Source of the DNA: Deltaproteobacteria bacterium
GTDB taxonomy: Bacteria > Myxococcota_A > Polyangia > Fen-1088
DNA length: 64,000 bases
Direction: 5' to 3'
NCBI GenBank assembly: GCA_033763315.1
Contig: JANRKS010000007.1
Location: 192,001 to 256,000 of the forward strand
The translations under genes and the position numbers were made by a program. The notes beneath the pieces are model-generated. The model was given only the letters and a program-made list of their open reading frames with translations, searched no databases and was not told where the DNA came from. Shown here piece after piece: positions 1 through 64,000 of the stretch (the stretch's first letter is position 1; the number at the start of each line of letters is the position of its first letter).

Positions 1-1370
1 CTTCGGACTTCGCGAAGGCACACGGTTACTGCGCCGACGATCACTGGATCGTGCGTTACAACGAGTCCTTCGCCGCGCAGGGGCGCGAGGAGGGCACCAT
101 GCATCCGAACCGCGTCGGCCACGCGGCGATTGCCAATCGCTTCCTCGAGTCACTTCGCCGAGTCCTCGGGCAGGTCCCCCTCGACCTGCCTGTGACCCCA
201 GAGATCGTCGGGCCCACGATCTTCATTGGACCCGAGTACGGCTATGAGAGCGGCGGCTGGCGCGTGGGTCGCCATCCTCGCTTCCTCGCCGACATGAACG
301 GCGATCAAAAGGTGGACATCATCGGGATGGCCGACGCGGGAGTGGTCGTGTCGCAGGGACGCACCGCGGGTTTCGGGCCGTCCCAGTTCAATCTCGCCCA
401 GTTCGGCGCCGGTCCAGAAGGTGGCAACTGGGATGCGGTCCGCCACCCGCGACTCGTAGCTGACATGGATCGAGACGGGAACGCCGACATCGTGGGTTTT
501 GCGGAGGCAGGTGTTCACATCGGCTACTCGAACAAGATCACCTTCGTCGATTCTTACGTGCTGGCCGCGTTCGGTGCGAGCGCCGGGGGCTGGGACGGCC
601 TGCGACACCCGCGGGTTGTGGCGGATGTCGACGGTAATAACCTGCTGGACATCATCGGGTTTGCCGAGGATGGTGTTCATGTCTCACGAGGACGCGTGGG
701 TCGGTCCTTTGACGCCCCGGTGCTGGCGTCCACGGCTTTCGGTGCCAAAGACGGCTGGAGCAGCCCACAGTACACACGATTGGTCGCGGACATCACTGGC
801 GACCTTCGTGCGGACATCGTCGCTTTCGGGTACGCCGGAGTCACAGTGGCACTCGGCACGCCCGCTGGTACGTTCGGGGCTCCGTTCGTGACTCTGCCCA
901 CGTTCGGCGGGTCCCCGGAGGCCGGGGGCTGGGATCAATCGACGCCGCGCATGCTCGCGGACGTGACCGGCGACGGGTATCCGGACATCGTGGGCTTCGG
1001 GAAGAACGGCGTGGATGTCGCCGTGAACCTCGGGGCGGGCAACTTCCAGGCTGCAGTCCGCTGGAGCAATACCTTCGGCAGCGGGGCCGCTGCGGGCGGT
1101 TGGGGATCGCAGCACCCGCGCGCGCTGGTTGACTTGGACGGCGACCGTAAGATGGACGTGGTGGGTTTCGGATACGAAGGCGTCGTGATCTCGCTCTCAT
1201 CTGGGTTGAGGTTCGGCCCGCCCGTGCTGGCTTTGCGGGATTACGGTGTCCAGGCGGCGTGGGACACCAGGAACAACCCGCGTCTCTTGGGTGATGCAAA
1301 CGGAGACGGTCGACCCGACATCGTCGGCTTCGCCTACGCCGGCACCATCTGGACGCCGTTCAAGCTGTGA
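1..1370 (+). CDS. 5'-truncated SGNH/GDSL-type hydrolase fused to a seven-repeat FG-GAP/PVL-like beta-propeller
   Basis: Frame is open from nt 3 (SDFAKAHGYCADDHW...GTMHPNRVGH, SGNH block V-like). Seven repeats of GW..RHPR.(V/L)AD..GDG..DIVGF...GV follow. Confidence 0.75.
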   Translation, partial: SDFAKAHGYCADDHWIVRYNESFAAQGREEGTMHPNRVGHAAIANRFLESLRRVLGQVPLDLPVTPEIVGPTIFIGPEYGYESGGWRVGRHPRFLADMNGDQKVDIIGMADAGVVVSQGRTAGFGPSQFNLAQFGAGPEGGNWDAVRHPRLVADMDRDGNADIVGFAEAGVHIGYSNKITFVDSYVLAAFGASAGGWDGLRHPRVVADVDGNNLLDIIGFAEDGVHVSRGRVGRSFDAPVLASTAFGAKDGWSSPQYTRLVADITGDLRADIVAFGYAGVTVALGTPAGTFGAPFVTLPTFGGSPEAGGWDQSTPRMLADVTGDGYPDIVGFGKNGVDVAVNLGAGNFQAAVRWSNTFGSGAAAGGWGSQHPRALVDLDGDRKMDVVGFGYEGVVISLSSGLRFGPPVLALRDYGVQAAWDTRNNPRLLGDANGDGRPDIVGFAYAGTIWTPFKL

Positions 1371-1480
1371 GCGCGTCTGCTTGATCCAGCGAGGCGCGCT
1401 CCACTTTTTATCAAGCTCTTTCGCGCAGCGAACGAGCGCCACGCCACAGCCCGGAACGATGCCCTCTTCAGCGAACCAGT

Positions 1481-1530
1481 AGAAGAAGGTTTCTGCGGGC
1501 CGCAGAAGAAGGTTTCTGCGGGCCGCAGAA
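1481..1530. repeat. 23-bp perfect tandem duplication AGAAGAAGGTTTCTGCGGGCCGC (2 copies plus AGAA)
   Basis: Seen directly at 1481-1503 and 1504-1526. Confidence 0.95.
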
Positions 1531-1545
1531 AGCCCACCACGCCGG

Positions 1546-1797
1546 CTAGCGGCAGGACCGGTGCCCGGATAAAACCGCGTCTTGGGCCACTTGATGCTGC
1601 AGGATCTCCTCGTATCCGCACAACGCTCCATGAACCGCGCCAATCCCCACCTGCAACGTTGAGCCATCCTCGACCAACGCGGCCACGAGCTCAGCGATCT
1701 TCTGATCGACCTCTGTGGGCACAGCTTTCGGGGCATCCTGCAGCGGGCGATCCGTATGCATCAAGGCCGAGATGCGAGACAGCGGCACGAACGGCAA
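1546..1797 (-). pseudogene. Fragment of an acetyl-CoA hydrolase / 4-hydroxybutyrate CoA-transferase family gene
   Basis: VPLSRISALMHTDRPL...EVDQKIAELVAALVEDGSTLQVGIGAV matches the mid-protein DG.TLQ.GIG motif. N- and C-terminal parts are missing. Confidence 0.6.
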
Positions 1798-1818
1798 GGC
1801 CGAGCAAACAGCGGGTGA

Positions 1819-2592
1819 TCAGTTTTCAACGAACGCGCGTTCGATCACGTACTCGCCTTGATGATCGCTGTTGCCCTCGGAGAAGCCGCGGGTTTGCAAC
1901 ACGCTCAAGGTGTCTTTCAACATGCTGGGGCTGCCGCAAATCATCACGCGATCGTGTTGTGGATCTAGATCTGGGAAACCCAGGTCGGAAAACAACTTGC
2001 CGCTTTCCATCAAGTGGCTGATGCGCCCTTGGTTGCGGAATGCCTCGCGCGTGACCGTGGGATAATACCGCAACTGCTCTTTGACCTGATCGCCAACCAG
2101 TTCATGGTTGGGCAACTCGTTCTCGATGTAGTCTTTGTAGCCCAAGTCGCTGATCATGCGCGCGCCGTGGGCGATCGTCACATGCTCGAACTTTTCGTAC
2201 GTGGCTGGATCGCGGATGATGCTCATGAACGGCGCCAACCCTGTGCCCGTGCTCAACAAGTACAAGCGCTTGCCGGGGTGAAGGTTGTCCACCACCAACG
2301 TGCCTGTGGGCTTGCGGCTCACAAGAATCGAATCGCCCGGCTTCGTGTGCTGTAAGCGCGACGTGAGGCGGCCATCGGGCACCTTGATGCTGTAGAACTC
2401 CAGGTGCTCGTCGTAGTTGGCGCTCACCATGCTGTAGGCGCGCATCAGTGGCTTACCTTCCACTTCAAGGCCAATCATGACGAAGTGGCCATTCTTGAAG
2501 CGAAAGCTGGGGCTGCGCGTGGTGGTGAAACTAAACAGCGAGTCGTTCCAGTGGCGAACGCTTAGAACTTGTTCTTGGTTGATCAGGCTCAT
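1819..2592 (-). CDS. fpr: Ferredoxin--NADP+ reductase (bacterial subclass I)
   Basis: RAYS, GRLTSRL, STGTGLAPF and ICGSP motifs; C-terminal IERAFVE. Confidence 0.95.
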   Translation of the reverse strand: MSLINQEQVLSVRHWNDSLFSFTTTRSPSFRFKNGHFVMIGLEVEGKPLMRAYSMVSANYDEHLEFYSIKVPDGRLTSRLQHTKPGDSILVSRKPTGTLVVDNLHPGKRLYLLSTGTGLAPFMSIIRDPATYEKFEHVTIAHGARMISDLGYKDYIENELPNHELVGDQVKEQLRYYPTVTREAFRNQGRISHLMESGKLFSDLGFPDLDPQHDRVMICGSPSMLKDTLSVLQTRGFSEGNSDHQGEYVIERAFVEN

Positions 2593-2631
2593 GCAACGGC
2601 TTCCTTAAAGTAAAGGTAGGCGACGCTTTCC

Positions 2632-2657
2632 TATCTGTATAACGGGATATTCAGATA
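2632..2657. promoter_or_regulatory. Inverted repeat TATCTGTATA-N6-TATTCAGATA, probable LysR (FinR) operator
   Basis: 9/10 dyad in the AT-rich divergent fpr/finR intergenic region. Confidence 0.55.
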
Positions 2658-2698
2658 TAATCATTCGGCGCAGCCGATATAGGATTGGCTCGAAACCC

Positions 2699-3577
2699 AT
2701 GCGATACACGCTCCGTCAGTTGGAAGTCTTTTTGGCCGTGGCCCGCTTTGCCAGCGTCAGTCGGGCGGCCAAGGCCCTGTTTATGTCGCAATCAGCCACA
2801 AGCGGTGCGTTGGCGGATTTAGAACGCCAATTCAGCGTCCAGCTGTTCGATCGCGTGGGCAAACGGCTGGCGCTCAATGAGCTCGGGCAAGCGTTGCGTC
2901 CGCAGGCCGAAGCCACGCTGGAGCAAGCACAAGAGCTAGAACGGGCGCTGCAAACCCGCAATCCCGTGGGGCGCCTGCGGTTGGGGGCCACACTGACGAT
3001 CGGCAATTACGTGGCCGCCCCCTTGATGGCGCGGTTCTTGGCGGACCACCCGAACGCGCAGTTGTCGCTGGCCGTGGCCAACACCGAGCAGATCGCCCGC
3101 CAGGTGGCGAACTTTGAGATCGACGTGGGCATGATCGAAGGCGAGCTGCAGCATCCCGACCTGGACGTGGAGCCATGGCGCCAGGACCAATTGGTGGTGT
3201 TCTGTGCGCCTGACCACCCCTTGGGCCGCCGGCGGAACCTCACCGACGCGGATTTGGCCGCCAACGCGTGGGTTGTGCGTGAGCATGGCTCCGGCACGCG
3301 CCAGGCGTTTGACCGGGCCATGCACGGCCTGACCCTGCAAATCGCGCTTGAGCTGCAACACACCGAAGCCATCAAAAGTGCCGTGGCCTCGGGTATGGGA
3401 TTGGGTTGCCTGTCCGAATTGGCGCTGCAACAGGAATTTAGAAGCGGCACCCTGAAAGCCTGCAAGGTGCCCCAGCGGGATTTTCGCCGGCGTTTTTACT
3501 TTGTCTTACACAAGCACAAGCACCGCGGCACAGGGGCGCAAGCCTGGCTGCAGCTGTGCCGGCAACCGGCACTTTAA
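2699..3577 (+). CDS. finR: LysR-family regulator, FinR-like
   Basis: MRYTLRQLEVF..SVSRAA..L.MSQSA HTH and REHGSGTR. Divergent from fpr, as in Pseudomonas. Confidence 0.8.
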   Translation: MRYTLRQLEVFLAVARFASVSRAAKALFMSQSATSGALADLERQFSVQLFDRVGKRLALNELGQALRPQAEATLEQAQELERALQTRNPVGRLRLGATLTIGNYVAAPLMARFLADHPNAQLSLAVANTEQIARQVANFEIDVGMIEGELQHPDLDVEPWRQDQLVVFCAPDHPLGRRRNLTDADLAANAWVVREHGSGTRQAFDRAMHGLTLQIALELQHTEAIKSAVASGMGLGCLSELALQQEFRSGTLKACKVPQRDFRRRFYFVLHKHKHRGTGAQAWLQLCRQPAL

Positions 3578-3643
3578 ACTTAAGCCCCCAACGCAAGCCG
3601 CCGACATGACCCTAGCGAGGCCTGTTCTCGCAGGCGTTCCTTA

Positions 3644-4846
3644 ATGACGGTCCTCATTGCCGACTCCGATCTGATCACACGCACCCTGCTTGAGAAGTCA
3701 TTGGGCGGCGGTGGTTACGACGTGGCGATCGCGGCCACGCCCGAAGAGGCCGAGCTCGTTCTACTCGGCAACACGCAGATCAACGCCGTTGTGGTGGACG
3801 GCAAAGTCAGCGGCGGCTTCGGCACACCGCTGTGCTCGCGTTTGCGGCAACGCGCCGGCGAGCGCCCTTTGTTTGTGATCATGATGATCCGTCGCGAGGA
3901 TGGATCCGATATTCGCAGCGCGCTTGAAAACGGCGCCAACGAGGTGATCAACAAGCCTGTCAACATAGATGAGATGCTCGCGCGTTTGGCCAACGGCCTG
4001 CGCATGCTTGAGGCCGAAGAATCGCTTTGGACCGCCCGGGCGTACTTGGCGGCGGTCATGGACAACTTAGACGTGGGTGTGATCATCACGGGCACCGACG
4101 GGCGCGTGGCGCAAGCCAACGAAGCGATCGCGCGCGTGGGTGGCGTGCCGCCCGAACACATCATCGGCCGTGAACGCAGCCACGTGTACGCGCATTGGCA
4201 GGGGCGCGATGATCGCAGCGCAAGCACGTTCATCCCGGGCCGCGAAGACGTCGACCTGCCGGGGCGCCAACGCCGCGTTTTGCGCGTGACGCGCGCGCTC
4301 TCGAAGCTGCCTTGGGGCGAGATCAGGATCGAGCTTTGCCAAGATGCTTCGAAGGAAATCCTTTACGACGAGTTCGTTGAGAAGTCGTCGCAAACCGACC
4401 CCGTCACGGGCGTGTTGAACCGGCAAGGCGGCGAAACAGCGTTGCGCAAAGCGCTCGATCGCTCACAGCGGCACAGCGAAGGATTGTCGGTGGGAGCTTT
4501 GCGCTTGGCAAACCTGCCAAGCACGGGCGGCCCCGCCGGCCCCGCGTTGGTCGATAAAGTGTTGCGGCAAGTGGCGCAGCTTTTGGTGAGGCTCACACGT
4601 GGCACGGATGAAGTGGCCCGCTGGAGCGCGGACGGATTCATTGTGGTGCTGCACAACGCGGCCAAAAACCAGGCGGATGTCGTGATCAAGCGATTGCAAA
4701 AGGCCGTCACGACGTTGCAGGTGGAAGGTGCCCCCAGCTTGTTGCTCGCGGTTGGCATCACTGAATGCGACAACGCCGCGAGCGTGGAAGAAGTCATTGA
4801 GCGCGCGTGGGCGAGCGTGGGACCGGCCACCACATTTGTTGGGTAA
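3644..4846 (+). CDS. REC-PAS-degenerate GGDEF protein
   Basis: N-terminal receiver (IADSD, VVVD, NKP); PAS (VIITGTDGRVAQAN); TDPVTGVLNR; RGTD I-site; active site reads SADGF. Confidence 0.8.
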   Translation: MTVLIADSDLITRTLLEKSLGGGGYDVAIAATPEEAELVLLGNTQINAVVVDGKVSGGFGTPLCSRLRQRAGERPLFVIMMIRREDGSDIRSALENGANEVINKPVNIDEMLARLANGLRMLEAEESLWTARAYLAAVMDNLDVGVIITGTDGRVAQANEAIARVGGVPPEHIIGRERSHVYAHWQGRDDRSASTFIPGREDVDLPGRQRRVLRVTRALSKLPWGEIRIELCQDASKEILYDEFVEKSSQTDPVTGVLNRQGGETALRKALDRSQRHSEGLSVGALRLANLPSTGGPAGPALVDKVLRQVAQLLVRLTRGTDEVARWSADGFIVVLHNAAKNQADVVIKRLQKAVTTLQVEGAPSLLLAVGITECDNAASVEEVIERAWASVGPATTFVG

Positions 4847-4860
4847 AATGTTGGGTAAAA
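4837..4860. repeat. 12-bp tandem duplication TGTTGGGTAAAA spanning the stop codon
   Basis: Seen directly at 4837-4848 and 4849-4860. Confidence 0.85.
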
Positions 4861-4961
4861 AATTGGGGAATATCCCGGGCCATTTGCCGTAACAGCGGCG
4901 ATTCGGTGATCCAGTCAACGGGTGTACTTGAATCGTGAAGCGCCTGTGGTAATTGGGCTTC

Positions 4962-5867
4962 ATGTTTAAGTGGGCTTTGCTGGCTGGGGCCGCGTTGGTG
5001 TGGGCGTGCACGGTGCCTGCGGATGATCTTGGACCTGGTGTTGATGCCGACACAGGCACGATACAAACCGGGGGCACAGGCGGCGCACGCAGTGGGGGCG
5101 GCAACCAGGGCGGCAAGGGCATGGGGGGCGTCGTTGGCAGCGGGGGTCTAGCCGCAATGGGAGGGGCGCCCGGAATGGGTGGCGAGCTCGGCGGCGGCGG
5201 TGCCGCAGTCACAGGCGGTATCGGCGGCAGCGTTGCCACGGGTGGCACACCAGGTACAGGCGGCGTGGTTGCCACAGGGGGCACGCCCGGCACAGGCGGC
5301 AGCGTCGCCACAGGGGGCACGCCCGGCACAGGCGGCGTGGTTGCCACCGGAGGCACACCGGGCACGGGCGGCACCACACCAGTGTTGACCGACACCGCGC
5401 GCTTCAACTTCGAGACGAGCACACAAGGTTGGACCGATTTGGGCGTCGGCACCAGCCGGGAGCCCGGATTGGCCCCCGTTCGTTCATCCGATAGAGCCTA
5501 CGCCGGCGATTACAGTTTGCGGTATCCGATCGTCGTCACCAAGAACAACACCAGCGAACGCTTGGCTGGCGTGGTTGCCGGTGGCATCGGTGATTTGCCT
5601 CCCGGCAAGACCATCACGTTTCAGGTGTGGGTGCCGCCGGGGCATAAGATCACCACCTTGCAGGGCTTCGTGCAAACACGCGCCGCCAATTCATGGCAAC
5701 AAGATCAACGAACGGGAGAGCAAATCGGCACGGCCGCGTGGACGCAACTGAGCGTTCCCATTCCGCCATCGTTTGCAGGCCAAGATCCGCTTGAACTCGG
5801 CGTTCGCGTGACTGTGAACGGGCAGTGGTCAGGCGACGTTTACATCGATTCTGTGCGCGTGCAGTAG
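4962..5867 (+). CDS. Lipoprotein with Gly/Thr-rich linker and C-terminal carbohydrate-binding-like jelly-roll domain
   Basis: Lipobox-like VWAC; GGxVATGGTPGT repeats; FNFETSTQGW...VYIDSV CBM-like termini. Confidence 0.65.
   Translation: MFKWALLAGAALVWACTVPADDLGPGVDADTGTIQTGGTGGARSGGGNQGGKGMGGVVGSGGLAAMGGAPGMGGELGGGGAAVTGGIGGSVATGGTPGTGGVVATGGTPGTGGSVATGGTPGTGGVVATGGTPGTGGTTPVLTDTARFNFETSTQGWTDLGVGTSREPGLAPVRSSDRAYAGDYSLRYPIVVTKNNTSERLAGVVAGGIGDLPPGKTITFQVWVPPGHKITTLQGFVQTRAANSWQQDQRTGEQIGTAAWTQLSVPIPPSFAGQDPLELGVRVTVNGQWSGDVYIDSVRVQ
5223..5366 (+). repeat. Four 36-bp coding repeats (GG[S/V]VATGGTPGT)
   Basis: Seen in both DNA and translation. Confidence 0.9.
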
Positions 5868-5870
5868 CGA

Positions 5871-7961
5871 CTAAGAACCGCTTTTCATGCGGTTCACGGC
5901 GTGGTTGGGTCGGCGGCCGCGGTTCGGACCGTGACGCAATTTCACCTTCTGTGGTGGGTGGCCTGCGGCCACACGGTATTGCTGCGGCTTGCGTTCCAAG
6001 CGCGGAAGATCCTGCAGTAAAGCGGCGTAATCTTCCGGTGAGACCTGCCGCTTCTCACGCACCAGCGTGTGCCATACAGCGCCTTCGTCACTGGCCGCTT
6101 CGGAGGCTTCGTCGAGATCGAACGCGGCTTCAAACACCAGGGGCTCGGCGCCCAAGATGCCGCCTTGGCCTTGGCCGGCGAAACGCCTGAACACATCAGG
6201 CCCGAACGCTTCGTAATACAGGATTGTATGCGCGGTCGATAAGGAGCCCGCCCACGGGTAACGACGCAGCAGCCACTTTGCCGAGAACGTCTCCACGGCT
6301 TCGTCGAGGGCCACCACCTCGTCGTCGCTTTTGGGTGGCGTTTGCTCTTCGTAAAACAAGCCGGTGCCGAATCGATCGCCCTTGACTTGCCACACATCAG
6401 TGATGCCAAAATTTGCAGGCGCTTGCGCCACCAGCGCACCGTGGGTGAGATCAAATTCGCCCACGATGAACGCCGCCACTGAAGATCGGTGTGCATCTAG
6501 AAAGCGCACGGTATCCAGCGCCTCTTCGTAGGTTTCGGTGGGAAAGCCGGTGAAGCACATGGCTTCGGCGGCGATGCCCGCCTCCGCGAGGTTCTCGATC
6601 ACATCGCCCACCACCGTCACGGGAGCGCCTTTGTCGATGAGGCTCAGCACGCGCTGGTTGCCCGTTTCCACACCGAGGGCACAGGCCACCGCGCCGCCTT
6701 CACGCAGGATGCGCGCGCGTTCGGGGGTGAGGTATTTCTCCGCCTTGAGATCGGTGGCCCAGCGCAACGGCGTGTGGGCCTCTTTGAGACCTTCGGCCAA
6801 CTTGACCAACGTTTTTGGCGCCACAGAATCCTGCGAAAGATAAAACGTGTTCGTGCCGTATTTCGCTGCCAGCCCGTTGAGATGTTCCACACACGTCTGC
6901 ACGCCGCGCTCACGGTAACTGGCGGTTCCCACTTCAGCCAAACCGTAATGGCAGAACGTGCATTTGCCCCAGTAACAACCGCGCGTGGGATCATAGGGCA
7001 GCACAAGCTGCGGCGTCAGATATAAGTCCAACGGAAAGCCATCGAAATCGGGCGCGGGCAGGCTGCGCATATCAACGCTGGCCTCCCCTGGCCTGTATTT
7101 CGCTCCCAACAACGGATCGCGATACACCACGTTGTTGATTGTCGACCACGTCTTGTTGTTGGCCACGCCGGCGTCAAACGCCTCACACATCCTAAGTAAG
7201 GTGTCCTCGCCCTCGAACACCACGGCCGTGTCGAAGGGCCCCAGCGCCGCCTGCAAATCAGGGCCCTTTTGGCGAATCAACAACTGCGTGATTGCGGGCC
7301 CACCCACCGTTAAGTGAATGTGTGGCAGCGCCGCCTTGATCTTGAGGGCGAAGCTATACGCAGGCTGCACTTGGCCCGGGAAACACACGGAAAGGCCCAC
7401 CATTTGCGGCTGCTCGCGGGCCAAGCGTGGAATCAGAACTTCATTCACATAGGCCGCAAACGGATCGCGTTGCGGGCTTGCGTCGGAGGCGATCTCCTCG
7501 GGCGACGTCAACGAAAACGGCGTGCGGTAGGCGGTAAAGTCGATCATCGTGGGTGAAAAAGCGGCCGAGATCACGCGCAGGCTCGCTTCGATTGTGTCCA
7601 CGGCGCGGCTATAGGCCTGCACGTCCAAGAACGCTTTGCGATCCCGCAACGTGCGCACAGCTTGCTCGATGCCTGAGGGCACCGCGTGCGCGTCGCCGCG
7701 CGCGTCCCACAAGCGCGTATAGAGCAACTGATCTGTATGTGAAAGCTGCGGCTGCGACTCAAGCCGTGCGATCTGCGCTTCGATCTTGTCGCGCGCCCCG
7801 GCCAGCGGCGCCGGCCGCAACCAGTGGTCATACGCCTCGATGTTGGCGTCGATGGGAACCACCGTGACGCCCGCGCGGCGCAAAAAGCCCGTTAGCATCG
7901 GCACAGCCAGGTAGGGGGCCGTGGGGTCACACGTGGGCGGGTAGATAAGGGCAACCTTCAT
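5871..7961 (-). CDS. B12-binding-domain radical SAM protein
   Basis: PYLAVPML and VGLS...GGP cobalamin-binding fold; RGCYWGKCTFC CxxxCxxC motif. Confidence 0.85.
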   Translation of the reverse strand: MKVALIYPPTCDPTAPYLAVPMLTGFLRRAGVTVVPIDANIEAYDHWLRPAPLAGARDKIEAQIARLESQPQLSHTDQLLYTRLWDARGDAHAVPSGIEQAVRTLRDRKAFLDVQAYSRAVDTIEASLRVISAAFSPTMIDFTAYRTPFSLTSPEEIASDASPQRDPFAAYVNEVLIPRLAREQPQMVGLSVCFPGQVQPAYSFALKIKAALPHIHLTVGGPAITQLLIRQKGPDLQAALGPFDTAVVFEGEDTLLRMCEAFDAGVANNKTWSTINNVVYRDPLLGAKYRPGEASVDMRSLPAPDFDGFPLDLYLTPQLVLPYDPTRGCYWGKCTFCHYGLAEVGTASYRERGVQTCVEHLNGLAAKYGTNTFYLSQDSVAPKTLVKLAEGLKEAHTPLRWATDLKAEKYLTPERARILREGGAVACALGVETGNQRVLSLIDKGAPVTVVGDVIENLAEAGIAAEAMCFTGFPTETYEEALDTVRFLDAHRSSVAAFIVGEFDLTHGALVAQAPANFGITDVWQVKGDRFGTGLFYEEQTPPKSDDEVVALDEAVETFSAKWLLRRYPWAGSLSTAHTILYYEAFGPDVFRRFAGQGQGGILGAEPLVFEAAFDLDEASEAASDEGAVWHTLVREKRQVSPEDYAALLQDLPRLERKPQQYRVAAGHPPQKVKLRHGPNRGRRPNHAVNRMKSGS

Positions 7962-8038
7962 GAAAGCGCCAGACTATAGCCGCAAGAGGCGGTGCGAGCC
8001 CGGACGTTCGCACCGCAAGGCCTGCTAAGCTCGGCCGC

Positions 8039-8569
8039 ATGCCCGGCATTGACCCTTCACGCACGTTTACGCCGCTATCACTCGCCATTTTGACGGTTTC
8101 CGACACCCGCAGCCCCGCCGAAGATAGGTCGGGTGACACCTTGCAAGAGCGCGCCGTGACCGCCGGCCACCACGTGGTGGCGCGTGCGTTGGTCACGGAC
8201 GACAAAGCCGCGATTGAGCAACAGGTGCGTGCGTGGATTGCGGATCCAGCGGTTTCGGTGGTGCTGGCCACGGGCGGCACGGGCATCACGGGGCGGGATG
8301 TAACGCCCGACGTTTTCGCCGCGCTGTATGAAAAAGACATCCCTGGTTTCGGGGAGCTGTTTCGCTGGTTGAGCTACGGCAAGATTGGGCTCTCCACGAT
8401 CCAATCGCGGGCCAGCGCGGGGGTGAGCGGAGGAACGCTGTTGTTCTGCTTGCCCGGGTCACCGGGCGCGTGCAAGGACGCCTGGGACGATATCTTGGTG
8501 TTTCAGTTGGACAGCCGTTACCGGCCTTGCAACTTTGCCGAACTGCTGCCGCGTTTACATGAACGATAA
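8039..8569 (+). CDS. moaB: Molybdenum cofactor biosynthesis protein B
   Basis: LTVSDTR, TGGTGITGRDVTP, IPGFGELFR, LPGS and RPCNF motifs. Confidence 0.93.
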   Translation: MPGIDPSRTFTPLSLAILTVSDTRSPAEDRSGDTLQERAVTAGHHVVARALVTDDKAAIEQQVRAWIADPAVSVVLATGGTGITGRDVTPDVFAALYEKDIPGFGELFRWLSYGKIGLSTIQSRASAGVSGGTLLFCLPGSPGACKDAWDDILVFQLDSRYRPCNFAELLPRLHER

Positions 8570-8638
8570 CCACTTTGGTTTGAGCCGTCGGGGCGCCGCT
8601 CCTGTATTCTGGCGCCGGTCAAGGAATCGCTTCGCCTT

Positions 8639-10555
8639 ATGAAACAACTGCTGCAATCGAGTTTCGTGGTCTTGATGCTGGTGGTGTTGACGTGTTTGGC
8701 CGTGGTCAACACGTGTCAGCTCAACAACCTTGAAACGCAGGTGCTGCAAGTTCGCAAGGCGGTGGAAGAAGCCGGCAAGACGGGTGGGCACGCACAAAGC
8801 GCAGCGGGGCGGACAGACGACGCAGTTACGTCCGACGCCGAAGAAGCCGCAGCTCTGGCGGATCCCAACAACATATTGAAACGCGAGAACCGAAAGAAAG
8901 TCACGGCCGCACAGGTGGCGTGGGGCGGAACGTTGCGGCGGCAGGAGGGCCAAGATCCTCCAGGGTTCAACCGTTATGCGTCCAATAACGCCGCCGACTT
9001 GGCCGAATTCGTAAGGTACATGGGCGGTTACCTGGCGGAGCGTCATGTGGACGACCCAGACAAGTACGCGCCCCGGTTGGCGATCAAAATCACCACGCCG
9101 GACAATGGGCTCACCTATGACATCACCTTGCGTAAGGGTGTGATGTGGCCGGTGCCCGCCGTCGATTTTTCGAGCGGCCGTTACGATTGGCTCAAAAGCG
9201 ATCACGAAGTCACCGCGGATGATTTCGCCTTTGCGCTCGATATCATTGCCAATCCGCAGATCTCCGGCGGCGTGTCGGGTCTGCGCAATTACTTCGACGC
9301 GTTCAAGACATACGAAATCATCAACAAGCACCAGCTGCGTCTCAACTTCAAAGAACGGTTGTTCACCAATTTGGGAACCGTTCTTGAAGACCTTTTGCCT
9401 ATGCCTCGGTGGCTTTATATGTACGACGAAGACGGACGCAAGTTCGACAACGCCACGTGGGGCCTCAAGTTCAACGAACATTGGTTTAACCAGAAGTTCA
9501 TTGGCGTGGGCCCTTATAAATTTGTGGAGTGGGTGCCCGGTGTCCGCATTGTGATGGAGCGCAACGATCGCTATTTCGGTGAGCGGCCTGCGTTCGATCG
9601 AGTGATCACCTTGATCGTCAAAGATCAAACCGCGTTGCCACGTCGACTACGCGCCAAGGATTTGGACTACACGCACCTGCAGCCCGAGCAATACAGAACC
9701 GAGGTTTTGGAAGCCAAGGGCCCCATCTTGGGGCAAAAGGGAATCAAGCTGGGGCGAGTGAGGGAGCTCGGATATTTCTATCTGGGATGGAACATGGACT
9801 CGCCGATGTTTAGCGACAAGCGTGTGCGTCAGGCCATGACGATGGCGATGGATCGCGCATCGATTGTGAAGAATGTGTTCTCAGGGTTGGGCTCACTGAC
9901 CACAGGCCCCATCCCGTCTGCCAGCCCGTGTTACGACAAAACCATCAAACCCTGGCCTTACGATCTCAAGGCCGCCGCCGCCAAATTGGACGAAGCCGGA
10001 TGGAAAGACAGCGACGGAGATGGTGTGCGAGACAAGCTTGTGAACGGCAAACGGCAATCGTTTGAATTTCGCTTTGTCACGTATGGCAGCTCGAACGAAT
10101 GGACGACCGTGGCCAGCATCTATCGGGAAGCGCTGCTGCAGATCGGGATCAAGATGAACGCGCAGCCGCTTGAATGGTCCACAATGCTCAAGAAGTTAGA
10201 TGAAAGGGAATTCGACGCGTATTCCGCCGCTTGGGCCGTCGACTGGGACACCGACCTAATGCAGATTTGGCATTCCAAGGAAGCGGACCGGCCCAAAAGC
10301 TCCAACCGCATTGGATTCCGTAACAAAGAGGCCGATCGACTGGCTGAAGCTTTGCGCGCGGCGTTCGACCCGAAAGAGCGCGAAGCCTTGTGCCACCAAT
10401 TCCACCGGTTGGTGCATGAGGAGCAGCCCTACACTTTTATCTACGAGCGCGAGCGGCCGGTGCTCTATTGGGACTACATGAATGATCTCGAGTTTGCACG
10501 TGTACGCCCCCATAAAGATGTGCGCTTGTTTTCATTCAAGGAAGCCCGTCCCTAG
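8639..10555 (+). CDS. ABC peptide transporter substrate-binding protein (family 5)
   Basis: TPDNGLTYDITLRKGV, IGVGPYKF, DKRVRQAM and GWKDSDGDGVRDK motifs. Confidence 0.9.
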   Translation: MKQLLQSSFVVLMLVVLTCLAVVNTCQLNNLETQVLQVRKAVEEAGKTGGHAQSAAGRTDDAVTSDAEEAAALADPNNILKRENRKKVTAAQVAWGGTLRRQEGQDPPGFNRYASNNAADLAEFVRYMGGYLAERHVDDPDKYAPRLAIKITTPDNGLTYDITLRKGVMWPVPAVDFSSGRYDWLKSDHEVTADDFAFALDIIANPQISGGVSGLRNYFDAFKTYEIINKHQLRLNFKERLFTNLGTVLEDLLPMPRWLYMYDEDGRKFDNATWGLKFNEHWFNQKFIGVGPYKFVEWVPGVRIVMERNDRYFGERPAFDRVITLIVKDQTALPRRLRAKDLDYTHLQPEQYRTEVLEAKGPILGQKGIKLGRVRELGYFYLGWNMDSPMFSDKRVRQAMTMAMDRASIVKNVFSGLGSLTTGPIPSASPCYDKTIKPWPYDLKAAAAKLDEAGWKDSDGDGVRDKLVNGKRQSFEFRFVTYGSSNEWTTVASIYREALLQIGIKMNAQPLEWSTMLKKLDEREFDAYSAAWAVDWDTDLMQIWHSKEADRPKSSNRIGFRNKEADRLAEALRAAFDPKEREALCHQFHRLVHEEQPYTFIYERERPVLYWDYMNDLEFARVRPHKDVRLFSFKEARP

Positions 10556-10558
10556 CGC

Positions 10559-11980
10559 ATGCTCGCCTACGCGCTCAAACGCCTGCTGATGATCCCGCCC
10601 ACCTTCTTCATGGTGTCGCTGGTGATCTTCGTGGTGTTAAACCTGGCCCCGGGGCGGCCCGGCGAACAAGCCCAGTTAAGTGGCGAAAAAGCGGGCACGC
10701 AGCAACGCGAGAGCTACCGGATCTTCAAAGAGCAATTCAACCTTGATAAGCCCGTTTTGTTCAACACGCGCTTTGCGCTCACCGAAAGCGAAGTGAAGAC
10801 GCTGCTTGAAAATGCGTATGCACTGCGCCCCGCGACGAAAACGGCACAACGTCTGCACGCGCAGAACGAGCTTGAAGACACGGGAACTTACCTTGTGCGC
10901 CATTTGGTGTCGCTGCTTGGCCAGACGCCTGACGTGGCATTGGCGCGAGCCATCACCACGCAGCTCGTACAAGCCGCGCGTCGCCCATTGCGCCTCGACG
11001 CCCATGATCCAAACGCCACCGTCACCAACCGCACAATCGCCGCACAGAACGCCGAGTTCATGAATTGGACGCTGCCGGACAGCGCCACCGATGCCGAAGT
11101 ACACACCACGGCCGTGCGGTGGCAAAACTGGTGGCAGCGCAACCACGAAGACTTCGAATACGAAGGCAAGAAGCTGCGCCTGCTGTTCAGCGACACGCGG
11201 TTCTACAAATATTGGTCGAATGTGCTGCACTTTGATTTTGGCCAATCAACGCTCGATCGCCGCCCCGTGATGCCCACGATCGTATCGAAGCTGCGCTACA
11301 GCCTCAGCCTCACACTGCTCTCGGTTTTGCTGGCGTATCTCATCGCCATTCCGCTCGGCGTGTGGAGCGCCGTGCGACAAAATACCCGCGCTGATACCGC
11401 CATGACCGTGACCCTATTCGTGCTCTACAGTTTGCCCACATTCTTCGTGGGCACCGTGTTTCTACGTTTTTTTACTGAAGGCGATCCGGTGGCCTGGTTT
11501 CCCGCCGGCGATTTTGAATCCTACGACGCCGACCGCATGACCACCTTGCAACGCCTGCGCGACGTTGCTTGGCATTTGGTGCTGCCCATCGCCGCCTACA
11601 CGTTGGGCAGCTTAGCAGCCTTGTCTCGTTACGCGCGCACGGGCTTGGTGGATGTGATCCGCGCCGACTACATACGTACAGCGCGGGCCAAGGGCGTGCA
11701 CGAATTCGTGGTGATCGTAAAGCACGCAGCACGCAATGGCATGATCCCCATTTTGACGTTGCTTGGCAGCCTGCTGCCGGTCTTGGTTTCAGGCAGCGTC
11801 ATCATCGAGGTTATTTTCAACATCCCGGGGATGGGGCTTTACCTTTACGACGCGATTAACCTACGCGACTACAACGCCGTGATGGGCGTGCTTATGATGG
11901 CCAGCGTCTTAACGTTGTTTGGCATCTTGCTCTCAGATCTTTCATATGCGCTTGCGGATCCGCGCATCACTTTCGATTGA
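10559..11980 (+). CDS. ABC peptide transporter permease (OppB/DppB) with a large insertion
   Basis: DYIRTARAKG, HAARN and SYALADPRI motifs. Confidence 0.9.
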   Translation: MLAYALKRLLMIPPTFFMVSLVIFVVLNLAPGRPGEQAQLSGEKAGTQQRESYRIFKEQFNLDKPVLFNTRFALTESEVKTLLENAYALRPATKTAQRLHAQNELEDTGTYLVRHLVSLLGQTPDVALARAITTQLVQAARRPLRLDAHDPNATVTNRTIAAQNAEFMNWTLPDSATDAEVHTTAVRWQNWWQRNHEDFEYEGKKLRLLFSDTRFYKYWSNVLHFDFGQSTLDRRPVMPTIVSKLRYSLSLTLLSVLLAYLIAIPLGVWSAVRQNTRADTAMTVTLFVLYSLPTFFVGTVFLRFFTEGDPVAWFPAGDFESYDADRMTTLQRLRDVAWHLVLPIAAYTLGSLAALSRYARTGLVDVIRADYIRTARAKGVHEFVVIVKHAARNGMIPILTLLGSLLPVLVSGSVIIEVIFNIPGMGLYLYDAINLRDYNAVMGVLMMASVLTLFGILLSDLSYALADPRITFD

Positions 11981-11983
11981 CGC

Positions 11984-13222
11984 ATGACCATCCAAGCCCA
12001 ACCAGCACCCGCCCCGCTTGATGATGCACCATCGTATTGGTCGATCGTGTGGGGGCAGTTCCGCAAGCGGCGACTTGCATACGGTTCGCTTTGGTGCGGC
12101 GTCACGCTTTTTGCTTTGGCGGTCGTGGCGCCCGCCGTCGCGGGCAATAAACCGTTTTTGTGGCGCGTTGACGCAGGCCCTTGGCAAAGCCCGTGGTTCA
12201 CCAGCCTGTTCGATCGCAATTTCTTCGAGAGCACTCTCGACATCTTTTTCAACTGCCTGCTGGTGCCGGGGGTGCTTGCGCTGCCGGCGTGTTGGTGGTG
12301 GTGGCGCCGCACGCACGCGCGCGCTCGTCGGCCCCGCGTCCGCGCGCGCCGCCGCTTTATGCTGATGGCCGGCGCCCTATGGCTGCTGGCTTTCATCGCC
12401 ATCAACGCGTTCGCCACGTCGTCACCCAAGGTGCTGCACCCGGCGCTCGCAGAGCAATTGCGGAGCGAAGGTCACAAGGTGCTCGCCGTTTACCCACCCC
12501 TTCCCTATTCTTTTCGCGACGTGGATTTGGACCAAGTCCGCGCGCCAGCCTCAGGCCAACACTGGTTGGGCACCGACGACGCCGGCCGCGATGTGATGGT
12601 GCGCTTGCTATTTGGCACGCGCATCTCATTGACGGTGGGCATCTTTGCCGTGCTGCTTTACATCGTGATTGGCACGGTCATCGGTGCGCTGTCAGGCTAC
12701 TTGGGCGGCTGGGTGGATGCGGTCTTTATGCGGCTGGTTGAAGTGGTCATCTCGATCCCAAGCTTGTTTCTAATCCTCACCGTGGCGGCGTTCATCGAGC
12801 AACGATCGATTTTTCACATCATGTTTATCATCGCCGCCGTCAGCTGGACCACTCCTGCGCGTTTGGTGCGCGCGGAGTTCCTACGTTTGCGCAACCTCGA
12901 TTTCGTATCCGCGGCGCGCGCGGTTGGGTATTCGGAGGCGCAGATCATGTTTCGCGAGATGCTGCCCAACGCGTTGGGTCCCGTCTTGGTGACCGCCACG
13001 TTCGGTGTGGCGTCCAGCATCCTGGTTGAATCCACCATGAGCTTTTTGGGCTTGGGCGATATCACGGTGCCTAGTTGGGGCCAAGTTCTCAACACGGGCC
13101 GAACCACCGGCATTTGGACCATGATTTTGGCGCCAGGCTTTGCCATCTTCGTCACCGTAAGCTTGTTGAACTTGATTGGCGACGGCCTGCGCGACGCCTT
13201 GGATCCCAAAATGCGCGCCTGA
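11984..13222 (+). CDS. ABC peptide transporter permease (OppC/DppC)
   Basis: [21 protein letters not shown] and [10 protein letters not shown] motifs. Confidence 0.92.
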
Positions 13223-13236
13223 GGCACGAAAAGAAT

Positions 13237-14217
13237 ATGCCGCTCCTCGAAGTCAAAAACCTCAAGACGCACTTCTTCACCGACGCAGGCGTGCTGCCAT
13301 CGGTCGACGGGATTTCGTTTGCCGTCGATGCGGGGGAGACTTTAGGCATTGTGGGCGAAAGCGGTTGCGGCAAATCCGTGACGGCCATGAGCATATTGCG
13401 CCTCATTCCTGAACCGCCAGGGCGGATCGTGGGTGGCGAAGTTCTGTTTCGCGGGCGCGACCTCACGAAGCTGCGTTTGCCAGAATTGCGCAAGATTCGT
13501 GGCAACGACATCGCGATGATCTTCCAAGAGCCGATGACGTCGCTCAACCCTGTCTACACAGTGGGCAACCAGATCGTTGAAGCGATCGTGTTGCACCAGC
13601 GAAAATCAGCCGACGAAGCCCGCGCGCTGGCGATCACCATGCTCGAACAGGTGGGCATTCCCGAACCTGCCACGCGGATCGATGAGTATCCGCACCAAAT
13701 GAGCGGCGGCATGAAGCAGCGGGTGATGATTGCGATGGCGCTGTCGTGCAACCCTTCGCTGCTCATCGCAGACGAACCCACCACTGCGTTAGACGTCACG
13801 ATTCAGGCGCAAATTCTCGAGTTGCTCGCCCGCATTCAAAAAGAGCGCGGCATGGCGGTCATGTTGATCACGCACGACTTGGGAGTGGTGGCGCAAGTCT
13901 GCCAACGCGTGGTTGTGATGTACGCGGGACAAGTGGCAGAAACGGCGCCCACGGCATCGCTGTTCGCAAAGCCCGCGCACCCTTATACGTTGGGCCTGAT
14001 GGGCTCATTGCCCAACCGCGTACCTCGCGGGCAGCGCCTGCCCACCATCAGCGGCAGCGTGCCGAGCCCGCAGAACTATCCTTCAGGGTGCCGCTTTCGC
14101 AACCGTTGCAACTTTGCGACCGATGTGTGTGCCACGCCTGCCCCCGAAATCACGCTAGGCCCTGCGCACACAGCGTTCTGCCATCACCCTCAAAGCGCGG
14201 ATGCCGCCGGTGTCTGA
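13237..14217 (+). CDS. ABC peptide transporter ATPase (OppD)
   Basis: [25 protein letters not shown] and HPYT motifs. ATG at 13237 chosen as start. Confidence 0.93.
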
Positions 14218-15247
14218 CGTCAAGCCTCTTCTCGAGGTCAAACACCTGACCAAACATTTCGATGTGCACAAGGGCGCGTTTCGCCGCCACGTGGGCACAG
14301 TGAAGGCTGTAGACGACGTTTCATTTACGTTAGAGCGTGGCCAAACGATTTCGCTCGTGGGGGAAAGCGGCTGCGGCAAAACCACCACCGGGCGCGCGCT
14401 GTTGCGCCTGATCGAGCCCAACAGCGGCGAAGTTTGGTTCCGCGGTCTGAACGTGCCCTCACTTCGCAAAGCCGAACTGCGCAAGTTGCGGCGCCACATG
14501 CAAGTGGTGTTTCAAGATCCCTATTCAAGCTTGAACCCACGCCAGACCATCGGCGAAATCATTGGCACGCCGATGGTGATGCACGGCCTTTGCACACGCA
14601 ACGAAATGGATGAGCGCGTACAAGATGTGTTGGTTCGCGTGGGTTTGCAGGCGGCCTATATCTCGCGGTACCCGCATGAGTTCTCGGGCGGCCAACGCCA
14701 GCGCATCGGCATCGCCCGCGCCGTGGCGCTGCAGCCTGATTTCATCGTGTGCGACGAAGCCGTATCGGCGCTTGATGTGAGTTTGCAAGCGCAGATTGTG
14801 AATCTTCTGCTGGATCTGAAACAGGATCTTGGCCTTTCGTACATTTTCATCGCGCACGATCTGTCGGTTGTGCGTCACATCTCTGATCACGTCGTGGTGA
14901 TGTACTTAGGGCAAGTGGTGGAAAGCGCGCCATGCGACGAACTGTTCTCCCGCCCTTTGCATCCGTATACGCAAGCCTTGCTTTCGGCCGTGCCATCCAC
15001 AGACACAAAGGCCAGCAAGCAACGGTTCGTTTTAAGCGGCGATGTGCCGAGCCCCCTTCACCCGCCTTCGGGCTGCCGCTTTCGCACCCGATGCCCCCTC
15101 GCCGAAGCGAAGTGTGCTGAGCCGCCGCGGCCGTTGGTGGCGTTCGGTCGCCACGAAGTGCGGTGTGTGCACTATGAACACGGCGCCTCACCCGCAGCGC
15201 CCGTAAGCATCGAGAAACCTTGTAACGACGCAGATAGCAAGGCTTGA
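14201..15247 (+). CDS. ABC peptide transporter ATPase (OppF)
   Basis: [24 protein letters not shown] and [12 protein letters not shown] motifs. Confidence 0.93.
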
Positions 15248-15320
15248 CGGCCCGTTCCAGCCTGTCGCGGCATCTGGAGATGTCTTAAGTTTCCGCTGCA
15301 AACCCGCCGATGTCAGCGGC

Positions 15321-17156
15321 ATGGCTACCGGCCCCGCTGGAAGCTCGTCCGTACGAGGAAAACGCTTTGGTCGCTACCGATTGCTAGAAGTCATCGGTCG
15401 CGGTGGCATGGCCGAGGTGTATCGTGCGGTGGCGCAAGGGCCGGGCGGTTTTCAACGCCAGTTCGTGCTCAAACGCATCCGCGCGGAGAAGGCTGAGTCA
15501 GCTGACTTCGTTGATATGTTCATCAACGAGGCGCGCATCTCGGCGATGTTGGAACATCCGAACATCGTGCAGGTCTACGATTTCGGCGAAGTCGACGGCG
15601 ATTACTTTTTGGCGATGGAGTATTTGCGTGGACGCGATCTGCTGACAGTGATGCGGCACTTGCGTTCAACAGGCCGCGATCTACCCATCGGGATCGCGGC
15701 GTTTGCGGTCAATGAAGTGGCACGCGGCTTGGCCTACGCGCATGGGCTTTCCCAGGCGGGCAAGGGGCTCGACATCGTTCACCGCGACGTAACGCCTTCG
15801 AACATCATGCTGCTGAAAACGGGCGGCGTGAAGCTGCTCGATTTTGGCATCGCCCGCGCGGCGATGAAACTGCGCTCCACAACACCAGCAAGTGGTTTGA
15901 TCAAGGGCAAATTCGCCTACCTTTCGCCTGAGCAAGTGCGCGGCAAACCCATTGATGGTCGATCGGATATCTTCTCGTTGGGCGTGGTGTTTTGGGAGTG
16001 CTTGGTGGGCCAACGGTTGTTCTACGACAACAACGATCTTCAGACGATGCGCAACATCGTTGAAAAGGACGTGCCTCCACCGTCTTTGGCGCGTCCTGGC
16101 CTGCCGCCAACCCTCGACGACATCGTGCTACGCGCGCTCGATCGAGATCCAGCCAGGCGGATTCCCTCGGCCCAAGCGTTGGTAGAGTCGTTAAGCGGTT
16201 ATCTCAGTGGCACGCGCTTTCAAAGCGATAGTGTCGCGCGGCTTTTGGAAGAGGTATTCGGCACAGACAGCTGGAATGAAGAGCCGCTGCCTGAGATGTC
16301 GATCACGCCCATTCCTCCGCCGCCGCCCACGCCGCGTTCGTTGATCGCGCAAGCACGAGCGGGGCGCACGACAGCTGAGCGTGCCGAAGAAGACGCAGGC
16401 TACAGCGTGGTGAGCTCCGTGCGGCCCCTGCCAGACCTCCGCCCCAAAACAAAGCTGCATGCCGCCGCAGCCGCCGTGGCTGGCACATTGATTCTAGGTG
16501 GTGCTGGTTTCGCGTTGCGATCCAAGCCTGCCCCGCACGCATCAACGCCCGTCGCTGCCGTGGCGCCCGCGGCGCCCAGCCCTGCCGTGCCCGTCCCCGC
16601 GCCAGCGGCCGCCGTGCCTGCCCCTGCGCCAGCGCCCGAGGCGCCCACGCCTGTCACGTCTCCTCCGTTGCCCCAGAAGCCAGCGCCGCTCGCTGTGGCA
16701 CACGCAACGAAGCCGGTAAACGCCGCGAAGCTCCCCGTGGCCGCCAAGGCAAAGTTGGCGCTGGCGCCGCCTGCACCCGCGCGACGTGCAGAAGATGTGG
16801 CCGCCGCTCGTGAAGCGCGCCTGCGCGGTTTGCAAGCGCTCGACAATGGGCAGATGCAACGAGCACGCACCGCCCTTGAAGCCGCCTTGGTCGACTTGCC
16901 GAATGACGCCGAGGTATTAAGCGGACTTGGCGAAGCGGCGTTCGAACTGGGTGACTACAAAGGCGCACGTAACTACGCGCGCCGGGCGATCGGCCTCGGC
17001 CCGCGCGCGATCAAAAACCACCTGCTGCTGGGCGACGTTTGTTTCAAAATGGGGCTGCTGCCAGAAGCGCTGGAAGCCTACAAAAGCGCGGCAGCGCTCT
17101 CACCAAACGACGCCAGCATCCGCACACGCCTTGCGCGCGTGGAAGCGAAGCTTTAG
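15321..17156 (+). CDS. Membrane Ser/Thr protein kinase with C-terminal TPRs
   Basis: GRGGMAEV, HRDVTPSN and DFG motifs; TM segment; Pro/Ala linker; TPR helices. Confidence 0.92.
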   Translation: MATGPAGSSSVRGKRFGRYRLLEVIGRGGMAEVYRAVAQGPGGFQRQFVLKRIRAEKAESADFVDMFINEARISAMLEHPNIVQVYDFGEVDGDYFLAMEYLRGRDLLTVMRHLRSTGRDLPIGIAAFAVNEVARGLAYAHGLSQAGKGLDIVHRDVTPSNIMLLKTGGVKLLDFGIARAAMKLRSTTPASGLIKGKFAYLSPEQVRGKPIDGRSDIFSLGVVFWECLVGQRLFYDNNDLQTMRNIVEKDVPPPSLARPGLPPTLDDIVLRALDRDPARRIPSAQALVESLSGYLSGTRFQSDSVARLLEEVFGTDSWNEEPLPEMSITPIPPPPPTPRSLIAQARAGRTTAERAEEDAGYSVVSSVRPLPDLRPKTKLHAAAAAVAGTLILGGAGFALRSKPAPHASTPVAAVAPAAPSPAVPVPAPAAAVPAPAPAPEAPTPVTSPPLPQKPAPLAVAHATKPVNAAKLPVAAKAKLALAPPAPARRAEDVAAAREARLRGLQALDNGQMQRARTALEAALVDLPNDAEVLSGLGEAAFELGDYKGARNYARRAIGLGPRAIKNHLLLGDVCFKMGLLPEALEAYKSAAALSPNDASIRTRLARVEAKL

Positions 17157-17161
17157 CGCGG

Positions 17162-18553
17162 CTAGGCCACCAACCCAGGTATGAGGCCCTTCGGCAGCGA
17201 AGGATCGCCGAAGTCATCGATGGGCCCGCCAGCGCTCGAACGCACGCCGGCGGCCGTGATCAGCGTGTTAAGCAACTTGTTGTTCATCACTTTGGGCAGA
17301 TCTAAGAATTGGCCTGTCTTCAAGTAGCCGCCCGCGCGGCCCGCAATGATGTACGGCACGTTCTTGTACTGATGGTATCCATCGCCCAGTTGGTTGGCCC
17401 ACGCGGCGAAGCCCAAATCCAAAAGGGATCCCATGGGCGTTTTTACCGCACCCATCTTGCCTATCAACATGCCGAAGTGACGCAGATGAATGCGATCAAT
17501 TTGATGGTGCATCAAGTCCGCCCCATCGATCGGCGTGCCTTCCGTGCCGTCGCCGTTGATGCGATGAGAAATGTGATGGTAGCTGGGCAGCTTCACGCCG
17601 TTGACCGTGTAGCCGATGCCATCCGTGCCATCGCCGTTCTGAATGAACACCACCCGGTGCTGACCTGAAGCCAACGCGAACACCGCCAGATCGAACTCAA
17701 GCGCCAAAACTTTAAGGCGGTTACCATCGGTGCCTTGCTGCCCATCCACCGACTTGAGGTCTGCCACGGTGGCTGCCGGGAGCTCTTTGACCATTTGCTG
17801 TTCGATGTCACGAACGCTGGCCAGGTGCATGCTGATGCGCTGACGATCGGCAGACGACAAAGTCTTGTCGCCCAGCAACACGTTCAACTCGCCTCGCACA
17901 AGATCATTGACGCTTCTGCGGCGGTTTAACACAAGCTCTTGAGCCGCCCCAGCGCCGCCCGTCATGCTGACGATCTTCGAATAAGCCGTCCATGGATTCG
18001 CTTCGGCTATGATCAGATCTTTTGTGCCACGAAACGAGATGTGATCGTTGATATAGCCATACTTTGGCCCCGCATAAAGCGCGAATGGCTCCTTGCCAGC
18101 CAGCGCCTGCGAGATTCGATAGTCAGCCGAAGGCCCCATCGCCAACGATTTGTTCTTGGCGGGATCCGCAGATACCTTGGCGGCCGTCAACAACTGATTG
18201 CCGCCACCGCTGTGGCCGCAGCCGTTGCCATCAAAGGCCATGCTAACGCCACGAATGATGTTCAGGTAATCGGCATACGCGGCCAGCTCGCTCACAGCGC
18301 GGCCCGAATCCGCCATCATCGATGCCGTGGTTAACGCGCCTGCCTTCGTGGGCCAAAAGCGCTCAGGTTCGTTGCCAAAACCAGGTTGCTGTTGCACACC
18401 GTTCATGTCCACCAGAAACACCGCGTAGCCCGGCGCGGGGCCCGCAGCGCGTGCGGTCTTTGGCATGAACGATTCAAGCAGTGGCAGGCCCAGGGCCACA
18501 CCGGTGCCACGCAGGAAACGACGACGATCCAAAACAGAATTCTTGATGGTCAT
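17162..18553 (-). CDS. DUF1552-family Tat-exported protein
   Basis: LDRRRFLRGTGVALGLPLLESF Tat signal; HLASVRDIE and YHHISH motifs. Confidence 0.85.
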   Translation of the reverse strand: MTIKNSVLDRRRFLRGTGVALGLPLLESFMPKTARAAGPAPGYAVFLVDMNGVQQQPGFGNEPERFWPTKAGALTTASMMADSGRAVSELAAYADYLNIIRGVSMAFDGNGCGHSGGGNQLLTAAKVSADPAKNKSLAMGPSADYRISQALAGKEPFALYAGPKYGYINDHISFRGTKDLIIAEANPWTAYSKIVSMTGGAGAAQELVLNRRRSVNDLVRGELNVLLGDKTLSSADRQRISMHLASVRDIEQQMVKELPAATVADLKSVDGQQGTDGNRLKVLALEFDLAVFALASGQHRVVFIQNGDGTDGIGYTVNGVKLPSYHHISHRINGDGTEGTPIDGADLMHHQIDRIHLRHFGMLIGKMGAVKTPMGSLLDLGFAAWANQLGDGYHQYKNVPYIIAGRAGGYLKTGQFLDLPKVMNNKLLNTLITAAGVRSSAGGPIDDFGDPSLPKGLIPGLVA

Positions 18554-18572
18554 AGGTTTTCCCTCGGCAGGT

Positions 18573-20294
18573 TTACAGGGCCGCCCGGAACATGAACGCT
18601 TCGCTCGTCACAAGCTCAAGCATCGATTCTTTGATGGCTTGCGACTGCGACAGCGAAGCGTTCGCCACGCGGTTCACAAGGAAGGCGTCGGCCTCCTCGG
18701 GGCGGCGTCCGAACAAATACTCAAGCCACGCGCCAGTCAAGCATTGGTGTACGCTTTGGCTTTTCGCCAGCAAGGCAACAAATTCGACGCTTGATTTCCA
18801 CGAGCGTTCGACGCCGTCAATCTCAAGGCTGCCACTGTCATCAATGGCCGCGCCATTGTCTAACGTGCGGTATTTCCCGATGGCATCAAACTTCTCGAAC
18901 GCAAAGCCCGCTGGGTTGATCAAAGTGCCGTGGCAAGGACCGCCGCACGTGCCCGGGCCCGTGTGAGCCGTCACGCGCTCGCGGTTGGTCTTGCCTCCCG
19001 TCGGGGGCACAGGGGGAACGTTCTTCGCCGGTGGTGGCAAGTTGGTACACATGACGTTGACGTGAACAAACACGCCTCGGTGAATCGAATCGATTTCCGT
19101 TCTGTGCGCGTTGGACGCCAAGAATCCGGGTTGGGTCAACAAGCCCGAACGTTGTTTGGCGTCAAGATCCACCTTCTTGAATTCGTCCGTGAAGGTTCCG
19201 GAAAGACCGTAGACCTTGGCAAGCCGCTGGTTCACAAACGTAAACGGAGCCGTCAATAGGTCTGCCTGGCTGCCCGTGGCCTGCGACACGATTTCACTGG
19301 TAAAGCGCAACGTTTCTTGCCGCATATCCGCGCCAATGCCCGCGACGAATTCGGGCACTTTCGCCGCGTCTTTGTCGATCCCGTCATAGGTGTAAAGCCG
19401 CAGCAACTGCGTGTAAAAGTCATTGATCGCGTCTTTGCCGCCCGTGCTTGAAAGCAAACGTGTGGCGTGTCTGCGTACCTCGGCGCGCACGTCCGCGACG
19501 TTGCCTTGCAATTTGCCGTCAGCCGCCGCCGCCAACAGTTCGCTGTCGGGCATCGTGTTGGCCAAGCCGTACGAGATCCGCGATGCCATCTCCCACCCAG
19601 TCAATGGCACCTTGCCATCCACAACCTTGTTTGTTTGGCCCACTTCAATGCGGTAAAGGAAATGCGGTGATTGCAGCATGGCCTCAATCACCGCACGCAT
19701 GCCCAACACGCTGGCGTCGCCCGCGCCATAGAGCGCTGACCCCTTTGCAAACAGGGCTGCGTAGCGATCCACTTCTTCGGTCGTCAGGGGCCGACGAAAC
19801 GCGCGGCGGCCAAAAGCTTCGATAAATGGCTTGGGCTGCACGGCACCCGTGGCACCACTTGGTTTCAATTTGGCCAACAAGGTGGCGTCCGATGACACCT
19901 TCGCGGCCAATGCCTCGGATGCGATTTGATAATCGTTAAACAAACCGTCCGTGACCTGCAGGGCGCCACCGGCGTTATCGAAACGGCCATGAGACGCGTC
20001 GCCGGTGAACGTTGAGGTCAGGCCAGGGGCCTTGGGCAACCCGAGCAGATCCCGCGTGGTGTTTTCCCACTGCTTGTGCGACAAGCGAGCAAACTTGGAT
20101 GTGGCCACAACCGCGTCGGCACCATCGGATGGCGCCCCGCCGCTGGAGGCTCCACCGCGTGCGCCGGAGCCGGTTCCACCTTGGCCCGTTGAGCCACCGT
20201 CATCAGCCTCGGGAGAATCACCTAAGCCGACGCTGCCCGTACAGGCGGAGCCCAGCCATCCCAAAACCAAAAGGGACACGTTTGCGTGCTTCAC
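18573..20294 (-). CDS. DUF1592/1588/1595/1587 multi-domain lipoprotein
   Basis: GSAC lipobox; RLSHKQWENT..DLL, RAFRRPL, LQSPHFLY, RSGLLT and CGGPCH..INPAGFAFE motifs. Confidence 0.88.
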   Translation of the reverse strand: MKHANVSLLVLGWLGSACTGSVGLGDSPEADDGGSTGQGGTGSGARGGASSGGAPSDGADAVVATSKFARLSHKQWENTTRDLLGLPKAPGLTSTFTGDASHGRFDNAGGALQVTDGLFNDYQIASEALAAKVSSDATLLAKLKPSGATGAVQPKPFIEAFGRRAFRRPLTTEEVDRYAALFAKGSALYGAGDASVLGMRAVIEAMLQSPHFLYRIEVGQTNKVVDGKVPLTGWEMASRISYGLANTMPDSELLAAAADGKLQGNVADVRAEVRRHATRLLSSTGGKDAINDFYTQLLRLYTYDGIDKDAAKVPEFVAGIGADMRQETLRFTSEIVSQATGSQADLLTAPFTFVNQRLAKVYGLSGTFTDEFKKVDLDAKQRSGLLTQPGFLASNAHRTEIDSIHRGVFVHVNVMCTNLPPPAKNVPPVPPTGGKTNRERVTAHTGPGTCGGPCHGTLINPAGFAFEKFDAIGKYRTLDNGAAIDDSGSLEIDGVERSWKSSVEFVALLAKSQSVHQCLTGAWLEYLFGRRPEEADAFLVNRVANASLSQSQAIKESMLELVTSEAFMFRAAL

Positions 20295-20298
20295 GAAC

Positions 20299-20330
20299 CC
20301 TAAGTGTTCACGAAGTCAGAATGTGGCTCA
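20299..20330 (-). promoter_or_regulatory. Putative ECF sigma target promoter TGAGCC-N17-ACACTTAGG
   Basis: Matches the motif upstream of the sigma gene (23878-23910). Confidence 0.6.
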
Positions 20331-20354
20331 ACCCCGGACGGGCTGATCGACAGC

Positions 20355-21032
20355 CTAGAGCCGCTCGAATTGGATATGGTCTATCCAAACATCGAACTTT
20401 TGGTCCAAGGCAACGTGGAATTGAACGATTTCGTCGAGTTTAAAGCTGGCTGGCGGCACGCCCCAGCCCATCTGTCGTAGATCCGCAAACGGCAAAACGA
20501 AGCGCTGCCAGCGACCCGTGACAGCCACACCCGTGCCAAAGTTATCAACGCAGGAGGTGCAGCGGCCGTTCCAAGCCGTCTCCATGGTGGACACGCTGGC
20601 TCTGAACGTGCGCGGACGTGTGTCGTTGGGCGACAGCGCCATATAAAACGAAATGGCGTTCCACCCGGAACCGTTGAAAGGCGAAGGATGCGGAGGGGCC
20701 GCGAAGAAAACACTGGCAGAAGCTCCCCACCCGGTCTGACCCGTCGTGGAAAGGTGCATCGCGTATTTGCCCAACGCCGCGCACGTGTTGGATACAGAGG
20801 CCGTCGGCTTGGCGCTGTCATCATCCCAAATTTCCCAATTGCCGCCCAAGCCGCCTGTACGGCCCGTCAGATTGTCGCCGTCTTCAAGATCATCGATGAT
20901 CAGATAAGCTTGCGGTTGCGGAGGCAATTGCACGTTCGGCAACGGACACGCGGGCGATGCTGTCAATGTTTCTACTGTCGATGGCTCGCAAGCCGCGAGG
21001 CACAACAGCCCCAGAATCACGACCGACCTCAT
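20355..21032 (-). CDS. Lipoprotein with CBM11/CIA30-like domain
   Basis: LAAC lipobox; IDDLEDGD, W..F.LPFADL.Q.GWG and WIDHIQF motifs. Confidence 0.65.
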   Translation of the reverse strand: MRSVVILGLLCLAACEPSTVETLTASPACPLPNVQLPPQPQAYLIIDDLEDGDNLTGRTGGLGGNWEIWDDDSAKPTASVSNTCAALGKYAMHLSTTGQTGWGASASVFFAAPPHPSPFNGSGWNAISFYMALSPNDTRPRTFRASVSTMETAWNGRCTSCVDNFGTGVAVTGRWQRFVLPFADLRQMGWGVPPASFKLDEIVQFHVALDQKFDVWIDHIQFERL

Positions 21033-22012
21033 CGCGATAGGGCCTCAATCGTTAGAACTGCCGCCGCGCCCAACTGCCCCACAGCGCCCACATCGCGTTG
21101 TGCATGAGCGATGCGGGTCTCGGAGAAATTCGCACCGCCGGATAGATCGAGTCCACCGCGCAACCACGAAGCCAGGTTCACGCCAGCCCGTGCATGACTG
21201 TAAATGCCAAGCTCCGTAAAGGTTTGGTCGCGCGCGATGACGGAGCTGTTGGCGAAGCCCTCCACTTGCCAAATCTGCCACAAAAGCCCCACACCCACGG
21301 CAGCAAACCAACGCGTAAACGTGTGGTCAACACGCACGCCCAAAGCCAGCCCCCAGGGCGTGGCCCGGGTGGTGCCCTCCAGGGTATGCAAGTCACTCGT
21401 TTGCCAGGGACCTTGCAGCAGCAACTCGGGGCCCACACCACGCCACAAAGACCAAGCCGCTTCCACGCGAAGAATAGGTACCGCAGGAAAGCCACCACGT
21501 TGTTTGAATACGCCGGCGCCAGCGCCCAAGAGGAACGCAGGCTTTGAAGCGGATGCCGGCTCAGCCGCGGCGGCCTGGTGAACATCGGCCACGGCCCCCG
21601 GTGATGTCGCGGATTGCCCCTGCAAAGCGGCGCGCACCAATTCCGTTGTCTGCAACACAACCATCGCCACATCCGGTCCATCAGGCCGCTCGTCGACCAC
21701 CAAGTTCCTCACCATCGGTCGACCATTGGCGGTTTCGTCCAACCACAGTTCAACGCCCTTGCCCGAGGGCAAAGCGCGCACAACCGACAAGCAACCGTCT
21801 TTGCGCGCAAGCGCGTCCAAAGGCTCATCCGAAAACGTTTGCGTTCGCGTGGCCAGGCCCGCCGTTGCAAGCTCCGCCAACAGCCGTGGCGAGAACATGT
21901 CTGCGCCTGCGCCTGTGTTCGTGATCAACAACACATCACAGCGCGGTTGCGCCCACGCATTCCCCGTACACAGGGATAAGGCCACCCACAAAAGCGCGCT
22001 ACGAGCCATCAA
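21029..22012 (-). CDS. Secreted or outer-membrane protein with probable C-terminal beta-barrel
   Basis: Signal peptide (…GNAWA|Q) and amphipathic beta-strand C-terminal half. Start re-set to TTG 22012 / ATG 22009. Confidence 0.55.
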   Translation of the reverse strand: MMARSALLWVALSLCTGNAWAQPRCDVLLITNTGAGADMFSPRLLAELATAGLATRTQTFSDEPLDALARKDGCLSVVRALPSGKGVELWLDETANGRPMVRNLVVDERPDGPDVAMVVLQTTELVRAALQGQSATSPGAVADVHQAAAAEPASASKPAFLLGAGAGVFKQRGGFPAVPILRVEAAWSLWRGVGPELLLQGPWQTSDLHTLEGTTRATPWGLALGVRVDHTFTRWFAAVGVGLLWQIWQVEGFANSSVIARDQTFTELGIYSHARAGVNLASWLRGGLDLSGGANFSETRIAHAQRDVGAVGQLGAAAVLTIEALSR

Positions 22013-22059
22013 CTTGGCGATTATACGCTGCGTGTGGCCTTCACAGTGGTGTGCAATGA

Positions 22060-23250
22060 CTATTGACTTAACAAACGTCTCGCCAAGCCCGCGTAAGGGC
22101 CATTCGGAAAGCGCGCCAAATAAGCGCGCGCGTCGTCGTGAGCCGCCGCTTGGCTGCCCGAATCTGTGAGGGACATTCGTTGGCGCGCCTGCAATAGCCG
22201 GCCCCACGCGTCTCCCACGAGAGCCCCCTGCGGGTTATCGGCCAAGTAGCGAGTGAAATGCAAAGCGGCGGCCTCATAGTTCTGATTTTGATCGAAGGCG
22301 AGACGTCCCAAATGAAAGGTCGCTAACGCGCTTTGAGGTGAGTGAGGAAAGCGTTTGTTCAAGATGCCCAAGGCTTGCTCGGCCGCCGTCACATCGCCCG
22401 CCAACCGGGCGGCGTCCCCCAGATCCAAAAGTTCGGCCGCGCTTGCTGTTCGGCAAAGACCCACAAATCCAGCGGCCTTCGCGTGAGCCAAAGCCTCTTG
22501 GTATCGCCCCGCCTTTGCCAATTGCCACCACAGATTGTTGGCCATCGCTACGCGCTTGGGGCTGGCGGGCATAGGCTCACTTTCTGGCGTACGCGTCGCA
22601 GCTGCTTTTGCCGCTTCAAATGCCACAGGTGCCTCATCACACAGGGCCACCAAACGCTGTGGCGCCACCATCTTGCGCGCGTCTTTTAAACACGTGCCCG
22701 TGACGGTCACAGATCCTTCCACCAACACCACTTCCATGCGCTGCTGCTCGGGCTGCCAATCCACTGAGAAACGCGTGCCCGTGACGTTGACGGCAAAGGG
22801 CCCCGCCTCCACGGCCCACGCACGGCCTTTGCCCTTTTGAATGGCAAGCGCAGCGTGCCCTCGATGCAATTGCACGCGCGCCTTGGTTTTTCCGAACTCT
22901 GCCACACGCAATTGGCTGCGCGGATCAAGCTCAATGCGGCTGCCTTCATCGAACCGCAATGGCAAGGGGCGCGCCTGTGTTTCGAGCAACGCGCCCACTT
23001 CACCGGGCACCTCGCCCGCCACAAAGCCAACGGTGGTGCGTGCACGCCGCAGCGGCATCCACGCCAACGCCAAAACAACAACCGTGGCGGCAGCGCCAAC
23101 CAAGACAAACGCCGGCGAACGCCGCACGGGCCGGTGAACTTGACGTAGAAAGGCCGCACGTCCCGCACGCGCTGCCTCTTCAGAGGGCACGGCCCTCGCC
23201 ATCGCGTCGTTCACCGCCCCACCCAGTTGCTTTAAGCTTTCAGTTCCCAT
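22060..23250 (-). CDS. FecR-domain anti-sigma with C-terminal TPR
   Basis: TM helix; FDEGSRIEL and VNVTGTRFSV (FecR); YLARFPNGPY TPR tail. Confidence 0.85.
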   Translation of the reverse strand: MGTESLKQLGGAVNDAMARAVPSEEAARAGRAAFLRQVHRPVRRSPAFVLVGAAATVVVLALAWMPLRRARTTVGFVAGEVPGEVGALLETQARPLPLRFDEGSRIELDPRSQLRVAEFGKTKARVQLHRGHAALAIQKGKGRAWAVEAGPFAVNVTGTRFSVDWQPEQQRMEVVLVEGSVTVTGTCLKDARKMVAPQRLVALCDEAPVAFEAAKAAATRTPESEPMPASPKRVAMANNLWWQLAKAGRYQEALAHAKAAGFVGLCRTASAAELLDLGDAARLAGDVTAAEQALGILNKRFPHSPQSALATFHLGRLAFDQNQNYEAAALHFTRYLADNPQGALVGDAWGRLLQARQRMSLTDSGSQAAAHDDARAYLARFPNGPYAGLARRLLSQ

Positions 23251-23864
23251 CGCTCCCCCTCTTCAATAAACGCGCGCAAGCGTGGGCTCTTGTGAGCCAC
23301 AGCTAAAAAGCGTGCTTCCGCCTTCGCCAAGCGCCGCTTGAACGTCGCCAAAGAAACCTTCATCGAGGCCGCAGCCTCGGCCAGCGGCAAGCCATCAATC
23401 AATCGCAGCGCAAAGGCCAAGCGCTCGTCCGCGGGCATGGTGTTCAACACTGCGTAAACCTCTTGCAACGCTTGTCTGACGTCATCGGCCACGGGCAAGG
23501 CGACTGTGGGTTGTACTTGCACGGGCGAGAACACCGAAAGCCACTTGCGGCGCGCCCGGCGGCGCAGACACGCCCGCGCCGTGAACACCGCAATCGTGGT
23601 AAGCCACGGACCGAGGCGCGACGGGTCGTCCAAGGAACGGATGTCAGCCAACGCATGAATGAACGTCTCTTGTAGAAGGTCGGGCGCTTCGGCATCGGGG
23701 CCCAACGTGCGCGTGATCGTGCGGTGCACGCCCTGGGCGTAACGGTCCCACAACGCAGCGGCCGCACCCGGGTGTCGCAGACGCAGCGCGGCCACGAGGG
23801 CGTGATCGTCCCCCGAAAAGCGCAGGGGTTCGACGTTGTTGGGGGTGTTGCGCGCCAAGGACAT
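23232..23864 (-). CDS. ECF RNA polymerase sigma factor
   Basis: DLLQETF and WLTTIA (region 2); R.AF.LR..DGL...EAA....SLATFKRRL (region 4). Confidence 0.92.
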   Translation of the reverse strand: MSLARNTPNNVEPLRFSGDDHALVAALRLRHPGAAAALWDRYAQGVHRTITRTLGPDAEAPDLLQETFIHALADIRSLDDPSRLGPWLTTIAVFTARACLRRRARRKWLSVFSPVQVQPTVALPVADDVRQALQEVYAVLNTMPADERLAFALRLIDGLPLAEAAASMKVSLATFKRRLAKAEARFLAVAHKSPRLRAFIEEGERWELKA

Positions 23865-23877
23865 AAGCTTAAACTGT

Positions 23878-23910
23878 CCTTAGTGTCCGCGAGCCGCGAA
23901 AACCGGCTCA
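23878..23910 (-). promoter_or_regulatory. Putative autoregulatory ECF promoter TGAGCC-N18-ACACTAAGG
   Basis: Immediately upstream of the sigma ATG; repeated upstream of the DUF1592 gene. Confidence 0.6.
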
Positions 23911-23932
23911 CCTCCCCTCTGACGGGGCGTCT

Positions 23933-24343
23933 TTAGGCTGGGAACGCCTCAGCGGCCGCGCTCAGCCGTGCCAATTCGTCGGCCTGGATCTCACGCTCGC
24001 CCATGAAGGCAATGCCCACCACCGCACGCACGCCGCCTTGCGCGTCGTGAATCGGTATCGCCACGGCGGCGTTGGCGTTCACCGCTTTGGCCCCTGGACG
24101 CACGTCACCTGAGGCGTCGTCTTTGAGGTTGCACGTTTGCACGGGCTTATCGCGTTCGAAGGCCAAACCCGCCATGCCTTTGCCAAATGGGATCACTTGC
24201 GTCACCTCGACGACCTTAGGTGGAATGTTGACGGAGGCTTGCATGCGCAACATCTGGCCGTCCCGCACGTGCACGGTGCCTGCAACGCCGCCATGGCTTG
24301 TGAGAAATGACGACAGCCATGCATTGGGATCGAAGGTGCTCAT
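23933..24343 (-). CDS. Stand-alone GAF domain protein
   Basis: IPFGKGMAGLAF...PVQTCN and AVAIPI..VRAVVG motifs. ATG at 24343. Confidence 0.8.
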   Translation of the reverse strand: MSTFDPNAWLSSFLTSHGGVAGTVHVRDGQMLRMQASVNIPPKVVEVTQVIPFGKGMAGLAFERDKPVQTCNLKDDASGDVRPGAKAVNANAAVAIPIHDAQGGVRAVVGIAFMGEREIQADELARLSAAAEAFPA

Positions 24344-24393
24344 GGCCTGGCAGTTTGACACAAAATCGCAAGCCGCTGCTATGGTCGTGGCGC

Positions 24394-25020
24394 GTGGCCC
24401 AGCCAACAAACACTCCCAAGAGAGAATGGCGAAAGATCGTGGCTGTGGTGCTGGCCACACTGGCGATCCCGATCATTCCTTTCCTCGTGGTGGGCGAACT
24501 GCCGGGACAACAGTGGCTAGAAGGCCACAGCGCGCGTGGCTTGGGTGTGGGCGGCACCGGTGCGGTTTTGTTGGCGATGGATGTGCTTCTGCCGATCCCG
24601 TCGAGCCTCGTGGGCACGCTCATGGGTGCGCGGTTGGGGGTTGCCGCGGGCTTCGCTTGGGTGGCTGCGGGACTGATCGTGGGTCATCTGATCGGCTTCG
24701 CGCTCGGGCGTTTGTGGCCCGCGCGGTTCGCGCCCACTGTGGCACAAGCGCCCACGGGTCTTGCGGTATTTCTTAGCCGCCCGGTGCCCGTGTTTGCTGA
24801 GGCCGTGGCCATCGCGGCGGGTGCGGCTCGCTTGCCGCTTGGCACATATGTGTTGTGGTGCGTGTCAGGTGATGCGCTTTACGCGCTGGTGTTGGCGGCC
24901 AACGGCGCGCAGTTTTTACCGGAAAACATGGTGGTGTGGGCGTTGTTGCTGCCGATGGCTTTGCCCGTGATTTCGTGGCTGGCGTGGCGCGTGTGGCAAC
25001 GTCGCAAACGCGCAAATTGA
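24394..25020 (+). CDS. DedA/VTT (SNARE-associated) membrane protein
   Basis: DVLLPIPSS and SRPVPVFAEA..IAAG motifs; multiple TM segments. Confidence 0.75.
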   Translation: MAQPTNTPKREWRKIVAVVLATLAIPIIPFLVVGELPGQQWLEGHSARGLGVGGTGAVLLAMDVLLPIPSSLVGTLMGARLGVAAGFAWVAAGLIVGHLIGFALGRLWPARFAPTVAQAPTGLAVFLSRPVPVFAEAVAIAAGAARLPLGTYVLWCVSGDALYALVLAANGAQFLPENMVVWALLLPMALPVISWLAWRVWQRRKRAN

Positions 25021-25063
25021 TCGCGATTGCAGCGTAGAGAAGCGCCAGCACGGTGGCTACAAT

Positions 25064-26467
25064 GTGAAGGTGGATTCACACGCTGCCTCGCAAGCTTTGG
25101 TTGCAAAATACGATCGCCCCGGCCCGCGATACACCAGTTATCCAGCCGTTCCCGCGTGGCAAGAAACGTTTGATCACAAAGCCTACGAGACACGCTTAAA
25201 CGCCCATGCGGTGTCGCCTGCGCCAGCGCCACTCAGCCTTTACGTGCATTTGCCATTTTGCCGCAAACGCTGCCTTTACTGCGGTTGCAACGTGGTGATC
25301 AGCAACAAGCAAGACATCGTGCTGCCATATCTCGATGCGCTTCTTCAGGAGATCCGCATGGTGGCCGATCGGCTGGGCACCGCGCGGCACGCAATGCAAC
25401 TTCACTTTGGCGGCGGCACGCCCACCTTTCTCACGCCCGCTCAACTGCAGCACTTGGTCGGCGCCCTTGAGGCATCATTTGATTTTGTGGCTGGCGCCGA
25501 ACGGTCGGTGGAGGTGGATCCGCGTGTGACCACCGCAGAGCACCTGGCAACGCTGCGCGCTTTGGGTTTCGATCGCATTTCGATGGGCGTGCAAGATCTG
25601 GATGATGAAGTGCAAGTGGCGATCGGCCGCGTGCAACCCGCCGAACAAACACAGCGCTTCTTCGAGGATTGTCGCGCCGCCGGCTTTGCTTCGATCAACG
25701 TCGACTTGATTTACGGCCTGCCCCAACAAACCCCAGCCAGCTTCGATGCCACCATCGCCACGGTGGGCGCGTGGCAGCCCGATCGCATTGCGCTGTTCAG
25801 CTACGCGCACGTGCCACACATGCGGCCTCACCAAGCCAAAATGCCTGTGGGCTTGCTTCCGAGCGCCAGAACAAAACTCGGCCTTTATGTCAACGCCGTC
25901 GAGGCATTCGAACGCGCCGGCTATACGTGGATTGGCCTCGACCATTTCGCGAAACCCACAGATGAGTTGGCCACCGCCCACGCGCAACACACCCTGCGCC
26001 GAAACTTCATGGGCTTTACGACAAAGCCGGAAACAGATGTTGTGGCGTTCGGCCTATCGGCGATCAGTGAAGTGAACCACGCGTACGCGCAAAACGATCC
26101 GCACCTGCCCGGCTACCGCCGCCGCATTGAAAGTGGAACGCTTGCCACCACCCGTGGCGTGGAATTGACGCGCGATGATCAGATCCGGCGTGACGTCATC
26201 ATGTCGCTTCTGTGCACGAACCAAGTCAGCGCCGAGGCGATCGAACGCAAACACCACATCAGCTTTGCTGAATACTTCGCCGCCGAACATCAAGCGCTTG
26301 ACGCTTTGATGGGGGATGGGTTGCTCACGGCAAGCGCGGCTGGCATCCAAGTGACCCGCAAGGGCCGATGGGTGCTGCGCAACATCTGTATGGTGTTCGA
26401 TGCGCATTTGGCCCCCACGGCACAGCGAGCACGCGGCGCCCAACCCCAGTATTCCCGGACCATATAG
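25064..26467 (+). CDS. hemN: Oxygen-independent coproporphyrinogen III oxidase
   Basis: KYDRPGPRYTSYP, HLPFCRKRCLYCGC, GGGTPT and LRRNFMG motifs. True start may be GTG 25070. Confidence 0.93.
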   Translation: MKVDSHAASQALVAKYDRPGPRYTSYPAVPAWQETFDHKAYETRLNAHAVSPAPAPLSLYVHLPFCRKRCLYCGCNVVISNKQDIVLPYLDALLQEIRMVADRLGTARHAMQLHFGGGTPTFLTPAQLQHLVGALEASFDFVAGAERSVEVDPRVTTAEHLATLRALGFDRISMGVQDLDDEVQVAIGRVQPAEQTQRFFEDCRAAGFASINVDLIYGLPQQTPASFDATIATVGAWQPDRIALFSYAHVPHMRPHQAKMPVGLLPSARTKLGLYVNAVEAFERAGYTWIGLDHFAKPTDELATAHAQHTLRRNFMGFTTKPETDVVAFGLSAISEVNHAYAQNDPHLPGYRRRIESGTLATTRGVELTRDDQIRRDVIMSLLCTNQVSAEAIERKHHISFAEYFAAEHQALDALMGDGLLTASAAGIQVTRKGRWVLRNICMVFDAHLAPTAQRARGAQPQYSRTI

Positions 26468-26503
26468 AGCCGCCGGGTCGGTTTGCAGGTAACCTTGCCA
26501 ACC

Positions 26504-27751
26504 ATGAACCTGGTGTGGTTTGGCCTGTGGTGGGTGGCGCGCACGGTAGGATCGCCGGCAACGGTGGAACCTGAATTGTGTTTGAGGGGCGGCCAGGTGG
26601 TTGATCCAGTGGCGCACACCGTTGTAGCCGCCGACGTGCGCATTGCCGGCAGCAAGGTGCAGCAGGTGAAAGCAGGCGCGTGCCGCAAGGACAGCCTGGA
26701 TGTGCAAGGCGCCTTCGTGCTGCCCGGCTTCGTCGATGCGCACGTTCATTCGTGGGGCAACCCCTCGCCTGTTGCCGAAGCAGACGACGAAGAGTGGGGC
26801 GATGAAAAGAACGCGCAACGCATGTTGCAGGCCGGTGTGGTGGGCTTTTTGAGCATGACCGGTGAGCCTGAGGATCTGGCGCTGCGCGATCGCGTGCGTG
26901 CGTCGCCTGCCCACGCGCAGATCGTGTTGGCCTCGCCCACAGGGTCTTATGAAAATGGTGATCGGCAAGCGCGTGCACGCATCCGTGCGATGGCGGCCAC
27001 GAAGCCCGATTTCATCAAGCTGTTCGCCGGCGGGCCACAGCTGGCCACAATGATGGACGAAGCCAAAACGATGCGTCTGCCAACGGTGGTGCACATCGCT
27101 TCGTGGCCAGATGCCTTGGTGGCCATTGAAGCCGGGGCCACGGCGATCACCCACTTGGAAGATGAAGTGGTGATCCCTGACAACGTTGTGCAAGCGATGC
27201 TCAAACACAAAACGGTATCGATACCCACCATGGCTGTTCAATGCGATATGGCCATGCTCGCCCAGCCGGCGGCGCCCGAAGCCGCGTGGTTGCGCGATCC
27301 GTTGCTCGCGCGCGTGGCAGGAAAACGCGTGCTTGCCCAATACACAAAACCCGAAGCGTGGAGTGCACGCACGCGGCGCACGATCGAGTGGCAAAGCGCG
27401 GGCTGTAAAGCCAACGATTTTGCTTCCATCAAAAAGTTAGTGAAGGCCGGGGTGCCCATTGTCGCCGGATCGGACACGGGCAACTTGGGCACATTCCAAG
27501 GGTACTCCTTGCACCGCGAGATGCACTTGCTGGTGCAAGCAGGGCTATCTGTGTGGCAGGCGCTGGCGGCTGGCACCACTTCCGCGTCACGTTTTTTGGG
27601 GCTGCCCTACGGCGTGCGTGTGGGCGACGAAGCCAGCTTGGTGGTTTTGGATCGCTCGCCACTGGCTGACATCCGCAACACAACGACCATTCGGCACGTC
27701 ATTCGTCACGGGCGGCTCGTGCCCCGCGGACCAGCCGTCTTGCCAAGATGA
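26504..27751 (+). CDS. Secreted metal-dependent amidohydrolase
   Basis: LPGFVDAHVH, FIKL, VVHI, ITHL and AGSDTG motifs. Confidence 0.85.
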   Translation: MNLVWFGLWWVARTVGSPATVEPELCLRGGQVVDPVAHTVVAADVRIAGSKVQQVKAGACRKDSLDVQGAFVLPGFVDAHVHSWGNPSPVAEADDEEWGDEKNAQRMLQAGVVGFLSMTGEPEDLALRDRVRASPAHAQIVLASPTGSYENGDRQARARIRAMAATKPDFIKLFAGGPQLATMMDEAKTMRLPTVVHIASWPDALVAIEAGATAITHLEDEVVIPDNVVQAMLKHKTVSIPTMAVQCDMAMLAQPAAPEAAWLRDPLLARVAGKRVLAQYTKPEAWSARTRRTIEWQSAGCKANDFASIKKLVKAGVPIVAGSDTGNLGTFQGYSLHREMHLLVQAGLSVWQALAAGTTSASRFLGLPYGVRVGDEASLVVLDRSPLADIRNTTTIRHVIRHGRLVPRGPAVLPR

Positions 27752-27775
27752 ACTTGCGTTGGCATGGTCTAACCT

Positions 27776-28588
27776 ATGTCTTCACCTTCGCCGCTTTCGC
27801 AGCCTGAGCCTTGGAACCTCGTGTCCCCGGGTTACGTGGACATCCTGTTGCCCGAGTTTACGAAGTACGCACGCAAAGCCCTGGAACAAGTGGCACCGGC
27901 TGAGACCGCACACGTGTTAGACGTGGCCACGGGGCCAGGCACATTCGCGCTTTTGGCCGCAGCGCAAGTGCAGCAAGTGACGGGCATCGATTTTGCGCAT
28001 GACATGTTGAACGCCGCTCGCAAACATGCCGCCGAGCAAGGCTTGCGCAACGTTGAATTTCACGAAGGCGACGCGCAGACGCTGCCGTTTCCCGACAACA
28101 CCTTCGACGCTGCCTTTTCCATCTTTGGCCTCATTTTCTTCCCCAACCGAATTCAAGGTCTCAAAGAGATGCGCCGTGTGCTCAAACCGGGCGGCAAAGT
28201 GGGCCTCACAAGCTGGGTGCCGTTCAAAGAGGTGCCGTTGATCGAAGCCGTGTTCACTGTGATTGCTCAGCATTTGTCCACGCCCTTTGGCAGCGACGGG
28301 CCTCCGCCCTTGGGCACGCCGGAATTGATTCACGAAGAATTTAGCGCCGCCGGTTTTGCGAACGTCGACGTCAAGCGCATCGAGAACACGGTGCACGAGC
28401 CATCACTGCACGCTTACTGGGAATCCATGGTTCGTTCCACCGCACCACTCACGCTGCTGCGCAAACGCCTGGGTGACGGATGGGCCGCCTTCGAGCAACG
28501 CGTGTTTGCTGATCTGCAGCAGCGCTTCGGTGCAGGGCCGGTGAGTGTAACGATGCCCGCGTGGCTCACTGTGGCCAGCAATCCGTAA
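27776..28588 (+). CDS. Class I SAM-dependent methyltransferase
   Basis: VLDVATGPG, GDAQTLPFPDNTFD and RVLKPGG motifs. Confidence 0.9.
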   Translation: MSSPSPLSQPEPWNLVSPGYVDILLPEFTKYARKALEQVAPAETAHVLDVATGPGTFALLAAAQVQQVTGIDFAHDMLNAARKHAAEQGLRNVEFHEGDAQTLPFPDNTFDAAFSIFGLIFFPNRIQGLKEMRRVLKPGGKVGLTSWVPFKEVPLIEAVFTVIAQHLSTPFGSDGPPPLGTPELIHEEFSAAGFANVDVKRIENTVHEPSLHAYWESMVRSTAPLTLLRKRLGDGWAAFEQRVFADLQQRFGAGPVSVTMPAWLTVASNP

Positions 28589-28593
28589 GCGCT

Positions 28594-30144
28594 TCACATC
28601 ACCGCGCCAAGCGGCCACGGCGCAAACTCGGCTTCACCCATACCAAGCAGTTCGCTCTTGGTGCGTTCGCCACTGGCCACGCGTACGATGCGTTCAAACA
28701 CGCGCTGACCGCACGCCTGCAGCGTGTCCGAGCCATCCACGATGCCGCCACAGTTCTCGTCCATGTCGTCTTCCATCCGCTGGTAAAGCGCCGTGTTCGT
28801 GGCCAATTTGATCGAGGGCGTTGGCACACAGCCATATACGGAACCGCGCCCGGTGGTAAAGCAAATCAAGTTCGCGCCCGCGGCCACTTGGCCCGTGGCT
28901 GAAACGGGGTCATAGCCAGGGCTATCCATAAAATTGAAACCGCGCTTCACCAAAGGCTCTGCATATCGCAGCACATCCACCAAGTTCGTGCTGCCGGCTT
29001 TCGCGACGGCACCAAGCGACTTTTCCAAGATGGTGGTAATGCCGCCCGCCTTATTTCCGGGCGAAGGGTTGTTGTCCAAGCTGCCGCCGAATTTGTCCAC
29101 GTAGGTTTGCCACCACGCCATCAGATCCAGCATTTTTTGCCCCACTTGTGGTGTCACCGCCCGACGGGTCAGCAGATGCTCGGCGCCATACGCTTCGGGT
29201 GTTTCGGATAAAATCACGCTGCCGCCATGGCGAACCAAAATGTCTGAGGCCACGCCCAAGGCAGGGTTGGCAGTGATGCCTGAGTACCCATCCGAACCAC
29301 CGCACTGCAAGCCAACGGTCAAGTGAGACAAAGGCACGGTGGTCCGTTGTGCTTGATTCGCTTCGGCGAGCAACTCTCGCACGGCCGCGATGCCACGCTC
29401 GATCGTCTTGCGTGTTCCGCCTTCGGTTTGAATGGTTAGTGTGGGCATGGTCGGGCGCGCTTGCGCCAACCGTCCCAGGCGCACCAACTCTGAAACCTGG
29501 TTCACTTCGCACCCCAAGCCAATCACCAACACGGCGCCAAAATTGGGATGCTTGACGTAGCCCGCCAGCGTACGCCGAAGCGTGTCCAGATCGTCGCCGG
29601 TGCCCGCCATGCCACAACCGGTTTTGTGCGTAAGAGCCACAACGCCATCAACGTTGCCAAAACCCGCCAGGGCTTTGTCGCGATCACGAAACGCGTCGGC
29701 CACCATCCGCGCCACCGACGCCGAGCAATTGACCGACGTCAAAATGCCAACGTAGTTGCGCGTGCCGGCACGGCCGTCGGCGCGCAGAAAGCCCTGGAAG
29801 GTCCCGGGTTCGGATGCAAACGCTGTGGGCTTCACATCCGCCGAGAAAGCCCAGTCGCGATCAAGTTTGGCAAACGCCACATTGTGGGAGTGCACATGAT
29901 CGCCAGGCACAATCGCCGCGCTGGCAAAGCCGATCACCTGGCCATAACGGCGCAACGGCTCGCCTTCGCGCACAGGGGCGGTGGCCACCTTGTGACCCGC
30001 CGGAATGTCGGCGCGCACCATCACCTCGCGCCCCTCGTCCCCAAAGGCGTCGCCAACCGATAAGGCGACGCGCGCGACCACCACGTTGTCCACGGGGGAA
30101 AGACGCAAGATCGAAGGCTTTTGGTTTTCCATGGTCAGGCTCAT
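28594..30144 (-). CDS. UxaA-family sugar-acid (altronate/galactarate) dehydratase
   Basis: SAF domain (DNVVVA, IPAGHKVA); CGGSDGYSGITANP, NPSPGNKAGG and FTTGRG motifs. Confidence 0.9.
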   Translation of the reverse strand: MSLTMENQKPSILRLSPVDNVVVARVALSVGDAFGDEGREVMVRADIPAGHKVATAPVREGEPLRRYGQVIGFASAAIVPGDHVHSHNVAFAKLDRDWAFSADVKPTAFASEPGTFQGFLRADGRAGTRNYVGILTSVNCSASVARMVADAFRDRDKALAGFGNVDGVVALTHKTGCGMAGTGDDLDTLRRTLAGYVKHPNFGAVLVIGLGCEVNQVSELVRLGRLAQARPTMPTLTIQTEGGTRKTIERGIAAVRELLAEANQAQRTTVPLSHLTVGLQCGGSDGYSGITANPALGVASDILVRHGGSVILSETPEAYGAEHLLTRRAVTPQVGQKMLDLMAWWQTYVDKFGGSLDNNPSPGNKAGGITTILEKSLGAVAKAGSTNLVDVLRYAEPLVKRGFNFMDSPGYDPVSATGQVAAGANLICFTTGRGSVYGCVPTPSIKLATNTALYQRMEDDMDENCGGIVDGSDTLQACGQRVFERIVRVASGERTKSELLGMGEAEFAPWPLGAVM

Positions 30145-30254
30145 TTTATAGCACTATAACACCGCCGCTGCCGACCCGTTTTTAGGCTGAAAGCTTAGCT
30201 GGCCAAACGGCGCTCATGGCCACTGTGGACGGTGCCTGGTAAATCTAGTCGACT

Positions 30255-33242
30255 TTGTACACCAAGGTCGTGGAAGCCATCCGTCGCGCCGCGCCGCCCG
30301 CCATCTGGGGCCGCGGCGTCAAGCTGTGCCGTGACGGCGAAGGCGTGGTCCTGGAATCGCAAGACAAGGACGAGCTGGTGCTGCGGGTGCGCGCGCCCGG
30401 CGTAACCGTGGCCCCGACGGTTGTGATTTACCCGGGGGAGCTTGAGTGGGACTGCGACTGCGAGGGACGCATGCGCCCTTGCGAGCACATAACCGCTGCC
30501 GCGATTGCGCTGTCACAGACCGACGGGCAACCGGCAGCCATGAAAACCGCCAACACCACCGGCGGTCGCCTGGTCTACCGCTTCACCAGCAGCGAAAACG
30601 GCTTGATGGTGGAGCGCTTCATTGCCAACGCCGCGGGCGAAGAGAAGCCGCTCGTCTCGTCATTGGCCGCGATGTTGTCAAAACCAAGCGAAGCCTCGCT
30701 CGTGCACCCAGAAGAGCCCGACCTGCGCGCAGACCGCGTGCTTGAAAGCCGCGCGCGTGGCGTGTTGGCGGCGGACCAGTTGCGTGCGTTGATTGCCATC
30801 TTGGCGGACGCCCCGCGCGTGTTTTTGGATGGCAATGCGGTCAGTGTGTCAGCCGAGGAAGTCCTGCCGTTTGCCACCATCAAGGATGAAGGCCACGACG
30901 TGGTGTTGACGATCGCCGCGGATCCCCGCGTGAAAAAGGCCGTCGCCACCGGCGTGGTGTTGTGTGCCAGTCCACCGGAGGTCGGCACCACCGGCACGCT
31001 GGCGCTCGTGGGCGAATCCGAACTGTGTGGCGCGCGTTTGCAGAACCTTCCCTCAGTGCAGCGCTTTTCAGTGGCAGCGCTCGGCGAGTTGAAAACGAGG
31101 ATCGTTCCTGATCTGGAAACGCGCATGAAGGTGCAGATTCAAAGCCAGCGCCTGCCACGCGTCACCCGTGATCTGGCACCGCGCATTCAGATCGAACTTA
31201 ACCATTTGGGCACGGGTCTAAGCGCGATGGCCACGTTGGTGTATGGCGATCCGCCCTGCGCGCGCATTGATGAGGGCCGCATGGTGCACCTTTCGGGGCC
31301 CGTGCCCGTGCGTGATGAAGTGGCTGAACGCAAACTGCTGCTGCGCTTGCGCGAAGAGCTGGACCTTTTGCCAGGCCGCCGCGTGCAATTTCAAAATGAA
31401 GACGCCACACGCTTTGCAGCGCGTTTGGCGCGCTTTCGTGGCGAGCTTAAGGGCGACGCCGCTCGCGAGTTTTCTTCGCGCTACAAACTGGTGCCGCGGT
31501 TGTTGGCCTCTGCGCTGGGCGCACAACAAGACGGCCCCCCGCAACTTTCATTTCAGATGGCCTTCGACGTGGTGGGTGCTGAACGCGGCGGCGACACAAG
31601 CCGCCAGGTGGATGCCCCTTCTGTGTTGCGGGCCTGGGAACAAGGCTTGGGCCTCGTGCCACTTCAAGGTGGAGGTTTTGCACCTTTGCCGCTCGATTTT
31701 CTAGAGAAGCACGGCGCGCGGTTGGCGGCGTTGCTGGCTGCACGCGATGACCGCGGACACGTGGCGGGGCATGCCTTGGCGGATCTGGCGCAGCTATGCG
31801 ACGATCTGAACGCGCCCAAACCCGCGGCGCTCAAACGCCTCACACCGCTGTTCGAAAGCTTCGATCGTCTGCCACCGCCGCAATTGCCCAGCGATTTGCA
31901 AGCGACGCTGCGCCCCTATCAGAAGCAGGGCGTGTCGTGGTTGCAGTTCCTGCGCACGGCGGGCCTCGGTGGCGTGCTTGCCGATGACATGGGCTTGGGC
32001 AAAACACTGCAAACGCTGTGTGCGCTCAAGGGCCGCACATTGATCGTGTGCCCCACATCGGTTGTGCACAACTGGCGCGCCGAATGCCAGCGCTTCCGGC
32101 CGTCGTTGAAACTGTGCGTCTACCATGGCCGCGATCGCAAGCTTGATGAAAGCGCCGAAGTCACGCTCACAAGTTATTCACTCATGCGCTTGGATCAAGA
32201 AATCCTGCAAGCGGTGCAATGGGACACGATCGTGTTGGATGAAGCGCAGGCGATCAAAAACCCCGAAAGCCAGGCGGCACGAGCCGCGTGTGCGTTGCCA
32301 GCTGTGTTCCGCTTGGCGCTCACAGGCACGCCAGTTGAAAACCGGTTGGATGAGCTGTGGAGCTTGATGCATTTCACCAACCGCGGCCTGCTGGGTGGCC
32401 GATCCCATTTTGCCGACAACATCGAACGGCCGATCGTCAGCGGCGATCAAGCTGCGGTTGCCAAGCTGCGCGCACGCATCAAGCCATTCGTTATGCGAAG
32501 GCTTAAGCGTGATGTGGCGCCCGATCTACCACCGCGCACCGAATCGGTGATGCACGTGGAGCTCGATGAGAAAGAGCGCGGCATTTATGACACCGTCCGC
32601 GCCGCCGCTCAAAAGGATGTCATCGGCCTTCTGCAAAGCGGCCACGGTGTGATGGCGGCCTTGGAGGCCTTGTTGCGTCTGCGCCAAGCCTCATGCCATT
32701 CGGCGCTGATCCCCGGGCAAACCGCCACAAGCTCATCCAAGGTTGAACGTTTGGTTGATGCGCTTAGCACGGTGGCCGAGGAAGGCGGACGCAGCCTTGT
32801 GTTCTCTCAATGGACCTCGTTCTTGGATCTGATTGAGGTGGCGTTGAAGGAAGCGGGCGTTAAGTTCTGCCGGTTGGACGGCAGCACGCGCGACCGCGAT
32901 GCCGTGGTCAAAACATTCCAAGATCCGGCGGGCCCTCCGGTCATGCTGATCTCGCTCAAGGCGGGCGGCAGCGGCCTTAACCTTACGGCCGCCGATCACG
33001 TGTTCATCTGCGATCCGTGGTGGAACCCCGCGGTGGAAGCGCAAGCCGCGGATCGCGCCCACCGCATCGGCCAAGACAAACCTGTGTTCGTGTACCGCTT
33101 GGTGGCAGTGGACACCGTGGAAGCGCGCATCCTTGATCTACAAGAGCGCAAACGCGCGCTCGCCGATGCAGCCCTCGACGGCGGCGCCGCCGCGGCTTCA
33201 CTGACCAAGGACGATTTGTTGGCGCTGTTGGCGGACGCGTGA
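30255..33242 (+). CDS. SWIM-finger SNF2 helicase
   Basis: CDC...CEH SWIM; [18 protein letters not shown] and DRAHRIGQ motifs. Confidence 0.93.
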
Positions 33243-33294
33243 CAAGCGTGAGGGGCGGCCCCGTGGCCTCCGTGCCTTACAAACTTTCTCTAGC

Positions 33295-34278
33295 TCACCC
33301 CCGCTCAACCAGGGTTCGCACCAACTTCAACACGAGGCGCACATGCTCAGCATGCGTCTCAAGCCGGTTCGCGTCGGTGAGGCTTCGCCACAAACTTGGC
33401 TCGAACTTCGTCAGTTCCGTGGTGTGCGGTAGCGATAAAACAACGTCATCGTTCGTGACGGCCACGTAGATCTCGTTCGTCGAAAAGGCGATTCTTATTT
33501 CGTCAAACGATCGCTCACGAAGATCGGTGAGTTGGCGGCGAAATGCCGGGGTCAACAACCCTCGCGCCTCGTCCTCTGATGCAGCATAAACCGCGTACAC
33601 GTCTTCGAAGGCGCTATCCTCGTCGAAACGCACAACACGACCAGGCTTTGTGATATCGAACGATTGCAACACTTTGGCGGCGGTGCGCGAGAGAAACTCA
33701 GCGTCGTCTGAAACGATCACCACGCGTTCCGATAGAGCGCTCGGAAGTTCGATCTTCACAAACAAACCGCTGAAGATTGTGTCGCTGACCTTATCTCCCT
33801 TGCTGTCATGCGACCGGTATTCGGCATTCACTTCGGCTGCCGTGAACAAAGCGCCGTGCACGGTGCCGCGAATTTGATCCTCGGTGTGGTACCAGTTCGG
33901 CTGCATGAAGAACAACCCGCTGCGTTGGAAGTCTGCTTGGTTTATGCCCAGCGCGGGCTCATAGGCGATCGACGCATCAACCGTTTTGATGAGCCTATGG
34001 ACCACTTCGTTTTTGAACGCCCAGCGATATTTTGTCACGCCCCAAAGGCTTGAGAAGTAGGCGGCACAAATGCCGAGCGCCAAAACGCTGGGCCACAGGG
34101 CGTACGCGGGCGGTCGCCCCGCGCTGGCTCCCAAAAGCTGCCAAAATATGCTGGGCACGCTCAAGGCGATGAGCCCCAGCGCGGCTGAGGCGGCGATGCC
34201 GCCCAAGGCCGCGGTTAGGAGGAGGCTTTTACGTCGCCGTTCTAGTGAGCGAATCGATTCGGCCAACGTGCTTTGCAT
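33295..34278 (-). CDS. DUF3137-like membrane protein
   Basis: Two N-terminal TMs; EDQIRG, TIFSGLF and FE..Y.VY....EAR.LLTP motifs. Confidence 0.7.
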   Translation of the reverse strand: MQSTLAESIRSLERRRKSLLLTAALGGIAASAALGLIALSVPSIFWQLLGASAGRPPAYALWPSVLALGICAAYFSSLWGVTKYRWAFKNEVVHRLIKTVDASIAYEPALGINQADFQRSGLFFMQPNWYHTEDQIRGTVHGALFTAAEVNAEYRSHDSKGDKVSDTIFSGLFVKIELPSALSERVVIVSDDAEFLSRTAAKVLQSFDITKPGRVVRFDEDSAFEDVYAVYAASEDEARGLLTPAFRRQLTDLRERSFDEIRIAFSTNEIYVAVTNDDVVLSLPHTTELTKFEPSLWRSLTDANRLETHAEHVRLVLKLVRTLVERG

Positions 34279-34305
34279 GCACGCACCATAGCAGCCGAGC
34301 GGCCA

Positions 34306-35592
34306 CTAGATGCCGGGGCACTTGGGGCTTGGCTTCACGAATGCGGTCTGCATGAAGCGCGGTGTGAAGTTGGTGCCGCTCACAGCCGCGGAGGCAACCC
34401 ACGCTTGGCCATCGTCGCTGCGGTAAAACTTCAACTGTCCGTTGGCGCTCACCGAAACGGCGTATCCCGTGTCTTTGGACCATGCACCCACGCCCACGGA
34501 CCCTGCGGCTTTAAGAACCCGTGTCCACGTGATGCCGTCTTCGCTGCGCAGAAGTTCGTCGCCACGGGCTGCAAACAAGGCGGATTGATCGGCAAACATG
34601 GAATTAAGGTTGGCCAAGTTCGCGACGGGCGTCCAAGTGGCGCCTCCATCTTGCGAGCGGCACACAGCGCCGGACGATCCACCCGCCACAATCACACCAT
34701 GGCTTTGCGCCACGGGCCCCCACTCAAACGCCGCACAGCCGGTGGTGCGCGGGGATCGAACGGTAAAGGTTCGCCCCAAGTCGGAGCTGGTCATCATCAA
34801 GAAATTGCGCGAGCCATTCTCGTCGCGCTCAACGCGCATCAGCAGCAACTTCTCTTTAGGGTAAAACTGAACGTTGCGTATGTGACTGATGTTGGTGGGC
34901 TGGAAACTTGTTTCCTTCCACGCCCTGCCCTCTTCCGATGTCCACACCTTGTGTGACCAAAACACCTTGAAGGCAGCACCATCGAAAAACGTGCTTGAGG
35001 TGTTTTCTGTGCTCGGCCCGGTCGCGCCGTTAAGCTTCGTGTATGAGCTCGACGGCAACTCTTGCCAATCGACCGCATTGTCGCTGTAAAACACCCTGCC
35101 GGGCGCCCCCCAGCCTGCAGACGCGATGATGGCGCCTCGGCCGCCGGCCAGCCCAGTCACAGCGTTGGCGCTGTGATCGTCATCTGGTGTTTTGTAAAAA
35201 TCATTGACGCGGAACTGCCGCCCGCCGTTGCACGAAACAGCTGTGCGCCCGCCCGGGCCCAAAGCCACGATGACAGGCACCAGCCCTGCCGGTGGCGGCG
35301 GGTCGACGAAGGCCGCATCACCATCAGAAGCCTTCGCATCATCGCTGCGCGCGCCGGCGTCGGGAACATCGCCCTTGCCCGCAGCTCCACTTGTTCCACC
35401 GCTCCATCCGCCGGATGATGAGCGTCCGCCGTCGCCTCCTTCACCGCCCGCGCCCTCGCCGCCGGAGCCATCATCGTCGGATGTTTTCACGTCGCCATTG
35501 ACGGCACCACCACAGGCCGCGCAAGCGAAGCACAGGGCACCCACTGCTCTCAAGAATGATGCTGACAAACCGTGAACTACTTTCGGTTGCAT
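34306..35592 (-). CDS. Lipoprotein with BNR/Asp-box beta-propeller
   Basis: AAC lipobox; Gly linker; repeated SxDxGxTW boxes. Confidence 0.7.
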   Translation of the reverse strand: MQPKVVHGLSASFLRAVGALCFACAACGGAVNGDVKTSDDDGSGGEGAGGEGGDGGRSSSGGWSGGTSGAAGKGDVPDAGARSDDAKASDGDAAFVDPPPPAGLVPVIVALGPGGRTAVSCNGGRQFRVNDFYKTPDDDHSANAVTGLAGGRGAIIASAGWGAPGRVFYSDNAVDWQELPSSSYTKLNGATGPSTENTSSTFFDGAAFKVFWSHKVWTSEEGRAWKETSFQPTNISHIRNVQFYPKEKLLLMRVERDENGSRNFLMMTSSDLGRTFTVRSPRTTGCAAFEWGPVAQSHGVIVAGGSSGAVCRSQDGGATWTPVANLANLNSMFADQSALFAARGDELLRSEDGITWTRVLKAAGSVGVGAWSKDTGYAVSVSANGQLKFYRSDDGQAWVASAAVSGTNFTPRFMQTAFVKPSPKCPGI

Positions 35593-35726
35593 GCGTCAAG
35601 CCACCAGCGGCCAGAGGAATAATCCTATGCTGCCCCGGCTTGACTCACAAGAACATCCAAGGTTCACCCATCGCGAACACAGTAGAACTACATAGGTGTG
35701 TCAAAATTCCGACGCGATCAAGGCGT

Positions 35727-37700
35727 TCAACCAAGTCCTGCCGTCAACACCACCACCGCACGGCAGTCAGCCGCCGCGAACTTGTGGTGCCGGTTGGGAT
35801 TCAACACGACACCGCCTTTGCGGCCCGAGACCGTCACAAGCTGAACGCCCAGCGCTGTTTCCCCACGCGCCGCCGCAGCGTCTAAAAGGTCAGAGAAATC
35901 GAAGGTCGATCCCAAGGAAAATTCCGACACCTCACGAAAGACGATCTCTGGCCCCTCGGGTCCGAGCAACAGATCGAACACCAGCCGCAGATCGGCTCGC
36001 AGCGCAATCTGAGCGATGACGTGGCTCAAGATCTCACCTGTGGCCAAGACTTCAGTATCGACCTTGTCGAACAAGTCTGCGTTCGATGGGTCGCGAAGTT
36101 GCACCAGCAAGTGCGGCCCCCGGGCCATGTCTTCCAGCAGCTCACGTACCAAGTGGTAACCCATCAGCGTGCGCGCATCGGCGTCTTCGGCGGTGTCAAA
36201 CCGGTCGCTGCCCACAATGAGAATGTTGTGGTAGGTGGCCAGCTGCACAGCCCCCAGATCTCCTGGCACCGCGTAGTCACCCACAAGATGGTTTAGTTTG
36301 AGCCGTTGTGGCTGAATGTCATTTTGTCGCAAGCGCTTCTCGCGATCGTCCACCGCAATGGTTGACATGATGTCAACATGCGACCGGTGTTGTGGATGAC
36401 GATCAAGCTCCCGCAGCACCGTCGGCACGGTGTGGTTCCATCCCAGGATCAAAATCCGCCGTTCAAGTAAGCCGTCGTCTCTCACGCTCAACAGCGAAGC
36501 CTGTGGCGGCGCGGAACTGTGGGCGATCGAAGATGGCGTCAAATCATATTCGAGGGCGAGCAACACCAAACGATCATCTGCCCGAATCACCTCATGTGCC
36601 GACGGATTCAACAACGGCGTTGGATTTTCCGTGCCCCGGAGCAGACCGATGACGATCCCATCTTCGAACGCATGCGTTAGTGTGCCCACCGCGCGCCCCA
36701 CCAAACCCGGCTCGGCCCTCAGATAGATCTCAGAGCCGCTGTCGTGGCTCAGCACCTCATTGAGCACATAGCTCAGGCCCGGATGCCTTAGGTTCTGCGC
36801 CATCAAGCGCCCCACCATGTCATCGGTGGCGATGATCTGCGCGCGCCCCACGCCATACGCCGCTTCAGCCACCGCGACGACGCGCGCGTTGTTAATAGCC
36901 GCCACCATCAAAGGCAGCTGCCCATTGTTTTCTGAGGCGCAATGCTGCCGAACGGTCAACATGGTCTTGAGCGTGCGGGCATCGTTATCAGCCTCGTCCT
37001 CGGGGCCGTTTTGATCCGTGCCGGGCAGAATCAGCACCGCGGCGCGCGCGTAGTCAACACGTCGCAAATGCTCTATCTGCAAGGGTGAGCCTGAGCGCAG
37101 AATGACATTGGTGCGCTTGTAGCGGGGGCCGAGAAGTTCCCGCAACGCCACGACGAGATCCAGGTCCACGTCTGGAACCAAGATCGCGATTTGCAGCTTT
37201 CTCGCACCTAATCTGCGGAGAAACCGGCGGACGCGACCGGTGGAGCCCAAGAGCTCGCGCAAAACTTCGGGAGAGCGCGACGTCCAACCCAGAATAACAA
37301 TGTGGTTCCGCTTGGCGATCGGCGTCAGCCCCTGCTCAAGCTGGCGAATGGTGCTGTTCAGCCACTGCGTCATGATGGCGATCAAGGCCCCCAGGAACAA
37401 CACGTAGCCGAGCACGGTGATCACGGTGGACACGACCCGGCGCAAGGCACCTTGATCGTCGCCCAGATACCCTGGGTCTGTGAGCCGCAGGAACGCCCAC
37501 CAGATCTCGTTGGCAAGGGGCTCCGCATGGCGGCTGTCATAGAAGAACACAGTAATGCCGCCCAGCAGGCTGATGGCAGCGATAAGGCCTGCCACAAACA
37601 GCAGACGGTATTGCGTTCCCCCGAGCAGGAACCTCTCAAGGGCGAAAATCAACTGCCGGCGCAGACGTCCAATCACGCCGTCATCATGCCATGCTTCCAC
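35727..37700 (-). CDS. CASTOR/POLLUX (DMI1)-like ion channel with two RCK domains
   Basis: WWAFLRLTDPGYLGDD pore loop; NHIVILGW and RILILGWN RCK starts. Confidence 0.8.
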   Translation of the reverse strand: MEAWHDDGVIGRLRRQLIFALERFLLGGTQYRLLFVAGLIAAISLLGGITVFFYDSRHAEPLANEIWWAFLRLTDPGYLGDDQGALRRVVSTVITVLGYVLFLGALIAIMTQWLNSTIRQLEQGLTPIAKRNHIVILGWTSRSPEVLRELLGSTGRVRRFLRRLGARKLQIAILVPDVDLDLVVALRELLGPRYKRTNVILRSGSPLQIEHLRRVDYARAAVLILPGTDQNGPEDEADNDARTLKTMLTVRQHCASENNGQLPLMVAAINNARVVAVAEAAYGVGRAQIIATDDMVGRLMAQNLRHPGLSYVLNEVLSHDSGSEIYLRAEPGLVGRAVGTLTHAFEDGIVIGLLRGTENPTPLLNPSAHEVIRADDRLVLLALEYDLTPSSIAHSSAPPQASLLSVRDDGLLERRILILGWNHTVPTVLRELDRHPQHRSHVDIMSTIAVDDREKRLRQNDIQPQRLKLNHLVGDYAVPGDLGAVQLATYHNILIVGSDRFDTAEDADARTLMGYHLVRELLEDMARGPHLLVQLRDPSNADLFDKVDTEVLATGEILSHVIAQIALRADLRLVFDLLLGPEGPEIVFREVSEFSLGSTFDFSDLLDAAAARGETALGVQLVTVSGRKGGVVLNPNRHHKFAAADCRAVVVLTAGLG

Positions 37701-37735
37701 ACTCTGTGTCCGCAGCCGTCACGCTGTTCAAGACC

Positions 37736-37751
37736 TGGTGAACGTTCACCA
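37736..37751. promoter_or_regulatory. Perfect palindrome TGGTGAACGTTCACCA, candidate enhancer or operator
   Basis: Exact 16-bp dyad, with an extra half-site GGTGAACG at 37787-37794. Confidence 0.55.
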
Positions 37752-37835
37752 CGCAGATGTCAAAGCTGGCGCACCTTGCACACCACGGTGAACGACGAGT
37801 GTGTGAAATGGGGTGGTTAGGCAGCGCAAGGTTGA

Positions 37836-37851
37836 TGGCACGGATCTCGCT
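37836..37851 (+). promoter_or_regulatory. sigma54 (-24/-12) promoter TGGCACGGATCTCGCT
   Basis: GG-N10-GC spacing with a TGGCACG core, 25 nt upstream of ATG 37876. Confidence 0.6.
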
Positions 37852-37875
37852 GTTGCGACTGCGGTGCCCCTATTC

Positions 37876-38652
37876 ATGCTTCATCGCCCGTGGCTCGGTG
37901 TGTGCACGGTGCTGTCCTTGTTGCCGCTGACGCCCCATGAGGCGTTCGCCGAGGAGGCTGGAGCGCACGCCAGTGCACGTATGCAAGCGGCCGCAGACGA
38001 CGATTCACCTTCGCCGCTGAACACCGTCAATGGGCTCTACCCCTTGTGGGAGCACACGGGCGTTCTACACAACGCGGGCGCGGTGCAGCTCGGCTACCAG
38101 CAAGCACAAGTGGGCATGGGATTCGCGCAGCTATCCACCCAGCCATTCCTAGATTTATACGGCACATTGAACTTGCAGGCGAAGGTGGCAGTGCTGATGC
38201 GAGAGCGGCTGAAAGTGGCCGTTGTGGCTGGCATTTATCGAATTCCCACCAACGCGCAAAGCCGCATGTTTGGCAACCTCAACGCCACAGGCCTTGTGAA
38301 TCCGTATGGGCCGTTGTATCTGGCGCCGCTGTCGCTGGCAAAGAGCGTGCTGTTGTCGCAGCGTTGGGCTTTGCATTGGGCCTCGACGTTGCTCGTAGCC
38401 TCCGGTGAGGATCAGCGTTACGTATCGGGTGGTCAGGCGCTGCTCGTTGAGGCGATCGCGAATGCGCATTGGCGCGCACGACTGCACGCTGGGGTTGAAG
38501 GCATCAACGTTCAGGGCCAAGGGCACGCGGCGCTGTCGTTTGCCTATCGCGGCGATGTGGTTCGCTTAGAAGCAGGTGGTGGTCAACGCATCCTGTTCAC
38601 GGGGGAACGTTCCACGTTTGTCATGTTCGATGGGGCGCTGGTGTTCTGGTGA
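37876..38652 (+). CDS. Secreted protein, probable outer-membrane beta-barrel
   Basis: Signal peptide (AFA|E), amphipathic strands and aromatic C-terminus (LVFW). Confidence 0.55.
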   Translation: MLHRPWLGVCTVLSLLPLTPHEAFAEEAGAHASARMQAAADDDSPSPLNTVNGLYPLWEHTGVLHNAGAVQLGYQQAQVGMGFAQLSTQPFLDLYGTLNLQAKVAVLMRERLKVAVVAGIYRIPTNAQSRMFGNLNATGLVNPYGPLYLAPLSLAKSVLLSQRWALHWASTLLVASGEDQRYVSGGQALLVEAIANAHWRARLHAGVEGINVQGQGHAALSFAYRGDVVRLEAGGGQRILFTGERSTFVMFDGALVFW

Positions 38653-40097
38653 AATCAGTGATGCGGTTGCGAAGTGCCATCGTTCTTCTGCTGTCATACG
38701 CCTTTGGATGCGACGCCTCCTATGGCGAGTTTCTAAACACCGTACCCATCGAAGACCGACGCGCGAACGCCAGCCAGCCAACGCACGTCTTTTTGGGCGT
38801 CGACGGGATCTCGCGGCAAGCGTTCGATCTAGCGCGTGAGGAAGGTGCGTTTGCAGGTTGGCATGCGGCCGACTGGATTAGTGTGTTTCCCGCGGTTTCC
38901 GACTATGCGTGGACACGTATTCTCGCCGCCGACCCGATGCCCGGGTACGAAACGCAATACTACGACCCGGAAGCCAACAAACTGCACAACAAGGGCTTGG
39001 CAGGCGTGGCCGAACATCCCTTTTCGCAAGGCTTGTTGGATCCCCTCTCCTGCTGGAACAGTTTTGATTACTTGGGTAACGGAGAACTTTGGACTGTCAA
39101 AGGCTATCTTGATCCCGAAGCGTCCTTGCCACCGACGGCAACCGAGATGTTCCGGGTTCTTGAACGACTGGGTCGCACTCAACCGGTGGCGCTCGCGTAT
39201 CTCATGAACGTGGACGTTGTTTCGCACTCAGGTGGTTTGCAGAAAGCCGTCGCCATGCTGGTGGAGCTGGATCATCAGATCGCGGCTTTCCAAAAACGCC
39301 ACCCGGGCCGCTTTACCTTCACCATGTTTGGCGATCATGGCAACGCCCACAAGCAGGCTGAACTGGTGGATCCCAATCAACTGTTGCGCGAGGTGGGCGT
39401 GGCCAGCGTCGATCGCTTGGATGACGTGACAAACTTGCAGGCCATCCCGATTGTTCACGTGCGCGTGAACTTTGTTTCAGTGCATACGCACGCTGACATG
39501 GCGGCCGAAGTGGCGCGCCGGAGCTCAACCCACCGCTGGGTGGATCTGGCCGCCGTCAACCTCGGCGACGGGCACTACGCTGTATACAAGAATGGCAAAG
39601 CCTTAACCTTCTCGAGGCAGGCCGACGGGGCGTATTTGATCACCGATCCTCGCGCGTGGGATAGGTTGCTCGGGTCCGACCTAATGGCGCTCTGCCAAGC
39701 ATCCCTCTGCGAAAACAACGAGTTGTCGATGGACGACGAACGCAGCTTCGCTTTGACCCACAACAGCCGCTATCCGGATCCCTTCCACCGCATCGCCACC
39801 GCCTTCACCGATGCTGCCGCCCGTAACCCACCGGAGGTGATCCTGTCCATGCCGGACGAAGTCTCTTCGTTTGGCTTTCACCTCCCAGGCGGCAGCGACC
39901 ACGCCGCCATCGATGGCTTTCACGGAGCGCTTACCCGCGGCTCCAGCCTTTCGGTGATGGCCTCTCAAGCGCACGAATTGCCAGAGGCGCTCCGCGCTGA
40001 GACGCTGCTGACTTTGTTTCCCGAGTTGCGGGAGCATCTGCAGCAGCAGCGATCAGAGGCCGCCGCGCCGACGAGAAGTCCTGCAAAGGGCGACTAG
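38649..40097 (+). CDS. Alkaline phosphatase superfamily / NPP-type lipoprotein
   Basis: AFGC lipobox; GVDG, FPAVS, DVVSH, GDHG and GFHG metal motifs. Confidence 0.75.
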   Translation: MKSVMRLRSAIVLLLSYAFGCDASYGEFLNTVPIEDRRANASQPTHVFLGVDGISRQAFDLAREEGAFAGWHAADWISVFPAVSDYAWTRILAADPMPGYETQYYDPEANKLHNKGLAGVAEHPFSQGLLDPLSCWNSFDYLGNGELWTVKGYLDPEASLPPTATEMFRVLERLGRTQPVALAYLMNVDVVSHSGGLQKAVAMLVELDHQIAAFQKRHPGRFTFTMFGDHGNAHKQAELVDPNQLLREVGVASVDRLDDVTNLQAIPIVHVRVNFVSVHTHADMAAEVARRSSTHRWVDLAAVNLGDGHYAVYKNGKALTFSRQADGAYLITDPRAWDRLLGSDLMALCQASLCENNELSMDDERSFALTHNSRYPDPFHRIATAFTDAAARNPPEVILSMPDEVSSFGFHLPGGSDHAAIDGFHGALTRGSSLSVMASQAHELPEALRAETLLTLFPELREHLQQQRSEAAAPTRSPAKGD

Positions 40098-40192
40098 GAA
40101 TCGCCGACCTAGGGGGCGGCACGGTCTTGCCACTTGCCTCGGCCCCCCAGTAGACCCGCTTCTTTGACGAATGAGAGCGTGAAGTCATCACA

Positions 40193-40260
40193 CATGGCCA
40201 TTCTGACATTGGCGTCAATTTGGCCATGGCTAGATTGACACGCACGTTAAAATGGCCAGG
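40193..40260. repeat. Two overlapping imperfect 36-bp palindromes with a 32-bp period
   Basis: CATGGCCATTCTGAC-N6-GTCAATTTGGCCATG and CATGGCTAGATTGAC-N6-GTTAAAATGGCCAGG share the central CATG. Confidence 0.75.
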
Positions 40261-40616
40261 TCGACGAACGCGTTGTGATGGCCGCAGGATCTGTTCGAGC
40301 GACGCAATCGCCGAGGCCACCCGTTGAGACAGCGTTGCTGGTCAGCCTCTCAGCTCATGCCAGCTGACAGTACAGATTCTTCGCCCAAGCCAAAGTGCCT
40401 GAGCTGATCGCCCACCGGGAACGCACCGCAATGCGATGTCCACCGTATCCCTTACCAGCTATCCGAGTGTGAGAGGACCATCTGCTCGACTCGGGTGTCA
40501 TCCCTGTGGACAAACTGTGGACACACACAACACATCGCGTCTGGAGCAACGATCTCGCGCCCAAAGCCGAGCCGCTCGCCGAAGGTCTTGGAGAGCGACA
40601 CACTCATGAATTTGAA

Positions 40617-42233
40617 CTAGGGCCCAAATATCTGAAGCTCCGCAAAGCCGGGTTCCAAACTTTCGTCTCGGATGCTGCTGAAACGAACAGCGACGGCACC
40701 CGCAATGGGAACAGGCAGAATCAAATCGATGTCGCGATCTGGCTCTGGCAGTACCACAGTCGTGCGCCATAGCACAGTGTTGTTTGCTCCATAAACCTCG
40801 AACGTGCCTTCGAGGAAATCATAGCCGCTGGCATATTCGCGATTGCCGCGCATCGCAATGCGAGACACGGTTTGCGGAACCGCAAACGTCAATTGGTACC
40901 AAGGCTTCATCGTGCACGAAGTGGAGCTCGCGCAATCGCCGATGGCGGAGAACCAGCTCGTCTGCAGATTGTTGTCTGCGCCGCTGGCGGTGGACCACTG
41001 GGCGGCGTTGTATTGCGAGCTGGAAGTGGCACTCGCCCCCTCAATGCGCGACAGATTCTGCCCCACGTTGAAGATCTTCCCTCGATAGGCGCCCTTGCTG
41101 TTTGATACCGTCAGCGGGCCCGACGGCATGCCCGCGGGCAACGTAAACTGCAGCGTTTCGCGCGAAACGCCCACCCAACTCACTGTGCCCGCACCGATCG
41201 CTTGAATAACCGTACCGTTGGCGTCTTTGATCACCACTGGTTCAGCGGCGAAGTTGCTGCCCACAATGTTGATCGTGGTGCCAGGCAAAGCATTGTCGGG
41301 CGAATAATCCACCACCAACGGTGCGCCGGGGGCCGGATCAATGGTGAGGTAAAGCGTGTTGGTTCGCGCCGCAGCATTCGCCGGATCGGCGAGCCACACC
41401 GCTGTTAACCCTTGCGTGATCGTCAACGATTCAGGCACCTGCGCTTGCACGGAGGTCGACGAAACAACAGTCGTTGGCACCGCTTGGCCATTGCAGACCA
41501 GCACCCAATTGGCAGGCACGTTCGCCACCGTGGCTGTCAGCGTGAAAGGCACGTTCACGGTCGCACGCAAAGGCGAAACGGCGCTGAGCTGCGCAAACAA
41601 CACGCCACCGTCGCCCGAAAAATCGGCGTCTGTGCCCGCGTCGAGCAGCGTCCCGGCGTCGTCACCCGCACCACCGTCAACAACAACGTCGTCGTCGCTT
41701 TCTTCAATGAACGCCCACTCACCCGAGCCGGCAATGTCGCCATCGAACAAGAATGAATTGGGCGGGTAACCACGTTCAGGACCTGCGGGCGCAACCAAGC
41801 GCGCCGGGCCACGACGCACCCAAACCGTTGCGTTTTCTTCGGCGCTAACGACGGCATAGCGACGCCGCATGGCGGGCGCGGGCAAAGCTTGGCGCATGCG
41901 CGCGGGCATAACGAACTCCACGGCACGCGTTGCGATCTGCACAGTGCTGCCGAGTGGCTGCTGCTGGCCACGCATCACGGGTTCAGACGAGCGCACCGTG
42001 ATCGAGCGACGTTGCGGCAAAGCACCCGCCGGGAACGACACGGACAACGATCGCGGCCCCACGCCCAACGTCACGTCTTGAGCCACCGGCCCCACGTCAA
42101 CGATCGCTTGACCCAACACGGCTCCGTTGGGAGGCGCCACACCACCGTCATCGTCACCCGAGCAAGCGGTAAGCCCAACCGCAACCAACGCGGCCATTGC
42201 CGCGCAGTTAACGTAACCCTTCATGCGCTTCAT
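40617..42233 (-). CDS. Lipoprotein with ZU5-like, IPT/TIG and F5/8 (discoidin) domains
   Basis: LTAC lipobox; FPAGAL; SPDNALPGTTINIVGSNF; ATSSSQY..DNNLQTSW..AELQIFG. Confidence 0.7.
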   Translation of the reverse strand: MKRMKGYVNCAAMAALVAVGLTACSGDDDGGVAPPNGAVLGQAIVDVGPVAQDVTLGVGPRSLSVSFPAGALPQRRSITVRSSEPVMRGQQQPLGSTVQIATRAVEFVMPARMRQALPAPAMRRRYAVVSAEENATVWVRRGPARLVAPAGPERGYPPNSFLFDGDIAGSGEWAFIEESDDDVVVDGGAGDDAGTLLDAGTDADFSGDGGVLFAQLSAVSPLRATVNVPFTLTATVANVPANWVLVCNGQAVPTTVVSSTSVQAQVPESLTITQGLTAVWLADPANAAARTNTLYLTIDPAPGAPLVVDYSPDNALPGTTINIVGSNFAAEPVVIKDANGTVIQAIGAGTVSWVGVSRETLQFTLPAGMPSGPLTVSNSKGAYRGKIFNVGQNLSRIEGASATSSSQYNAAQWSTASGADNNLQTSWFSAIGDCASSTSCTMKPWYQLTFAVPQTVSRIAMRGNREYASGYDFLEGTFEVYGANNTVLWRTTVVLPEPDRDIDLILPVPIAGAVAVRFSSIRDESLEPGFAELQIFGP

Positions 42234-42251
42234 GCGCGCCACTATACGCCG

Positions 42252-42614
42252 TTAGGCGATCGGTGTCAGCGCACGGGCCAGGTAGTGTTCGATGCGTGCG
42301 GCGGCGTCTGGCGTGAGGGTCGTAAACTTAACGCCCATGCCCAACTCTTCGTCGGCGTCGATCGCCACCACATCGCCTTGCACTTCAATGGCTTCGGCAT
42401 CGCCCGGCAGCGTGAAGCGCAGTTTAATGGGTGTGCCCACGGCGATTGGAATCGTCTTGTCCAGATGAAGCCCACCCGTGGAAAGGTTGCCGGCGCGGCG
42501 ATACACCCTATGGTCGTCCGCCAGTTCCTCAACCCACATCTCCACGGGCACCCTGTGGCTCCGACGACGTTCTGCGCCACTTGCCGTACTTCCTGCGGGC
42601 GATTGCTCACTCAT
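42252..42614 (-). CDS. PilZ-domain protein (TIGR02266-like)
   Basis: ERRRSHRVP and NLSTGG c-di-GMP motifs; GMGVKF. Confidence 0.88.
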   Translation of the reverse strand: MSEQSPAGSTASGAERRRSHRVPVEMWVEELADDHRVYRRAGNLSTGGLHLDKTIPIAVGTPIKLRFTLPGDAEAIEVQGDVVAIDADEELGMGVKFTTLTPDAAARIEHYLARALTPIA

Positions 42615-42730
42615 GAGGCCACAATGTAGCCCTCGGGTGGCGCGAGGTCGAACCAAAGTTGAGCCGCCGGCATCAAACCCTCGTAAATAGCGGCGCCCTT
42701 GCGTGCCGCGGCTTTACTCCCCGGGGCACT

Positions 42731-43528
42731 ATGCAAAACAGCATCAAAGTGAACGACCTTAAGGCTTTGTTGACCGCGCAAGACACGCGGGCGATGAGCG
42801 CGGCACAAGCGCCCCGTTTGACACCCCCTGTCCCTGCGCCTAGCTTTCGCTCCGAACCCGGTACAGCCACCATGGACGTCGTGCGTTACTCCGAAGCAGA
42901 TCTGCCCACCGTGTATGGGCCGTTCCGGCTTTACGTCTATCGAGAGGCGCAAACCTCCGGGCAGCCCTCACCGGGCTCCACCAGCCTTGAGCATATGGCC
43001 ATCGTGCGCGGCGATCTGCGCGGCCAAGAAGCGGTGCTCTGCCGCATCCATTCCGAATGCTGGACCTCTGAAGTCATCGGCTCCATGAAGTGCGATTGCC
43101 GTGAGCAGCTTGAGGCGGCACTTAAACGCGTGGCCGCCGAGGGCAGCGGCGTGGTGGTTTACTTGCGCCAAGAAGGCCGCGGCATCGGGTTGGGAAATAA
43201 GATCAAAGCCTATGCGCTGCAAAACGAAGGCGCAGACACCGTGGAAGCCAACATCGCGTTGGGCTTCGAGGCAGACTCACGCAACTACGACCTCGCGGGC
43301 GCCATCTTGAACGATCTGGGCGTCAAGTCCGTGCGTCTGATGACAAACAACCCACTCAAGATGGACGGATTACGCCAAGCCGGCGTGGAAGTTGTGGGCC
43401 GGCAAGCACACTGGGTGGCGGAGAACCGCTACAACGCACAATACTTAGCGGTCAAGCGCCGCAAGATGGGCCACCACGCTGACAATTCGCCGCGCCTTCT
43501 TGCCTTGCCAGGTGCTAAAAAGCCGTAG
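42731..43528 (+). CDS. ribA: GTP cyclohydrolase II
   Basis: RIHSECWT..GSMKCDC, QEGRGIGL.NK..AY.LQ and LMTNNP motifs. Start position uncertain. Confidence 0.93.
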   Translation: MQNSIKVNDLKALLTAQDTRAMSAAQAPRLTPPVPAPSFRSEPGTATMDVVRYSEADLPTVYGPFRLYVYREAQTSGQPSPGSTSLEHMAIVRGDLRGQEAVLCRIHSECWTSEVIGSMKCDCREQLEAALKRVAAEGSGVVVYLRQEGRGIGLGNKIKAYALQNEGADTVEANIALGFEADSRNYDLAGAILNDLGVKSVRLMTNNPLKMDGLRQAGVEVVGRQAHWVAENRYNAQYLAVKRRKMGHHADNSPRLLALPGAKKP

Positions 43529-43548
43529 CCCCCACGGAGGGTACAGCC

Positions 43549-44643
43549 ATTTCCAGCACCGACGACATTCGCAAAGCCCTTTCAACAGTCATTGATCCCT
43601 GTTCTGGCCTCGACCTTCTGACCGCCGCTGTGGTCAAAAACATCGAAGTCGCAGGAGGCAAAGCCTCGCTGCTCATCGAGCTTCCCATCCCTGTTGGGCC
43701 AAGCGCAAAGAAGCTTGAAGCAGAGGTGGTGGCTGTGGCCAAGAAAGTGGCTGGTGTAGATGCCGCCAGCGTCACTTTCTCCGTTGTGATCCCGTCACGC
43801 GCTTCCGCCACGGCCGGCGGCTCGATGCCGCAGGTGAAAAACGTTGTCGCCATATCGTCGGGCAAAGGCGGGGTGGGTAAATCCACCGTTACCACAAACC
43901 TGGCCGCGGCTCTGCATGCGCAAGGCGCGCGCGTGGGGATCTTGGATGCCGACATCTATGGCCCTTCGGTGCCGCAAATGATGGGCGATCCGGATGTGTT
44001 TGCTTCGGGCAACCAAGCGTCCAAGATCACGCCGGCCGTTCATCACGGCATGAAGATCATTTCCATCGGCTTTTTCTTGGAACGCGACCGGCCGGTGATT
44101 TGGCGCGGCCCCATGATCCACAAACTGCTGCAGCAGTTTATTGAGGATGTGGATTGGGGAGAGCTTGATTATCTGTTCATCGATTTGCCGCCAGGCACAG
44201 GTGACGCGCAATTGTCGTTGTCGCAGCTTGTGCCACTGACTGGCACCGTGTTGGTCACCACGCCGCAAGAGGTGGCGGTGCTGGATGTGGAAAAGGCCTT
44301 CTCGATGTGGAAGAAGGTTGAAGTGCCTGTGTTGGGCGTGATCGAGAACATGAGCACCTTTGAATGTCCCACGTGCCACCATGTGGAAGAGATCTTCTCC
44401 AAAGGTGGGGGGCGTGACTTGGCTGAACGCGAGGGTGTGACGTTCTTTGGCGCCGTTCCTATCCAATCGTCGGTGCGCATGGCTGGTGACGGAGGAAAGC
44501 CCATTGTGCTCGCTCACCCTGAGTCAAAAGCCGCGGACATCTTTCACGAGATGGCAAGCAACTTGGCGTGCACCTTGGCCGCGCGCAACCGCCCAAGTCC
44601 AGGCGGTGGCATCCGCAGCGGCAAACTCACGTTGATTCGCTAG
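43549..44643 (+). CDS. mrp: Mrp/NBP35 (ApbC) Fe-S cluster carrier, probable ATT start
   Basis: SGKGGVGKST, DADIYGPS, WRGP, DLPPGTGD and ENM..CPTC motifs. The N-terminal FeS-assembly domain begins at ATT 43549, after GGAGG. Confidence 0.9.
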   Translation: MSSTDDIRKALSTVIDPCSGLDLLTAAVVKNIEVAGGKASLLIELPIPVGPSAKKLEAEVVAVAKKVAGVDAASVTFSVVIPSRASATAGGSMPQVKNVVAISSGKGGVGKSTVTTNLAAALHAQGARVGILDADIYGPSVPQMMGDPDVFASGNQASKITPAVHHGMKIISIGFFLERDRPVIWRGPMIHKLLQQFIEDVDWGELDYLFIDLPPGTGDAQLSLSQLVPLTGTVLVTTPQEVAVLDVEKAFSMWKKVEVPVLGVIENMSTFECPTCHHVEEIFSKGGGRDLAEREGVTFFGAVPIQSSVRMAGDGGKPIVLAHPESKAADIFHEMASNLACTLAARNRPSPGGGIRSGKLTLIR

Positions 44644-44647
44644 TGGC

Positions 44648-46711
44648 TCAGACGCGGCGCAAATCGTCCTGAAACGGCGAGATATTGCCCGCGTTTGACA
44701 GCCACAACAGGACCGCGCGCGCTTCGAGCCATTCGTCTAGGCACACTTGCAGAAAGCTTGGTGACAAAGCGCTTACGGCGTGGCCCTCCCATTCGAAATC
44801 CGCCACGCCTTGGGTCATCGAACGCAAGCCCGTGGTCACCATTTGATCGCGCGCACGCCATGCGCGCTCAACAACCAAAGCCAACGCTTGCGGAAACTCT
44901 CGCCGCTGTTGAACGCGCGTGGGCACGGCCACTTCATCTAAACCCACGGCCCACAACAGCCAGCACAAGCCCGCCCAATCCGCGCGGGCGCGCCCTATGA
45001 TGCCGCTGACGCCCAAAAGCGGCGGCAAACATTCATCGATCTGCACAACCGTTTGTTCGGCTTGCCCCTGCTCGTCTTCATCCTCGATGATTGCCTCGCC
45101 CTTGTGCAGCGACGCGGGGCCTTGCGGTAAGAACGCCGGCAAATGCGGCGGCGCCCACGCAACATCGGCAACACCAAACCTTGCCAACGCTTGTCGCATC
45201 GCGAGCAACCGCGTGGCGTATACGCTTGCCACCTGCAACACAGCTTCGAGAGGTTGGGCCACTTCCAAAGCAACCGCTTCGTCCAGTGGCAAAAACGCGT
45301 GCAAACGCGGGGCAAATGCATAGGTAGGCCGAAACACCGCCAACGTTTCGTCGAAAAAAGATGTCGCGTCGGCAGAAACCGCGGCGAGCCGCTGCAGATC
45401 CGCGCGCAGGCCGGCATCATCGCCCCGCTCAAGAAGCGTCAACGCCCGGGTGAGATAGCCGCGCAAATCATCAGGCACGAGGCGCACACACGCTTCGCTC
45501 AAGTCGCGTGCGGCGGCTTGCCACGCGGGCAGGGCCGAGCAAAGCAAACGCAACACGTGGTGTGTGTGGGCCCCTGTCACAAGCGCGTCCAGCAGTTTCA
45601 CCACGTCTTGCACATCAGCGCACGCTTGCGCTTCTGACACCTGAGCCGCTTCTGACTTTGGCAGCACCGCCGCGCCCACTTCACGCATGAAGCCTTCGGC
45701 GTCAGCACCGGCAGCCACCGCTCGCGAGCGCGCCACGATCCATTCACGCAACCGTCCTTGGGCTCGCAGTTCGGACGCCAAGGTCAACCATTCGCTCTTT
45801 GAGCGCGCCTCATCAGCGAACGCGGCGCTTTGTGTGATCACGTCGTCCGTTACGGCTAAGCCAAGATCGCGCGCCCACAGCACCGCGCCTTGAGGCGTTC
45901 GCAAGGACCAAGCGCCAACGCTTTGTTTATGATCAAACTCGCCTTCAATCCACGCCTTTGCATGCACAGCGGCGCCGCCCCACGCCTGCACCTCTTCGCC
46001 TTGCAATAGCCGCCGCCAGGGCCCATGCGGGATCGCTTCAAACTCATCGTGGCGCAACAAGCTGGTGAACTCCACCACCTCACCGTCGGCGCCGAAGCGC
46101 CGCGTGGACACGCGGCGCCCTTGCTCATAATCGACCTCTTCGTCGAGCCGCCCGTCGGCGCCTTCTTGTCGCCACCACGACCACGTGCCCGTGCTGTTGC
46201 CGGTTTGCGGATCATGAGCGCCATCGAACCAACGCCGTGTGCTTTCATCAAAGCGCGCTTCGTCGGGCACATGTCGAGGCCGCGGCGGCCGGCGGCTGCC
46301 ATCGGAGAGCAGCACGTGACCTTCGTCGTCAAAGAACGTCTCGCCACGCAACCCACCCTGCTCGTAGCGCGCTTCCATACGAGTGGCTCCCGACGGAACA
46401 CAACAGCCGCGCAGTGGTTCTCCCCGGCCATCGCCGCTGGCGTACGCCACCACGATGCCGTCTAGATGACCGTTAATGTAGAAGCCCTCGCGCGCCACGC
46501 GACCATCCGGATGAAACCGTCGGAAGGGGCCACGCAATTCGCCGTGATCGTAAAAGGCTTCGAAGGCCAAGCTGCCTTCCGCACGCCACGCGCGCACGCT
46601 GCCGATGGGTAGCCCCTGCAAATCGTGGCTGCGCTCTTCCCATTGGCCGGACTCCGGTGACCAATGGGCCGAGGGAGGAACCGCATCCGGGCGAAGCAAG
46701 TCGTCGGACAT
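44648..46711 (-). CDS. Hypothetical protein with MORN-like repeats and TPR-like helices
   Basis: G.L.G.F..FHPDG....EG.Y..G..DG repeats; helical C-terminal half. Confidence 0.6.
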   Translation of the reverse strand: MSDDLLRPDAVPPSAHWSPESGQWEERSHDLQGLPIGSVRAWRAEGSLAFEAFYDHGELRGPFRRFHPDGRVAREGFYINGHLDGIVVAYASGDGRGEPLRGCCVPSGATRMEARYEQGGLRGETFFDDEGHVLLSDGSRRPPRPRHVPDEARFDESTRRWFDGAHDPQTGNSTGTWSWWRQEGADGRLDEEVDYEQGRRVSTRRFGADGEVVEFTSLLRHDEFEAIPHGPWRRLLQGEEVQAWGGAAVHAKAWIEGEFDHKQSVGAWSLRTPQGAVLWARDLGLAVTDDVITQSAAFADEARSKSEWLTLASELRAQGRLREWIVARSRAVAAGADAEGFMREVGAAVLPKSEAAQVSEAQACADVQDVVKLLDALVTGAHTHHVLRLLCSALPAWQAAARDLSEACVRLVPDDLRGYLTRALTLLERGDDAGLRADLQRLAAVSADATSFFDETLAVFRPTYAFAPRLHAFLPLDEAVALEVAQPLEAVLQVASVYATRLLAMRQALARFGVADVAWAPPHLPAFLPQGPASLHKGEAIIEDEDEQGQAEQTVVQIDECLPPLLGVSGIIGRARADWAGLCWLLWAVGLDEVAVPTRVQQRREFPQALALVVERAWRARDQMVTTGLRSMTQGVADFEWEGHAVSALSPSFLQVCLDEWLEARAVLLWLSNAGNISPFQDDLRRV

Positions 46712-46765
46712 CTAGGCAATCTACTGCACCAACGCGGCCAGATCACGCGTCGAGATCGCACACGA

Positions 46766-48472
46766 TCAAGGTGGCGGGTTGATTGGCGCCAGGCCCGCAC
46801 CTGTGGGCTCCACAACTTGTGGCTCCGGCGCGGGAGGTTCGGCAGGCGCGATCGGGGCCGCAGCGGCCGGATCGGGAGCGGGCGCGACGTCAGGCTCGAT
46901 CAACGGGCGCGCTGCGTTTGCGACGACTTGCGGGGCAGGCGCCTCGACGGGTGGCACACCTTTGGGCGCGCGACGCAAGCTCAGCACCGCTGAAAGATCG
47001 CGGTCGGGCACAAAGGGCTGCACCGTGTCCGCGAACCCTTTCTTGCGCAGCACCAATTGCATCGCGGTCGCGCCCTTCTTCACTTTGATAAGCGTGGGAG
47101 TCACCCCCAGCACGCGGCCTTGCTCATCAATGACGTCGGCACCGCGTGGGTGCGTCTCCAAGCGCACCTCCACCCAAGTCTCGCCAACCGGCGCAAGAGG
47201 AGCCGGTGCGGGCGGCGCCACCACAGCCGCCGGCGCGGGCGCCATAGGTGCTGGCTGCGTCACCACAACAGGAAGCGGCGGCGCTGACGGACCTCCCGTG
47301 CGCAGCGCAAACACGGCGAGTCCTGCAGCCAAGGCCACCCCACCCGTGAGGGCGAAGATCTTGTTTTGCCGTGAGGATCGCGGGTCGGATTCCCGAGCGC
47401 GCTTGGCATCCGTACCATCCACGAGCACAGGAGGAACCGTGCGTGATTTGTTCGGCTCCACATGTTGAGAGGCAGGCAGATCGGCCCATGAGGATGCCTC
47501 ATCCACTTGCGCATCAAACGCGCCGGCATCAACGCCAAACAAATCATCCAGCAAGCGCGGCAGGGCGCCGGCAGCGAAATGCGCGTCGGCGAGATACGTT
47601 TCGAGTTCGTCAGCCATCTCCTTGGCGTTGCGGTACCGACGTGAGCCGTCGCGTTCAAGCGCGCGAATGGCAATGTAATCAAGCGGCGTGGGCAGTTCCG
47701 GGCGCTGCATGGACGGCGGCATCACCGGACGATCCATCACGTTCTTCATCGTGTTCAATTCGCTTTTGTCGAAAAACAAACGCCGTCCCGTCAGCATCTC
47801 CCAAAAGCACACGCCAAGCGAAAACACATCAGAGCGGCCATCGATCGCGTCGCCTCGGATCTGCTCGGGGGACAAATAACTGAGTTTGCCGCGAATGAAG
47901 GCGTCGCTGCCCACGGGATCGGAATCCACGGGTTTGGCCACGCCCACTTTCGCGATGCCGAAATCCAACAGCTTCACACCGCCCGCACGGAGCAACATGA
48001 TGTTCGAGGGGCTCACATCGCGGTGAACGATGTTCAACGGCTTGCCACCCGCGCCGGTAAGGCTGTGCGCATAGTGCAAGCCCAGCGCCACCTGCTGCGC
48101 GATAAACGCCGCGACGGCTGGATCCATGCTTTTGCGGGTGGCGCGCAGCTGCCGCATCACCGACAGGAGATCCTTGCCGCGCAGATACTCCATGCTGATG
48201 AAGTAGCTGCCGCTGATCTGCCCGAAGTCGTAGATCTGCACGATGTTGGGGTGGTTCAACAACGCCGACACGCGCGCTTCGGAGACGAACATGTCGATGA
48301 AGTCTTTGGACTGCGACTTGTCTTGCAGGATGCGCTTGATCACGAAAACGCGCTGAAATCCCTCCACCCCGTGCGCGACGGCGCGAAACACCTCCGCCAT
48401 GCCGCCCCGTCCAATGGACTCAAGCAACATGTACCGCCCGAAGCGTTCACCGGCGGGTCTTTCGTGCGACAC
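46766..48472 (-). CDS. Membrane Ser/Thr protein kinase with PEGA domain
   Basis: GRGGMAEV, HRDVSPSN and DFG motifs; TM; THPRGADV..LGVTP PEGA. Confidence 0.92.
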   Translation of the reverse strand: MSHERPAGERFGRYMLLESIGRGGMAEVFRAVAHGVEGFQRVFVIKRILQDKSQSKDFIDMFVSEARVSALLNHPNIVQIYDFGQISGSYFISMEYLRGKDLLSVMRQLRATRKSMDPAVAAFIAQQVALGLHYAHSLTGAGGKPLNIVHRDVSPSNIMLLRAGGVKLLDFGIAKVGVAKPVDSDPVGSDAFIRGKLSYLSPEQIRGDAIDGRSDVFSLGVCFWEMLTGRRLFFDKSELNTMKNVMDRPVMPPSMQRPELPTPLDYIAIRALERDGSRRYRNAKEMADELETYLADAHFAAGALPRLLDDLFGVDAGAFDAQVDEASSWADLPASQHVEPNKSRTVPPVLVDGTDAKRARESDPRSSRQNKIFALTGGVALAAGLAVFALRTGGPSAPPLPVVVTQPAPMAPAPAAVVAPPAPAPLAPVGETWVEVRLETHPRGADVIDEQGRVLGVTPTLIKVKKGATAMQLVLRKKGFADTVQPFVPDRDLSAVLSLRRAPKGVPPVEAPAPQVVANAARPLIEPDVAPAPDPAAAAPIAPAEPPAPEPQVVEPTGAGLAPINPPP

Positions 48473-48660
48473 TGGTAGTTCATCTCATCGACGGGCGCGG
48501 GCAATTTCTTAATATGATTATGTAACCAAAACTACACTTCTTGAACAAAGGCAGTGACGCGCCTAACCATCAAAGGAGCAAGGCTCCCATTGCGGAAAGC
48601 TTTTTTGATGGGTGGCCGTGGAATGCATCCACTGACTGGTGCATAAACAGGGCACAACTA

Positions 48661-49890
48661 ATGAACACTAAGTTGCTTAACGGGCTGAGGTACGCGGCCT
48701 GGCTGTTTGTTGCGTGCCTCGTTGGGCCGGCGTGCTCTGTGTCTACCGATGGCCTCTACGCTGGTAGCCAGGAGCCAGAAGACGCGGCCGTTGTGCCCGT
48801 GCCCGACGTGATGATGCCACCGCCGGGCACCGGGACGGCGTGCGCGAAGAACACTGATTGCGCCAGCGGCTTTTGTGCAGAAGGCGTGTGCTGCGATAGC
48901 CCGTGCTCCGCCGGCTGCTCGTCGTGCAACTTGCCAGACCTCAAGGGCCGCTGTTCACCCATTCCGCCTGGTATGGCGCCGCGCCTTGAAAACGCGTGCC
49001 GCAAAGAAGCAACGCAGACTTGCGGCTTCGACGGCACCTGCGACGGCATCGGCGGCTGTCGCAAGCACGTCCAAGGCACCGAGTGTGGCCTGTCGTCATG
49101 CGCCAACAACACAGAACAACCGGCCTCTAAATGCGACGGCGCGGGCACCTGTGTCAGTGACGCGCCGAAGCCTTGTGCGCCTTACATGTGCAGTGTTCGC
49201 GCTTGTTCCACGGAATGCCGGCGCAATGCGGATTGCACGCCCGATACGCTGTGCGTGAGCCGTAAGTGCGAAAAATACGAAGGCGCCATCGCGATGTACA
49301 ACGACAGCTCCCCCTCGGTCGATGGTGTGGGTGACGATCAGGTTTGGAGCCGTGTGAACACGTGGCTCGACATCAAGAATGTTGTCTCGGGAACCGTGGG
49401 CAGCACTGAGGATCTGACCGCCCGCATGAAATTGATGTGGACGCCCTTGGCTTTGTTCGTGTTGGTTGAAGTGAACGATTCGTTCTTGACCAACGACAGC
49501 GCTGAAGCCACACGCGACGACGCCGTGGAGATTTTTTTGGATCTCAACCGCAGCAAGGGCGAGACGTACGATGGCAAAGACGATCTTCAGTATCTGTTCG
49601 GCTGGAACGACAATGATTTCACGGAAACAAAACTCAACAAGCGCCAGGACGTAACGTGGGCCATCCAAACCGCTGGCAACCGCCGGTCCTATACCTTGGA
49701 AGCCCGCTTTCCATGGTCCACAATCGCGGGCCCAGCCCCGGCGGCAGGTTTACGAATTGGCTTTCAAGTGGTCATTGATGATGACGACGATGGGGCCGAT
49801 CGAGACGCGCAAGTGGTGTGGTCGGGCACGCGCACTGATTCAGCCACGCGCCCGGCGTCGTTCGGCGACCTGTTGCTCAACGGCCCCTAG
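48661..49890 (+). CDS. Lipoprotein with Cys-rich repeats and C-terminal CBM9-like domain
   Basis: GPAC lipobox; CASGFC.EGVCC and CDG.G.C repeats; VDG...W, DDAVEIFLD and YTLEARFPW. Confidence 0.75.
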   Translation: MNTKLLNGLRYAAWLFVACLVGPACSVSTDGLYAGSQEPEDAAVVPVPDVMMPPPGTGTACAKNTDCASGFCAEGVCCDSPCSAGCSSCNLPDLKGRCSPIPPGMAPRLENACRKEATQTCGFDGTCDGIGGCRKHVQGTECGLSSCANNTEQPASKCDGAGTCVSDAPKPCAPYMCSVRACSTECRRNADCTPDTLCVSRKCEKYEGAIAMYNDSSPSVDGVGDDQVWSRVNTWLDIKNVVSGTVGSTEDLTARMKLMWTPLALFVLVEVNDSFLTNDSAEATRDDAVEIFLDLNRSKGETYDGKDDLQYLFGWNDNDFTETKLNKRQDVTWAIQTAGNRRSYTLEARFPWSTIAGPAPAAGLRIGFQVVIDDDDDGADRDAQVVWSGTRTDSATRPASFGDLLLNGP

Positions 49891-51011
49891 ACCGCGCGCA
49901 TAGGCGCGCCCGGAACAAAGGACAACAAGCGCTCCGCCGCGTGCGCCCACGTCCACGCGTGGTGCACCCACACAGGCGAGGCGGTAGACAACCTCTTCTG
50001 CAAGTCGTTGGAAAGCATCAGGCGTTCCATGCTTTCGGCCATCGCTTCACTACACACGCGAGCGCCATCCGAGGCCGCCCGAAGAACCACGTCGGCATGC
50101 GCGAAGTCGTCGCTGGGGCCGCCCTCGCTGCAAATCACGGGTGTGCCGCAGCCCATCGCCTCAAGCGTCGGGCGCCCAAACGACGAGCCATGCCCCGCAA
50201 GGTATGTGTCGCTCGCTTGATATAAGCCTGCCATCTCAACCAACGAAACGGCTTCACCCATATAGCTGATGCGATCAATGACGTTGTGCAGATCGGCTGC
50301 GGTGAGCAACGCCAATGCCCCCGCCAAGGCTCGGGGCCCTTCGTGGAGACGATCAACGCTTTTAAGAACAAGGCGTGCATCGCTGTGCCGACGTGCCACG
50401 CGTGCAAACGCCGTCACCAACTGCGCTAGGCCTGTATGGGCCGCCATCGTTCCCACGTGCAAGAAGGTGAACCCGTCGAAGCCGAAACGCTTGCGCCAAA
50501 AGTCGCGCATCGGCGTGGAAGCTGGCGCGAAGACTTTTGGATCCACACCGAACGGCAACGTCACCACGTGATTTTCGGCGACGCCCGCGTTGAGCAGGTG
50601 GTTGCGCACCCAGTGCGAGGGAGCCCACAAGGAGATGCCCCGTTTGGTCAGTGCCAAAGCCGAGCGGAAGGTGCCAAGCTGCGCTGCCAGATTCTTGGCG
50701 CGCAGGGTGGGGGCCAAAACCAACGCGGGCGCCGACACGCGCTCGAACGCTTCATCCCCCCAGCCCGTGCGCACAACCATATCGGGTGGGTGCGCGGACG
50801 ACGGCACCATCAATTGGCGCAGTTGCTGCTCGCGAAGCGGGGCGTGGATGCCGCCCGCCATCAGCTCGGAGGCGCCAAGCCACGGCAAGTCCTTATGAAA
50901 GAGGCGCACGGCCGGGCGCCCCACCAACCCCAACGCCAACCCCTGGCCGGCAAGGCCTCTGCCATGTGGAATGAAACGCCAACCTTCGAAGAGGATGTTA
51001 AGGGTGCTCAC
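49887..51011 (-). CDS. GT4-family glycosyltransferase
   Basis: APS.W.R, PFGVDP..F, FLHVG and FGRPTLEAMGCG motifs. Confidence 0.8.
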   Translation of the reverse strand: MSTLNILFEGWRFIPHGRGLAGQGLALGLVGRPAVRLFHKDLPWLGASELMAGGIHAPLREQQLRQLMVPSSAHPPDMVVRTGWGDEAFERVSAPALVLAPTLRAKNLAAQLGTFRSALALTKRGISLWAPSHWVRNHLLNAGVAENHVVTLPFGVDPKVFAPASTPMRDFWRKRFGFDGFTFLHVGTMAAHTGLAQLVTAFARVARRHSDARLVLKSVDRLHEGPRALAGALALLTAADLHNVIDRISYMGEAVSLVEMAGLYQASDTYLAGHGSSFGRPTLEAMGCGTPVICSEGGPSDDFAHADVVLRAASDGARVCSEAMAESMERLMLSNDLQKRLSTASPVWVHHAWTWAHAAERLLSFVPGAPMRAV

Positions 51012-51080
51012 GTGCTTGATCGGCCTTCGTCGCGAAGACGATGATCGATAAGACGGAATAAAATGCCGGGCGCTACCGTG

Positions 51081-51158
51081 CTACGGCAAGCCGTAGAGCT
51101 CCGACGACGTTTCGCCGTATTTGGCTTTCACCACGCCCTCGGTGGTCTTGGGCGTCAT
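51081..51158 (-). CDS. Possible 25-aa small ORF or gene remnant (MTPKTTEGVVKAKYGETSSELYGLP)
   Basis: ATG..TAG frame with strongly GC-biased third positions, in an otherwise empty intergenic gap. Confidence 0.3.
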   Translation of the reverse strand: MTPKTTEGVVKAKYGETSSELYGLP

Positions 51159-51255
51159 ACCCTTGGCGCGCCTCGTTCATCACATTCGTCAACAGGAAAC
51201 GCATCAGGCGATTGCGCCCTGTTGGATCTCACAGGGCACACCCCCGCAGAGCGCC

Positions 51256-52281
51256 TCAAAGCTCAGCGCCACGTAAATTCAACAGCCGCAGACAACTGGC
51301 GCGAAAGGCGCCTTCGGCCGTGTGCGCGTCGAGGACCGTGCACGAGGCACCGCGCAACCTGGCCAGCCTCGCAAACACCTCGCACAAAGACTCGCGCCCC
51401 ACCACAAACACAGGCACCGGTTCTTTCGGTAGCAGATGAGGTAGATCCGCACCGAACGCCGCGCCCCACATATACGAGTAACGGTGTTCGGGCCGCGTGG
51501 TGGCGGTGACCGCGAGCAGCCGAATTTCATAAAGGGCCCGTGCCAAACCACGCTCACGCGCCGCTTGCGCGCCGGCCTGCACCCACGCGTGATCCAGCGC
51601 GTCGGGTGGTGGATGCGGCAACGATTCAGCCAAGATCGTGCTGCCGGAGACGGCCGCCAGCAACTCGCCCGTCAGTGAACTGCGGCTGGCCACCAAAGCG
51701 GCGTGAGCATTCACGTCCAAGCGCTTCCAATGCGAGCCCAAGCTGATCACGGTGCCACCTTGGTTCATCAAGCCTTGTGAGTGGAGCCCCAAGCACAACA
51801 GTTCCTCGCCACGCACCAGATCGGCGTGTGCCATATCTGAGGCCGCGTCTTCCGCGCGCAGAACATCGCTGGGAGGGTGCATGAATTTGACGCCCGGCAC
51901 GAACAGCAGCGGCAGCGCACACACGGCCGGCATACGTTCCACGCGGCTCGCGGCGGCCAGGTCTTCGATTGTGGCGGGGCCCAGCACGTGCGGCACCATG
52001 AACATGCCCGTGGGGCTGGTGATCATGCCTCCCGCCACAACCACCTTGGGCACAAAGCCAAGGCTTGCACAGCGCGCGCTCACGTCGGCCACCATCAGCG
52101 CCACAGCGTCTGCGACACGCCCAGGATCGCCCACCCCATCGCGTGCGCCAACATGCGCGCGAGTCTCTGCCACAACGTGGCCCGAGGGTTGCGTGGCCCA
52201 CAAACGCGAATTGGTGGTGCCACCATCGAGAATCAACGCCACTTCATTGGCGCCTAAAGGGTTGTTTTGCACGTTCACCAC
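51256..52281 (-). CDS. dgoK: 2-dehydro-3-deoxygalactonokinase family
   Basis: DGGTTNSR, GMITS, DLVRGEE, GSHWK and TGEL motifs. Confidence 0.8.
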   Translation of the reverse strand: MVNVQNNPLGANEVALILDGGTTNSRLWATQPSGHVVAETRAHVGARDGVGDPGRVADAVALMVADVSARCASLGFVPKVVVAGGMITSPTGMFMVPHVLGPATIEDLAAASRVERMPAVCALPLLFVPGVKFMHPPSDVLRAEDAASDMAHADLVRGEELLCLGLHSQGLMNQGGTVISLGSHWKRLDVNAHAALVASRSSLTGELLAAVSGSTILAESLPHPPPDALDHAWVQAGAQAARERGLARALYEIRLLAVTATTRPEHRYSYMWGAAFGADLPHLLPKEPVPVFVVGRESLCEVFARLARLRGASCTVLDAHTAEGAFRASCLRLLNLRGAEL

Positions 52282-54660
52282 TTAGGGCTTCGACAAAAAC
52301 TTCGCCAGGATGGTCTTCACACCCTCCGTGGCAAAGCGCATCGTGACCTTAACGTCGCCGCCAGCTGACTGCCAGCCGCGCACTTCACCCACGCCAAACT
52401 TCGGATGCCGCAACTTCGCGCCAATGCGCAAACCAAGGTCGGATGACAAATCGTCATAGTGAACGGTGAGCTCGCCGCCTTCGGATTTAGGCGGCGTGAG
52501 ACGCCGTGGCGGTGGCACGGCGTTCGGCCCTTGCGACCACGCGGGCTGCGCGGGCACGTCCATTTGGTTGTCGACCCAAGAAGATGGTGAACGCTGCTCG
52601 CCGCGGTTCCAACGGCCTTGCCAAGGGCCTTGGCCTTCCGTATTCGTGGCGTAATAGGTGGGCCGCGGTTGCACCAAGTTTTCGATGCAGTCGGCCGGCA
52701 AATCACGCAAGAAGCGGCTGGGAATGCCACCCAGCGTTTGCCCCGCCAAGCGACGCCGGCGCACGCGCGAGACAAACAAATATTTCATCGCGCGCGTGAC
52801 AGCCACATAACAAAGCCGGCGCTCTTCCTCCAACTCTGAATCATCGTCGATGCTGCGCTGGTGAGGAAACACGCCCTCTTCGAGGCCCGTCACAAACACT
52901 TGCGGAAACTCCAGCCCCTTGGCCGTGTGCACGGTCATCATGGAGATCGCGCCCGATTCAGGATCGATGCTATCCGCGTCAGCCACCAAAGCCACGCGTT
53001 CAAGAAATTCAGCCAACGACGGCGATTCTGTTTCCGCCTCGTACTCGCGGATCTGCGCCACGAGTTCCATCAAGTTTTCCAAGCGGCCTTCAGATTCAAG
53101 CGATGCGTCTTGCGCCAATGAATCGCGGTAACCCGACACGTCCAATACTTGCTCGGCAAGATCGGCGGGCCCCAGGCCCTCTTGCACCTTTTCACGCAGG
53201 CCCAGCATCATCTGGTAAAACGCCTCAAGCTTTTTGCGCGGGCCGCTGCCCAACACGTCGGGCGCCGCAACAGCCATGGCCAGCGCATTCCACAGCGTGG
53301 CGCCCTGTTGCTGCGCCAGCTGTTCGCACTTTTCTACGGTGTTGTCGCCAATGCCACGCGCCGGCGTGTTGATGATGCGTGCGAGGCCAATCGAATCGTC
53401 GGGGTTCATCAGCACGCGCAGATATGAAAGCAAATCTTTGATTTCAGCGCGATCGTAAAACCGGGTGCCACCCACAACCACGTACGGCAGATCCAACACA
53501 CGCAGGGCCTCTTCAATCACGCGCGATTGGCCATTCGTGCGGTAAAAGATTGCGAAGTCTTTGGGAGAGGCGCCGTTGCGAATGGCCGAGGAAATGCGCG
53601 AGGCCACAAATTCGGCTTCGTCGCGCTCGGTTTCGCCTTCAAACACGATGATGGGATCGCCACAAGGCTGCGACGTAAACAGGCGTTTCGATCGACGCTC
53701 GGTGTTGCGCGCGATGATGGCATTGGCGGCCTTGAGCACATTGCCGCTAGAACGATAGTTCTCTTCCAGCTTCACCGTGCCGGCGCCCGCGTGGTCGCGT
53801 TCGAAATCCAAGATGTTGCGGATGTCGGCCCCACGCCAACGGTAGATAGATTGATCTTCGTCGCCCACCACCGTGAGGCTATCGGTGGCGCGCGAAAGGT
53901 AACGCACCAACCTGTATTGCACGTTGTTGGTGTCTTGAAATTCATCCACCAGCACGTGATCAAAGCGGTGTATCAACTCATCACCCGCTGGCGTTCCCGG
54001 TGTGCACAGACGCAACGCTTTGATGAGCAACCCACCAAAATCAACGGCGTTGGCCGCTTTAAGCCGCCCTTCGTAAGCACGGTAAGCCTTCGCGATCACA
54101 TCCTCGAAGAAATCGCCTGGTTCAAATTTATCGGCATCAATGCCGTTGTTCTTCTGTTTGTCGATCGCGCCCAGCACCTGGCGCACGGGAAACTGCTTTT
54201 CAGGCACGTTGAGATCCGTGAGCACCCGTTGCATCAAGCGGCGCTGATCGTCGGTGTCATAGATTACGAAATCTTTTTTGAGGCCAATGGCTTCGCCATA
54301 TTGCCGGAGCAAGCGTGCCGACAAACCATGGAACGTACCCAGCCACAACCGGCGCACAAGGCCCTGCCCGCCGCCCATCAGCTTCGACACGCGCTCGCGC
54401 AACTCGCCCGCCGCCTTGTTGGTGAAGGTGACCACAAACATGCGGTGCGGATCGGCGCCCTCGCTCAACAGGCGCGCCAAACGATACGTGATCACGCGTG
54501 TCTTGCCCGACCCGGCCCCGGCCACCACAAGCAACGGAGCGGCCGGATACATCACGGCCTCAAGCTGGGGGCCGTTAAGCGTTTTGGACAACACCTCACG
54601 CGAAAACCTTCCCGCGCTTGGGGGCGCGGCGCGCGGCGCGAATAGATCTAAGGTCTCCAC
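52282..54660 (-). CDS. pcrA: PcrA/UvrD DNA helicase
   Basis: AGAGSGKT, DEFQD, ENYRS, HTAKGLEF and EERRL.YVA.TRA motifs; C-terminal Tudor HPKFG.G. Confidence 0.93.
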   Translation of the reverse strand: METLDLFAPRAAPPSAGRFSREVLSKTLNGPQLEAVMYPAAPLLVVAGAGSGKTRVITYRLARLLSEGADPHRMFVVTFTNKAAGELRERVSKLMGGGQGLVRRLWLGTFHGLSARLLRQYGEAIGLKKDFVIYDTDDQRRLMQRVLTDLNVPEKQFPVRQVLGAIDKQKNNGIDADKFEPGDFFEDVIAKAYRAYEGRLKAANAVDFGGLLIKALRLCTPGTPAGDELIHRFDHVLVDEFQDTNNVQYRLVRYLSRATDSLTVVGDEDQSIYRWRGADIRNILDFERDHAGAGTVKLEENYRSSGNVLKAANAIIARNTERRSKRLFTSQPCGDPIIVFEGETERDEAEFVASRISSAIRNGASPKDFAIFYRTNGQSRVIEEALRVLDLPYVVVGGTRFYDRAEIKDLLSYLRVLMNPDDSIGLARIINTPARGIGDNTVEKCEQLAQQQGATLWNALAMAVAAPDVLGSGPRKKLEAFYQMMLGLREKVQEGLGPADLAEQVLDVSGYRDSLAQDASLESEGRLENLMELVAQIREYEAETESPSLAEFLERVALVADADSIDPESGAISMMTVHTAKGLEFPQVFVTGLEEGVFPHQRSIDDDSELEEERRLCYVAVTRAMKYLFVSRVRRRRLAGQTLGGIPSRFLRDLPADCIENLVQPRPTYYATNTEGQGPWQGRWNRGEQRSPSSWVDNQMDVPAQPAWSQGPNAVPPPRRLTPPKSEGGELTVHYDDLSSDLGLRIGAKLRHPKFGVGEVRGWQSAGGDVKVTMRFATEGVKTILAKFLSKP

Positions 54661-54714
54661 GCCGCATTTATGTCAAAGCGCGCGGCGGGATTCCATAGGT
54701 TACTGACAAATCGT

Positions 54715-57700
54715 TCAGTGGGCGGCCGCGTCGGCCATCGGGGCCTCCGCACGACGCACAACGAGGGTCTGTAGGGACTGCACTTCGTTGGTTTCTCGGG
54801 CAAAGACCTGGATTAGGTTGCTGCCTGGCCACAGGGGCACGTCAGCCGAGAAGTTCACCTTCTTGGGATCCGATTCGTTGCGCAAATAGAACACCTTGCG
54901 CGCGGGCATTTTGGCGTCGCGGTTCCACACCGAGATGAACACGTCGCGCACTTGCTTGTCGTCCTTGGCTTCGCCTTTGACGGTGACCGAAGCGCTGTTG
55001 ACCGTCGTGGGCGCCGACACCGCCAAAATCGGCGGCGTGACCTGCCACACAGGTTCGTACTTTGGCGTGACGGTGCCGCCGGATTGCAGATCGCTCGTGC
55101 TCACGAAGGCCGGGTGGCCTTCTTCGAGCACCACGCGGGTGAAGCTGCCCAAACGCCCGGAGACAGCGAACGAGGCGCCCTTGGGCGCTTGCCCCACAAC
55201 CAGCGAGCCTTCGACCGGAGACTCCCGCAGCATGGCCACGGTTTTCGCGACGGTGGCTGTGCCGGTGGCGGTCTCGGTGGGGCGGCCCTCCGCGGCGACG
55301 TGCACAACAATTTTGTCGGTCACAGACTCACCTAGCACGCGATCCACAACCGAAAGCTCAATGCTGTAGTCTTTGCCCTGAAACTCGGGGCCCACCTCAT
55401 ACGAGAACGACACGGGCCACTCTTTGCCGGGTCCGAGATCTTTGCCCTCAAAGCGCCCCTTGGAGATCAAGATGCCGTTCTGGCCGGGGCCATTGCGAAT
55501 GATCGCCTGAGGCCGCATCGCCGTGCCCGCACCAATGTTCTTCACTTTGACCAACATGCGCAGCTTCTCGCCGATCTGCACGCGGCCGTCTTGGTTGGCG
55601 CCCTCGCCATCGTCGATCGTTTGGTAATTGTACGCAAACAAAGGCCGCGCGCGGCCCACGATGTCCAACGCCAGCTTGCCGGCCTCGGCTTCGACAGCGC
55701 CCTGGGCAGACACTTCCGCGCGAAGGTAATCAGCGCGCGTGGCCATGCTCTTCGGCACCCGCACATTCAAGTCGTATGACTTGCTCTGGCCGGGCTCGAT
55801 CTTCCCAAACACCATCTCGTTCTCGTCGAACAATGTGTCTTCGCTTTTGAGCACAGCACGCACGCGGTACGCCGTGGTTTTGCCCAGATTCTTCACAGTG
55901 CCGCGCAATTTCACGCGATCGCCCGCGTTCACTTTGGGCTTGCCATCCGCCACTTCCAATGTGGCCGCCAAACGGGCCAACGGCTGGCTGCCGCTGCCGG
56001 CACTCCAATCAACACCCAGCTTCGACAACGCTTCGGCCACTTTGGCGTCTTGCTCGGCGCGCACCTGCTCCAAAAACGCCTTCGATTCCTTCACCAGCTG
56101 TGTACGACGTGAGCTCTTCGCTTGCGCCAAGAAATCACGAGCGAACTCAATCGAGAAGTCGACGTTGAGCTTTTCGTACTGCGCGTAGTCTTCATCGTCT
56201 TCCATCGTGGCTTCGTCATCAATGGCTTCTTCTTCCTCTTCAGTGGCGGCCTTGTCCATCTCGGCTTGCTTGGCCGCGGTGAGGTTGGGCTCGTAGAGGA
56301 AGGACACGCGCTCCATCGGTTGTTCGGCTTTGGTGGCTGTGGGGTTATCCAGGTGCCACTCGTAATCCGATTCTTGGCGGCGGTGAGCCGAGGGCTGCAA
56401 CATAATGCGCGATTCATCGCCCGTCTTTTGCACGTACAAACGATCGAGCTCGATGTCGGGGGTCACGCCCACGCCTTGAATCGAGATATCGCCCGCCGTC
56501 AGATACTGCGCCGTTGTGAGCTTGAGGCCCAACTTATCGTCGCCGCTCTTGTTGCCGAGTTTCACCGGTGAGTTCACGTCGAACAACATCTGCACGGAGC
56601 CTTTGCCGAACGTGGTGTCGCCGATGACCACGCCACGATCGAGGTGCTTCATCGCGCCCGCCACAATCTCAGACGCCGAAGCAGACGATTGATTCACCAG
56701 CACGGCGACCGGCGCTTTGACGTCGCCACCACGCGAGGCATGCTCATCGCGGCGTTGCGTGCCACCCACGCCCACCATCGACACCACAACGCCGGATTCG
56801 ATGAAGGCGTCTGCCACCTTTTGCGCTTGATCGTAAAGGCCACCGGGGTTCCAGCGCAGATCCATGATAATGCCTTTGACCTTCTCCTTCTCGAACATCT
56901 CAAGCGCCTTGGCCAAATCAGCGTCGGTGTTGGCGGTGAAACTTTGAATGCGCACATAGCCCACCTTGCCGCCCGGTTGGCCATTCTTCGCAGGCGCGTT
57001 CAACACTTGCGCCGGCGGATCGATCGACGGCGGCCGAATGGCGTCGCGCACGATTGTGAACTTCTTCGGCGTTTTGGCCCCATCGCGCACGATGTACACA
57101 TCAACAGGCGAGCCAACGTCACCGCGCAGGCGTTCAACCGCATCGGTGAGCGCCATGTTCACCGTGGATTCGTCGTTGATGCGCACAATCTGGTCTTTGG
57201 CCTTAAGGCCCGCACGCATGGCAGGTGTGTTGGGCATGGGCTTGCGCACAACCACGCGGCTCTTCTTGTCCATGCCTATGACGATGCCCAAGCCACCAAA
57301 CTTACCTTGCGTGGTCATACGCATGTCTTTAAAGCTTTCAACGTCCAGCAGCACCGAGTGCGGATCCAGCGTGTAGAGCATGCCGTTGGTGGCGGCCGAT
57401 TCGATTTCCACCAGGCGTCGCCCCTCTTCACTGGGTGCCACGGGGTGCAAGTTGGGCTGAATGAACTTGAAGATCTCTTGCAGTTTGCTGCGCAGGCTCC
57501 AAGGCGCGTCCACGCCATCAAGTGAGAACGCCTTCTCCTTGCCGTTGACGCGCACCTTGACCGTTTTCGGATCCCGTTCGGGACCGCGATCGATCAAGAT
57601 CTCGGGCACATCCCGTTGCAAAAAGTCGAGCGCGCCCACCAGCATGCGCTTCGGGTTCAGCCGGTTCTTATCGAAGTAGCTTTCGCGCACGTGGAACAAG

Positions 57701-57876
57701 CTGCGCGTGAAGATCGGCAACTGCGACAGGTCGTAAGCCGCCTGGGGCGCGGTGACGGCCGCTCGCAACGGTGCGTTCGCGCCCACCGTGAGCTCGTCGC
57801 CCCTGTTGTAAACGGAAATAACGAGGGCAAGCGCACACGCCCCCACAAACACAAACAGCTTTCGGAAGCGACGCAT
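54715..57876 (-). CDS. S41 C-terminal processing protease, MXAN_5808-like long form
   Basis: LDPHS; PDZ (GGLGI); DLRWNPGG, SASASEI and TFGKGSVQ motifs; long Ig-like C-terminus. GGAG lies upstream of ATG 57876. Confidence 0.88.
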   Translation of the reverse strand: MRRFRKLFVFVGACALALVISVYNRGDELTVGANAPLRAAVTAPQAAYDLSQLPIFTRSLFHVRESYFDKNRLNPKRMLVGALDFLQRDVPEILIDRGPERDPKTVKVRVNGKEKAFSLDGVDAPWSLRSKLQEIFKFIQPNLHPVAPSEEGRRLVEIESAATNGMLYTLDPHSVLLDVESFKDMRMTTQGKFGGLGIVIGMDKKSRVVVRKPMPNTPAMRAGLKAKDQIVRINDESTVNMALTDAVERLRGDVGSPVDVYIVRDGAKTPKKFTIVRDAIRPPSIDPPAQVLNAPAKNGQPGGKVGYVRIQSFTANTDADLAKALEMFEKEKVKGIIMDLRWNPGGLYDQAQKVADAFIESGVVVSMVGVGGTQRRDEHASRGGDVKAPVAVLVNQSSASASEIVAGAMKHLDRGVVIGDTTFGKGSVQMLFDVNSPVKLGNKSGDDKLGLKLTTAQYLTAGDISIQGVGVTPDIELDRLYVQKTGDESRIMLQPSAHRRQESDYEWHLDNPTATKAEQPMERVSFLYEPNLTAAKQAEMDKAATEEEEEAIDDEATMEDDEDYAQYEKLNVDFSIEFARDFLAQAKSSRRTQLVKESKAFLEQVRAEQDAKVAEALSKLGVDWSAGSGSQPLARLAATLEVADGKPKVNAGDRVKLRGTVKNLGKTTAYRVRAVLKSEDTLFDENEMVFGKIEPGQSKSYDLNVRVPKSMATRADYLRAEVSAQGAVEAEAGKLALDIVGRARPLFAYNYQTIDDGEGANQDGRVQIGEKLRMLVKVKNIGAGTAMRPQAIIRNGPGQNGILISKGRFEGKDLGPGKEWPVSFSYEVGPEFQGKDYSIELSVVDRVLGESVTDKIVVHVAAEGRPTETATGTATVAKTVAMLRESPVEGSLVVGQAPKGASFAVSGRLGSFTRVVLEEGHPAFVSTSDLQSGGTVTPKYEPVWQVTPPILAVSAPTTVNSASVTVKGEAKDDKQVRDVFISVWNRDAKMPARKVFYLRNESDPKKVNFSADVPLWPGSNLIQVFARETNEVQSLQTLVVRRAEAPMADAAAH

Positions 57877-58053
57877 GAATGACTCCGGCTTGGGCGTTTG
57901 CGACGGATCGTCTGCCAAGTCCATATGGTTACGAATCATAGCCCCGGGCGGACAACTCCGCACCGTTTGGGTTTGCAGTATTTAGGCACCCGGCAACTTT
58001 GCGGGTGTGGAAGGTGGCTTGAGACCCCACCTTGGGTGTCAAATAGGGAACTC

Positions 58054-60513
58054 ATGATTTTACTGCGGTTTCGGATTCGGGCGGCCACCCGGGGTCTTGC
58101 CCCTGTGGCAGCGCGAGCGTGCTTACTTTTCCTGCCCGGCCTCATGGCGGTTTTGTGGTGGCCTTCGTCACCGAAAGAAAGTGAACCCACAACACGGCCA
58201 AACCATTCCCCGCCGCCCCACGAAGTGAACGTGTGGGGCCAAGAAGGTGAAGGCCTGGCGATCAGCCGGGACGCGTGGCTGCACGCCGCCACCCGCGGGC
58301 CAACGCCGCCACCACCGGTACGCAAGGCCGCGGGACCGGCTGTGGGCGTTGGAAGTGGCTTCAAGATGGTGGGCAGCGTGGCCGTGCTTGAGGGTGATGA
58401 ACTCACGGCCACGCCCAGCGGCAGTGGGTTTGGCCTCGACAAAGACGACCTTGCCGAAGTGAGCCGCCGTTTCATCGCCGCGTTTGGCGACAACTACGAT
58501 CAGATCGCCGTTTTTTTGGGCTTCACCGATCGCTTGTCGCAACAGTCGCTGGCCTATCAGCAACCCGTGAAGAACAACATCAGGGGCCTGGGCTTGGGGC
58601 TGTTCGACGAGACGGCGAAATTCGGCTCATTGAGCGGCCGCATGGAATCGATGCTGAACATGAAACGCATCAACCTTTACGGACGTGACGCAGCCAACGA
58701 TCCCCAGAACGATCTTTACAGCGTGTGGGCTCAGGAGGCCGGGCACCGTTGGGCGATCTACTTTAAGTACCGGTTTGCCGGCGAAACGACCGATCGAAGC
58801 GATTTGTTGTTGCGGCAGAACGCGCACTGGGCGCCTTGGGTGCAATCTGACGGCTCGTTCCTTGATGGGCTCACGTGGCAAGACAACAAAGACGGAACGT
58901 TCAGCGTCGTTGATTTCAACAAACGGTACGGTGCGATGGATCAGTACGCGATGGGCTTGCGGCAACCGAACGAAGTGCCCGCCTTCTTCTTGTTGGACGA
59001 TTTCAAAGACGAAGCGGGGGCCGCCATCGCCCGCAACAGCCGATTCAACCGCGGCGTGAAATACAAGGCACGAAGAATCGACGTGACGGTGGAGGATGTG
59101 ATCCGTGCCATGGGCGCGCGCGACCCTGCCACAAGTCCGGCCGCTGAGGATCTGCGGATGGGCGTGGTGTTTCTCACGCCGCCCGGGCAAGGCCTGGCGC
59201 CCCTGATGGGCGAAGCGTTTCGAGTGGAGAGCACGCGTGCGCCTTGGGATGGCTTCTATAACGCTTCGGCGGGCGGGCGGGGGAAGGTGTGCACGGCGTT
59301 GCTGCACCCTTGTCGTGGCCCTGCGTTCGCGTTTGGTAAACCGAGCCTCAGCGCTGCGGGTCGCGTGCCGGGCGTGGCCGGGCCCGGCGACGCGCTGACC
59401 ATAAGCGTGCCGGTCACCAACGTTGGCACCGAAGCGGCCGTGGCGAATGTCAACGTGGGAGGTGCCAATCCATTCGTATTTGCGGCGACCACAGTGGCCA
59501 CGCCGCCGCTCGAGCCCGGAGCCACGGGCAGCGTTGTGCTGCAAACGCAGGTTCCCCAAAGTGTCGCGTGTGGGGTTGATTTCAAGCTCGATTTTCAGGC
59601 ACCAGGACGCCTCGGCCCTTCGTTGGGCAGCCAGCCTTTACAAGTTGGACTGCAGCCGGGGCCAGGCAGCACCTTGGAAGCGGCAGACACGCCGGCCCTT
59701 TGGCAGATCAACCCTGACGGCACAGACACAGCCGTACTTGGCATGTGGCAATGGGGCACGCCCGAGCCAACAAAAGCCTTTGATTTCGTGCTGCAGCCGG
59801 CGGGCGCTGTTTCGGGCACCAAGGCTTTTGTCACCGGTGCAGCGGCGGGAGACTCACCCGGCGCCAACGACGTGGATTTCGACGTCTTGCAACCCACGGT
59901 GGGCCGCACCACTTTGCAGTCCCCCAACTTCGCCTTGGCAGGTCTGACGAACCCGCGCTTGACGTACCAGCTGCACTTCGTGGCCGCCGGCTTTGAGAAA
60001 GAAGTTTTGGTTCCGGGCAACCAGGACGCTTTCTTTGTGCAAGCCTCGCTCGATGGCGGCCCATGGGTGGAAGTGGATCGCGTGCCCGCAACTTTGTTCT
60101 TGGGTTGGGAACAGCGGGTCGTGCCCTTGAGCGCGACCCTTCAAGCAGCCCTTGCGACGGCCGCGCAGATTCGATTTCGTTTCGTTGCGCAAGACAGCGA
60201 TCTTTCAGAAACCGTGGTTGAAGCCGCCATCGACGACGTTTTCTTGCTTGGTGAGTTGCCAGGTTGTGGAACGCTTGTGGCGGCACCTGACGCAGGCGTT
60301 GATGGCGGCGTGGTGTCGCCAAGCGACAACGGCTGCTCGTGCCGGCTTGGCCAACGCCGCCACACAAGCTCTGGCGCGTGGTTGAGCGCGTTGTTTGCGG
60401 CGTGTGCCTACGCCGTGAGACGCAAACCACGATCCTCAGCATCACGCGGCTTCGCGGAGCCTTCAATGCGCCTGCACAGGGCCTTCGCCAAGTTTATAAA
60501 GCGCTGCTCGTAA
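58054..60513 (+). CDS. Metzincin-like secreted protein with MYXO-CTERM-like tail
   Basis: QEAGHRW..AHW and DQYAMG Met-turn; W.WGTP/MAM-like domain; GCSCRL + hydrophobic stretch + RRK tail. Confidence 0.7.
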   Translation: MILLRFRIRAATRGLAPVAARACLLFLPGLMAVLWWPSSPKESEPTTRPNHSPPPHEVNVWGQEGEGLAISRDAWLHAATRGPTPPPPVRKAAGPAVGVGSGFKMVGSVAVLEGDELTATPSGSGFGLDKDDLAEVSRRFIAAFGDNYDQIAVFLGFTDRLSQQSLAYQQPVKNNIRGLGLGLFDETAKFGSLSGRMESMLNMKRINLYGRDAANDPQNDLYSVWAQEAGHRWAIYFKYRFAGETTDRSDLLLRQNAHWAPWVQSDGSFLDGLTWQDNKDGTFSVVDFNKRYGAMDQYAMGLRQPNEVPAFFLLDDFKDEAGAAIARNSRFNRGVKYKARRIDVTVEDVIRAMGARDPATSPAAEDLRMGVVFLTPPGQGLAPLMGEAFRVESTRAPWDGFYNASAGGRGKVCTALLHPCRGPAFAFGKPSLSAAGRVPGVAGPGDALTISVPVTNVGTEAAVANVNVGGANPFVFAATTVATPPLEPGATGSVVLQTQVPQSVACGVDFKLDFQAPGRLGPSLGSQPLQVGLQPGPGSTLEAADTPALWQINPDGTDTAVLGMWQWGTPEPTKAFDFVLQPAGAVSGTKAFVTGAAAGDSPGANDVDFDVLQPTVGRTTLQSPNFALAGLTNPRLTYQLHFVAAGFEKEVLVPGNQDAFFVQASLDGGPWVEVDRVPATLFLGWEQRVVPLSATLQAALATAAQIRFRFVAQDSDLSETVVEAAIDDVFLLGELPGCGTLVAAPDAGVDGGVVSPSDNGCSCRLGQRRHTSSGAWLSALFAACAYAVRRKPRSSASRGFAEPSMRLHRAFAKFIKRCS

Positions 60514-61460
60514 TAGAAAGTAGACAAGTGAGCCAAACCAAAGGTGATCGCGAAACAAAGTATGCGCTTGAAATACTTGACGTAGGGTGACGCGCCTTCC
60601 CCGAGCCATCCATGCATGCTGAAGGGGTGAATCACATATAGGGCGTAACTGATGTGTGCCAGGTAGCGCAGCGGCCGAGCGGCGAGCACACGATAGCGGT
60701 CAGGGTTGAGCAACGTGTGCCCTACCAGCAGGCTTGCCGCGAAACCACGCAAGGCATGAACGCCAACAAAGCGTGGATGGCACGTGAATGCAAAGAACAC
60801 CACCACAGCCAAAGCCGGTACACGCGCGACGATGGCGCGCGCACGTTGACCAAACTTGCCCAAGAAAAGCATGGCAAGCACCGAGCCCGAAAGGATCTCG
60901 TCCACACGCAGGTGCGTATGAATGCGGCCACCGGTTCGGTCGGTGTACCACCGCGCCACCACCAACAGCGCCCAGATCACGGGAAGGGCGAGGAACCCCT
61001 TCCAGCGTGTGGCCCACATCAAAAGACCGATGAAGAGGTAAAAATGCACCTCCACGCAGAGACTCCAAAAGTGCGACAGGTCCGGCATGATGCCGCTTTC
61101 GATGTACGTCTGGGCAAATCCCAAAGTGACCAAGATCTGCGAAAAGGAGACGTCATTCAGCACAGCCGCAACCAAAACGGCCAGATAGGCCAGCGGCAAA
61201 ATGCGAAACAGTCGGCGCACAAAAAACGAAGTTAACTGGTGCCGCTGCTCAAGCTGACAAGTGATGAGAAATCCCGAAAGTGTGAAAAACAGGGCCATGC
61301 CCATGTAGCCGCTGCCTGCGTTGAGTTCCAGCCGCTTTGGTCCCAGGGGCAGCATGTGAGCCGCCAGCACAAGCACGATGCTGATCGCCCTCCAACCATC
61401 AAGAGCCGCGAAGCGTCCCGCAGGCACCTGCGTAAACTCCGGTTTGGTGTGGCCGACCAT
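60408..61460 (-). CDS. Acyltransferase-3 (OafA-like) membrane O-acyltransferase
   Basis: LDGWRAI, FFTLSGFLI, RRLFRILP, HFWSLCVE and ISYALYVIH motifs. Confidence 0.9.
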   Translation of the reverse strand: MVGHTKPEFTQVPAGRFAALDGWRAISIVLVLAAHMLPLGPKRLELNAGSGYMGMALFFTLSGFLITCQLEQRHQLTSFFVRRLFRILPLAYLAVLVAAVLNDVSFSQILVTLGFAQTYIESGIMPDLSHFWSLCVEVHFYLFIGLLMWATRWKGFLALPVIWALLVVARWYTDRTGGRIHTHLRVDEILSGSVLAMLFLGKFGQRARAIVARVPALAVVVFFAFTCHPRFVGVHALRGFAASLLVGHTLLNPDRYRVLAARPLRYLAHISYALYVIHPFSMHGWLGEGASPYVKYFKRILCFAITFGLAHLSTFYYEQRFINLAKALCRRIEGSAKPRDAEDRGLRLTA

Positions 61461-61612
61461 GCCGCTATAGTGACGCACGCCGCGGCGCTCACAAAGCAGA
61501 ACTTGCTTGGGTGGGCCTGGCAAGAGCTTGAGACAAGGTCCGTTGTCCGCTTTGGCCCGGGCTCAGTTGCTGGTGTGCGGTGGCCAAGTATATACCCCCA
61601 GCGGTTCTGACA

Positions 61613-62494
61613 ATGGCGCTCACTCTAATCACAACAGCGCTGGGCAACGTGGGCAAACACGTCGTTCGCGCGTGTCAGGAGCAAGGCCTCGCTTTGCGAT
61701 TGGCGGACCGCAAGCCGGCGGCTTGCAAAGCCAGGTACCCACAGCACGAAGCCGCGGCGCTGGATTTCACCGACCCTTCCACGTGGGAGCCCGCCGTGCG
61801 CGGTTGCGATCACGTGTTCCTGTTGCGGCCACCGCCGATCGGCGACATGGAACGAACGCTCAATCCATTCATCGAGGCGGCTTACGCGTCAGGCGTCAAA
61901 CACATTGTGTTTCTTTCGGTCGCGGGCGCGGATCGAATGAAGTGGGTGCCCCATCACAAGGTCGAACGAAAGCTCGCTGAATGCGGCAAAAGCTACACCT
62001 TGCTGCGTCCTGGGTTCTTCGCCCAAAACCTGCAGGACGCTTACCTGCGCGACATCAAGGAAGACAACCGCATCTACGTCCCCGCGGGCGGTGGAAAGAT
62101 CGCGTTTTTGGATGTCTACGACGTCGGCGATGTGGCAGCACGCGTGTTTAACGCACCGAACGCCTTTGTTGGTAAAGCGTTGCACCTAACCGGCCCCGAA
62201 GCCGTGACGTTCTTTGATGTGGCGCAGATGCTGTCCTCGCGTCTAGGGCGGGTGATCACCTACCGGCCCGCCAGCATCCCTGGCTATGCATGGCATCTGC
62301 GACGCAAACGCCGCATGCCATGGACGCAGATCCTGGTGCAAACAATCTTGCACGTGGGGTTGCGCCGCGGCGATGCCGAAATGGTGTCGCCCGTTGTGCA
62401 GGACATTTTGGGGCGAGCGCCACGGTCGCTTGGCACGTCGATCGATTCAGCGCTGGATTTGTGGAAGCCAACCGCTTCGCAACTTGCGCGCTAA
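61613..62494 (+). CDS. NmrA-family NAD(P)-binding protein
   Basis: ITTALGNVG, VKHIVFLS, LRPGFFAQN and LTGPEA motifs. Confidence 0.85.
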   Translation: MALTLITTALGNVGKHVVRACQEQGLALRLADRKPAACKARYPQHEAAALDFTDPSTWEPAVRGCDHVFLLRPPPIGDMERTLNPFIEAAYASGVKHIVFLSVAGADRMKWVPHHKVERKLAECGKSYTLLRPGFFAQNLQDAYLRDIKEDNRIYVPAGGGKIAFLDVYDVGDVAARVFNAPNAFVGKALHLTGPEAVTFFDVAQMLSSRLGRVITYRPASIPGYAWHLRRKRRMPWTQILVQTILHVGLRRGDAEMVSPVVQDILGRAPRSLGTSIDSALDLWKPTASQLAR

Positions 62495-62703
62495 GCCGTC
62501 GAGATCGCCCCCCCAAGGCCCAGACCTTCATCGAATCATTTCGACAGGTTAGCGAACTGCCTGCCAATTCAAAATCGCCCTTCAAGCAGCCATGGGTTTG
62601 GTCACACCTGCGTGACAACAGGGAATACCGGTCGGGTTGGCCGTCCATTCATCGCAAACAGCGGCTTGGGCCGCGATGTTGGATGAGGAAAAGGACGGAA
62701 ACC

Positions 62704-64000
62704 ATGACGACTCGATCCGGATGGAACAGGGATTGGACACGGGGTGCGGTGCTCTCTTTCGCGTTAAGTGCAGGGGCCTGCGCGGCGCACGAACCGCCCG
62801 CAAACAACGCAGCGGAGGTTCAATTGGCCATTCGCCAGGCCCCGGCAGACGCGGCCTGCTTGCGGGTGAGCGCGGTTGGTACGAAAAACGTGAGCCAAAC
62901 GATCGGCCTTAGCCCAGGGCAGAACACGGTGTTTTCGATGGGCAACCTGCCCACAGGCAGCGTGGTCTTCTCTGCAGAGGCCTTCGATCAACCCTGCGCC
63001 CTCAGCGACTTTTCTTCGCCGAGCTACGTCTCCGACCACGTGGCGTCTGTGCTGAAGCCAGGAAAAAATGGGCAGGTCGTTCTGACGATGGGTGCACGGG
63101 CGTCGGCTTCGGTGGCCGTCGAATTCCCGGGCGAAGAAAAAGGGCGCTGGGTCGGCATTGCTGGCGCACCAATCGGCACGCCTGCCGCCATCACCAGCGC
63201 TGCCTCGAACGACAGCGAGAGCGTGTTTGACATCGCCATCGCGGGCTACTTTCTAGAGGAGAAAACGGGACCGGATGGCGCGAAATACACGCGCATGTCG
63301 ATCCCCGGCCTTGGCACGTTTGGCCAGGTGGGTGCGCCCGACCTTCCTGTGGTACGGATGGATCTGGCCGTGCCAACTTCGGTGCGCGCCGTTTCGGCAT
63401 CGGCGGAAATTCTCGCGTCCGTTGAACTTCAAAACTTCGTGGCATGGCCCGCGCCACAGCCCGGTTCAGATCAGACGAATGCCGCACAGGAGTTGGGGTT
63501 CCCCGATCGGTTTAGCAAAGACGACAAAATCTACGCCGGCCAGCGTCCTTTCCCGGCCGACACTGTGGCGCCAGCACTCGTGAGTGCGAAGCTTGGCTCC
63601 ATTCGTGGCGCAAGCGTTGAAGTAAACCCAGCCGTATGGGATCCCACCACCAACACCCTCAAGCTGGCAACCCAGATGCGCGTGACCTTTGACCACAAAG
63701 GAACGTTCGACAACGACGCTCCCATCACGCAGGAGCGCAACCTTTCGGCCGCCGCCAAGTTTGCCAACTGGACCAGCATTTCACGCTTTATCAGCGTGAA
63801 CGCACTGTTCTTCGCAGGCGACTTCTTGTTCATTTATCCTCCAGGGTACCAAGACGAGATGGCGCCTTTGGTGAGCCAGAAGGCCGCGCGTGGTTTTGCT
63901 GTCACCGAGCGAACGTTGGCCGAAACGGGTGGCACATGTGCAAGCATTCGCGCCGCCATTGCCACATGGTACGCGTCTCGCTCAGCTGCGCGTGACAAGT
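62704..64000 (+). CDS. 3'-truncated lipoprotein with C25 (gingipain) propeptide and start of the catalytic domain
   Basis: Open from ATG 62704 to the window end. AGAC lipobox; GQVGAPDLPV, NPAVWDP and FLFIYP....PLV..KAARGF. Absent from the ORF track. Confidence 0.7.
   Translation, partial: MTTRSGWNRDWTRGAVLSFALSAGACAAHEPPANNAAEVQLAIRQAPADAACLRVSAVGTKNVSQTIGLSPGQNTVFSMGNLPTGSVVFSAEAFDQPCALSDFSSPSYVSDHVASVLKPGKNGQVVLTMGARASASVAVEFPGEEKGRWVGIAGAPIGTPAAITSAASNDSESVFDIAIAGYFLEEKTGPDGAKYTRMSIPGLGTFGQVGAPDLPVVRMDLAVPTSVRAVSASAEILASVELQNFVAWPAPQPGSDQTNAAQELGFPDRFSKDDKIYAGQRPFPADTVAPALVSAKLGSIRGASVEVNPAVWDPTTNTLKLATQMRVTFDHKGTFDNDAPITQERNLSAAAKFANWTSISRFISVNALFFAGDFLFIYPPGYQDEMAPLVSQKAARGFAVTERTLAETGGTCASIRAAIATWYASRSAARDK

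Follow-up and report, generated by a model that had tools for sequence, protein, structure and literature searches.

A predicted ECF sigma/FecR-TPR envelope-signalling cassette with a paired promoter motif and an outer-membrane barrel partner in a soil myxobacterial genome

The window (the whole 64,000-nucleotide stretch of DNA analysed here) comes from a soil myxobacterial genome of 7.63 Mb. Its minus strand carries six co-oriented genes running from an ECF sigma factor to a DUF1552 protein (Table 1), and both the ORF coordinates and the Pfam domains agree with the layout proposed in the initial annotation. The sigma factor is matched by Sigma70_r2 (1.8e-11), Sigma70_r4_2 (3.7e-10) and Sigma70_ECF (2.2e-5) and has orthologs at 28 Polyangia loci (44–56% identity). 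The adjacent putative anti-sigma factor is matched by FecR (8.8e-13), TPR_16 and YfiO. All five domains of the DUF1592 protein gave Pfam hits (4e-11 to 2e-31); the protein begins with a lipoprotein-type signal, contains a Gly/Ser-rich linker, and belongs to one of 119 DUF1592 loci in the whole genome, the window copy included. Its DUF1552 neighbor starts with a twin-arginine signal, RRRFLRG. A Ser/Thr kinase with TPR repeats (15321–17156) is convergent to the DUF1552 gene and ends 5 nt from its stop codon.

Table 1. Genes and candidate promoters of the cassette, numbered from the first letter of the window.
Feature	Position	Strand	Remarks
ECF sigma factor	23232–23864	−	210 aa; sigma-2 and sigma-4 regions only
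Putative anti-sigma factor, FecR + TPR	22060–23250	−	396 aa; 19-nt overlap with sigma gene
Predicted outer-membrane partner, signal peptide	21029–22012	−	327 aa; third gene of cassette
Lipoprotein with CBM11-like domain	20355–21032	−	225 aa; 4-nt overlap; fourth gene
DUF1587-DUF1595-DUF1592-DUF1588-DUF1585 protein	18573–20294	−	573 aa
DUF1552 (HXXSHH) protein	17162–18553	−	463 aa; Pfam 5e-43
Candidate ECF promoter, sigma copy	23878–23910	−	TGAGCC-N18-ACACTAAGG; −35 TGAGCC(G), −10 (G)ACACT
Candidate ECF promoter, DUF1592 copy	20299–20330	−	TGAGCC-N17-ACACTTAGG; −10 (A)ACACT

Sequence searching placed the two motif copies at exactly the positions annotated for them. Each lies inside a gap just 5' of a start codon (68 nt for sigma, 60 nt for DUF1592). 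ACACT ends 17 nt ahead of the sigma ATG and only 8 nt ahead of the DUF1592 GTG, so the DUF1592 transcript is possibly leaderless. The two spacers are unrelated in sequence, so the element is bipartite rather than a duplicated DNA segment. A genome scan for TGAGCC-N17/18-ACACT, as had been proposed, gave four matches, which is about the chance level; the signal therefore lies in the extra bases and in the position. The extended form TGAGCC-N17/18-ACACT[AT]AGG did single out the locus, with exactly two matches in the genome, the sigma and DUF1592 sites of the window, against a chance expectation of about 0.05 genome-wide (estimated from base composition). The window was also dinucleotide-shuffled 100 times, and none of the shuffles contained a match to it.

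A weight matrix trained solely on 20 orthologous sigma promoters of other genomes was run over 15.27 million genomic positions and ranked the sigma site first and the DUF1592 site tenth. Only three of the top ten lie outside open frames of at least 478 aa; two are the window sites, and the third is a paralogous sigma gene's promoter. The scan of the genome returned no other credible intergenic sites. The DUF1592 site scores 9 bits below the sigma site on this matrix and lacks the G and the T-run found after TGAGCC in most sigma promoters.

TGAGCC was found upstream of 29 of the 30 orthologous sigma genes at the 28 Polyangia loci, the sole exception being the gene at L035. An exact TGAGCC-N16-19-ACAC precedes 20 of these genes (19 loci), and nine more have TGAGCC with a variant −10 (GACTTC, GTCTTC and others). 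The spacer sequence is not conserved, the orientation is constant, and copies of the motif end 8–90 nt ahead of start codons. This retention upstream of the sigma genes, with varying spacers but fixed orientation and placement, supports the original view of the motif as the sigma factor's own promoter.

Each ortholog locus was also scanned for second promoter copies using its own −10, with shuffles as the control. There were 19 matches, compared with 2.35 expected from shuffles, and they correspond to 15 distinct non-sigma sites at 10 of 23 loci. The predicted targets are DUF1592+DUF1552 at L015, GDSL lipase and AraC at L014 and L032, lipoproteins at L026, L029, L033, L039 and L040, and an unknown lipoprotein plus an FG-GAP protein at L034. 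Weaker sites precede DUF1592+DUF1552 at L027 (18.7 bits) and, at L017, an unassigned frame followed by GH127 (18.6 bits); at L020, DUF1592 is preceded by an element with a poor −10. All predicted outputs are exported proteins or lipoproteins. DUF1592 lies nearby at only 3 of the 28 ortholog loci of other genomes, so this output characterizes the cassettes of the present genome rather than the orthologous group as a whole.

The genome contains nine sigma/FecR-TPR modules. Six of them have a DUF1592 locus at most 6 kb downstream on the same strand, compared with 4.4% of random positions (P = 5.7e-7). A TGAGCC-N17 element stands ahead of DUF1592 in cassettes C7, C1a, C1b and C31, and its −10 is closest to that of the cassette's own sigma gene (1, 1, 2 and 1 mismatches, respectively), with 2–5 mismatches to the sigma −10 elements of the other cassettes. 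DUF1592/DUF1552, which the initial annotation had supposed to be switched on by the system, recurs as a local target in the window, at the ortholog loci L015 and L027, and in three sister cassettes of the genome, whose −10 elements co-vary. The third genes of C1a and C31 are homologous to that of the window (hhalign 96% and 90%), and that of C1b matches it weakly (9%). C1a, C31 and C5 share one unassigned lipoprotein family in the fourth position. Its structural look-alikes in the Atlas include GH5/GH39 clusters (TM 0.74–0.76), which we treat as a lead only because the nearest Atlas rows are unnamed. C1b has a fourth gene that is not CBM-like and falls outside that family. No TonB-dependent receptor lies in the cluster, as first observed, nor was one found elsewhere on the window's contig or less than 15 kb away from any of the nine modules.

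By sequence, the anti-sigma factor has a short cytoplasmic N-terminus, one membrane helix (residues ~46–65) and a periplasmic remainder comprising a FecR domain (98–181) and a CpoB/BamD-like TPR domain (~240–396). The cytoplasmic segment, the putative sigma binder, is just ~45 residues long, which is short relative to a classical anti-sigma domain. An invariant Gly-Thr pair (G158-T159) is present in the FecR domain. The TPR profile matches the CpoB TPR (6g5s, E = 2.1e-5) and, weakly, BamD. At 27 of 28 ortholog loci the FecR-TPR gene adjoins the sigma gene on its downstream side, overlapping it in most.

The predicted structure of the third gene product (pLDDT 84) consists of a signal peptide, a periplasmic alpha/beta domain (22–135), a linker and an 8-stranded beta-barrel (155–327). 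Fold comparison of the model gave OmpA/NspA/OmpW-like matches for the barrel (Z 16–17), in keeping with the small outer-membrane beta-barrel first suggested, and class II aaRS anticodon-binding domains for the N-domain (Z 9–10). The barrel protein follows FecR at 15 of 28 ortholog loci. Six of 40 related genomes yielded a match to it; the two genomes of the same genus yielded none.

When the two proteins were modeled as a complex, the barrel protein's N-domain and the anti-sigma TPR gave ipSAE values of 0.80, 0.80 and 0.79; the best of three controls gave 0.00. For comparison, 116 of 157 solved complexes attain the ipSAE mark, as do 2 of 215 mismatched pairs. These scores express model confidence, with own alignments of 16 rows as input; partner pLDDT was at least 67, and at least 72% of contacts were common to the runs. 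The predicted interface includes invariant columns of the anti-sigma factor (R282, R316, G350, R351) and of the barrel protein (R43, A46, E47, G52, G97, E124). The models predict that the periplasmic domain of the barrel protein docks on the anti-sigma TPR, and a complex of this kind would bridge the envelope.

Our preferred explanation, to which we give a probability of roughly 70%, is that the six genes form an envelope-signalling cassette. What the sequence itself shows is a conserved pair of promoters, −10 co-variation specific to each paralog, the make-up of the cassette and the protein folds. A single-pass anti-sigma factor would keep an ECF267-like sigma factor at the inner membrane, and the TPR domain of the anti-sigma factor would dock on a dedicated 8-stranded OmpA-like barrel protein, with no TonB-dependent transducer. 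The fourth-position lipoprotein, which is CBM11-like here and of another family in sister cassettes, most likely gives signal specificity. We infer that a signal at the outer membrane would alter the contact between barrel protein and TPR, and that the anti-sigma factor would then be inactivated through regulated proteolysis, by analogy with FecR/FoxR. The freed sigma factor would transcribe from TGAGCC-N17/18-(G/A)ACACT promoters, driving its own operon (positive feedback) and the neighboring DUF1592/DUF1552 operon.

A narrower form of this explanation, which does not contradict it, would have the CBM-like lipoprotein recognize a specific polysaccharide, at the cell surface or within the periplasm, and relay the event through the barrel to the anti-sigma factor, with DUF1592/DUF1552 as a glycan-related effector pair. 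We entertain this only tentatively. The lipoprotein has the lipobox LAAC and a beta-jelly-roll domain (~40–225) whose model aligns with CBM11 1v0a (Z 16.1, rmsd 2.9, 157 aligned; Foldseek E 6.5e-9), which supports the CBM assignment made at the outset, and CBM30 (Z 14.1) and CBM4/22 (Z about 12) are also among the top fold matches. However, the model has a pLDDT of just 66, a Pfam search of the lipoprotein gave no match, and CIA30, which is an assembly factor rather than a lectin, is nearly as good (Z 15.4). The fourth gene is the variable part among otherwise alike cassettes, the GH5/GH39 lead fits a glycan signal, and GH127 and GDSL esterases are among the outputs in relatives; C1b, however, has a fourth gene of neither type, and DUF1592/DUF1552 have no assigned activity. 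The CBM gene is adjacent at 10 of 28 ortholog loci and absent from 18, which counts against this version. In relatives it is mostly a separate unit, convergent or divergent, with a sigma-70-like motif and no ECF motif upstream, which suggests a constitutive accessory rather than a regulon member and is what would be expected of a constitutive sensor.

We think it unlikely that the barrel serves as a tether instead of a ligand receptor, with the BamD/CpoB-like TPR checking its periplasmic domain and lost contact triggering sigma. On this account, whether that domain is in place hinges on how the outer membrane is assembled, on envelope spacing or on damage, and the lipoprotein has an accessory role. 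The nearest solved relatives of the TPR are envelope-coordination or outer-membrane-assembly proteins, the barrel belongs to the OmpA/OmpX/OmpW type and has no domain outside the membrane that would obviously bind a ligand, and every predicted output is exported or a lipoprotein. As far as the account in PMC11637429 goes, the FoxA transducer similarly shields the FoxR anti-sigma factor from proteolysis until the signal. Yet nine modules with insulated −10 elements and differing fourth genes are a better fit to many specific signals than to a single general stress, and general envelope-stress sigmas usually have large dispersed regulons, whereas the matrix found so few credible sites here.

Far less probable is control of the sigma factor mainly by phosphorylation through the convergent Ser/Thr kinase, with FecR-TPR not being its anti-sigma factor. 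The ECF267 account, at least in outline, notes one to three kinases nearby and doubts that the FecR-like protein targets this sigma (PMC7826278). However, only 4 of the 28 ortholog loci include a kinase domain, as do the surroundings of 3 of 12 sigma paralogs, whereas the FecR-TPR gene almost always follows sigma. With 115 kinase-domain matches in the genome, kinase adjacency is expected by chance. We give scarcely any credence to the motif being another DNA-binding regulator's site or a chance or duplicated sequence: its −35 is unlike the common ECF 'AAC' type, but the motif is bipartite with non-conserved spacers of 16–18 nt, keeps a single orientation close to start codons, is retained across genera 5' of the sigma gene itself, varies its −10 in step between the sigma copy and the target copy, among paralogs as well as Sorangium-type orthologs, and passed the shuffle controls.

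The sigma/anti-sigma type of the window is already catalogued, since by group description it fits ECF267 of ECF classification 2.0 (Casas-Pastor et al. 2021, PMC7826278). As outlined there, the group shares with the window its occurrence in Polyangia (Sorangium, Chondromyces), an anti-sigma factor that resembles FecR and is fused to TPR repeats at +1, the lack of a FecA-like or other TonB-dependent receptor, and a kinase nearby. Sorangium orthologs of the window sigma (44–51% identity) share the layout. The group description, so far as it extends, reports no conserved promoter and no outer-membrane partner, whereas the window type shows a conserved −35 TGAGCC(G) with a clade-specific −10, a conserved barrel partner and local targets, and its kinase link is not conserved.

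In our reading, the cassette is a variant of cell-surface signalling that lacks a TonB-dependent receptor. In the outline given for FecI/FecR/FecA and FoxI/FoxR/FoxA (reviewed in PMC9249621), as in the window, an ECF sigma is paired with a single-pass anti-sigma factor with a periplasmic FecR domain (PMC11637429), a dedicated outer-membrane protein sits at the anti-sigma C-terminal periplasmic domain (here predicted), and adjacent genes are under sigma control. The self-cleavage site described for FoxR is Gly-Thr, like G158-T159, a likeness at the level of the residue pair. The window differs in its predicted partner, an 8-stranded OmpA-like barrel that carries a non-STN alpha/beta domain and takes the place of the 22-stranded TonB-dependent transducer; no input of energy through TonB is therefore apparent. 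Its anti-sigma factor also ends in a TPR domain, its sigma factor appears autoregulated, and its predicted targets are DUF1592/DUF1552 rather than an iron-uptake operon.

Pseudomonas aeruginosa PUMA3 (VreA/VreI/VreR) is another variant of cell-surface signalling in which the receptor component falls short of a full TonB-dependent transporter. VreA, a periplasmic protein with a signalling domain, lacks a barrel, and VreR is a standard FecR-type anti-sigma factor without TPR, whereas the window partner has a barrel and its anti-sigma factor a TPR. The best solved relative of that TPR is CpoB (YbgF), a Tol-Pal accessory. The class II aaRS anticodon-binding-like fold of the barrel protein's N-domain is also that of the TolB N-terminal domain; the barrel protein had no Pfam TolB_N match, and TolB was not among the fold matches listed. 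Unlike CpoB and TolB, the window domains belong to an anti-sigma factor and to an outer-membrane barrel, and are found in a signalling setting.

The sensing modules of SigI/RsgI polysaccharide biosensors are CBMs or glycoside-hydrolase-like domains. The CBM modules parallel the window's CBM11-like lipoprotein, and the fourth-gene family of the sister cassettes would be a further parallel if the GH5/GH39 lead holds. Clostridium thermocellum also has multiple paralogous pairs, each autoregulated with its own targets, in the account of PMC10328401. To the extent covered there, SigI/RsgI is a Gram-positive system with no outer membrane, its sigma is SigI-type and not ECF, and its sensor is fused to the anti-sigma factor, whereas the window's would be a separate lipoprotein working through the barrel protein.

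The window's minus strand carries a run of six co-oriented genes. The initial annotation had placed copies of one motif upstream of the sigma gene and of the DUF1592 gene, and both were found exactly there: a 68-nt gap upstream of sigma holds one, and a 60-nt gap upstream of DUF1592 the other. The spacers of the two copies bear no likeness to each other, so the similarity is limited to a pair of short, regularly spaced blocks: TGAGCC (the -35) and an ACACT-type block (the -10). In the 7.63-Mb source genome the full pattern has two matches, both at this cassette, and 100 shuffles of the window gave none. The ACACT block stops 17 nt short of the sigma ATG and 8 nt short of the DUF1592 GTG, and because the latter distance is so short the DUF1592 transcript may be leaderless. 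We found no sigma-70-type promoters in 16900-24200, and intrinsic-terminator-like sites in the same region were at chance level (10 versus 9.4). The best of these, a GC-rich hairpin with a T-rich tail at 16962-16983 (-), lies about 180 nt past the DUF1552 stop, within the 3' end of a convergent kinase gene; such sites occur at chance frequency. On the other side, a gene for a small GAF-domain protein (23933-24460, -) ends 22 nt ahead of the -35 of the sigma promoter.

Genes of the cassette in the window
Product	Coordinates	Strand	Remarks
ECF sigma factor, 210 aa	23232-23864	-	Pfam Sigma70_r2, Sigma70_r4_2, Sigma70_ECF
FecR-domain and TPR protein (putative anti-sigma)	22060-23250	-	19-nt overlap with sigma gene
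Signal-peptide protein (third gene, barrel)	21029-22012	-	
Lipoprotein (fourth gene)	20355-21032	-	overlaps third gene by 4 nt
DUF1587/1595/1592/1588/1585 protein	18573-20294	-	
DUF1552 protein	17162-18553	-	

Conservation of the motif in orthologs, on which the initial annotation had staked its reading, was borne out: TGAGCC stands upstream of 29 of 30 orthologous sigma genes. A first set of relatives came from barrel-protein homologues in 40 related genomes, which led to loci with the sigma-FecR/TPR-barrel module; TGAGCC-N17/18-ACACT was upstream of sigma in all three that had upstream DNA. For a second set, the sigma alignment was scanned against one genome per species. This gave 32 loci, of which 28 (L013-L040) were kept, with 44-56% identity and all from Myxococcota/Polyangia, including Sorangium, Minicystis, Polyangium and Byssovorax. 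Partial or distant matches (L041-L044; Nonomuraea, Rhodanobacter, a 2.7-kb contig) were left out, and L008, L010 and L011 are the same records as L022, L018 and L034 and hence not independent. The 28 loci hold the 30 sigma genes. Exact TGAGCC-N16-19-ACAC precedes 20 of them, and in nine a TGAGCC(G) is paired, with unchanged spacing, with another -10 (GACTTC, GACTCC, GTCTTC etc.), mainly in Sorangium, Polyangium and Minicystis loci. Only the L035 sigma gene has no TGAGCC element upstream. The element ends 8-90 nt ahead of start codons.

We trained a weight matrix on the 20 foreign sites alone and scored it on 15.27 million positions of the source genome. The window's sigma site ranked 1st and its DUF1592 site 10th. 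Seven of the top 10 sites lie inside open frames of 478-3485 aa, and the remaining three are the window's two sites and the promoter of a paralogous sigma gene. Together with the conservation across genera upstream of sigma, this ranking indicates that the element is bipartite and orientation-specific. Such an element upstream of its own sigma gene has the signature expected of an autoregulated ECF promoter and is a good candidate for one, and at the sequence level the promoter-and-regulon reading is well supported, with a probability that we put at about 0.85.

Paralogous cassettes in the same genome, named here by contig (C7 being the one in the window), provide through the co-variation of their -10s the strongest available argument that each sigma would read both promoters. 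The genome holds 12 sigma and 9 FecR/TPR paralogs. Within 6 kb downstream of six of the nine sigma-FecR/TPR modules there is a co-oriented DUF1592 locus (at 1.8-2.5 kb in five cases), compared with 4.4% of random positions (binomial P 5.7e-7). For modules C1b and C31, Pfam confirmed that the genes that follow are of the DUF1592 and DUF1552 types. The -35, TGAGC(C/T/A), is kept in all paralogous sigma promoters and the -10 differs. In four cassettes TGAGCC-N17 lies directly before DUF1592, and there its -10 is most like the -10 of that cassette's own sigma promoter: GACACT (sigma) and AACACT (DUF1592) in C7, GACAGT and GACAGA in C1b, GTCCTA and GAACTA in C31, and GCCCTT and GCCCCT in C1a. In the 4 × 4 table of mismatches between these -10s, the diagonal (1, 1, 2, 1) is the minimum in every row and column.

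DUF1592-like loci number 119 in this genome and many of them have a DUF1552 partner, which for 7.6 Mb is a very large expansion. We considered ECF control of DUF1592 genes in general and rejected it, since TGAGCC was found in the searched upstream regions of 20 of the 119 loci, which is about chance (18 occurrences expected). Because there is no general enrichment, the link between sigma and DUF1592 is specific to these cassettes. The TGAGCC element belongs, among the DUF1592 loci of this genome, only to the few beside sigma/FecR-TPR modules; examples of the 119 loci are C16:165947-167470 and C34:302996-304483.

Second copies of the element were also sought in the ortholog loci, as TGAGCC-N16-18 with a -10 within one mismatch of that locus's own sigma -10. 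The search took in 23 loci; L027, L035, L036, L037 and L038 had no -10 or no TGAGCC by this rule. It returned 19 matches against 2.35 expected from dinucleotide shuffles, corresponding to 15 distinct non-sigma sites in 10 of the 23 loci, and two weaker matrix matches added L027 and L017. Sigma and target -10s pair as GACACT/GACACT, GACTTC/GACTTC and GTCTTC/GTCTTC. The genes downstream vary. DUF1592 and DUF1552 follow in L015 (divergent from sigma) and L027 (after a lipoprotein gene), a GDSL-esterase-domain lipoprotein together with an AraC regulator in L014 and L032, an unknown lipoprotein and an FG-GAP lipoprotein in L034, and an unassigned frame and then a GH127 glycosidase in L017. In L026, L029, L033 and L040 (twice), the barrel gene is immediately followed by lipoproteins of about 200-350 aa without a Pfam family; L026 is from Minicystis rosea DSM 24000 and L029 from Sorangium cellulosum So ce26. 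A tblastn search placed DUF1592 close to just 3 of the 28 foreign loci; in L020 the DUF1592/DUF1552 pair is divergent from sigma and the -10 is poor. The two L040 genes (11242 and 12108; Sorangium sp. So ce131) are tandem and near-identical, each with its own copy of the clade-variant promoter (TGAGCCG-N-GGACTTC). L014 (CAWCMR010000008.1) carries two complete sigma/FecR-TPR/barrel modules in tandem at 4900-10900, which looks like a recent local duplication, and three CBM-lipoprotein homologues in 16 kb.

The sigma factor has regions sigma-2 and sigma-4 only, as is usual for ECF (group IV) factors of about 200 aa. The putative membrane anti-sigma gene lies directly downstream and is adjacent in 27 of the 28 ortholog loci. 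In its product, a cytoplasmic segment of about 45 residues and a single membrane helix are joined to a FecR domain (PF04773, E 8.8e-13, 49 bits versus a cut-off of 24) and, in the C-terminal 150 residues, a TPR domain (Pfam TPR_16, YfiO). With a profile of the anti-sigma alignment, the FecR part matched a putative anti-sigma structure, and the best solved relative of the TPR was CpoB (YbgF; 6g5s, E 2.1e-5), with BamD weak. No STN match was found in the C-terminus. A Gly-Thr pair, G158-T159, is invariant in 16 sequences. FoxR, the anti-sigma of FoxI/FoxR/FoxA, cleaves itself at a Gly-Thr pair, G191-T192, according to PMC11637429; the likeness is one of residue pair only.

By description, the pair matches ECF267, a sigma group of ECF classification 2.0: the +1 gene encodes a FecR-like anti-sigma fused to TPR, a TonB-dependent receptor is absent, and the hosts are Polyangia. 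In PMC7826278, this group is reported from Sorangium and Chondromyces, with kinases nearby and promoter motifs that are not conserved. The literature searched yielded no other relevant paper on ECF267. A convergent Ser/Thr kinase gene (15321-17156) is the one kinase adjacent to the cassette in the window, but we rejected it as a conserved feature since a kinase is found in only 4 of the 28 ortholog loci; kinase-domain matches in the source genome number 115.

FecR-type signalling has been regarded as dependent on TonB-dependent transducers. The initial annotation saw no TonB-dependent receptor in the cluster, and rightly so: the 10 PF00593 matches in the source genome are all on other contigs, and each is more than 15 kb away from every one of the nine modules. 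The anti-sigma shares its periplasmic FecR domain with FecI/FecR/FecA, and the module resembles FecIRA and FoxIRA cell-surface signalling in its proposed working, but two defining features of those systems are missing here, the TonB-dependent transducer and the STN-type C-terminal domain of the anti-sigma. It is also alike in logic to the SigI/RsgI polysaccharide sensors of Clostridium thermocellum, which form multiple paralogous autoregulated pairs and sense through CBMs or domains resembling glycoside hydrolases. We regard the module as a previously undescribed form of cell-surface signalling. What is new is a conserved promoter code for an ECF group described as lacking one, a small barrel as the predicted dedicated partner, a lipoprotein slot that varies, and DUF1592/DUF1552 as a recurrent output. 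The observation made in the initial annotation is real and its regulatory reading largely right.

The barrel gene follows the anti-sigma gene in 15 of the 28 ortholog loci. Its product has a signal peptide, and the model (pLDDT 84) contains an 8-stranded barrel at residues 155-327 that is OmpA/OmpX/OmpW-like at the fold level only (NspA Z 17.2, OmpW 17.1, OmpA 16.7, OprF 16.4; Foldseek E down to 4.7e-8), with no Pfam match. Residues 22-135 form an alpha/beta domain like those with which class II aminoacyl-tRNA synthetases bind the anticodon (Z 9-10.3), a fold that the TolB N-terminal domain also has; TolB was absent among the 50 fold matches listed for the whole protein, which were filled by barrels and synthetase domains. 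The third genes of C1a (hhalign 96%, E 3.5e-9) and C31 (90%, E 1.5e-6) are homologous to the barrel gene, and that of C1b matches its alignment weakly (9%). Pfam gave no match for the third- and fourth-gene proteins of the sister cassettes.

The initial annotation had proposed modeling the anti-sigma with the barrel protein. Using residues 70-396 of the former and 22-160 of the latter, with a 16-row alignment each, we obtained a predicted docking with ipSAE of 0.80, 0.80 and 0.79 (best of three controls 0.00). The ipSAE mark is reached by 116 of 157 solved complexes and 2 of 215 mismatched pairs, counts that are only rough here because our own alignments were used. Partner pLDDT was at least 67, and at least 72% of contacts were common between runs. 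At the predicted interface, the concave TPR face (247-250, 279-285, 316-321, 343-354, 385-389) meets one loop and two helices in the N-domain (42-52, 96-98, 116-131), and there are invariant residues on both sides (anti-sigma R282, R316, G350 and R351; barrel R43, A46, E47, G52, G97 and E124). As no comparable solved complex is known to us, it is unlikely that the model merely reproduces a memorized structure. These models lead us to favor, with some reserve, docking of the TPR domain on the barrel N-domain, and such a partner would widen the known routes by which a signal crosses the Gram-negative envelope.

The lipoprotein model (pLDDT 66) best matches CBM11 (1v0a, Z 16.1, rmsd 2.9 over 157 of 170 residues; Foldseek 6r31, E 6.5e-9), followed by CIA30 (Z 15.4), which is an assembly factor of complex I, then CBM30 (14.1) and numerous further CBMs. 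By sequence it has 17% identity to CBM11 and no Pfam family at E <= 0.01. A CBM-like gene is adjacent in 10 of the 28 ortholog loci, usually convergent or divergent. In the relatives, these genes have no ECF motif upstream and instead a TTGAAG-N18-TAGTCT-like motif, which suggests constitutive expression. The motif before such separately transcribed genes, TTGAA(G/C)-N~18-(GCGC)TAGTCT (L022:6712-6880, L019:11562-11730, L021:8409-8580, L023:11569-11740), looks like a housekeeping promoter. In C1a, C31 and C5 the fourth gene encodes another lipoprotein family (BLASTP 6e-60 and 2e-23) with no Pfam match, and the CBM alignment showed no relation to the C31 gene (hhalign, 0.4%). Structural look-alikes of this family in the Atlas, a structure-cluster database, include GH5/GH39 clusters (TM 0.74-0.76), with the nearest rows unnamed; we regard this predicted likeness as a lead only. 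The C1b fourth gene encodes yet another lipoprotein. The fourth position is therefore the variable one. Glycan sensing by the module is a plausible hypothesis. A specific glycan or other polymer ligand is a possible signal, on which we remain tentative, and a general envelope-integrity cue seems to us the less likely of the two.

In the mechanism that we propose as most likely, the anti-sigma would hold the sigma factor while its TPR domain holds the barrel's periplasmic domain, and the resulting complex would span the envelope. An outer-membrane signal, probably delivered or shaped by the variable lipoprotein, would alter the TPR-barrel contact. The anti-sigma would then be inactivated, by analogy through proteolytic release, and the freed sigma would transcribe its own operon and the DUF1592/DUF1552 operon. 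Taken jointly, these elements might define a new class of cell-surface signalling that is free of a TonB transducer, with a swappable lipoprotein, insulated cassettes and a DUF1592/DUF1552 output, a reading that we hold to be speculative. In it, a small OmpA-like barrel whose periplasmic domain is TolB-N-like would dock on the CpoB-like TPR of a FecR-type anti-sigma. The lipoprotein, CBM-like or of the family with glycoside-hydrolase-like look-alikes, would set the ligand specificity of each cassette, and the paralog-specific -10 would insulate at least four to six cassettes per cell, each driving its own DUF1592/DUF1552 pair. DUF1592/DUF1552 would then be an inducible, substrate-specific effector system that captures or processes extracellular polymers.

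DUF1592 and DUF1552 are abundant in Planctomycetota and Myxococcota and are among their largest exported families of unassigned function. All five domains of the DUF1592 protein and HXXSHH (DUF1552) score above the Pfam curated cut-offs, and the two genes are adjacent; the former protein has a lipoprotein-type signal and a Gly/Ser linker, and the latter a twin-arginine signal. Sequence searches found no solved relatives of either, and the Atlas search returned DUF1552 clusters only. The literature searched has passing mentions only, in 5 papers, and DUF1552 does not occur in the main text of PMC5615132. A dedicated, predictable sigma/promoter switch would let these proteins be induced and studied.

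The ECF267 entry would also be revised, with "promoter motifs not conserved" corrected and the motif, partner and targets supplied, and sets of paralogous sigmas with a common -35 and a private -10 would be natural orthogonal parts for gene circuits. The element takes further arrangements in the source genome. On contig C21, where we found no sigma paralog, a DUF1592 gene near the contig end is preceded by TGAGCC-N17-GCATGA (4509-4560, -), with the start codon within the -10 region. In the paralogous module L047, TGAGCA-N16/17-GACACT lies upstream of sigma and a second time upstream of a 482-aa lipoprotein that has no Pfam family (C2:495138 and 498052, +), followed by a type I phosphodiesterase/nucleotide pyrophosphatase gene, and a related element (C2:494113, -) points divergently at a second ECF sigma gene. 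In a second such module, L048, the sigma promoter TGAGCC-N17-GTCTCC (C8:86080, +) has a divergent twin 100 nt away (85977, -) that is aimed at the gene for a 193-aa lipoprotein.
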